In this document: piece by piece, positions 1-64,000 of the stretch | How positions within the stretch are numbered: the stretch's first letter is position 1 | Layout of the letters: each line of letters starts with the position of its first letter | Assembly (NCBI GenBank): GCA_025594325.1 | Contig: JANHCV010000007.1 | Location: forward strand, 1,116,001-1,180,000 | Direction of reading: 5' to 3' | Length of the DNA stretch: 64,000 bases | Source of the DNA: Blastocladiella emersonii ATCC 22665 | Taxonomy: Eukaryota > Fungi > Blastocladiomycota | Notes under the pieces: model-generated | What the model saw: only the letters and a program-made list of their open reading frames with translations | Databases searched by the model: none | What the model was told of the DNA's origin: nothing | Translations under genes and position numbers: made by a program

Positions 1-655
1 CCTTGTCGCACTTGGTGTACCCGAGCACGTTGGCCATGTTGAGCGAGAGTGCGACGGCGGTGATGCAGAACCACGACGGGTGAAGGATCTGGAGGACCGC
101 GAACACGGCCCACACGCCCGAGAAGGCGTACAGCGTGGTCCAGAAGACGCCCGCGTCGGCCGGGTTGGGCTGGTTGTTCTACACGATTTCCGCAGCGTGT
201 CAGTGCTGCCCACATCGTTTGTCCCGCGAAGACGTACCTCGCGCGACTCGAACACCCACTTGGTCGCGCCGTCCTCGCTGACCTCGTTCCACCACCGCAG
301 GCCGACGAGCAGGCGGCCCGACACGTTCTTGACGGTCCAGAAGTCGAAGGCGAGGAACAGCACGCACAGGACAAAGACCAGGATGAAGTTGTCGGTCACG
401 TAGTACCCGAGCAGGTACGTCAGCAGCGCCGCGGTGCGGAACAGCAGGTGGAAGAAGAGCGCGACCGGGTGGCTATTCACACGGCACTGTCAGGTCAGCG
501 CGCTGGTGTGGTATCGCGGCGGAGCAAAGTGTCGCTGTCTACCTGCTTCGCTCGAACATGGTCTGCTGGCGCGCGGGCTCGCCGGGGGCTCCGGGCGGCG
601 AACCACCGCCGGCTGCCGCGGGCGCCGGCGTCATGGAGCCCATGGCACCCGACAT
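1..655 (-). CDS. TVP23: Golgi membrane protein TVP23 (DUF846), 3' end runs off the window
   Basis: Spliced by hand: exons 655-543, 472-238, 178-<1 with GT..AG introns. Protein contains HPVALFFHLLFR, FDFWTVKNVSGRLLVGLRWWNEV and ANVLGYTKCD, typical of TVP23. Confidence 0.92.
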
Positions 656-875
656 GTCGACGCGTGTTTCTGCCATGGTGTATTCGATGCGTTGCAGTGA
701 CTGGTGGGCCGCTCACGGCAGTGGATACGTTGCAGTCAAGCGGGGGCGGAGAGAGCGCGACCGTCACGCGTGCGCCGAGTCGCGTCGCTTCCGCGCGTCG
801 TGTGGTCGCGCTTCCTTGCCCTCGCCGACCGACCGACCCCTCCTCACGCATGGACGTGGCCGTCAAGATACAAGT

Positions 876-2476
876 TTACTCTGAATCAAAATCAATCGGC
901 GCGGGCGGCTCGCCAATCTCCTTGCTATACATCTTGCGCCCGCCCATCTCGAGCAAGTCGACGAGCTCGGGGAACTGCGCGAGGACGCTCTTCCCCGCGT
1001 CGCTACCGACCTCGGCGTCCGGGTCGCGCGCCCAGTCCACGTTGTCGACGACCCACGCCTCGACCGCATCCACATCAAACTCGGACTCGGCCGAGAGGAC
1101 CGGGTTGCCGTAGGTCGACGACACCTCGCCGGCCGTCCTCGAATGCCCGCGCTGGAGATCCGCCGCGAGCCAGAGCCCGAAATGCTCCATCTGCCCACCG
1201 AACCCGATCCCGCTCGGCAGCGTGGCGGCGCCCGCGTTCGCGTACACGTAGTGCGCGTTGCGGCCCGTCGGCCGGTACACGCGGATCCGGCCCGGGTGCA
1301 GCACGCACACGAGCCCGGGGTCGCCGCGCGAACCCGGACTGATGAGCTGCCACGGGTGCAGGTCCGCGTCGCCGAGGAACCGCGGGCCGAGCGGGAGCGG
1401 CGCCGCCGCGGTGTAACCCGCGAACACGTGCCCGCGGGCGTCGCGGATAACGAGCAGCGTGGCCGCGGCCGACAGCGACCGCACGGTGCCCTTGACGAGC
1501 CCCGCGACGAGCGCGGACCACGAGGCCCCGTCGCGCGCCGACGAGAAGGCGAGGCGCCACTCGACGCGCGCGGGCGGCGGGAGCGACGCGGCCACGGCCA
1601 GGATGTGGTGCGGCTGCAGGAGGAGCTGGGTCGGCGCGGCGCCCAGCAGGTCGAGGCGCGGGAGCACGCGGCCGGCAAGGCGATCGTTGAGGAGAGAGGG
1701 GAGCACGGGCGCCGGGTCGGTGCGCAGGTACGGCCGCGTGATGTACATGGCGAAAACCTGCGCGAGCGTCGGTACGAGCTGGCGCACCGCGGCGCGGTCG
1801 GGCGAGCGGAGCGCCCAGTCGAGCAGCGAGTCGGGGACGACCACGGGTTTCGGGCGGCACTGCGCGTTGGCGAACGTCGCGAGGTGTTCAGCGGGTGCTG
1901 GCGGTGGTGGCGCGAGCTCCTTGCTCCGCAGCGCGGGCGGCAGTGGGAGCCGGTCGTCGACGGGCGGCGGAGCGGGCGACGCGACACCGGCGCACGTGCG
2001 GTACAGCGGGTACCACGCGAGGAGGTTGACAATGAGAAGCGCGTCGTCGCGCTGCGCGCCATCAAAGTGCTCGAGCTCCTTTTCGAGCGCGCGGTCGAGG
2101 TACCCGCCGTGGATGAGGTGCGTCGCCTGCACGACGAGGCGGTCGAACTGCGCGCCGCCGCGGTTCGGGAGCTTGATTTTCTGGAACAGCGCGGCGATCT
2201 GCACGACACTCGCGGTGATGGCATTGGCCACGGCCTTTGCTGCGTCGACGCGCAGGTCCGCGGTGGGTGGGAGTTCGGCGACTGTGACGACGGCCTAGCG
2301 GGGGGCGGTGTGTCAGCGAGGTTATGGCACCGAGCTCGTCGCGAGCGGCATACGACAAAGTCGGCGACCGTGGCGAGCCTGCCCTGCGCAATCAGCGCGC
2401 GGAGGTTGGCCTCCTCCTCGGGGCGCAGCGGCGCGACGGGCGGGACGGCCGGCTGCGACGCGATTGTGTTGCCCAT
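876..2476 (-). CDS. TLDc-domain protein (Rtc5/MEAK7-like), probably N-myristoylated
   Basis: Exons 2476-2354 and 2294-876 (513 aa). Starts MGNTIAS. C-terminal TLDc motifs WRLAFSSARDGASW, LVIRDARGHVFAGY, GIGFGG, LWLAADLQRGHS, STYGNPVLS, FDVDAVEAW. Confidence 0.85.
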
Positions 2477-2668
2477 GGTTACTCTGTCTGTTACATGCAC
2501 GCTGAGCGTTTGGAGGGAGCGAGGAGGGATGAGCGACGCGCCGAGCGCTGCGAAGCGAAGCGGCCCGAGCCACCGCGCACGTGAGCGCCGCCGATCGCGG
2601 CAGCCCGCTGTTTGCCGGTGCGAGACGCTGATGTCTCTCACTCCCCTCTCATCAACAACCCGCAAACC

Positions 2669-4856
2669 ATGTATACACTCCGCCACCGCGCGCACGGTGC
2701 ACTGCGGGCGACGCTGGCGCACGCGCGGCACTTTTCGCGGACGCGTCCCGCGCACGGCATCGTCACGTCCGCCGACCGGCACCCGCACTACGACGTGGTT
2801 GTGGTCGGCGGCGGGCACGCGGGGTGCGAGGCCGCTGCCGCCGCTGCACGCATTGGCGCGCGGACCCTGCTCCTGACCCAACGCACCGCGACGGTCGGCG
2901 AGCTGTCGTGCAACCCGGCCATGGGCGGCGTCGGCAAGGGCGTGCTGATGCGCGAGGTGGACGCGCTCGACGGCGTGTGCGGGCGCGTCGCCGACCTCGC
3001 GGGGATCCAGTTCCGCGTGCTCAACCGCCGCAAGGGGCCCGCCGTCTGGGGCCCGCGCGCTCAGGTCGACCGCGACCTGTACCGGAGGCACATGCAGGAG
3101 ATTTTGTTCGATTACCCGAACCTGTCGGTGCTCGAGGGGTCTGTCGAGGACCTCGTGCTCGACGAGCCGAGCGCCGGGGCCGCGGCGGCGGGCGTGCAGC
3201 AGGTGGTGCGCGGGATCAAGCTCGGTACGCCTTTTGAGCAGGACTGCAATCCCCGCGGGAAACTGACCCACATTCGTAGCTGACGGCACCACCATCCCGT
3301 GCCCGAGCGTCGTCCTCGCCACGGGCACCTTTCTCGGCGGCGAGATCCACATCGGCATGGAGTCGTACCCTGCGGGCCGCATGGGGGACCAGCCGTCGAT
3401 CGGGCTCTCACACACGCTGCGTCGCGCCGGGTTCGCGCTGGGCCGGCTCAAAACGGGCACGCCCGCGCGGTTAAGTCGCAAAACCATCGACTTCTCGTCG
3501 CTCATCGAGCAGCACGGCGACGCCGACCCGATGCCGTTCAGCTACCTGCATGACTCGGTGCCGCACGCCGACCGCCAGATCACCTGCTTCCAGACGTACA
3601 CGACGCCCGCAACCCATCAATTCATCCGCGACCACCTGCATACCACCTTCCACATCCGCGAGATGGTCAAGGGCCCGCGGTACTGCCCGTCGATCGAGGC
3701 CAAGATCCTGCGCTTCGCCGACAAGGACCGCCACATGATCTGGCTCGAGCCCGAGGGTCTGGAGACCGACAGCGTGTACCCGAACGGGATCAGCAACTCG
3801 CTGCCCGCGGACCACCAGCTGACGATGCTGCGCACGGTCCCCGGACTCGAACGCGTCGAGATGCTGCGCCCCGCGTACGGCGTCGAGTACGACCACGTCG
3901 ACCCGCGCGAGCTGCTCCCGACGCTGCAAACGCGCCGCATCGCCGGCCTGTTCCTCAGCGGCCAGATCAACGGGACCACGGGGTACGAGGAAGCCGCGGG
4001 CCAGGGCGTCGTCGCGGGCGCCAATGCCGCGCTCGCGGCCGCCACGTCGAGCACCCCTGGCGCGACAACGCGCGCCCTGACCTTGGGCCGCGGCGACGCG
4101 TACATTGGCGTCCTCGTCGACGACCTGACGACCAAGGGCGTCTCGGAACCGTACCGCGTGTTCACGTCGCGGTCCGAGTACCGCCTGCACCTGCGCAGCG
4201 ACAACGCCGACGCGCGGCTGACGCGATGCGGCGCGGACGTCGGGCTCGTGTCCGCGGCCCGCCTGCGCGTGCTCGACGCGTTTGACGCCCGCGTCGCCGC
4301 CGCACGCGCCGTGCTCGAGGCCGACGTCCGGTCCCCCGAAGCGTGGAACTCCGCAGGCATCTCCTCAAAGCTCGACGGCGTGCGGCGGTCCGCGTGGACC
4401 GTGCTCGGGTACCCGGGCGTCACGCTCGACGCGGTGCTGCCTGGCGCGGCGAACGCGATGCCGCAGCGCGTGCGCGACCGGCTCGCGACCGAGGCGCTGT
4501 ACGCGCCGTACCTCGCGCACCAGGAGCGCGAGATCGCGCAGTACCGGCGCGAGGTCGACCGCGCGATCCCGGCGGATTTGGACTATGCGAGCGTGCACCC
4601 GCTCAACCTCGAGGAGCGCGAGCGGTTGACGCGGACTCGGCCCGCGAGTGTGCATGCGCTCAAGAGCATGGAGGGGGTACGTTGCGATGCGGGTGCGCGT
4701 GTGTGAGGGGTCAGGGACGCTGGACTGACGCGCGTGCGTGTGTAGATCAACCCGTCAACGATCGTCACGGTGCTCAAGCACATCACGCTGCACCAGCAGC
4801 AGCAGAAGGCGGCGGCGGCGGCCGCGGACGCGGCGGGAGAAGCCTTGGTTGCGTGA
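2669..4856 (+). CDS. MTO1: Mitochondrial tRNA uridine 5-carboxymethylaminomethyl modification enzyme (GidA/MnmG family)
   Basis: Arg-rich presequence, then [70 protein letters not shown]. Introns at about 3226-3280 and 4678-4745. Confidence 0.96.
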
Positions 4857-4901
4857 GGGAGACGATGAGATCCAATTTTGCACATACACTGACCCTACTA
4901 C

Positions 4902-5414
4902 TCATGACACCATGCCGCCGGCGACGCCGTCCATGTTCTCGAGCGGGGCGACCTGGTCGAGCGGGCGCGGGGTCAGGTAGTCGTCGGTGTGCTTGCGGGC
5001 CTCCTCGACCTCGATGGCGAGCTCGACGACCATTTGCCAGTCCTCGTGGAAGTTTTCTATCGCGCAAATCGTTACGATCCTCATCCTTCGAGTCTGCCGC
5101 AACGCAAACGCACCCATAACACACGTCTTGAACTCATGCAACGCGTTCTCGAGCTCGCCGAGCGACAGGTAGCAGTACGCCAGCAGGTGCCGGCCCGAGG
5201 TCAGGGCGTTGGGCAGGTTGACGTACTGCTGCAGGCAGACGAGGGCGCGCGAGTAGGCGCCGAGCTGGTAGAACTCCTTGCCGACCTTCAAGATGTCGGC
5301 GAGCTCGGGCGGGTGGCCGAGCCGCCGCGTGAACCACTCGACCATCTCCTCGCGCGTCATCACGGGGCTGAACGACTCAAAGTCATCGTATTCGCTGGCC
5401 ACGGTGGTCGGCAT
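4902..5414 (-). CDS. Small helical protein with one TPR-like hairpin, function unknown
   Basis: Strongly GC3-biased ORF with a 57-nt GT..AG intron (5113-5057), giving 151 aa. GKEFYQLGAYSRALVCLQQY..GRHLLAYCYLSLGELENALHEFK has TPR-like spacing. Confidence 0.7.
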   Translation of the reverse strand: MPTTVASEYDDFESFSPVMTREEMVEWFTRRLGHPPELADILKVGKEFYQLGAYSRALVCLQQYVNLPNALTSGRHLLAYCYLSLGELENALHEFKTCVMGAFALRQTRRMRIVTICAIENFHEDWQMVVELAIEVEEARKHTDDYLTPRPLDQVAPLENMDGVAGGMVS

Positions 5415-5569
5415 GCTGGGTTCATTGAGGTTGCATTAGGTGGTTACCGCAAACGAGAGGGGAGGGGAGGGGTGATGGGAAGAGAGGGAATGGGCGACGC
5501 GTCGCGACGCGTCGCGCCGCGGCACGTGGGACCGCGGACCTTACCGCGAGCGACGACGGCGACGACGGC

Positions 5570-6424
5570 TTACCAGACGTAGGGCACAAGGCGCCACCGC
5601 GTCGCGACATGCGCGTCCCAGGCACCCCCGAAATGCTCGCGCAGGGCGACCTCCTCGTCGACGATGCGGAGGTGCGCCGCGCCAAAGACAGCGGCGCACA
5701 CGGCGAGGAACCGGAGCCCGCGGAACCCCATGAAGAAGGCGTAGGCGAGCCCGGCGACGATGAGCCCCGTGTAGCTCGGGTGGATGAGGCGCGCGTAGGG
5801 CCCGGTGCCGATCAGCTTGTGCTCGTCAAAGATGCGCACCGTGTACGTGAAGTGGTCGGCGAGCGTCTCGAACGCCCAAATGCGCAGGTACGCGCCCGCG
5901 AACACGAGGACCGACGCGATGAACTCGTTGGCGTGCAGCGGCTGGTACAGCGGCGTGGCCCCGCGCGTGTACCCGAGGACCGCGCCGCGCAGGCGCGTCA
6001 GGAACGCCGACAGCGGCGCGAGCGGCGGGAAGTACGCCGGGACCAGGTGCAGCGGCACCACGTACGCGGCGACGAACAGCGCGAGCAGCGCCGTCCACGC
6101 GGCCAGGATCCGCTGCAGCTTGGTGTCGTCGACAAACGAGTCCTTGACCTCGGCGCCCGCCGCCGCGGCGGCATCGGCGTCCGGGAACGCCGTGGGCGGC
6201 GGCAGCGTCACCTTGAGCAGGAACATGGTCAGGACCAGCGCGAACATCAGCTTGAGCGGCTCGAACTTGATGGGCCACTCGGGCTTGCCCTTCTTGGTCT
6301 TTGGGCCGCCGCCGTAGCTGCCCGCCGGGTCGTCGAACCGGTACGGGTCGTCACCGGCCTTGGGCGCGGACGAGGATGGCGATGGGTCGCGTGCGGGCGC
6401 GCGGTTGCGCAGAGTTGATGACAT
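5570..6424 (-). CDS. ICMT/PEMT-family integral membrane methyltransferase
   Basis: Several hydrophobic segments; C-terminal LRIWAFETLADHFT..HKLIGTGPYARLIHPSYTG..RIVDEEVALREHFG..RLVPYVW matches the ICMT/Ste14-superfamily signature. Confidence 0.8.
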   Translation of the reverse strand: MSSTLRNRAPARDPSPSSSAPKAGDDPYRFDDPAGSYGGGPKTKKGKPEWPIKFEPLKLMFALVLTMFLLKVTLPPPTAFPDADAAAAAGAEVKDSFVDDTKLQRILAAWTALLALFVAAYVVPLHLVPAYFPPLAPLSAFLTRLRGAVLGYTRGATPLYQPLHANEFIASVLVFAGAYLRIWAFETLADHFTYTVRIFDEHKLIGTGPYARLIHPSYTGLIVAGLAYAFFMGFRGLRFLAVCAAVFGAAHLRIVDEEVALREHFGGAWDAHVATRWRLVPYVW

Positions 6425-7153
6425 GTTGATGACGGGGATGATACGTTGCGTGATTCGAAAGCGGGAGCGAGGGTTCCGCGAACTGAAAGCGAGAGGTGGC
6501 GGGCGGGGCGGCCCGAGCCGTCGGTCATTCGGCGTGATCACGCGTCGCGGTCAGTGGTGCCAGCGTGGCGGCCGCTGCTGAGCCACCCGCCCCTCGCCGA
6601 GGCCGCAGCGACATAGTCGACGCGTCCATCTTGGCGGGAGCGGGCGCGCAAGCAGGCGGACGATGAACGACGCGTCCCGCGGCACTCGGCAGCCGAGCCC
6701 ACGCGTCGACGCCGCTCAAGTGACGCCATGATACACCGCGTGAGGACCACATCGGCCGTTCGCCCCAATCCCTGGGCACGGTGACGCGCGGGAGCGCGGA
6801 AGAGCGGGAACCGGATCGCGCGAACGTGTTCTGGAAGCGCGCGCGCACGTGAGGCCGGGCTTCCATGGGGTCACGCGGGAGACATGTGCGCCGTTGTCTC
6901 CTCTCGTCGCCGTCCCGCGTCCGTCCGCGCGTATTACCGCCCGTATCATCACGGGAGCAACGCCACCTCTCGAATCGCTGCCGTCGCCTTCACCAGATCC
7001 GCACGCAGAGTCGCCGCGGAGAGTAGAAAACGTGCGCGGTCCCTGCCCGACCACCGACCACCGCCAGCCACACCGACTCGCGCGGCACGCACGCCCTCGG
7101 CCCGCCTTGGCTCCGCAACCCCCCTTCTCCTTCTCGAACAGCTCCCCCGCGTG

Positions 7154-7159
7154 TATAAA
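7154..7159 (+). promoter_or_regulatory. Candidate TATA box of the P-type ATPase gene
   Basis: TATAAA in otherwise GC-rich DNA, about 110 bp upstream of the ATG at 7266, followed by a pyrimidine-rich leader. Confidence 0.5.
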
Positions 7160-7265
7160 GTCGAGGCGCTCCCCCCTCGCTCCCTGCAGTGCGTTTCCCC
7201 TCTCTCGCTCTCCCGCCCCCGCTCGCCCTCGGCTGATCCGGTCCAGCTACCCGCCCCCACAGTCT

Positions 7266-10200
7266 ATGGCACACAACCAAGCCCTTCTGGCCCATGCTGC
7301 TCCCCATGAAGTCGTCTCGCTGAGGGCCATTGACGGCAAGGCCTCGTACGTCTGCTCTCGGTGTGCATGATCCGCCCGAACCGACCTCGGCTCACCACGC
7401 GCCGTCCGCACCCTCCCAGAATCGAGCACCTCGTCTCGATCCACGTCCAGGACCTGTTCGACATCGCCTCCAACAATGAGGTGACGGCGGGCGAGGTGCT
7501 CGCGGGCCTGCGGTACCTGATGGTGTACCGCATCAAGGGCGGCAAGATGCCGTCGCTCGACGCCGAGATCATGAAGCGGCTCGCCGAGTCGCTGCTGCTC
7601 AACATGGGCCACAAGGCCGGCAGCCAGCTGCTCGCCAAGCGCCTGACGGTCGAGGCCAACGAGGCCTTCTGCCTCTTCGTCGAGTTCCTCGAGGAGATCG
7701 AGGAGTTCCGCCTCGCCGTCGCCCAGAAACCCGCCGCCGACCTGCGCCACCACCTGCGCGTCCACAAGCGCGCCCGCCAGAACGCCGGCAAGGAGGTGCA
7801 GCAGCTCGCCGTGCGCCTGCTGCGCCTCATGCCGTCCGTCTCGCCGCAGTTTGCCGACTGGAAGGACCTGGTCGTCGTCGACGCACACAAGGACGTCGAG
7901 CGCGTCCTCGCCGACTTCGCCGACATGCCCGTCCCGCAGGTCGCCCCCTCAAAAGACCGCCTGTTCCCGCCGCCCGACCTCTACTTTGACCGCACCGTCA
8001 AGAAGCTGCTGTACATGTTCAAGACCAGCGCCGACAACGGGCTCGACGCGGCTGCGGTCCCCGCCCTCATGGAGCACTACGGCAAGAACGAGCTGCCCGC
8101 CCCACCGAAACCGTCGGTCCCCAAGATGCTGTTCGCGCAGCTCACCGACTTCATGGTCGTGATCCTGATCCTCGCCGCCATTGTCGAGTTCGCCATCGGC
8201 GAGCCCGACCCCGGAATCGTGCTCATGGTCGTCGTCGTCCTCAACGTCATCATCGGCTTCACCCAGGAGATGCAGGCCAACAAGGCCCTCGAGGCCCTCT
8301 CGTCCCTCTCGGTCCCGACCGCCAAGGTCCTCCGCGACGGCAAGACCGAGGAGGTCGACGCGCGCCACCTCGTCCCCGGCGACGTGGTCGTCCTCGAGGA
8401 GGGCGACGCGGTCCCCGCCGACCTCCGCATCATCGAGTCGGCGCAGCTCGAGATCGTCGAGGCCATTCTGACGGGCGAGCCCCTCGGCGTCCTCAAGGTC
8501 CCCGACGCGATCCGCTCGTCGACGCGCCGCATGCCGCTCGGCGACTGCCGCGGCAACGCGTTCATGGCGACGCTCGTCCAGCGCGGCCGCGGCAAGGGCA
8601 TCGTGGTGCGCACCGGGCTCAAGACCGAGGTCGGCAAGATCTCGTCGGCCATCACGGCGACGCCGCACGTCGAGACCCCGATCCAGCGCAAGCTCGCGAC
8701 GCTCGGCAAGATCCTCGTCGCGCTCTCGTTCATCCTGTGCGCCATCGTCGTCGTCATCGGCCTCGCCTACAAGCGCGGCCTGTCGCAGATGATCAAGGTC
8801 GGTATCTCGCTCGCCGTCTCGGTCATCCCCGAGGGTCTCGTCGCCGTCGTCACCGTCACCATGGCCCTCGGCGTCCGCCGCATGGCGCAGCAGCAGGCCA
8901 TCGTCCGCAAGCTGCCGTCCGTGGAGACGCTCGGGTCGGTCACCGTCATCTGCTCGGACAAGACGGGCACGCTGACCGAGGGTAAGATGGGCACCGAGGA
9001 GGCGTGGACCGTGGACGGGACCAGCTACGCGTTCACCGAGTCGACCAAGCTCGACCCGGCCGTCGGCGGGCTCGTCGACCGCACCCGCGGCGGCAACGTG
9101 CCCGTCCCCAAGGACGCGGTCGCGCCGCACATGAAGCTCGCCATGCTCGCGGCGGCCCTGTGCAACAACGCGGCCGTGCAGCAGAACGCCGAGGACGGGA
9201 CGTGGAAGTCGGTCGGCGACTCGACCGAGGTCGCCATGATCGTCGCCTCCCAAAAGCTCGGGCTCGGCGCCGCGCAGTGGGCCGCGCAGGGCTGGAAGCG
9301 CCGCGGCGAGAACGCGTTTGACTCGGACCGCAAGGTCATGTCGGTCGTCTACGAGCTCGCCGGCCAGGGCTTCGTGCTCGCCAAGGGCGCCCCCGAGAAC
9401 GTCCTGCAGCGGTGCACCGGGTACGTGACGGCGTACGCGGGCGGCGTCGACATCGAGACGCGCCCGATTTCGGGCCCCGACGCGCAGATCGTCGCCGACA
9501 TTTCCGCGGCGTCGGCCGAAATGGCGTCCAAGGGCCTGCGCGTCCTCGGTCTCGCGGTGCGCAAGTGCGACGCGGCGGTGGACGTGACGACGCTCGAGTG
9601 CGAGTGGCAGTTTGTCGGTCTCCTCGGCCTCATTGACCCGCCGCGCAAGGGCGTCCGCGAGAGCGTCGCGTCGTGCAAGCGCGCCGGGATCAAGGTCATC
9701 ATGATCACGGGCGACCACATTGCGACGGCCACGGCGATTGCGACGCAGCTCGGGATCCTCGACCCGGCCGACCCCAACGCTTCGCGCGCGATCCGCGGTG
9801 CGGAGCTCGACATGCTGTCGGACGAGCAGATCGCGGCGCTGCGCCCGTTCCCGAGCGTGTTCGCACGCGTCTCGCCCGACAACAAGCTCAAGATCGTCCA
9901 GGCGCTGCAGCGCGCCGGCCAGCTCGCGGCCATGACGGGCGACGGCGTCAACGACGCGCCCGCCATCAAGGCGGCCAACGTCGGCGTCGCCATGGGGATT
10001 GCGGGTACCGAGATCACCAAGCAGGCGGCCGACGTGGTGCTCGCCAACGACAACTTCACCACGATCGTCGCGGCCGTCGCCGAGGGCCGCCGCGTGTTCG
10101 ACAACATCCAGAAGTTCATTGTGTACCTGCTGTCGTGCAACTCGGCCGAGATCTGGCTCATGCTGCTGTCGGCGGCGGTCGACCGCGACCTGCCGTTCAC

Positions 10201-10969
10201 GACGATCGTGATCCTGTTCGCCAACATCATCGCCGACGTGCCGCCCGCCATGGCGATCGGCGTCGAGCTGCCCGAGCTCGACATCATGGACCGCCCGCCG
10301 CGCAACCCCAAGGCGCGCGTCATCGACTTCACGGCCGGCGTCTCGATCATCGTGCAGGGCCTGTCCATGTCGCTCATCACGTTCGGGCTGTACATATCCG
10401 AGGTCGGCGACGCGCGCGCCGAGGTCGACGAGAAAGGGCACGAGTCCATTGTGCCGCCGCAGCTCGTCAAGGCGCGCACCGAGGCGTTCGCCCTGCTCAC
10501 GCTGATGCAGCTGTTCCAGGGGTTCATCAGCCGGTCCACGACGCAGTCGCTGCTGCGCATCGGGCTCATTGGCAACCGGTGGATGGTCGCGGGCGTCCTC
10601 TTCTCGCTCGTCTGCCTCGTCCTCGGATTCTACATCCCCGCGTTCGCCGACTGGCTCGGCCTCGAGGCCCTCGACGGCATGATGTGGGTTAAGGTCCTCG
10701 TCGGGCTCGCCATCCACGTCGCCGTCACCGAGATCATGAAGTTCGGGCTCCGGTTCCGCAACCGCCGCAAGCGCGCCGCCAAGGGGCTGCCCGGTCCCGC
10801 GCCTGCGGCGACGGACTCGCAGGGCACCGTCGAGTCGGCCCACCATCACGACTCGTCCACGACGGCCGCGGCGCCCGCGTCGCCCGCCACCAAGAAGGAC
10901 TACCACGAGGTGCCCACGGCGACGCAGATCGAGCCCGACCGCGCGGCGCCCGCGACGCTCATCAACTAG
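7266..10969 (+). CDS. P-type II cation-transporting ATPase (SPCA/PMR1- or ENA-like) with long N-terminal extension
   Basis: Exon 7266-7345, intron 7346-7419, then one long exon. Motifs TGEP, IPEGL, DKTGTLT (phospho-Asp), [22 protein letters not shown], and the expected TM segments. Confidence 0.95.
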
Positions 10970-11392
10970 GCGTTCGCCAAACTCTATTAACCTGTCCCCT
11001 CTCTTGCCGCGGCTGTTTGCTAGAAATACACACACTCTCGCTTCCTTGTCTCCGCATCTGATGGTCCCTTGTGAGAGTCCGGCCGTGCGTGTCTCGCACC
11101 GCGCGCGATGAACGACGCGTGCCCGGGTGCGAGACGCGCGGCGGGACTTGCCCCACGCGGCAGGCCCGTGTGGCGAAACCCGTGCCGCGGCGCGCGCCAG
11201 CTCGCGCAGCAGCAGCAGCAGGCACGGCATAACCTTGTCGGTCCGCGGGCGGCAGGACGGCGCGGGCGAGGAGGGCGCGAATTCGCTGTCCGCACGCAGC
11301 AAGGCGAGAGAGCATTGCAGCACCAGCACCGTCGCTATGGACGCGTCGTGCTCTCCTCCTCTCCGCGCACCGACACGCACACGAACGACACC

Positions 11393-14300
11393 ATGCGCCG
11401 ATCGGCGAGCAGCAGCAACAGTGCCCTGCATGACCCGCAGGCAGCCGCGGGCACCGCTGTAGCCCGCGTCAAAGGGATCGGCGACGGGGCCGCGTCAGGG
11501 GCCGCCGCCTTTGACTGCCCGGGCGAACCATCGTCGCAAAGTCTCGGCCGCCGCCTCGCGGGCAAGCTGACGCGGTCCGCGTCGCACAGCCGCATCATCG
11601 TGACCGCGGCGCTGTCGGCGGCCGCGACCTCCGAGCAGCACCTCCGTACGCCGAAACGGTCCACGTCCTTTTCCTCGCTCGCCGCGCGCATCATCACGCC
11701 CAACCTGTTCACGACGGGGCCGGTGTCAAAATCGTCGTCGTCGTCGAGCGTCGCAGCCATGGATACTTCTGATCACGCTTCGCCGCCGCCGCGCGCGGCC
11801 CTCGCCAAGTCGACGTCGTGGTACTCGGGCTCGCCATCGTCCAAGCCCTCGGCCGCCGCGACCGCCGCGGGGCCCGGGCCCGGCGACGTGCACGCGCGCG
11901 GGATCGTCGACCGGATCAAGCGGATCAAGACGTCGTCGTCGACCTCGATCATGTCGCTGCTCGCGTCTGGCGGCTCCGCCGGCGGGCCCTCCTCCACGTC
12001 GCGCACAGCCGCCGCAGCGTTCGCGTCCGCGCCCGACCTCCCCGAACCCGACGACGCAGCCGACCAGCCCATGAGCGTCTCGCACCCGCCGCCCGCCGCG
12101 CGCCGGCCGCCGCTCGCGTCGAGCACCGTGCCGCGGCCCGTGTCCGCCGTGGTCCTGACGGGGGGAGCGGGTGTGAACGGGCCGCGGTTGATCGCCGAGC
12201 AGTGGTACACGCTCGAGGCCGACGTGGTTGCGCGGTTCCCCGAGTGCGGCGCGGTCGCGGGGCCCGTGGATATCGCGGGCCTGCCAAGGACCGAGGTCAA
12301 GCGCCAGGAGACCATCTACGAGCTCACCGTCACCGAGGCCGACTATGTCGCGAGTTTGCACGTTTTGCAGCGGGTACGTCCGGGGGGTTGCGGTCGTGGT
12401 GATTCGAGGACTGATGTGGCAAGCGCGGGTAGGTGTTCATGTCCGAGATCGTGGCGCACGGGTGGCTCAGCCCGCGCGAGGTCGGGCTCCTGTTCTCCAA
12501 CATCGAGATGCTGGTGCACCTCAATGCCGTACGTTCGCGCGTCGCTCGAAGCGGCGACTCGATCGGCTAACCGCGCCGTCGTCGGAGGCAAGTAGGAACT
12601 CCTCCGCGCGCTCGAGGAGCGGCGTGTCCAGGACAAGTGCATCGTGGCCAAGGTCGGCGACGTGTTCCAGCAGCTGGTACGATCTCCCGTGCTGTCGAAA
12701 ACGGCCACGGTACTGACCGTGTGCGGGTGTAGTCGCACTACTTCAAGATGTACAACGCGTACTGCAACAACTTCCAGGACGCCATGGCCTTCCTCAAGAC
12801 GCTCGTCGACACGCGCGAGCCCGTCGCCGCGTTCCTGCGCGACGCGAGCCGCCGACCCGAGTGTGCCGGCATGGATCTCGGGTCGTTTCTCCTCAAGCCC
12901 GTCCAGCGGGTACGTTCGAAAGCTCCCGCCGCGCGACTCGGCCCACTTACCTCCCATTTCTCGCGTAGCTGTGCAAGTACCCGCTCCTCCTCCGTCAGAT
13001 CCTCGAGCACACGCCGTCGGACCACGCCGACCACGCGCCGCTCGTCGAGGCCGTCGCCATGGTCGAGAAGGTCGTCAACCGCGTCAACGAGGGCCGCCGG
13101 TTCCTCGAGGACCAGCGCCGCCTGCTCGAGGTCCTCGCGCGCCTCGACTTTGCCGGCGCCGAGACCCTGGGCGCCGCCGCGGCGCCTCGCCGCCCGTCCA
13201 CCAGCCCAACACCCTCCGCCGGCTCGCTCGCCTCGTCCGTCCCCGCGCTCCGCCCCGCGCGACGCAAACTGTCGCGCACCGGCCCATCCCCGCCGCCCAA
13301 CGCCGCCGCGCTGGCGGACCCGCTCCCGCCCAACCACCAGCGGCGCGTCGTCATGCAGGCCGGCGTGTACCGCGTCAGCGACCCGGGGCCGGCGACCGAC
13401 GGGAACACTGGTGGTGGTGGGGGCGGAGGCGCGCCGAGAAGGCGGGAGCGGCACGCACGCCTCGCGGTGCTCTTCTCGGACGCGATCGCGATCGGGAAAC
13501 CGCGCGGCGTCGCGCACCAGCTGCTTGGCACGTCGCTCGCTGAGATCGAGGCCGCGGGGACGGCGGCGGACGGCGTCGCGTTCCGCGTGCGCCAGGTCGT
13601 CCTGCTTGCGGGTGTGGTCGCGGTCACGGATCCGGCGACGGGTGCGCGGCGGTGGGTCGGCGGCGGCGAAGGGGTGGGGGCGGAGGAGGGTGGCGCGGGG
13701 GCGGAGGCGGACGAGCTCGAGATTGTCGTCGCGACCGTTGCGTCGACGGGTGGAGGCGGCGGTGGGAGCAACTACAGCACCGACGACGAAGACCCCGCCG
13801 CTTCCGACCCGCACAGCGGCAGCATCAACGAGCACGCGGTCCTGACCCTCGCTTTCGCGACCGAGACCGCGCGGGACCTGTGGGCGCGCGCCGTGTGGGA
13901 CGCCGTGTGCGCAGTCCATGCCGCCGCGCCGGCGCCGCTATCGCCAAACTCGACGGCCGGGTCCGTCGACACCACCAGCGTGCCGGTCCACCACCACCAT
14001 CACCATCACGTCGTCGGCTCGTTCGTCCCCGCGACGCCCGTGCGCACCGCGTTCCCGATCGGCGCGGGCCGGTTCACGCGGTCGCCCGCTGACTCGCAGT
14101 CCGCAAGCGGGGATGCGTCGGCGAGCGCGAGTTACCCGGACTCGGCGCTCGGCGAGTCGCTCGGGGCGCGCGCACCGCCGCCGCCGCCGCCGCCGCCCCC
14201 GCCTCCAGCGCTCACGATCGCGACGGCGGCTCGGCCGGAGACGCCCGCAGCCGAGACAAGCGCGGCGTCGTCGGTCCCCGACTCGCCCGCGTCGCCCCTC

Positions 14301-14936
14301 GCTGCCGCCGTCGCACAGGCAGCCGCCGAGCGGGCAAGGCGGCGAACCAGCGAGGGGCCCGTTGTCATCGCGCCGAGGCTACCAAGCCCCATGTCGGCGG
14401 GCGACGCGGTGCAGTCCGAACTCGCGGCGGCGATCGCGGCGCGCGGGCGGTTGCGCGCGGCCACGTCGCCTGAAGCCTCCGCGTCAGCGGCGGCGAGTGC
14501 GGTCAAGGCGGGACCCGTGCGGCCGCCACCGCGCGCACCCTCGCCCGCGCCCGCCGTCGGGTCGCCGAGGCTCGCGAGGGTGCGGCCGGCGCCGCCGCGG
14601 CCGCCGCCGGGTGTCCCTGATCCACCGAGCCAGCCCGAGGAGACCAAGACGGAGGAGGAGCCAGAGCCGGAACCGGTCCCGGTGAGCGTCAAGAGTCTCG
14701 CCAGCCGGTTCGAGGCACACGGCGGCGTTGGCGGCGGGATCATTCGTGGGCCGCGGTCCACGTCCGAGCCGCCCCCGCTCCACCGCGGACCCGCCCCACC
14801 GCCGACGCCGCCCGGCACGAGCCCCGCGGCGCGCGGCATGTCGCCCAACGTCGCACGGCGGAACCGGCAGCCGTCACCAGCACCGACCCCCGCGCCGTCG
14901 CCGCTCGCGGGCGGGCAGGACCGGCCGGCGGCGTGA
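11393..14936 (+). CDS. Dbl-homology (DH) RhoGEF with degenerate PH domain and Pro-rich C-terminus
   Basis: KRQETIYELTVTEADYV, LLFSNIEML, YNAYCNN, SFLLKPVQR|LCKYPLLLRQIL, VNRVNEGRR across several short introns; Ser/Ala-rich N-terminus and poly-Pro tail. Confidence 0.9.
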
Positions 14937-15321
14937 TATGATATGATACCAGATGTACCAATACCACCCCATTTCGCTTCCATTCGCTTCATTCGCGACG
15001 CGTAAAGGGAGAGGAGGGGAGAGAAGAGGCGGAATACGGTCAGCTGATGCGCATCGATGGCCGCAGCGCCACGGCTTGCGGCCTTGGCTTTTCCTCGCCT
15101 TCCACTGCTGACTGTCGCCGCTCTCTCTCCCCTCCAACACACCGCCGATTACTGCAACGTAACTCTCCCCACTGGGCGCACCACAGCGAGCTCGCACCGG
15201 CTGCACTCCATCGTCGCGCTCGTCCTCTCCCGCGAGCCTAGTGTCTCCCGCGCACCACCACCAACGCAACGCGGTCCCGCTGCCTGGACCGGCCCTCCAC
15301 CAACAACCGCTACTCGAAACC

Positions 15322-16403
15322 ATGTCGGGCTACGCCCAGATTCCCCTGCACGACGACGACGCCACCGCCGCCTCGCGCGCCGCGCACTCGCCCGCCGCTG
15401 CGCCCGTGCCCATCGCGGTGGCTGAGCCGCGCCTGTCGGTCGACGACGAGTCGGACGACGACGAGTTCGCGGACGCGCACGCTGGCGAGTCGACTCGTCT
15501 GCACATCCCCTCGCACGATGACGATGACGATGATGAGGATGCCGCCGCCGCCGACGTGATGCCGCTGCCCGCCGGCCCGATCCCCGCGCACCCACCAGGC
15601 GCCGCGCACCACCCGGCCGCCACCGCGTCGGGCTCTTTCAAGAAGCTGCCCGCCGACGGCGTCTTTGCCAACCTCTCGGCCAAGCCCGAGGTCGTGCGCG
15701 CCGAGGACGCGGCGGCGGGCGCTGCGTCCGCATCGGGCCGCGGGTCGCCGTCCGCCGCGCCCGTCGACCTGCCGCCGTCCTACGACGCGGCTGTCAGCGA
15801 TCCGGCGCCAATGTACTGGGACAACACCATCTTCACGACCCACGCCGACGACGGCGAGCTGTTTGTCGAGGGCATGCCCGTCGGGTCGACGCTCACGTTT
15901 GTGCTCGCGACCATGGGTACGCTGGCGTTGTTTTTGACGTCGGAGGGCGTGTGACTGATTTCCCGTTTGACATGTAGCGTCCGTGTCGTTCCAGTTTGTC
16001 GGCTTCCTCATGACCTACCTCCTCGCCACCTCGCACGCCGGCCGGACAGGCTCCAAGGCCGGCTTCGGCCTCACCCTGCTCCAGTACGGCATCTACCTCC
16101 GCAGCCGTGTCGAGATGATCGAGGACGGCGACAACCCCTTCATCGACGGTACACTTTTCGCTCTCCTCAACCAACGCGACCACCCTACTCACCCCCGCTT
16201 CCACCGTAGACGAGTTCAACGCGTCGCTGCCACCCAACACCACGCCCGAGGAGGCGGGCGAGATCCTCGACCGCACCGAGTGGGTCGCCTATTTCCTCAT
16301 GATGGTGGGCTGGTTCCTCGTCATCAAGTCCTCGTTCGAGTACCTCCGCGTCAAGAAGCTCCAGGCCATCATTACCGCGAGCCCCGACGCCTACGCTGTT
16401 TGA
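15322..16403 (+). CDS. BSD2: Bsd2/NDFIP-type Nedd4/Rsp5 adaptor (DUF2370)
   Basis: Three exons. LPPSYDAA (PPxY motif), P.YWDNTI, EGMPVG, SFQFVGFLMTYLL..SHAGR.GSKAGFGLTLLQYG, three TM segments. Confidence 0.85.
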
Positions 16404-16758
16404 TCGTTTTCTTGTTGATACACGAGTGCGCCGTCGCTCACACTCCGCTCCACTCCCACATCGCCCGTCTGTGTCCATGCCTTGTACATTTCTTTCACCA
16501 TTTTTGCTCCTGTCTCGCTGGATACGAGAGGTTTGAGGCACGTTTTCACGACCGGACCGTGCTCAAGGGGCGACGCGCGAGGGTCGAAAGAGTCGGCCCA
16601 CGCAAGCGCTCACGTGCGGATGAACTACGCGTCGACGCTCAACGACCGGTGCATTTCCTGCGCTCGCAGCACGCAACGCGCGCGGAAGTCATCAAGAAAA
16701 AATCCATGTTTGATGCGTATCGATACACCTCGCTCGACATCCAGGCACACCGCCCTCG

Positions 16759-18108
16759 CTACTCCTCGTCCGCGGTAAACAGCGCAAGCGGGAGCCCCGA
16801 CTTCTCGTCGCGACGCGTGTCGCGCTGAGACTCCCCGCTCAACGTGCGCCCGTGCCGCAGCTCGTCGAGCAAGGCGCGCGAGTCCTTGACAAACTGCTTG
16901 CCCAGAACGTCGTTGCCGCGGTCGCCGAGGGCGGCCATCATTTCCGTGTAGAGCGGAGTGAGCGGAGCGATCGTGCCCCGTCCGAGTCCAAGGAACGACG
17001 CGACGCCCGGGTTGCCCTACTTGCACGGGGGGAGTGAGTGACTGGGGTAACGAGCGAGAGCGGCGAGCAGAGGGGCCGCACCAGCGTGGCCATGGTCGCA
17101 ACGAGGATGGGCGCAAGGTGGTGGATCGTAACCAGCTTGGCCTCCGGGCCCTCGTCCCGGGCCGCGCGATCGTTGAGCCGGCCGAGGTACGCGTCGATGG
17201 CGGCAAACGTGTCCACTAGGTTCGTGAGGCCCATGTCAGTCAGTGATCGCGAGGCAGCAGGCATAGCTGTGCGCGTACCGTCGATCCAGTGCATACCCCG
17301 CTCGACCACTTGGACGAGGAGAGGATGAAGCGACGATGCACTCGTCCCATCATCATTCGCCGGCCTCAGCATCCAGTGACGGTTGAACTCGAGGCTGCGA
17401 ATGGCGCGAGCGGGATCGAGAGCGCGCAAGGTCGGCCGGATCGATGCGAAGCGTCTGTCCTTGAGGCACTTGAGCAGGGCCAAGCTGAGGCTGCCGCGAA
17501 GTCGAGTGCTCACCCGCACAAACTGCGTGTAATACTGAATGACGGGCGGGACGTGTCCGTCAATTGCACCGTAGCAGCAAGCACCCCCCGGGAAGTACCT
17601 TCTCCAGTGCCATAGGCTTCGTGCCCGAACCACACAGCTGGACGTAGTCCGCATAGCAGTGGCGGCGGACGATGTGGAGCCCCGCAAACGGCCCGTAAAC
17701 GAGAACGCTGACAAACAGCTGCACACGGAGCGTGATCGGCAAGGAGCGCAGCGCGCCGCCAAACCGGCGCCGTTTCGTGCCACGGCTAGAGTGTCAAAAT
17801 GGCATGTGAGGTGCGATGAAGCCTAAGAGCGCAGCTCAAAATCCGTACTCGGACGCACCAACATCCGCTTCATCGTCATCCTCGCCGGCGGGCGCCTCGA
17901 GCAAGTCATCCAGCTCCTCAATTCTATCCGTTTTGATCACGGGCAACGTTGCAGACGGTTTGACGGCGCCAGCTCGGCCCGCTTTCGGACGCAGGCGGCG
18001 CCGCGAGACAGTGTTGGCGCTAAGCTCCATTGCCGGCGGCGACCCGCCCGCCGAGCGCTCACGAAGGCGCTTGCTGCGACGTAGCGGCGTAATTGCATCA
18101 GCTTTCAT
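16759..18108 (-). CDS. Unknown 5-exon family, copy A (apparently intact, 364 aa)
   Basis: Hand-spliced exons 18108-17849, 17785-17599, 17534-17279, 17215-17082, 17016-16759; introns of 63, 64, 63 and 65 nt, all GT..AG; open frame throughout. Motifs PLRRSKRLRE, VYGPF..HCYADY, SLEFNRHWM, LHPLL, AIDAYLGRLN, LGKQFVKDSRALLD, SGLPLALF. Confidence 0.8.
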
Positions 18109-18225
18109 GGCTATTTTGTTTGATTGGCGTTCCACCAGACAGGGCAAGGGCGGTGACGGCGGTGACGGCGGTCGGGCGGTCGGGCGGCCTTACGACGATC
18201 GACATGTTTCAGCCTTCGCACGTGC

Positions 18226-18238
18226 GTGGCGCAACGCG
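18226..18238 (-). promoter_or_regulatory. Conserved 13-bp upstream element of family copy A
   Basis: GTGGCGCAACGCG on + (CGCGTTGCGCCAC on the coding strand), 118 bp from the ATG; identical upstream of copies C, D, F and G. Confidence 0.6.
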
Positions 18239-18321
18239 TCCGGGGAGGGAGGTCGACGAAGATGCGGGACTCGGAGCAGCTCAAAGTGATAGTGAACGAT
18301 GATGTATCGATGTACGCAGAT

Positions 18322-19136
18322 TCACTTGTCTGTGGCGAGAAACATGGCCATGGGCAGCCCCGACAGCTCCTCGCGCGGCACGTCGCCGGCTGGGCGGTCA
18401 AACCCGTCGCCCGCGTGAAGTTGGTCGCTGTGCAGGTTCTTCACGAGCTCGCGCGCGTCCTTGACAAACCGGTTGCCGAGGACACTGCCCGAGCTGGCGT
18501 CCTGCAGCGCCGCCAGCGCCTCGTTGTACAGAACCTGGACCTGGAGCGGCGGAAGCCGGCGCGGGTCGAACCCGAGGTGCGTGATGATAGCGAGGCTCGC
18601 CTGCGATTGCGTCGCGGTTTATGTGTTAGTTCTCGGTCACTTCGACGAGTGAACAGCGCCGCGCGAGTCGTACAAACGTCGCCACGGTGATGACGAGGAC
18701 CGGCGCGAACTAGCCGAGCGTGACGGCCGTGTGGCCTTCGCCTTCGGCTTGGGCGAGGCGCGCGTTGAGACGCTCAAGGTAGTCCTCGATGGCCACGACC
18801 ATGTCCGCTGGAAATACATGAGATTTGCGTCGGAAACGCGTCAGTGGCCGGCGCTCCAGCGGTGGGAAAGAAACCCCACGAACTGTCGTGCTTCTTCATG
18901 ACGCGACGAAGGATCTCGCTGAGAAGCGGGTGGATGATGGACGACAACGCCGCCGACTGCGGCGATCCAAGCATCCAGTGTCGGTGGAAGTTCAAGGTCC
19001 GCAGGTCGCTCGCCGAGTTGACGGCAGGCAACGTTGGTCGGAGCGCCGCCGCCTTCTTGTCGCGAAGCAGCGCGGTCATGGCGCTGTTCACGCGGGTGCG
19101 CTCGCGCTGGACCGCGTCCGTGTACATTTTGCGGTC
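18322..19136 (-). pseudogene. Unknown family, copy B (exons 3-5 only, premature stop)
   Basis: Homologous exons 3-5 with splice sites at the same positions (LNFHRHWM, AIEDYLERLN, LGNRFVKDAR). In-frame TAG at 18712-18710 where other copies have His/Gln. Exons 1-2 not found. Confidence 0.8.
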
Positions 19137-19275
19137 CTTGCGAAAGGCGAGCGAGTGAGTTAGCGATCATATGAGCCCTAAACTGCGCGCATCTGGTCAA
19201 AGTCGACCGCGACCTCGTTGGACTCGTTCATAAGTTGGACATAATCGGCAAAGCTGTATTCGTACTGAACCAGCG

Positions 19276-20755
19276 CTACTCATCGTCCTCGCCCATGGCG
19301 AACGCCGCAAGCGGGAGTCCCGTCCGCGCCTCGCGGGGCGCGTCGTTCTGTCGCGCGTGATTTTCAGTCGCCGTGAATGGACTCAGAGGAAGCGTGTGCA
19401 CGAGGGCGCGCGCATCCTTCACAAACCGCCGGCCGAGAACGCTGCCGCCGTTGCTTGTGTCCTGGAGCGCCGCCAGGGCCTCATTGTATAGCTCTTGCAG
19501 CGGCGGGAGCTCCAAGTGACTGAGGCCGAGGTGCGACACGACGCCAACGTTGGTCCACGCGTCAAAGCAAGGGTGAGTTCCAGAGCGTTGGAAGAAGCAG
19601 TGTAAATGGCCGCACCAGCGTCGCCAACGAAATGACGATCAGCGGCGCGAGCTGGTGAAGCGTGACGACCACGCGGTCGCCGTCGTCCTTGGCCTGAGCA
19701 GCAGTGCGTGCGTTGAGCCGCTCGATGTATGCCTCGATGGCGGTGATACTGTCGCCTAGACGCGGCGGACGAGCGGAATATGGGGGTCGTGTCAGTGATC
19801 GCGCAAGGGGACAATCGAGTAGGTAGCAAATACCCTCGGGCCAATGTATGCCGCGCTGAACTGCGAGAACAAGCAGCGGGTGGAGGGTGGACGCCTCGGC
19901 ACTGAGCGGTGACGAGTTGATCATCCAGTGGCGATTGAACTCGAGACTCCGAACATCGCTGGCCGAGGCAACAGGAGGTAGCGCTGGACAAACTGAGTGG
20001 TTCCGCTTGGCTCCAAAGAATCTTTTCGCCACTAACGAAAGCAGGGTACGGAGTCGGTGGATGACAGTCGCGAGGTGCTTGCGGTACTATTCCACGCAGT
20101 GCGTGACACGCACGCATGCCGTCACATGCCAAGTCAGTACACATCTGGCTTGCGCAGGCTCGCGCAAGCAAACGTGATCGTACCTCATCAAAGCTCAGCA
20201 GCGCCTCGGACACGCCCATCAGTTGGAGGTAGTCCGCGTAGCAGTGCTCGCGTACGATTTCGAGATTCGAAAAAGGGCCGTAGATAAGCACACTTGCACG
20301 AAGCTGGACTATGAGGTCGTTTGGGATGTCGCGCAGGTTCCGCCGGCAACGGCGTTTCGCTGGACTGTGACAGCGTGTGCGCGCCGTGAGTATCGAGGAC
20401 AGTCAAGGAGTAGCGGGGTCGCTGAAGCAAGTCTGGGCGAGAGCACGGACCCTCGAGTATCACCCTCGCCGTCGACATCGTCCTCAGACTCCTCATCGTC
20501 GTGGCTCGCCTCGCCATCGCCTGAGACATGACCGTCGCTGCTCGAGACGTCGGAAAGCTCATTGTCACTGTCGCTCAAGCCCCCGCTCCACCCCGTGGCA
20601 ACCGTGGCCAACGGCTCGCCCGGTCCGTCTGTCCCAGGGCGCAGACGTGCCCGTGCAGCGGGCACGGCGGTCGACTCCACTTCTGTCGGCTGGGCTGCGT
20701 CGCACTGGCGCAGGCGCTTGCTGCGGCGGACTGACGTAGTTGCATCAGGTTCCAT
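19276..20755 (-). CDS. Unknown family, copy C (open exons, last splice acceptor mutated AG to GG)
   Basis: MEPDATTSVRRSKRLRQ start, acidic tract, IYGPF..HCYADY, SLEFNRHWM, AIEAYIERLN, LGRRFVKDAR. The intron-4 acceptor reads GG at 19556-19555. Confidence 0.7.
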
Positions 20756-20838
20756 GGTTTTATCGGTGCTCAGTTCGGCGCGGCGGTGTTCCGTTGAACG
20801 GGAGACGCGGCGATTTGCCGGGCAGGCAGTGCGAGCGG

Positions 20839-20851
20839 GTGGCGCAACGCG
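20839..20851 (-). promoter_or_regulatory. Conserved 13-bp upstream element of copy C
   Basis: GTGGCGCAACGCG on +, 84 bp from the ATG at 20755. Confidence 0.6.
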
Positions 20852-21121
20852 GTCGCTGAAGGGCGACTGAAGTCGCGCTCTCGCTCGCTGTCCCGAAAGG
20901 CCTGGATTGATTGCAAAGCACGCGCTCTAGTAGTTCGTCCGCGCCCAGCGTCAGCAGCAGCAGGGATAATACTCTGACAGCGTTGGGTTCGCGCATCGCC
21001 CGCTCTCCCCGCTCGATGCCGCCGCGGGACGCTACCTTGAAGTCGCACTCAAGTTGCGATGTCACAAAAGCGTAGCAAAAGGACTGCTTCAAGATTCGCG
21101 GTACAGAAAATGCGAGGAAAC

Positions 21122-22607
21122 CTACTCGTCTGCAACAGCGAGCAACGCGAGCGGGATGCCCGACTTGTTGTCGCGGGGCACGTCGACGAGAGGCTCGCGA
21201 CCGGCCATCATCGGGATCTGGTCGCGGGGCAGGTTGTCGATGAGGGTGCGCGCGTCCTTGAGAAAGTTCTTGCCAAGCACGCTGTTGGGGTCGTTGAGCG
21301 CTGCCAGTGCCTCGTTGTAAAACACCTGGACCGGCGGGATGCTGCTCCGAGGAAGCCCGAGATGCGAAGCGACGGCGACGTTCGCCTACGTAGCAAGAGT
21401 CAGTGCTCGCTGAACGCGCATTGGTGGCGACGCGCAACCGTACAAAGGTGGCGATGGTGATCACGATATGCGGCGCGATCTGTCGCAGCGTGATGGGCGT
21501 GTGCTCGCGGTCCTGCGTGCGGGCCATGCGGTCATTGAGACGCGCGAGAAAGGCTTCGATGGCCGAGATGCTACTCTCTAGATATCGAGCGGCGGACGGT
21601 TAGTTGGCTTCCACCCAGCGACGGACTTTCGAAGCGACAGCGGATATCACGCACCTTCGGGCCAGCGCATACCACGCTCAACGAGGTTGGCCAGGAACGG
21701 ATGGATCGTAGTACGCGCGCCGCCCGACGAGGGTTTGATCATCCAGTGGCGGTTGAATTCGAGACTGCGAACGTCGCCCGCCGAGTCGATTTGAGGAAAG
21801 CTAATTCGCGTCGAGCGCGCTCGCTCGCCTTGAAGGGCACGCTTCGTTTTGCCATGCATGTTGGAGCGGAAGCCGTGGACGACCAGCAAATATTGCCTGC
21901 GGTACTACATGGTGACGAGCGAGTGCGTCAACAATAATGAAGTTGTCGTGTTATTCGTCAGCGCGGGGGCGATCGAACCTCGTCAAAGCTCACAGCGGTT
22001 CGGTCTGCGCCCGCCAGCTCGAGGTAGTCGGGGTAGCAATGGTTGCGAATGACTTCGAGATCGGCAAACGGTCCGTAAACGCAGGCGCTCGCCCGAGCCT
22101 GCACCTTGAGTGCAATGGGGATCTGGTTTAGAGCTCTCGACGACCGCTGACCAGAGTTGGTAGAACTGCGGCGGACGCTAGGTTGCGTTTGGTTAGATAG
22201 AGCGCGGTTGGTCAATGACAAGGAAGGCGCGGGTCGGTCGACCGTTGCTGATGCAACACGAACCCATGTGCATCTTCGTCAGATTCCGCGCCCGAGCTTT
22301 CGTCCTCGCTCTCGCTCTCACTCTCAGAGGCCGACTCGTCGCTGCTCGGCAGGTCAGACAGGTCAGACAGGTCGGACAAGTCGGACAGCTCGTCCTCGCC
22401 CATGCCGCAGCCCTCTGCTCCGACCTTGTGCTGCGGAGCGGCCGTAGTGGGTTCAGCGTTCGGTTGATCCGTCCCAGCATGAAGACGAAGAACCAAGCGC
22501 GGCCGCGAACCGCCGGCGAGCGCGGACTCGAGTCGCGGCTGCTCGCCCGCCGGCCGCTCAAGAGGGCGCTCGCTGAGCCATCCTGGCGCTTTTGCATGAG
22601 GTTCCAT
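21122..22607 (-). CDS. Unknown family, copy D (apparently intact)
   Basis: MEPHAK start, LSDLSDLSDLSD plus acidic tract, four canonical introns at the same positions as copy A, VYGPF..HCYPDY, SLEFNRHWM, AIEAFLARLN, LGKNFLKDAR, SGIPLALL; no internal stop found after splicing. Confidence 0.75.
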
Positions 22608-22692
22608 GAGTTTTACGTCGTCGTGGGCGTGGGAGCGCTCCATGGCCTGGCGTGGGGACGGGTGGCGCTCGACCGGTTTCACGGTGCGTTGA

Positions 22693-22705
22693 GTGGCGCA
22701 ACGCG
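22693..22705 (-). promoter_or_regulatory. Conserved 13-bp upstream element of copy D
   Basis: GTGGCGCAACGCG on +, 86 bp from the ATG at 22607. Confidence 0.6.
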
Positions 22706-22860
22706 TTCCTGCGCCGTTACTCGGGCAGCGCCGAGCCCGCGCCTTGGCTTTGCGAACTTAGGCCAAGGGAAACGTGCCGCGTACTTGGTCCTTCGTTCGC
22801 CAGTACCAGTTCAGCTTGTTAGCTTAACTACGACGCATCAACCGCTACGCATCGACCACC

Positions 22861-45174: not shown

Positions 45175-45755
45175 GAATCGCTGCGACTGCTGCTGCTCCC
45201 GCTCCTGCTTCGGATAGTGGTGCGAGCGTGCGAACGATTGAACTGGAAAGGGGCAGGAAGCGGGACGCGGCTGGCTTTGTACACCGGTTCCAGCGCGGGA
45301 AGCTCACCCAAAAGTGAATTTTTACGAGGCTCCGTCGTGCGCAACGCGAGCTTGCTGCTGACGGCTAACGAGCTTCGCGTTCAAGGTCGTTGATCGCGGA
45401 ATGATGGCGCGCATTTCGACGGTTTCGCACGTTCATTCACTGCCCTTCATGTTGCAACAAGTTTTGGAGAGATTTATTTTTCAACAGCGACGAGTCGTGC
45501 GAAAAGTTTTGGGTGAAGGGAAGGGAAGGGAAGGGAAGTCGGATGAGGTGGTCGCGCGTCGCGGAGCCGCGTGCGGCGCGCGAGGCGCGATGGGAGATAA
45601 GATGGCTTGACCGAACCCCCGGAGCCCGGCCCGATCGAGCTGGGGATTCAGCTGGGGTTTGGAGCTCAGGTTCAAAGTTGCACGTCCTCTGCAAACGACA
45701 ATACAAACACAATGCTAGATCTATCATTTGTCATTTCATCAGCTACAAGTTCCCA

Positions 45756-47863
45756 TTAAGCCTTGGGGGGAACAGGCGGCGGCGCGAGAATCCGCGACTT
45801 GGTCCGGCGCAGACGCACAGACGACGTGCGCTGGACGGCAGCCACGGCTTTCTTGAGGTCAGCGAGCGACCGCTGCCGGAGCCGCGCGATACGCTCCTCG
45901 TCCTCCTTGGTCATAAGCGGCGGACACTGCTCGACCTCGGCTTCGGTCGCGCTCGTGTCCAGCTTGGGCGGGTCGCTGAGAACCTGGCCCCCGGACGCGC
46001 GCGCGTAGTTGGGCGTCCACTCGACCCCGTTCGTGCGCGCGAGCCCGGTCCAGCGCGGGCCCCACACCCGCGTCGCGTCGCGCGTGAGAAGGCGGCCATC
46101 GTCGAACAGACAAGTCTCGACGCGGAACGGCGGCCGAGAGCCGGGCGCGTCAGCGATTTCGGTCAAGAACGAGAACACGCGCTGATGCACGCGTCGCGTG
46201 TCGTTGTGGCCGATGAGAACGAGAGGGAAGCAGTGAGGTTGGTGAATGAACACGTCGTGAACGACGAACGAAGCGCGGCCTAGGTCCGAGAGCCGCGCGA
46301 GGTTCGCGGCAAAGTAGATGTTGTCGTCCAGGAGCTTTTCGTCTGTTCCCGTGCACAGGTACACGGGCGGCCACGGTGCCCGCGTGCTGCCGCGATCGCG
46401 GCACGGACTAATCATAGGATGCGTTGAGGCAATGCGCTTGGCTTCCTTGGCACCGAAATGGTCGCGACCGACGTAATAATCCCACGTCTCGACCGCATGG
46501 CGGCCGAGAACGGACTCGGCCGGCGTGACAAGGAGGTCAAACTGGTTTTCGATCGTACTCGGGGTCTGGAGCGGCAAGTCGGTCCACGGAGAGATGCAGA
46601 CGATGGCCGAGGGCAGTGGATGGCCTTGCTCGCGGAGGAAGATGGTTGTTGAGAGCGCAAGATTGGCGCCAGCAGAGTCGCCCATCAGCACGATGCGCGA
46701 GGCGGGAATCCGCTCGACATGCGTGAGATACAGGTAAGCCGATGCGATGTCGTGGAGGGCATCGGGAAAGAGGTGCTCGGGAGAAAGGCGATAAGCACTA
46801 GACGAACGAGACGGAGATGGAGGAGATGGAGCGCCTGAGACTCATATACCAATCAGGAAACGTACACGTTCAGGAAGCGCCGGCGAAACATGCTGGCATA
46901 ATGAGCGACGACGGGGGAATAGAAAGCCTTGCTGCCGAAAAGGAAAGCACCACCGTGGACGAACAGGACGACGCGGTCGCTATCAACCACGGGAGGAACG
47001 ACCCAGTCTGCGCGCACGATCCACGAGCACACGTCGGGCACGCGCGGATACGTGGTGAGAAGGTTGGACTCAAGCACCAAGCGCACCGATCCGTTCGTGT
47101 CAGCTGTGACAGTAGCCGGTGCGGGAGTATCGGACGGCGCGCGCAAATCGACTTGCCACGAGAACTCCGTGACAGCCGTGTCGCGGAACAAGAGCAGCTC
47201 GACCGGTCTCTTGCTTAGTTTGCTGAAAGCCGAGAAGATCTCGCGCATGTGCGCCATGTCCATGGCGCCAAAGGTCGAGCGAGACGCACGAATAATCACG
47301 TCGGTGACCAGGTTACGGTTCGGACGCTCGGGACCGGTGAAGAGCGACGTGATCATGGTGGGCAGATGAATGAGACCCACGAATAAAAGCAAGAGAGCCG
47401 AACTGAGAGCCGAGCGTGGCGAGTAGTCGTAGCCTTCGAGGCGCAGGGCGCGATGCACAGGGCCGTTGACGCGCGCCGGATCGAAGTATGCATCAGGATC
47501 AGAGTCGTTGTTGGGGCGCGTCCACGCGCCAGCGGCAGCCAGGTCAAGCGGTACCTCCTCGTCAGCGTAGAGCGTAGTGGCATCGTCGATTAGAGCCGTA
47601 GAATCGAAGGACGCGTCTTTGGCGACAGGTCGGCTCTCGAGCTCAAAAACGAGCTCGGGCCAGGACGAGTCGATTGCAAGCGGCTGCTTGGCGCCGTCCT
47701 CGTCCTCCAGTGCAAACTGGCCCAAAGAGCTGACGAAATTCAAGTCGTAGAGCGGCGGCTCGAATGACGGCGGGACAGCCGGACGTGGATCGTCAGACTG
47801 CGTCGGAGCAGCAGGCGCGACATGCTGCAGCGGCGCCGGCGCTCGTTCATGCTTCGAGTCCAT
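45756..47863 (-). CDS. Alpha/beta hydrolase, hormone-sensitive lipase (GDXG) family
   Basis: LFVHGGAFLFGS oxyanion motif, YRLSPEHLFPDALHD, LMGDSAGANLA nucleophile motif, ISPWTDL, QPHCF; one intron near 46857-46797; long acidic N-terminal extension. Confidence 0.9.
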
Positions 47864-48416
47864 GTTGTCGATTCGTTGCAGTGAGTGAGGGAGGCCACAG
47901 TTCATAAGAAGAGCTTTATTTGTCAAGATCCGAGCAGAGAAGAGCCGACCCTTCCGGGCGAGGTCTCGTCCAGCGGCGCGTGTGAAACGCGAGCAACTCG
48001 CGGCGCGGGCGTTGAAAACGGCGAGCAACCTTCCACTTTCACGACCTCGGGCTCACTTTTCACACAGCCACATGTTTTGGTCTTTTTGGAAACCGAGTTT
48101 ATGCGTCAGTTTGCGCCTGTCTGGCGGATTGCTGAACGCCGATCCATGGCCAGACGGGAGACGCAATATCGCAGTTAGCGCGAGCTCGGAAGGCAGACAG
48201 CCCCATCGAGTTCCAGCTTTCTATATGATGATGGCCTTTGCGGCTCACAATGAGGCGACGATGCGCTCGATTGAACGAGAGCAAGGTTGAAGAGGGGAGG
48301 GACGCGATGGTCATGGGCGCGTGACCACCACCACCAGCGGCCGGGACCAGCCAGCCGTCCAGCCTCAGTGCTGCTCGGCCACCCCCGCTGCCGACCAGCA
48401 ACTCTATGCAATCGCC

Positions 48417-49238
48417 ATGTCACACGACGCAAAGAACGAATCCGATGCAGCGCTGCTCGCGCGCCTCGCTCAGCTCAAGGGCGAGTCGGGCCCGGCGCCC
48501 GCTGCCGCTGACGACGCCGCGCTGGCGTCCCGGCTGCGAGCGCTGAGCTCGCCGACACAAGAAGAGCCCGCCGTGCTCCCTGCGCCGCCCGTCGACCCCA
48601 TCGACTCGCTCGTCGCCGACCTGCTCGACAGCTTTGACAACGAGGACGAGGAGCCCATCCCAGACGACGGCAGCAGCGAGTGGGCCGCGTACAGCGCCGT
48701 CTTCGGTCGTGCGCTCAACCACGCCCCCGCGCTCTCGTCGACGGTCCAGACGCTGCTTGATCGCATCGACCCTGCCGGGACGCTCGCCGTGGCGGAGGTT
48801 GGTGTTGACAGCGAGGCGGATGCACTTATCGAGCAAGTCTCCGAGTACGTCCGCCTTGGTGGCGGTGCCGACAGCGATGTCGACGAGTCCGCCGCCGAGG
48901 CCGAGTGGGAGCGGCGGCTCGCAGCGCTCAAACAGGCCGAGATCCACCCGTCGCATGTCGGCAGTGCTGGCGAGGGCAAGTCCGCGCCACGCCCGGATCG
49001 GGGGCCCGGTCCCGCGTCGAGCAGTCGACCCGCTGACGACTCGGACCACGACGACGAGCTGTGGTGCTGCATCTGCAACGACGACGCGACGCTGCAGTGT
49101 CACGGGTGTGACGGCGACCTGTACTGCGTGCAGTGCTTCCGCGAGGGGCACGACGGCGACACTGGTCTTGCGGTCCACGCACGCTCGTCCATTGCCGGGC
49201 TCCGTGCGGCCCTCGCAGCTGGTAAGCGAAAGGCATAG
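48417..49238 (+). CDS. ZFYVE19/ANCHR-like protein with C-terminal B-box-type zinc finger
   Basis: Repeated L.RL..L[KR] helices ([27 protein letters not shown]) and [30 protein letters not shown]. Confidence 0.75.
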
Positions 49239-49414
49239 ACGCCAAAATGTAACGCTTTTTTTCCCTGCACAACCTCCGTTCCCGCGAGCCAGGCCCGTTC
49301 GCGAAGTCGGAGGACTGGTCGGGGTGCCACCAGGCTGAGACGAGCGCAGAGTCGAGCGCTGCGGCGCCGCAAGGGACCACCCCTCCCACACGCGAGAGCC
49401 CAGCGCACGCAACC

Positions 49415-52400
49415 ATGAAATTAGTCAATGCAATCGTGTCCACGGCTGGGTCCGGTGGCCCGTCAGCTGCGATAGGCTCCCGCTCGCGGATCGCCCTCTA
49501 CGTGTCGGTCGCGCTGCTCGCGAGCCTGGGCGTCGGCGTTGCTGCGAGCCTCTACCGCTCTCGCTCCCATCGCAGATCGCTTCGCGTTGATCCCTCGGGC
49601 TTGTTCGGCGGCGCTCTCTCAAGTCCGTATTGCCCGAATTCGGCGTCGAGTGACTTCGCTTACGATCGGACGCCGTAGGCGAGGACCTTGCGTTTATCGT
49701 TCGCTCGTTCGTGAACTTTGCCCGCACTGCCGAGTTGAACGAGGATATCGTTCGGTACGGACTTGAAGCAACTTTGGCATGGCCCGTGCTGACGGTGATC
49801 GATGAATAGGGCAAACGCAATCTGCACGGAGTTGACTGCGAGTGGTACGATTGCGTGCCCTCTCTCGCTTCTCTCGATCCCCGCATGACGCCGTTGTCGT
49901 TGTAGTTGATGATCTGCGCGCCCTGCTCAACGCGCTTGGCCCGCCTGACGCTCAAACTCGTGCCGAGGCCGCCTGCCTGCTCAGCGGGTTGATCGAGAAG
50001 CGTACGCCACTGAATTGACCCGTTGCGAGCAATTCCGAGCTGACCTCGACCCTTGCCTAGCCGAGTACGCCGCCGCGCTCGCGAACTCGCTGCTCGAGCG
50101 TGTGCTCGCGGGCGTCCTGTCCGAGCCCAACGCCGCGATCAAAATGGTCTTCGTGGACATGCTTCCGATCCTCCTCCGTGTCGGTACGCTGTTACGGTTA
50201 CGCCGCAACTGAATCCAGTCCAGGAACTCACCGCACAACGGATTGGGTAGACTCCGAGGATACTCTGCTCGTCCGTGTTCTGGAGCGCAAAGACGTGCTC
50301 GCTGCGTTTGCGGACCTGTTCCTCCATCCCATCAAGGAGACGCCCGGACTCTCCCGTCGCGCGTGGAACTCGACGATGCACATTCTGCGCCGTGGTACGC
50401 TGCTCAAGCCCTTGCCCGCGACGCGAACGACCTTCGCTCACCGCGTTCATGTAGTTCCGACCGTTCAGCCGCTTCTCGACATCGGTCTGCTCACTCGGCT
50501 CTTCCTCGCCGTCGCCAACGTCAGCGGCGACGCGTCGTGGCGAGGCGACTACTGCACGATGCTCGAGCCTCTCCTGGCGCGCACCATCATCCCCCAACGG
50601 ACCACTTTGTTCGCCGAGTGGCGCGGCTCGAACCTGGATCCCGTCGCCGCCGTGATCGCCCTCTTCAACGAGGACGGTTCCCCCGCCGCAAGCACCGCCA
50701 TGTCGCTCCTCGCCTTCATTGCCAACGGGACCGCGTGGCGCGACGAGATCAACTCGCACGCCGCGTCGCTTGTCGATGGCATGCTGTCCGCGTCCAAGGC
50801 TGGCACCACGACCGGTTTTCCCCTCGCCCTCGCCACGATCATCGTGAACAGCGGTACGCACAGCTCGAGGCCAGGTCGTTGTCGAGACCTTGCTTGACAT
50901 GCGTCTGCTGTAGAGCGGGCGGCCGAGTACCTCATCCAGTCTGGGACGCTGCGACGGTTTCTCGACGACAACAAGTCGACGCTCAGCGAGTCCGAGAACT
51001 CCGAGATCATCCACACGCTCATGGTCATCCTGACTTCCTTCGAAATGGACTTTGGTACGCGTCCCCTTGACCCTCATCCCTCACACACTTCATCTCACTC
51101 AACCCTCGAAATTGGTAGCTGAGGCGGACGCAGAACTTCGTCGGACCTTCCTGATCGACTTTGCGTACCAGCACATCGGCGACACCGCGGCAAGCGTGCT
51201 GTTCCTCGTCCGCTTCGACCCGTCGCTCGACCGCATCGCGCGCGCATTCGCCAAGACGGTTGCCGAGTACGCGAGCTCCGACACCATCTCTGAGTGCCTC
51301 ACCGCCGAGTTCACCGTCATCAACGCGGCGTTCGCGCTGCTCCGCGTCTCGCCCGAGTCCGCCACCATCCTGCTCGACGACGGGAACCTGTGGCCGCTGC
51401 TTCGCCGGTTCGCGCTCCACCCGGGCATGCGCGAGCGCGAAGAGGTTTCGGGCCTCGTCGCGCTGCTCCTACGCGCGCGCCCCGACCTCGTCGACGACGC
51501 CGTCGCCACCTTCTACGGCCCGCTTCTCGTCCAGCTCAACGCCGCGCTCGCCGAGATCGTCCCGCCTGCGGTCGCCCTGATCCGCGAGTCCCGCAAACGC
51601 GGTGGCGAGTTCGACGAAGCGGCCGTCGCGCTGCTCAACGAGCGGATCGGGCACGTCGAGAAGAACGTGTTCGAGTTCCTGCGCAACCTCGACCCGGTTA
51701 CCGTCACCGCCATGTGGTCCACCTCGCCCGCCGCCCGCCAGGCGTTTGTCGACATCCTCGCGCTGTGCGAACGGTCCATGCTCGCCATCGTCGCCGACAA
51801 CGAGGGCAAGCTGTTCCCGATCATGCGGCTCGCGCGCCTGGTCGAGGAGATGGCCGCACAGCACGGCACGGGCACCTCGGGCGCGGCCAACGAGTTCATG
51901 GCCGACCTCGTCTTCTCGGGCAGCTCGGAGCTCATCCTTAACTTTCTGTACCTCCCGTTCTCGCTGCTCCGCACCTTCGTCGGGTACGACGAGCTGCGCG
52001 ACGCGGTTCTCGGCCAGCTGCCGCTCATGGCGTGCGCGTCGCTCCGGTTCGGGTACCAGGTCCTCGCGCGCGACTTTGCCGCCACCGCGCTGTACGCGCC
52101 GCACGGCCAGTGGCTCCAGCTCGAGCAACTCGCCATGCTCAACAACCGGAGCGCGCTCGTCAACTCGGACCCGGACTACGCCGCGGCCGACATCGTGTCG
52201 ACCGAGTTCCTGCGCCGCGCCATCATTCGCGACCCCGCCCTTGATCCCGTCCACTGGGCCAACGTCTCGGGCAACACGCCGACAGGGATCTGCGGCACGA
52301 CCGTGTTCAACTTCTCGCACACGGCCAACACGGCGCGCGCGTCGCACGGCGTGACGCGGACCGGCCGGTTTGCGTTCACGGTCGATGCGTCACTCGAGGG

Positions 52401-53697
52401 CATCCCAGTGATCGGGTGGACGTCGCACGCCGGCCCGCTGCGCGGCAACGACTACACGCTCGCGCCGGCCGCCCGCGACACGTGCGTCATGGACTTTGGT
52501 GCCGGCCGCGCCATGCACGCGGGCAAGGTGCGGTTCCTCAACAAACGGCTCGCCGAGTCGGGCCCGATCGTTGTGACGATCGACCTCGACCGCGGCGAAA
52601 TCGCGACTGCCGCCTACGGCCAGGCGCCGCAGGTCATTTTCCACGGCATCGACGCAGCAAAGACGTGGTACCCGGTCGTCGTCCAGCCGCCCAGCTCGTG
52701 CTCGATCGCCCGCTTCGACGCTGCGCCCGAGGGCTTCACGTCGATCACAGCGGCGGTCGCGCAAGGCGCCGCGGTCGCCGTCCGCCCTGATATCGAACCC
52801 ACTTCGCTTCCCACGGCGGTCCCGGCGTTCCGCTCGGCAGTCGCGACCACGGCCAAGCAAGGTCTGCTGCCTGACATCAACTTCTCGTCGTACTACGAGA
52901 GCACGCTCGTCGCCCCGCGCTCGCCGTGCACCGCTGTCGGCCTGCGCGCGCTCAACCACGCGCACTACCTCTGGGTAGCCGCGGGCAACGGCGTCGAGTT
53001 CACGGCGCAGTTCGTCCTCGGCGCGCACCCCAGCCTGCCGCCCAACGAGCGCGCGACCGCGCTCGAGGACTCGGTCGAGTGGCGCGAGTGGATCCCCGCA
53101 CTCGCCGACTTCATCGCGACGAGCCCGCCGCGCGCCAAATTGGACGAGTCGCAGCGCGTGGCGATGGTCGTGCGGTTTGCGGTCCGCGAGGGGTCCGTGG
53201 AGGCGGGCCGGCGCGAGTGGGACGTGTCGTGGTCCGAGCTCGGCTCCGATCCCGCAGCGCAGGACGTGGCGCTCTCGAGCGCGTTCCTCGTCTCCCGGTT
53301 CGCGCAGCCGCCGGCCAACGCGCCTCACCCCCACGAGCCCGTGCGGATGCAGCTCGGCGTTTCCATCGGGACCCCGCGCCTGTCGTCCGACGAGCGCGGG
53401 GACCCGGAGCTCGCGCTGTTCGCGTCCCTGCTTGTGTTCGGCGTGTCCAAGGGCCACGACAGCGCCATGTCGCCTGCCGACCTGTCGCCTATGATCCCGA
53501 TGCACGGCGGGTCTGGCAAGCCGGACGACGGGCTGCTGCTCCCAATCGTGATTGGTGCGCGCCACATCGAACTCGCGCTGCACGTCGGCGAGGGCGGGGA
53601 TGCGACCAAGGGGCCCATGGCGCGCGGGTGCCCGACGCTCGGTCGTGACGTGCTGAATGCCTGGGGTCTTATCAAAGACGGGGAGGAGAAGGAGTAG
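49415..53697 (+). CDS. Large membrane-anchored helical-repeat (ARM-like) plus SPRY-like protein
   Basis: N-terminal TM (IALYVSVALLASLGVGVAASLY); several short 5' exons with GT..AG introns; long final exon with helical repeats and a SPRY-like beta region (FAFTVD..PVIGW..GPIVVTIDLDRGEI..FHGID..WYPVV). Confidence 0.75.
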
Positions 53698-53943
53698 ATG
53701 TGATACATGCGGTTTTGGTTCGTTGTGGTTTGAACTCCGCCTCGAGAAGAGCGGTGTACATTGACCTTTGGCCGTGGCATTTGTGCACAAGACGCGTCGA
53801 TCAAGCAAGTGATGGCCGCGAACCTGATCCGTAAACCTCACGCCCAAGATCTCCCCTCACGCGCGCGCCGCTCAGTTGTATCTCGTGGCGAAGTATCACG
53901 AACATAACTGAACGTATAGCCCCATGCAGTTTCTCGTCTCCTA

Positions 53944-54456
53944 TCACATACCCTCGGCCTCCTCCGACTCGACCTCGTCCACGCGGTCCTTGAGCGACTT
54001 CATCGAGACCCACAACGTGTAGCCGTAGCAGAGCAGCATGAACGCGTAGCCCGTGTATGACGGCATGTAGAAGGAGGGCGCGACGTTGAACACGCACGCG
54101 ACGGGGAGCAGCACGTAGACCCATGGCATGGCCAGGAGCTGGACCACGGCGTACGCGCTGGCCAGGATCGTGACAAGTGCAGTCGCAGCGACGATCGGGA
54201 GAATGATGGACAGCTCGGACACCATCTCTTGAATCATCGCCGGGGCTGCCGCGGTGCTCGGTTTGTTCCAGAGGTTGTACGACGAGCGGATGAGCTCCGG
54301 GATGGCCGCCGTGCTGAGGCAAGCGACCAGAAACAGAGCAGAGACTGCAACACGGCGGCCATGGTTCCGCCGGGCTTGGACGGCAGCCTTGGTGGGATGG
54401 TGCGGTTCGTCGTCCTCGAAATCGCTGGGAACAGTCGTGCCCATCTTAGAATTCAT
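53944..54456 (-). CDS. Small multi-pass membrane protein, function unknown
   Basis: 170-aa ORF with about four hydrophobic segments and an acidic C-terminus. Confidence 0.65.
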   Translation of the reverse strand: MNSKMGTTVPSDFEDDEPHHPTKAAVQARRNHGRRVAVSALFLVACLSTAAIPELIRSSYNLWNKPSTAAAPAMIQEMVSELSIILPIVAATALVTILASAYAVVQLLAMPWVYVLLPVACVFNVAPSFYMPSYTGYAFMLLCYGYTLWVSMKSLKDRVDEVESEEAEGM

Positions 54457-55012
54457 GGTAATGAGAGAGCTATGAGCGGAGAGAGAGCGGATGAAGCGGT
54501 CGAGCAGCGCGTGTTTTGACCTTCGCGGCATCGCCACGCGAGCCACAAGCAAAAAGCTTAACCGCGAGCTGCAGCGGAGAGGCCTGATTTGGAATCCGCC
54601 ATGCGTCCTCAAACGTGCTGAAAACGTGTTCCCGGCACACGTTGGCGGCCCGGATTGATGCGAGGGGTGATCGCTGCCACAGCACGCGTTCAGAGCAGCA
54701 CGCTTTCAGATAAGCGGTTTTTTTTACAGGTCGGTCAAGGGAACTTTTCAATCTTCGTGTAGAAAAAGAAAACACAATAGAGGACCTGCGGGAAAAACGG
54801 CGTGGCCGCCGGAAAAAAAAAGGCGCGACCTGAAACACGCGGGGCAGGTCACGCGCCGTGACCGCCACGGTCGGTCGCCCACCGCGCTCCGCTCCCTCGA
54901 CCCTTTCTCTCCTCCGCACGTCGTGCTGCACGCAAAATACACCGCTCTAACTCGGTGAAACACAATGAATCAATAACAGAATTTCCATGCAGCACGTCGT
55001 CAGGCCGTGGCC

Positions 55013-55687
55013 ATGGCACTTGCCGTCGCGGTCGTCCTCGCGCTGCATCAGCTTGTGAGGCTTCTCATGACCCCACGCCCGCGTCCGCGAGGTCGGCAGC
55101 TGTGGCAAGCCGCACCGTTTGACTTCGATCAATTTGACGATGCTGATTGCTGGGCAAGTTCCGCTTCCAGCGCAACGACATCATCTACCTCGCGGATCGA
55201 CTCCTTCCTCGCTTCATCCAACTTGGCGATCGGCACGGTCCCGTCCCTCGCCTTGCTGCTCTTTGCGTTCTTCTTCGCCGCCTTTCTTACCCGTGCCGGC
55301 TGGGCGACCTCTGTACCAACTTCCCGTACGACGAAACGCGCCTTTCCCACATCGTCAACTACCTGCAACGATGCCGTGGTGCTACGACACTCGCATCTCT
55401 TGGATCGGCTCCAAGCTCTTCCGCGGAAACCCGACGGTCGTCACTACGTGCTGTCCAACTCGGCGTATCCTCAGTTTCCGACGCTTCGGACTCCGCCCCG
55501 TCGAGGGCTCACGCCCGAACTTGCAGCGTACAAGCGCGCGATGAGTTCGGCACGCTCAACGATCGAGTGGGGCTTTCGCTCGTACGACGGAACGCAGCGC
55601 GAGCGCCGCGGCCAGGGCGTCATGCGACCGGATCCGTGCCACGCGCTCGCCGACGCGTCGTTCCGCGCGCTGGGCGCTCTGAATTGA
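55013..55687 (+). mobile_element. Decayed PIF/Harbinger-type transposase (DDE_Tnp_4-like)
   Basis: FDFDQFDDADCW/KFRFQRNDIIYLA..LAALCVLLRRLSYPCRLGDL..RLSHIVN, then YVLSNSAYP..P..LTPELAAYKRAMSSARSTIEWGF. Frameshifted; the central catalytic Asp segments are missing. Confidence 0.75.
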
Positions 55688-55693
55688 TTTTCT

Positions 55694-56539
55694 TCATGGT
55701 CTCGGCATAGGTGAGCGCAGCACGTAGATCAGCGACCGCGGCCTGTAGCGACCAGATCTGGTTGCCACAGTAGTCGTGATGACGGGAAGATCGGCGGCCT
55801 TGCGTGCAGTCTCGTCCAACTCGCTCTCGCTGTTCTCATCAGCAGTGGCGGCCATGAGCTCAATCGAGGCCATGCGCATTGCTTGGCGAGAATCGTGCAC
55901 CGGTGCTTGAAGCTGCAGATTGTCTCGACCAACGCGGCAAGGGCCTCGTGCTCATGAGTCTCAACAACACCTCGGTCGCCTCCATGAGGCTGCGCCTGCC
56001 TATTCGGCCTGCCCTTCTGGCCCAAGGCGATTTGACGCAGACCGCGCTCAAGAACCTGGCTTGATGGGGGCAAGAATCGCGCAACCGCAAGGCACACAAC
56101 GATGGCAAACATTTTCATTGCAGCGCTTCACGGCGTTCTCAAGCCATGGTCAGCGTTTAGCCGTTTGATCGCGAGAGATCTGCGATTTCCAGGCATTCTG
56201 TTAGGAGACATCCATGTTTTATTGAAGGCAAAATGCCTGTCACAGCAGGAGCGCTCCGTCCAACCTGATCACCCACGTCTGACAGCTCGCGAAGTGAGGA
56301 AATTGCCAAGGAACCATCGAGAGGATCCGCGATCCAGCATCCGCACCCTATTGCCGCGACGCATAACTCGCAAGAACCGTAACCGTCTCATCGATCCCAG
56401 AATGTGCAGCGAGGGGGGAGCGCGATCCCCCAAACTCGTCGTGAGCGAGTACGGAGCGCGATCCGTGGCTCGCTGCACATCGAGCATGACAAGACGGTCC
56501 GTCACAGGACTGTGCGTGAGCCGTTGGTGGGATGCACAA
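55694..56539 (-). mobile_element. Possible remnant of the Harbinger second (accessory) ORF, convergent with the transposase
   Basis: Broken minus-strand frames including SPLAAHSGIDE and a charged helical C-terminal piece; orientation fits two-ORF Harbinger elements. TIRs not identified. Confidence 0.3.
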
Positions 56540-57307
56540 ACTTAGTGTCGCGCGAGAGCGGCGTTCGAGGCGGGTGCAGATGCGGAATCGCGGATCGGTC
56601 TCGTTGGTGTCAAAGGGTCTGAAGCGAAGGACAATGCTGCAATGGCATTGCTCGAGTTTGAGGAAAGTGAGGCCTTAAAGCAGTCGAGTCTGCCATCAAT
56701 TGAAAAGTGAAATGCGCAATGGTTGATGCGTGCGTGGTTGTTGAGCCACCCACAATCGAGTTACACAAGCGGCGGCGGATCAACCCGCCAGCGAGGACCT
56801 AAGTCGCCAGAACAGGTTAGCGAGATCATTACCTGTGAGCAGCTAAACAGAGTAAATACTCATTCACGAAGTACTTAAACCTCATCGAGAATCAACTTCC
56901 TCTTGCACACAATGGCGGGGTGCTGGGCGAGCAGTCCTGCCCCCCTCACACTGTTCCGTGCGCAGGCATGCGGCTATGTGCGCGAGCGCTGTCAAAAATC
57001 GAGAGCAACAGCAAGGCAATTCAACGAGTCGCCAACGGGATAAATTGCAGCGGCCCGCGTCGTGGTTCGACTTTGCGCGAAGTCAAGGCCGCTGGAACGC
57101 TGGAAGTTCAGGCGAGCAAAGCGAGCGCGCTCCGCTGGAAACCGGCCGGATGCGAGTCCCGGGGGTATTGCATAAGTTGCAGCAAGTTATTGTTCGACGG
57201 CGTGTAGCCAGCGTTTCATGGTAGTCTATCACGCAGCGGGGCGCGGGAGAGAGAGCAAGCGATGACCGAACACGGCGTTTTCTTCCCAGCGGGCAAGCCA
57301 CGCGACC

Positions 57308-57320
57308 CGCGTTGCGCCAC
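57308..57320 (+). promoter_or_regulatory. Conserved 13-bp upstream element of copy G
   Basis: CGCGTTGCGCCAC on +, 85 bp before the ATG at 57405; same orientation relative to the gene as in the minus-strand copies. Confidence 0.62.
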
Positions 57321-57404
57321 CAGCGTGAGCTGAAACCGATGGCGCGCTCGTCGCTTCGCAAGGGGTCCACTCCTGCTCAAAGAGCTTCCACGAATCGTGC
57401 TGCC

Positions 57405-58755
57405 ATGAAACTTGATGCAAAGAACCGGCCGGTCCGACGCAGCTCGCGCATCCGTGCGCGCAGGGCGGGGTCGGCAGCACCGCCGCTGCCCCGCCTGCGA
57501 CCTCGGATTGCCCGGTCGAAGCCCGCGGCTGCTCTCCCCAAAGCGGCGAAAACCAATGGACGCAAACGGAGACGCCGCACCGCCCCGGAATCCGATGACG
57601 ATGATGCCGATGCGACGGAGAGTGAGCGTGAGGATGAGGGCGAGAGCGATGCTGAGAACGGCGACAGTGGGACCCGTGGGTACGGTGCGCGGTGCACGCT
57701 CGACTACGTGGCCGCACGACTGACCTCGCGCGGCTACGGTAGACCTGCGAGGCGAAGCTGGCGGGGAATAATCATGGGAAGTCTATCGGCAGCGATCAAG
57801 GTGCAGGCCCGCGCGAGCATGTTCATCTACGGCCCGTTTGCGAGCCCCGATATCATTCAAAAGCACTGCTACTCGGACTACCTCAACGTGCTCGGCGCGG
57901 ACGAGTCGCCGATGTCCTTTGAAGAGGTGCGGGCCTCTGGTTCGTCTATGCTATGTATGTGGCGCTAACATGTCTGCTGCGTGACTAGTACCACAAGGTG
58001 TTTTTGGAGACGATCCACAAGTTTCGCGGCTCACTGGGTCGGGCTGTGACGAAGCTCCTTGGTGCTGACCGCCACGCCTCGATCCGGCCACAGCTTCCTG
58101 CGCTCAAGACCGTGAGCAAGATTCAACCAGCACTGGATGCTGAAACCTAAGGCTGCCGGTCGCGGTCGCTCGCGCGGACTGCACCCGTTTCTTGGCGAGA
58201 TTGTGCGGCGGGCGCTCGCCTGGCGCGACGGTACGATGACTCGTGTTGCATTCGAGCCGTTGGACACTAACCACCGCTCGGACCTTTGCTTCGCTTAGTC
58301 AACGCCGTCGCCGAAATCGAAGCTTACCTCGAGCGCGTCAACGCTCGCACAGCCGCGCGTGGCATCGAGTCCAAGTTGGTGACGCTTCACCAACTCGCGC
58401 CAGTCCTTGTCGCCACGGTCGCGACCTTCGTACGCCGTGTCCGGCTGCTCACCATCATGACTCTTCCCTCAATTTGCGTCACTACGTGTAGGCGAACATT
58501 GGCGTCGCCTCGCACCTCGGCCTCGACCGCCACTCGCTCCCGCCGCTGCAGCAGCTGTATAACGAGACCATCGCGTCGCTCAACGGCCCGAACGGGATGC
58601 TCGGCAAAATGTTCATCGAGGACTCGTGCGCGCTTCTCGACACGCTGCGCGGCGAACGCATGACGAACGCGGAAATGGTTGAGAGCACGCGCGACGTGCC
58701 TCGCGACGCGCACTCGGGGCTCCCCGCGGCCGTGTTCGCCAGACGCGACGAGTGA
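57405..58755 (+). pseudogene. Unknown family, copy G (frameshift in exon 3)
   Basis: MKLDAKNRPVRRSSRIRA start, acidic tract, four introns at conserved positions, IYGPF..HCYSDY, AEIEAYLERVN, ASHLGL..LPPLQQLY, SGLPAAVF. The frame shifts at 58121-58127, where RSLE is missing before FNQHWM. Confidence 0.82.
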
Positions 58756-58970
58756 TATGAAGGTGTGAATGAATTGGGGAAGATTTTGATGATTTTCAAC
58801 GAACCATGAGTGGTGCGTCCTGCGATGTATGCCACGCAGGCTCGTTTGAGGGACCGACTTAAGTTGCGGACTTGACGCGTCGATCATCCAAGTGTGACGC
58901 GGCCGGGGTCTCACAACTCTGAGCAGGCGTGGGGTTGATACAGAATTGTGTGGTTTCTTCGTTAAACGCG

Positions 58971-59520
58971 TCATGTTCTCTCCCGAACACGAGCAGCTAC
59001 CATCGCGCGACTAGCAATTGTCATTGAAAACGTTGGAATCAACGAGCAGAGCAATTTGCGGACTAGACACACTTCGCGGCGCAAGTGCGGAGGCGGGAGT
59101 GACGGGAAGTTCGAGCCAAGCAGCGAGGATGAGATGATCAGGATTTGCAAGTTTTTTTTTTTGCCAAAACCATCACGGTAAGGCAAAGTGGTCAACATGA
59201 AGTTGCTCGGAGCTGTAAAACGATTAGGGCCCATATTGAGTGTCGCGGCTTGCAATGAACCAGCCAGGCTTGATGCGCTTTCCTGCCAACTGTTGCAATC
59301 GGCAACATGTTACAAACGCGACAGGATTGATGGATGAATGCAAAGCTCTTTGCGAGATCCGACGAGCTGACAATCCAGCGTCAGGCGGGCGCTTGAACTG
59401 TGGCCAGCTGAACCGGCAGACTTGGTCGCGAGTTCTTTGCCCTAATGTCCGTGTCTCCAAAGATTTGCCGCACACGATCCAGGCAAGCGTCGTACGGCTT
59501 CGCAAAGTTGCTCCCTCGGA
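58971..59520 (-). pseudogene. Probable highly decayed family copy H
   Basis: Minus-strand frames give SRPSLP..*RWIV..FIHQ (compare RPTLP..RHWM..IHP/IHQ) and LIISSSLLGSNFPSLPP (compare ASHLGL...LPP) in the correct order; weak similarity. Confidence 0.4.
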
Positions 59521-60034
59521 ATTAAGCATACATGCACAGGGGGTTGGTGTGCTGGTACCGCGGTCAAAACGCAATCCAAGAGTCAACGAGCCACTTGCCA
59601 AGCGAGGAGAACGAGAGCCCGAGTCGTGAGAGATCTGTCTTGAGCAGAGAAGCGTAGACGATTCAAGACACCCTCGAGCGCCCTCGACCAACTCGAGCGA
59701 AGCGCGCAAAACCGCTAGGCACCAACGCGAATAAACACTCAGCTGTTCTACATCGGGGAGCCACAGACTCGAGCGATGCCGCCGTATTCATCAAGTTTGC
59801 ATAAAGTTACATGCGATTCTAACGAGTGTGCGACTCGGCAGAGTCGAGGTGCGGGGAGAGGAAGCGCTTTCAGGGCGGCGAGCGGGGGTGGGAGTCAGCG
59901 CGTCGCACCACGCGTCGCGCCACCACGTGCGCGACTCCGCTTCTCCAAACTACGCCGCGGCTCGCTGGTTCACTCAGAAACCATCAGGATGATGAGAAAC
60001 AAGGACAGGATATATGTACAGCATCAGACAAGGC

Positions 60035-62140
60035 TCACGCCGTCTTGCCGGCGTACAGGTCGACCAGAATCGGGATGATGCTCGGGTCGGCCGCCGTGGA
60101 CATGTCCCCAAGCTGATCCGCCTCGCCCGCGACAATCTTACGAAGCGCCCTTCTAATCAGCTTTCCAGACCTCGTCTGAGGCAAAGCGGGCACAACGATG
60201 ACGCGCTTGGGCGTAGCGATGGGCCCGATGGCCTTGCGCACCTGGTGGGTGAGGAGGAGCGGGACGTCAGCGGCGGGGACGTGGGTGATCTTGAGCGTGA
60301 CGAAGGCGACGATCGCCTGGCCCGTGAGGTCGTCGGGGGCGCCGACGACGGCGGCCTCGGCGCACGTCTCGTGGGCGACGAGGGCGGACTCGACCTCGGC
60401 CGTCGACAGCCGGTGGCCCGAGATGTTGATGACGTCGTCGATGCGGCCGCGGATGTGGATGTACCCGTCGCGGTCGCGCGTGGCGCCGTCGCCCGTCAGG
60501 TACAGGCCCGGGTACGGCCGGAAGTACGTGTCGAGGTACCGCTGGTGGTCGCCGGCGACGGTGCGGGCCATGCTGGGCCACGGCCGGCGGAAGCACAGGA
60601 CGCCCGTCACGTCGTTGCCCTCGAGCTCGGTGCCGGACACGGCGTCGACGATGACGGGGTCGATGCCGAAGAAGGGCAGGGTGGCGGACCCGGGCTTGGT
60701 CGGGGTCGCGCCGGGCAGCGGGGTGATGACGTTGGACCCGGTCTCGGTCTGCCAGTACGTGTCAACGATGGCGCACTTGCCGCGGCCGACCACGTCGTTG
60801 TACCAGCGCCACGAGTCCTCCTGGATGGGCTCGCCGACGGACCCGAGCACGCGCAGCGACGCGAGCGAGTAGGGCTCAACGTGCTGGCTGCCGAGGCGGC
60901 GCAGGGCGCGGATCGCCGTGGGCGCCGTGTAGAACTGGGTCACCTTGTGGTCGTCGATGACGCGCCAGTACCGGTCGGGCGTCGGGCAGGTCGGGACGCC
61001 CTCGAACAGGACCGTGGTGGACCCGAGCAGCAGCGGGCCGTAGACCACGTACGTGTGGCCCGTGATCCAGCCGGCGTCGGCCGCCGAAAAGTACACGTCG
61101 CCGGGGTGCACGTCAAACACGTACTTGACGGTCATGGCGGCGCCGAGCAGGTAACCCGCGGTGGTGTGCAGGACGCCCTTGGGCTTGCCCGTCGACCCGC
61201 TCGTGTGCAGCATGAACAGCGGGTCCTCGGCGGCCATGGGGACGGGCGGGCACACGGGCCGGTGCCGGGCGAGCTCCTCGTGCCACCACACGTCGCGGCC
61301 GGGCTTCATCACCACCGAGGGACCGCCGGTGCGGCGGAACACGACGACCTTGGTGACGGACGGCGCGTCCTTGAGGGCCTCGTCGGCGATGCGCTTGAGC
61401 GGGATGGTCTTACCGGCGCGCATGCCCTCGTCGGTGGTGATGAGCACCTTGCACTCGGCGTTGACGAGGCGGTCGCGCAGCGAGTCGGCCGAGAACCCGG
61501 CGAACACGACGACGTGGGTGAGGCCGAGGCGCGCGCACGCGAGCATGGCGACGGCGATCTGCGGGATCATGGGCATGTAGACGGCGACGGTGTCGCCCTT
61601 GCGCAGGCCCATCCCCGCCAGCGCGTTGGCGAGCCGGCACACCTCGCGCAGCACCTCGGCGTACGTGTACTTGCGCTGCAGGACCGCGTCGTCGGGGTTG
61701 TCGGGCTCGTAGATGAGCGCGACCTTGTCCGGGTCGACGGCCGCGTGGCGGTCGAGGCAGTTGTAGCTGGCGTTGAGGGCGCCCTCGGCAAACCACTGCA
61801 CGTCGCCGTGCTCGAAGCCGCCTTGCAGGACCGTCTGGAACGGCGTCGACCACGACAGCAGCGCGCGCGCGTGCTCGGCCCAGAACTCGGCCGGCGCGTT
61901 CACGGACCGCTCCCACATGGCGCGGTACGCGTCGAGCGAGGCCACGTGCGGCGTGTAGCTGCCGTCGACGGCGGGACGCATGCGCTCGGGGACCGGGAAC
62001 ACGGGCGCCTCGTCGGCCGCGTCGGCGAGCGCGGGGTCGTTGGTCGGCACCGCCACATACTTTTCGGCGCGCAGCGGCGACTGCGGGCCGAGCGCGGGCG
62101 GGGTCTGCATGTTGTCGGTGTTGATAGTCTCGACTGTCAT
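60035..62140 (-). CDS. ACS1: Acetyl-CoA synthetase (AMP-forming)
   Basis: Intronless, 701 aa. [87 protein letters not shown]. Confidence 0.96.
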
Positions 62141-62867
62141 GGCGAGAGAGAGCGCGCTGGAGAGTAGACGGGCGCGGTGGTGGGAACCGCGCGCACTTTA
62201 GACACGCCCCCGCTCGCTCAAGCCCCGCCCGCGACGCGCGCGTCAAGGTGCCGATACAAGGCGCGTCATCGCGATGTAGATTAGCGCGCGCGGCGTGTTG
62301 GGGATGGCGAGGCGAGGGCGGCGGGGCCAGCTGACACGCCGCGGGCGGCGCGGCGCGTCGTTCGGGGGCGAATTTTTAGCGTAGCGTCGCGCGCGTGACC
62401 GAATTCGGCGGACGAGTCCCTCGAGATGGCCCGCATGGGTCCCTTTGCGGCACGCCACCCGTTCCGGCGCGACGCGCCTTCGCTCACGGTCGCCTGAAAA
62501 GTCGCCGGCGCCGTGGCCGTGGTCGGGTCGGTCAGCGCTCGCGCCATGCCGGCCGGGATGGCGACGCGGTCGCTCTCAACCCTCGGCGATGGCCGCGTCT
62601 ATCGTGTGAGTGCATCCATCCTCGCCGCCGCGTCGCGATCAGGCCCATGAGACCCGCGTCGCCGTGCAGGACCGTGATGAATGGATCTCGGCTCGGCAGG
62701 AGCGAGAGCGGCAGCGGCACGAATGACGGCACGATGGCGGCCGTCCCTCCCCAACCTGACCAACGCGTCGCGCCTCAAGCCGTCGGCTTCGACCATGGGG
62801 CTAGGCGGGCGATGGGAACAACCGATGATATATATTTTTGACCCTGCGTCCTGCACCCTTCGTTTCA

Positions 62868-64000
62868 TCACTCGCGCGCGCCGCCCGCGGCGATCAGCTG
62901 CAGCGTGTCGGCGACGAGCTGGCGGACCTCGGCGTGCGCGGGGAACCGCGCCTGGAGCGCGCGGAGCGCGGCGGGCACCTTCGCGACGCGGGCCCACGTC
63001 GTAGCGGCAGGGACGTGCGCGACGTTGAGCCAGAGCTGGAGGACGCGGTGCGCGATCTCGGCCGACGGCTCGTCGAGCGTGAGGGCGAGCAGGCGCGCGA
63101 GCGGGAGCGGCGAGTCGGGCGACGGCGTCGTGGGGAGCGAGGACGCGTCGATCGACAGGTCCGCGAGGTCGTCCGCCAGATCCGTATCCCCGTCGCGGTG
63201 CACCGTGAGCAGCGCGGCGATCGTCTCGGGCGCAAACGAGAGCATCGCGAGGACGCCCGTGGCCGCGCGGCGCATCTCGAACCGCTCATCGACGTGCGCG
63301 TGCGCGACGCCGAGGTGCAGCAGCAGGCGGAGCCGCCGCGGGTTCGTCGCGCACGCCTCGACCATGTCGGGCCCGCAGCACAGCATGTTGCCCAGCAGCT
63401 CCCACGCCGCGCGCCGGATCTCCGGGTTGTCGGCGGTCAGCGACCCGCTGCGGTCCAGCCGCTCGAGCCACGATAGGTGCGACGGCACCACGCCCGCGTG
63501 CGTCGACAGGTTCGTCAGCGCCAGCAGCGCCTCGTAGTGCGCGAGCGGGTCGTTGGCGTCGCCCGCCGGTGCACCCGACGATGGCGCACCCTGCGACGAC
63601 GAAGCGACCGACGACCGGCGCCGGAACGGGCTCGCGTCACTGCCCGCGGTCGGGTCGGGGACCAGGTGCCAGAACTGGGCCGCGAGCGGCGCGATGAGCG
63701 CGTCCTGGAACGCGACCGCCGGATTGAGCGTGATAGCGCACCGCGCGAGCGCCTGCGCGGCGGCACGCTCCGTCCGCGCCGCGCGCGCGAGGAGACCGAC
63801 GGCGCCCTGCTGGACCATTTTCCCGCGGTGCGCGGGGACGCGCGCGAGGTCGAGCCCGATGCGCGCGATCCCGGCGACCAGCGCGCTCGACACCTTGCCG
63901 CCCGTCACCTGCGACTGGTGCCGGTACACGGCGGCGAGGACCGCGACCACGTGCATGTCGAGCAGCATCAGGCACCGCGCTGAGACCGCGGATTCGTCGT
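62868..64000 (-). CDS. UCS-domain myosin chaperone (UNC-45/She4/Cro1), C-terminal part; 5' end outside the window
   Basis: RGKMVQQGAV, AAQALARCAITLNPAVAF, YEALLALTNLS, RRAAWELLGNM, RRAATGVLAMLS, EIAHR. Confidence 0.88.
   Translation of the reverse strand, partial: DESAVSARCLMLLDMHVVAVLAAVYRHQSQVTGGKVSSALVAGIARIGLDLARVPAHRGKMVQQGAVGLLARAARTERAAAQALARCAITLNPAVAFQDALIAPLAAQFWHLVPDPTAGSDASPFRRRSSVASSSQGAPSSGAPAGDANDPLAHYEALLALTNLSTHAGVVPSHLSWLERLDRSGSLTADNPEIRRAAWELLGNMLCCGPDMVEACATNPRRLRLLLHLGVAHAHVDERFEMRRAATGVLAMLSFAPETIAALLTVHRDGDTDLADDLADLSIDASSLPTTPSPDSPLPLARLLALTLDEPSAEIAHRVLQLWLNVAHVPAATTWARVAKVPAALRALQARFPAHAEVRQLVADTLQLIAAGGARE

Follow-up and report, generated by a model that had tools for sequence, protein, structure and literature searches.

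Five copies of a gene family in Blastocladiella emersonii carry an identical 13-bp element, CGCGTTGCGCCAC, shortly upstream of their start codons. The question raised by this locus is whether the element is a switch belonging to the family, possibly one tied to the cell cycle, or a signal of wider use. To our knowledge, almost nothing has been published on promoter grammar in the Blastocladiomycota, and a literature search for the 13-mer, for Blastocladiella promoter motifs and for mapped transcript starts found nothing relevant. Work to establish B. emersonii as a model for optogenetics and phototaxis is under way (PMC9730499).

An invariant 13-mer among diverged paralogues

We scanned the window (the whole 64-kb stretch of DNA analysed) for CGCGTTGCGCCAC and its one-mismatch variants. 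Seven exact matches were found, compared with ~1.7 expected from the genome-wide density: five in the promoters of family copies A, C, D, F and G, and two within repeats. Three further copies differ at one position. These sites and their associated features are listed below, with gaps given from the end of the 13-mer to the ATG.

18206–18211, minus strand: TGAAAC box belonging to copy A, 14 nt beyond its 13-mer
18226–18238, minus strand: exact 13-mer, copy A promoter; ATG 18108, gap 117 nt; preceding base A, giving a full ACGCGT; GCACGTG follows
20839–20851, minus strand: exact 13-mer, copy C promoter; ATG 20755, gap 83 nt; preceding base C; no TGAAAC
22676–22681, minus strand: TGAAAC box belonging to copy D, 11 nt beyond its 13-mer
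22693–22705, minus strand: exact 13-mer, copy D promoter; ATG 22607, gap 85 nt; preceding base A
23761–23773, minus strand: one-mismatch copy CGCGCTGCGCCAC, followed by TCACGTG; between a plus-strand ORF ending at 23571 and minus-strand ORFs ending at 24137, facing the plus-strand ORF
35621–35633, minus strand: exact 13-mer, copy F promoter; ATG 35542, gap 78 nt; TCACTCTGA follows
39869–39881, minus strand: exact 13-mer in the start of a diverged R1-like LTR (R1 similarity ~110 nt); faces the 3' end of a NatB-subunit gene, ORF end 39640
41629–41820, minus strand: R2 repeat copy with an exact 13-mer at 41755–41767 and several CACGTG and ACGCGT boxes
43855–43867, minus strand: one-mismatch copy CGCGTTGCGCCGC in a dispersed repeat (43733–45611 of the window is 92% identical to contig C1 DNA)
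57308–57320, plus strand: exact 13-mer, copy G promoter; ATG 57405, gap 84 nt
57331–57336, plus strand: TGAAAC box belonging to copy G, 10 nt beyond its 13-mer
59911–59923, plus strand: one-mismatch copy CGCGTCGCGCCAC, followed by CACGTG; faces the 3' end of an acetyl-CoA synthetase gene, with the stop codon 124 nt from the motif start

The first-pass annotation had described a 13/13 match at 118, 84, 86, 79 and 85 bp upstream of the five ATGs, and our gaps are the same apart from a one-base difference in counting. The motif lies on the coding strand in all five copies and is flipped along with copy G, as had been proposed. The flanks are diverged to the extent claimed: with the family copies anchored on CGCGTTGCGCCAC, pairs show an identity of 0.29 on the upstream side and 0.31 on the downstream side, which is at the random level (composition expects ~0.26). 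The paralogues share 30–50% protein identity, and the 13-mer is still 13/13 amid random flanks. No Pfam domain was found in the family exons, each searched separately and unspliced. In copies A, D and G the motif is indeed followed by a TGAAAC box, but at 14, 11 and 10 nt as opposed to the reported 8–12 nt.

Genome-wide, 20 family-type starts (18 distinct) carry CGCGTTGCGCCAC on the same strand with a gap of 78–117 nt, consisting of the five in the window and 15 more, and their spacers differ. Since these starts share both distance and strand, CGCGTTGCGCCAC is clearly under selection, in support of the earlier proposal of a selected cis-element common to the family: an invariant 13-mer persists within otherwise randomised promoter DNA.

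Abundance and position across the genome

The family is a minor user of the element. It was found that CGCGTTGCGCCAC occurs 851 times exactly in the genome, compared with 8 occurrences of the reversed control, and the family-type starts make up only 2.4% of these copies; others belong to unrelated genes, an LTR and a 190-bp repeat. With ~850 identical copies spread across the genome, CGCGTTGCGCCAC is a general gene-control signal as opposed to a family switch, with the window family among its users. The family-specific part of the earlier picture is thus corrected in scale. The signal is also unusually precise. Its 39 one-mismatch variants total 1535 copies (~39 each), compared with 507 for the control, and the 13-mer acts as a single unit, with CGC preceding 74% of GTTGCGCCAC and CAC following 50% of CGCGTTGCGC.

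We assessed position relative to genes in a 264-kb sample, using a home-made codon-score model and no annotation. At the G+C content of this genome, the distance to the first downstream ATG is the same as for the flipped orientation, and the codon-score map was used instead. The model gives poor scores to the window family itself, and so cannot see genes that are atypical or orphan. None of the 29 sampled exact sites and only one of 17 one-mismatch sites fall in confident coding sequence; for four of the sampled sites, no confident gene lies close by. The commonest placement is on the coding strand, ~80–160 nt (up to ~490 nt) before an ATG. Six unrelated genes of contig C1 have the motif in sense orientation 119–488 nt before the ATG, and the sampled genes downstream are mostly orphans, a secreted protease (subtilase) and transposons. 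In non-coding location, strand bias and distance to the ATG, the motif behaves as a generic promoter-proximal element, with the exception of a class of sites at the 3' ends of genes.

Partner boxes and a predicted promoter-proximal site

The base preceding CGCGTTGCGCCAC is A in 518 of the 851 copies (61%), completing the palindrome ACGCGT. Immediately downstream, a strict E-box (CANNTG) starts two bases after the motif in 118 copies (14%), where ~3 (0.3%) would be expected. Most of these boxes read CACGTG preceded by T or A, and many other copies have a looser form resembling TCAnnTGA after them; among the window family, only copy A has the strict box. The coupling at this fixed distance, as in a composite site, also holds in unique-flank contexts. 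The looser E-box half (TCAYRTGA, mostly CACGTG) at a fixed one-base offset suggests a bHLH partner, and nine bHLH domains are encoded in the genome according to a profile search. That both partner boxes, ACGCGT and CACGTG, are palindromic points to recognition of double-stranded DNA. A rigid offset between an E-box and a second element is also seen in the bHLH composites of yeast (Pho4/Pho2; Cbf1 with Met4/Met28). In contrast to these, only 14% of the copies have the strict E-box, and it is the non-E-box half that is long and invariant.

We consider that CGCGTTGCGCCAC, often preceded by A, is probably a genome-wide, high-information and orientation-dependent promoter-proximal factor site that helps to drive the downstream gene. 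One or more sequence-specific DNA-binding proteins would recognise it in an oriented fashion, in nucleosome-free DNA just outside genes; where the motif lies on the coding strand before an ATG, binding would promote transcription of the gene that follows. From the sequence pattern we infer that a protein binds the motif, that the motif lies upstream of the transcription start and that its role is activating. The motif may form one half of a two-part site, with the TCAYRTGA-type half often next to it and read by a bHLH partner. The window family would then use the shared switch together with its own TGAAAC box 10–14 nt further on, and the LTR retrotransposon and the 190-bp repeat that carry the motif presumably borrow the host factor. 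Parallels include the lineage-specific core or proximal promoter boxes that stand in for TATA (such as S. pombe HomolD CAGTCACA, Trichomonas M3/M5 and Phytophthora INR-FPR), likewise oriented, position-constrained and distributed genome-wide over many unrelated genes. The 13-mer differs from HomolD-type boxes in that it is longer and sharper, is placed here relative to ATGs, and is found at 3' ends in a third of the sampled sites.

With ~850 near-invariant, oriented copies, this 13–14-base signal offers a handle for finding the reader protein, could be used to delimit a large regulon made up of lineage-specific genes and transposons, and is a usable component for expression constructs. Ordinary transcription-factor sites are seldom near-invariant over as many as 13 positions, which counts against the promoter-site model; this sharpness, and the presence of further copies at the 3' ends of conserved genes, are both atypical of such sites.

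Sites at 3' ends and other readings

At five of 15 independent non-repeat sites sampled on contig C1, and at three sites in the window, the motif points into a convergent gene at its 3' end. The genes concerned are real and conserved (5'-nucleotidase, PTR2, LRR, MFS, acetyl-CoA synthetase and NatB subunit). No mRNA promoter is expected there, and these sites are evidence against the promoter model, under which they would have to be antisense or non-coding promoters. The site at locus L014 is not a repeat relic, as it is single-copy.

One way to accommodate both classes is that CGCGTTGCGCCAC marks the borders of genes as well as promoters: ~100 nt before start codons, where it would enforce the directionality of promoters, and ~110–240 nt past convergent stops. 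The bound protein would act as a polar barrier, stopping RNA polymerase II that arrives from the 3' side of the motif; upstream of promoters this would block divergent transcription, and past stop codons convergent read-through. Indeed, the gene body lies on the 3' side of the motif at a similar distance in both classes: in most 5' cases 91–160 nt separate the motif start from the ATG, and among the seven 3' cases measured the convergent stop lies at 109, 124, 138, 144 and 169 nt in five and at 241 and 500 nt in two. Inward-pointing 3' sites exceed outward-pointing ones, at about 5–8 versus 1–2, and gene L020 is flanked on both sides by copies that point inward. The general-regulatory-factor and polar roadblock sites of yeast Reb1/Abf1/Rap1 and the mammalian TTF-I Sal box similarly occur in nucleosome-free spacers both upstream of promoters and downstream of genes, with polarity, although they share no sequence similarity with the 13-mer, and the two TTF-I sites differ in their orientation rule, having one orientation relative to transcription. 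The sample is small, however, and its classes were defined post hoc; some 5' sites lie 370–490 nt from the ATG, and the fixed-offset E-box and LTR location suit an activator site better. We regard the polar barrier as unlikely. In a milder version, the 3' copies would be promoters of a coordinated set of RNAs antisense to metabolic and transport genes that are conserved. Were either reading true, a single near-invariant 13–14-mer in ~850 copies would organise the borders of transcription units in an early-diverging fungus.

The first-pass annotation had instead proposed an MCB/E2F-like G1/S element read by MBF/SBF and/or E2F and co-regulating the family. The resemblance to an MCB (ACGCGT, bound by fungal MBF through APSES/KilA-N domains) is partial: CGCGT is fixed, the motif lies near promoters, and the genome encodes two KilA-N/APSES domains (PF04383), at C15:1363808 and C1:254203, with scores over the curated cut-off. 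However, the 13-mer alone holds only CGCGT, and the additional A needed for the hexamer is missing in 39% of copies genome-wide and in three of the five window family copies, being present only in A and D. Eight further invariant bases, TGCGCCAC, follow CGCGT; they form part of no MCB and are left unexplained by MBF. MCBs are moreover short, degenerate and largely orientation-independent, and the sampled 13-mer clients do not appear to be replication or cell-cycle genes. As for E2F, the 13-mer shares a GC-rich core and has TGGCGC on its bottom strand, but when compared directly with published consensus sites (PMC4862756), neither strand matches E2F (TTTSSCGC/GCGSSAAA, including the relaxed TTSSCGC) or SBF/SCB (CGCGAA or CRCGAAA). 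No E2F_TDP domain (PF02319) was matched in the genome, although the control genomes were silent too; the same method finds the nine bHLH domains. It had also been stated that the lineage retains both E2F and SBF, which is doubtful, as hybrid-network components are reported missing from Blastocladiomycota other than Paraphysoderma (Amses et al. 2022, PMC9457484). The 13-mer is not demonstrably a cell-cycle switch, the E2F/cell-cycle label is removed, and we judge a G1/S role very improbable.

A transcribed 5'-UTR RNA element, acting for example in translational control or small-RNA pairing on stored zoospore mRNAs, would fit the strict sense orientation, the roughly constant ATG distance (78–117 nt in the family) and a near-perfect 13-nt invariance of the kind that base pairing imposes, and the convergent mRNA at 3'-end sites could bear the exact complement. 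This too appears highly unlikely: the coupled boxes are palindromes typical of readers of double-stranded DNA, the motif sits at the extreme 5' edge of the LTR, and in-frame or upstream ATGs lie awkwardly between motif and family ATG in A, D and G.

Some copies do reside in repeats. The motif occupies nt ~19–31 of the ~375-bp R1 LTR (~33 copies, ~4% of all), found as same-strand pairs 7.3–8 kb apart, and is also carried by the ~190-bp R2 repeat (~32 copies); the two together hold ~8% of copies, including two of the seven in the window. The U3 of an LTR is the usual site of LTR promoters, and in this position the 13-mer resembles other U3 regions with host factor sites. With ~4% of copies, this accounts for transposons carrying the motif and not for its nature. 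Homology extending past CGCGTTGCGCCAC is present at 39869 (R1-like) and 41755 (R2), so membership of a longer repeat applies to the R1/R2 copies and not to the five family copies. That the motif is in general a passive relic, a mobile-element terminus or footprint dispersed with no regulatory role, could be suggested by its exact identity, as after recent spread, but is the least credible reading given that ~20 of 29 sampled copies have unique flanks (one, L014, checked genome-wide), that copies are excluded from coding sequence and couple to the E-box in unique contexts, and that old paralogues with randomised flanks keep the motif intact at a conserved distance and strand, which largely refutes it for the family.

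An origin from a tRNA or SINE A-box was considered and rejected: GTGGCGCAA occurs in tRNA fragments in the literature, but the window has 0 tRNA genes and the flanks are unrelated. Separately, it was observed that the R2 repeat carries CAGTCACA right after the 13-mer.

The 13-mer in the window and at the gene-family starts

The motif CGCGTTGCGCCAC (coding-strand orientation) was searched for across the window. All five positions that the first-pass annotation had assigned to members of a fast-evolving gene family (copies A to G) were recovered, with the same distances to the start codons, counted one base differently. The search also yielded two exact copies missing from that annotation and three one-mismatch copies.

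Copies of CGCGTTGCGCCAC found by window search (position, strand, description)
18226, minus, exact, promoter of copy A
20839, minus, exact, promoter of copy C
22693, minus, exact, promoter of copy D
35621, minus, exact, promoter of copy F
57308, plus, exact, promoter of copy G
39869, minus, exact, newly listed, like the long terminal repeat R1
41755, minus, exact, newly listed, in the dispersed repeat R2
23761, minus, one mismatch
43855, minus, one mismatch
59911, plus, one mismatch

The genome-wide density predicts ~1.7 exact copies in the window, versus seven observed, and the family accounts for this local excess. At two or fewer mismatches there are 28 matches, versus 11 ± 3.5 in shuffles. 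The G+C content is 58-68% across 16000-60000, which holds the family and repeats, versus 69-72% on either side of it. On contig C1, further stretches with many motif copies and few ORFs (loci L004, L019 and upstream in L015) are likewise lower in G+C, which fits an accessory compartment in which the motif is common. No tRNA gene was found in the window.

Family copies placed by tblastn with the exons of copy C, with the first 15 nt of the coding sequence, ATGRAANYTSATGCA, where present
Copy A, 18108 to 16762, ATGRAANYTSATGCA at 18094-18108
Copy B, 19166 to 18325, 5'-truncated
Copy C, 20755 to 19279, ATGRAANYTSATGCA at 20741-20755
Copy D, 22607 to 21125, ATGRAANYTSATGCA at 22593-22607
Copy E, 34260 to 33482, 5'-truncated
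Copy F, 35542 to 34861, ATGRAANYTSATGCA at 35528-35542
Copy G, 57405 to 58752, ATGRAANYTSATGCA at 57405-57419

The truncated copies B and E lack both exon 1 and the motif. In A, C, D, F and G the motif lies on the same strand as the gene and ends 117, 83, 85, 78 and 84 nt, respectively, before the first family-type ATG, defined by the pattern ATG-RAA-NYT-SAT-GCA (M-[E/K]-x-[D/H]-A). The flanks are unrelated: when copies are anchored on the motif, identity over the 60 nt upstream and downstream is 29% and 31%, respectively, versus a composition expectation of ~26%.

The family exons, each searched singly and unspliced, matched no Pfam family. One conserved exon has 61 genome matches, clustered on C19 (790-1195 kb), C20 and C6. 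Genome-wide, ATGRAANYTSATGCA as the family-type start is found 94 times, versus 0 for the control. Upstream of 20 of these starts lies an exact 13-mer in the same orientation, separated from the ATG by 78-117 nt (82-101 nt in 15 of the 20). As two pairs are C6/C20 duplicates, 18 distinct family promoters remain, and their spacer sequences differ. Within C19 790-1195 kb, 12 of 17 family-type starts carry the motif at 78-117 nt, with one further at 127 nt. Because the 13-mer is invariant, at a kept distance and strand, among paralogues that share only 30-50% protein identity, it represents a strong footprint of selection. The earlier proposal of a selected cis-element co-regulating the family thus holds for selection (invariant sequence, conserved distance and strand), but its family-specific scope does not, as exact copies occur genome-wide; the 20 family-start sites make up 2.4% of them.

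C6:780-794 kb and C20:772-793 kb carry identical sequences in mirror order, comprising motif sites, start patterns and matches to the family exon; the two blocks point to either a large inverted segmental duplication or a haplotig that was not purged. ATGRAANYTSATGCA itself is present on almost all contigs, a far wider spread than that of the conserved exon; either a much larger superfamily has this N-terminus in common, or some other cause keeps the start region constant as DNA.

Genome-wide abundance and adjoining elements

Counts were made over 21 contigs totalling 32.65 Mb; for ATCC 22665, the assembly on record in the literature comprises 34.27 Mb, 21 contigs and 10,031 genes (PMC9730499). 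The exact 13-mer is present 851 times (410 forward, 441 reverse) versus 8 for the reversed word, while the 39 one-mismatch variants pooled amount to 1535 copies (~39 each) versus 507 (~13 each) for the control. CGC directly precedes 74% of the 1151 copies of GTTGCGCCAC, and CAC directly follows 50% of the 1692 copies of CGCGTTGCGC, in each case versus a few percent by chance. The exact, variant and half-word counts therefore define the 13-mer as a single, exceptionally sharp unit. Substitutions, where tolerated, fall mostly at positions 5-6, giving CGCG[T/C/A][T/C]GCGCCAC in a 264-kb sample. An A lies directly 5' of 518 copies (61%), versus ~17-18% from composition.

The motif is coupled to an E-box: CANNTG, mostly T/A-CACGTG, begins two bases after 118 of the 851 copies, versus ~3 expected from composition, and looser TCAnnTGA-like forms follow many others. 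The complete site thus has two halves, (A)CGCGTTGCGCCAC and then TCAYRTGA, with 8 bases between ACGCGT and the E-box half. A second neighbour, GAAAC, occurs 3-16 nt 3' of 60 copies versus ~7 expected; 26 of these belong to R2, and ~17, with (G)CTGAAAC, to promoters of the family (C19, C20, C6). The TGAAAC noted previously in the window is real in copies A, D and G (14, 11 and 10 nt 3' of the motif), and is genome-wide mainly a feature of the family and R2.

Two exact copies are arranged in tandem at C1:3504502-3504526 (minus strand), overlapping by one base. A divergent pair 259 bp apart, C1:1251687 (minus) and C1:1251946 (plus), resembles a bidirectional promoter in which each direction has its own copy.

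Position relative to genes and possible function

Gene context was examined for 29 exact sites, namely those in 20 C1 loci (10 kb around the first-listed sites) and those of the window. Coding regions in this 264-kb sample were called with a home-made codon log-likelihood model, for which 40 long ORFs of the sample served as the training set; it gives the window family poor scores and is thus blind to atypical genes. By this model, none of the 29 exact sites and one of 17 one-mismatch sites fall within a confident coding region. Fifteen independent non-repeat C1 sites divide into six in sense orientation 5' of a gene, five at the 3' end of a convergent gene and four without class. In the sense class, the motif start precedes the ATG by 119 (L003), 154 (L010), 160 (L002), 372 (L001), 480 (L020) and 488 nt (L005). 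Pfam searches of the genes at L001, L002, L003, L005 and L020 gave four without a domain and one secreted subtilase.

Our preferred reading, which we consider probable, is that of an oriented promoter-proximal site of unusually high information, read with a bHLH-type E-box partner and serving many, mostly lineage-specific genes. A protein would bind the motif upstream of the transcription start and activate transcription, and a bHLH-type partner on the adjacent E-box would read the site jointly. Literature searches revealed no use of the 13-mer as a regulatory motif, and it would represent a sharply defined new element in a lineage with promoter signals essentially undescribed.

The main loose end for the promoter reading is the 3'-end class. 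Here the motif is directed at the tail of a convergent gene, whose stop codon is 109, 138, 144, 169 or 500 nt away, measured from the start of the motif; the C1 genes concerned encode an LRR protein, a 5'-nucleotidase, a PTR2 transporter, the L020 orphan and an MFS transporter. Three window sites also belong to this class: 59911 (plus; one mismatch, with CACGTG), with an acetyl-CoA synthetase stop 124 nt off; 39869 (minus; LTR-like), with a NatB-subunit stop 241 nt off; and 23761 (minus; one mismatch, with TCACGTG), in an apparent tail-to-tail spacer. On their far side, G+C is lower and the codon model finds no confident ORF. The simplest account is that 3'-end sites are antisense or non-coding promoters. 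In the 5' and 3' classes alike, the gene body is located 3' of the motif, at comparable distances; a polar boundary or roadblock element would explain this, and we regard such an element as unlikely. A transcribed 5'-UTR element fits less well than a promoter site, and we consider it highly doubtful.

The L020 orphan gene (two ORFs, 336 and 134 aa) lies between two exact inward-pointing copies, at 5001-5013 (plus) and 7043-7055 (minus), one 480 nt before the ATG and the other 169 nt after the stop. Since the sequences around the two copies are unrelated, the pair does not represent transposon inverted repeats.

The motif had initially been read as a possible MBF/E2F cell-cycle box. It holds only five of the six MCB bases, and neither strand contains an E2F (TTTSSCGC/GCGSSAAA), SBF (CGCGAA) or SCB (CRCGAAA) consensus as listed in PMC4862756, which leaves an E2F/SBF identity unsupported. 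The genome encodes two KilA-N/APSES and nine bHLH domains; no E2F_TDP domain was found, in a search that had no working positive control. According to Amses et al. 2022 (PMC9457484), Blastocladiomycota except Paraphysoderma do not have the complete E2F/SBF hybrid network. A cell-cycle box fits less well than a promoter site, and we consider it highly doubtful.

Copies within repeats

Six of the 29 surveyed sites lie in R1, including the diverged window copy at 39869, and two in R2, including 41755. R1 measures ~375 bp, has sharply defined ends whose termini are short, imperfect inverted repeats, and is present in ~33 genome copies; it begins AGTTCAAG and ends CTTCAACT, with the motif at nt ~19-31. 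Several R1 copies are paired on one strand at a distance of 7.3-8 kb, the arrangement typical of retrotransposon LTRs, and R1 is therefore read as an LTR; the pairs imply a ~7.7-kb LTR retrotransposon. R2 is a ~190-bp dispersed cassette with ~32 genome copies in two subtypes, AGCAGTCAC and AGCGATCAC, and is dense around the motif with CACGTG, ACGCGT and CAGTCACA boxes; it may be a solo LTR, a MITE or a promoter cassette that moves.

Repeat copies carrying the motif
L006:4980-5360 and L007:4983-5360 (C1:356071-363790), R1
39770-39900 (window), diverged R1 LTR-like fragment adjoining the 3' end of the NatB-subunit gene
41629-41820 (window), R2
L017:4863-5054, R2

One retrotransposon LTR and one short repeat thus appear to have co-opted the motif. 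Membership of a longer repeat, raised in the first-pass annotation as an alternative, fails as a general account, since ~20 of the 29 sites have unique flanks (that of L014, when checked, was single-copy genome-wide); R1 and R2 jointly hold ~8% of all exact copies. A passive transposon relic fits less well than a promoter site and is very improbable.

Loci L005 and L008 represent one 5.3-kb inverted duplication (C1:328405-333722 versus C1:376768-382085, 99.98% identity). On it lies the subtilase gene (Peptidase_S8 and Inhibitor_I9), whose ATG follows the motif at 488 nt. The one-mismatch copy at 43855 lies inside a dispersed repeat of ~1.9 kb (43733-45709), which shares 92% identity with a stretch of C1 (~354-356 kb) immediately preceding the R1 LTR of L006.
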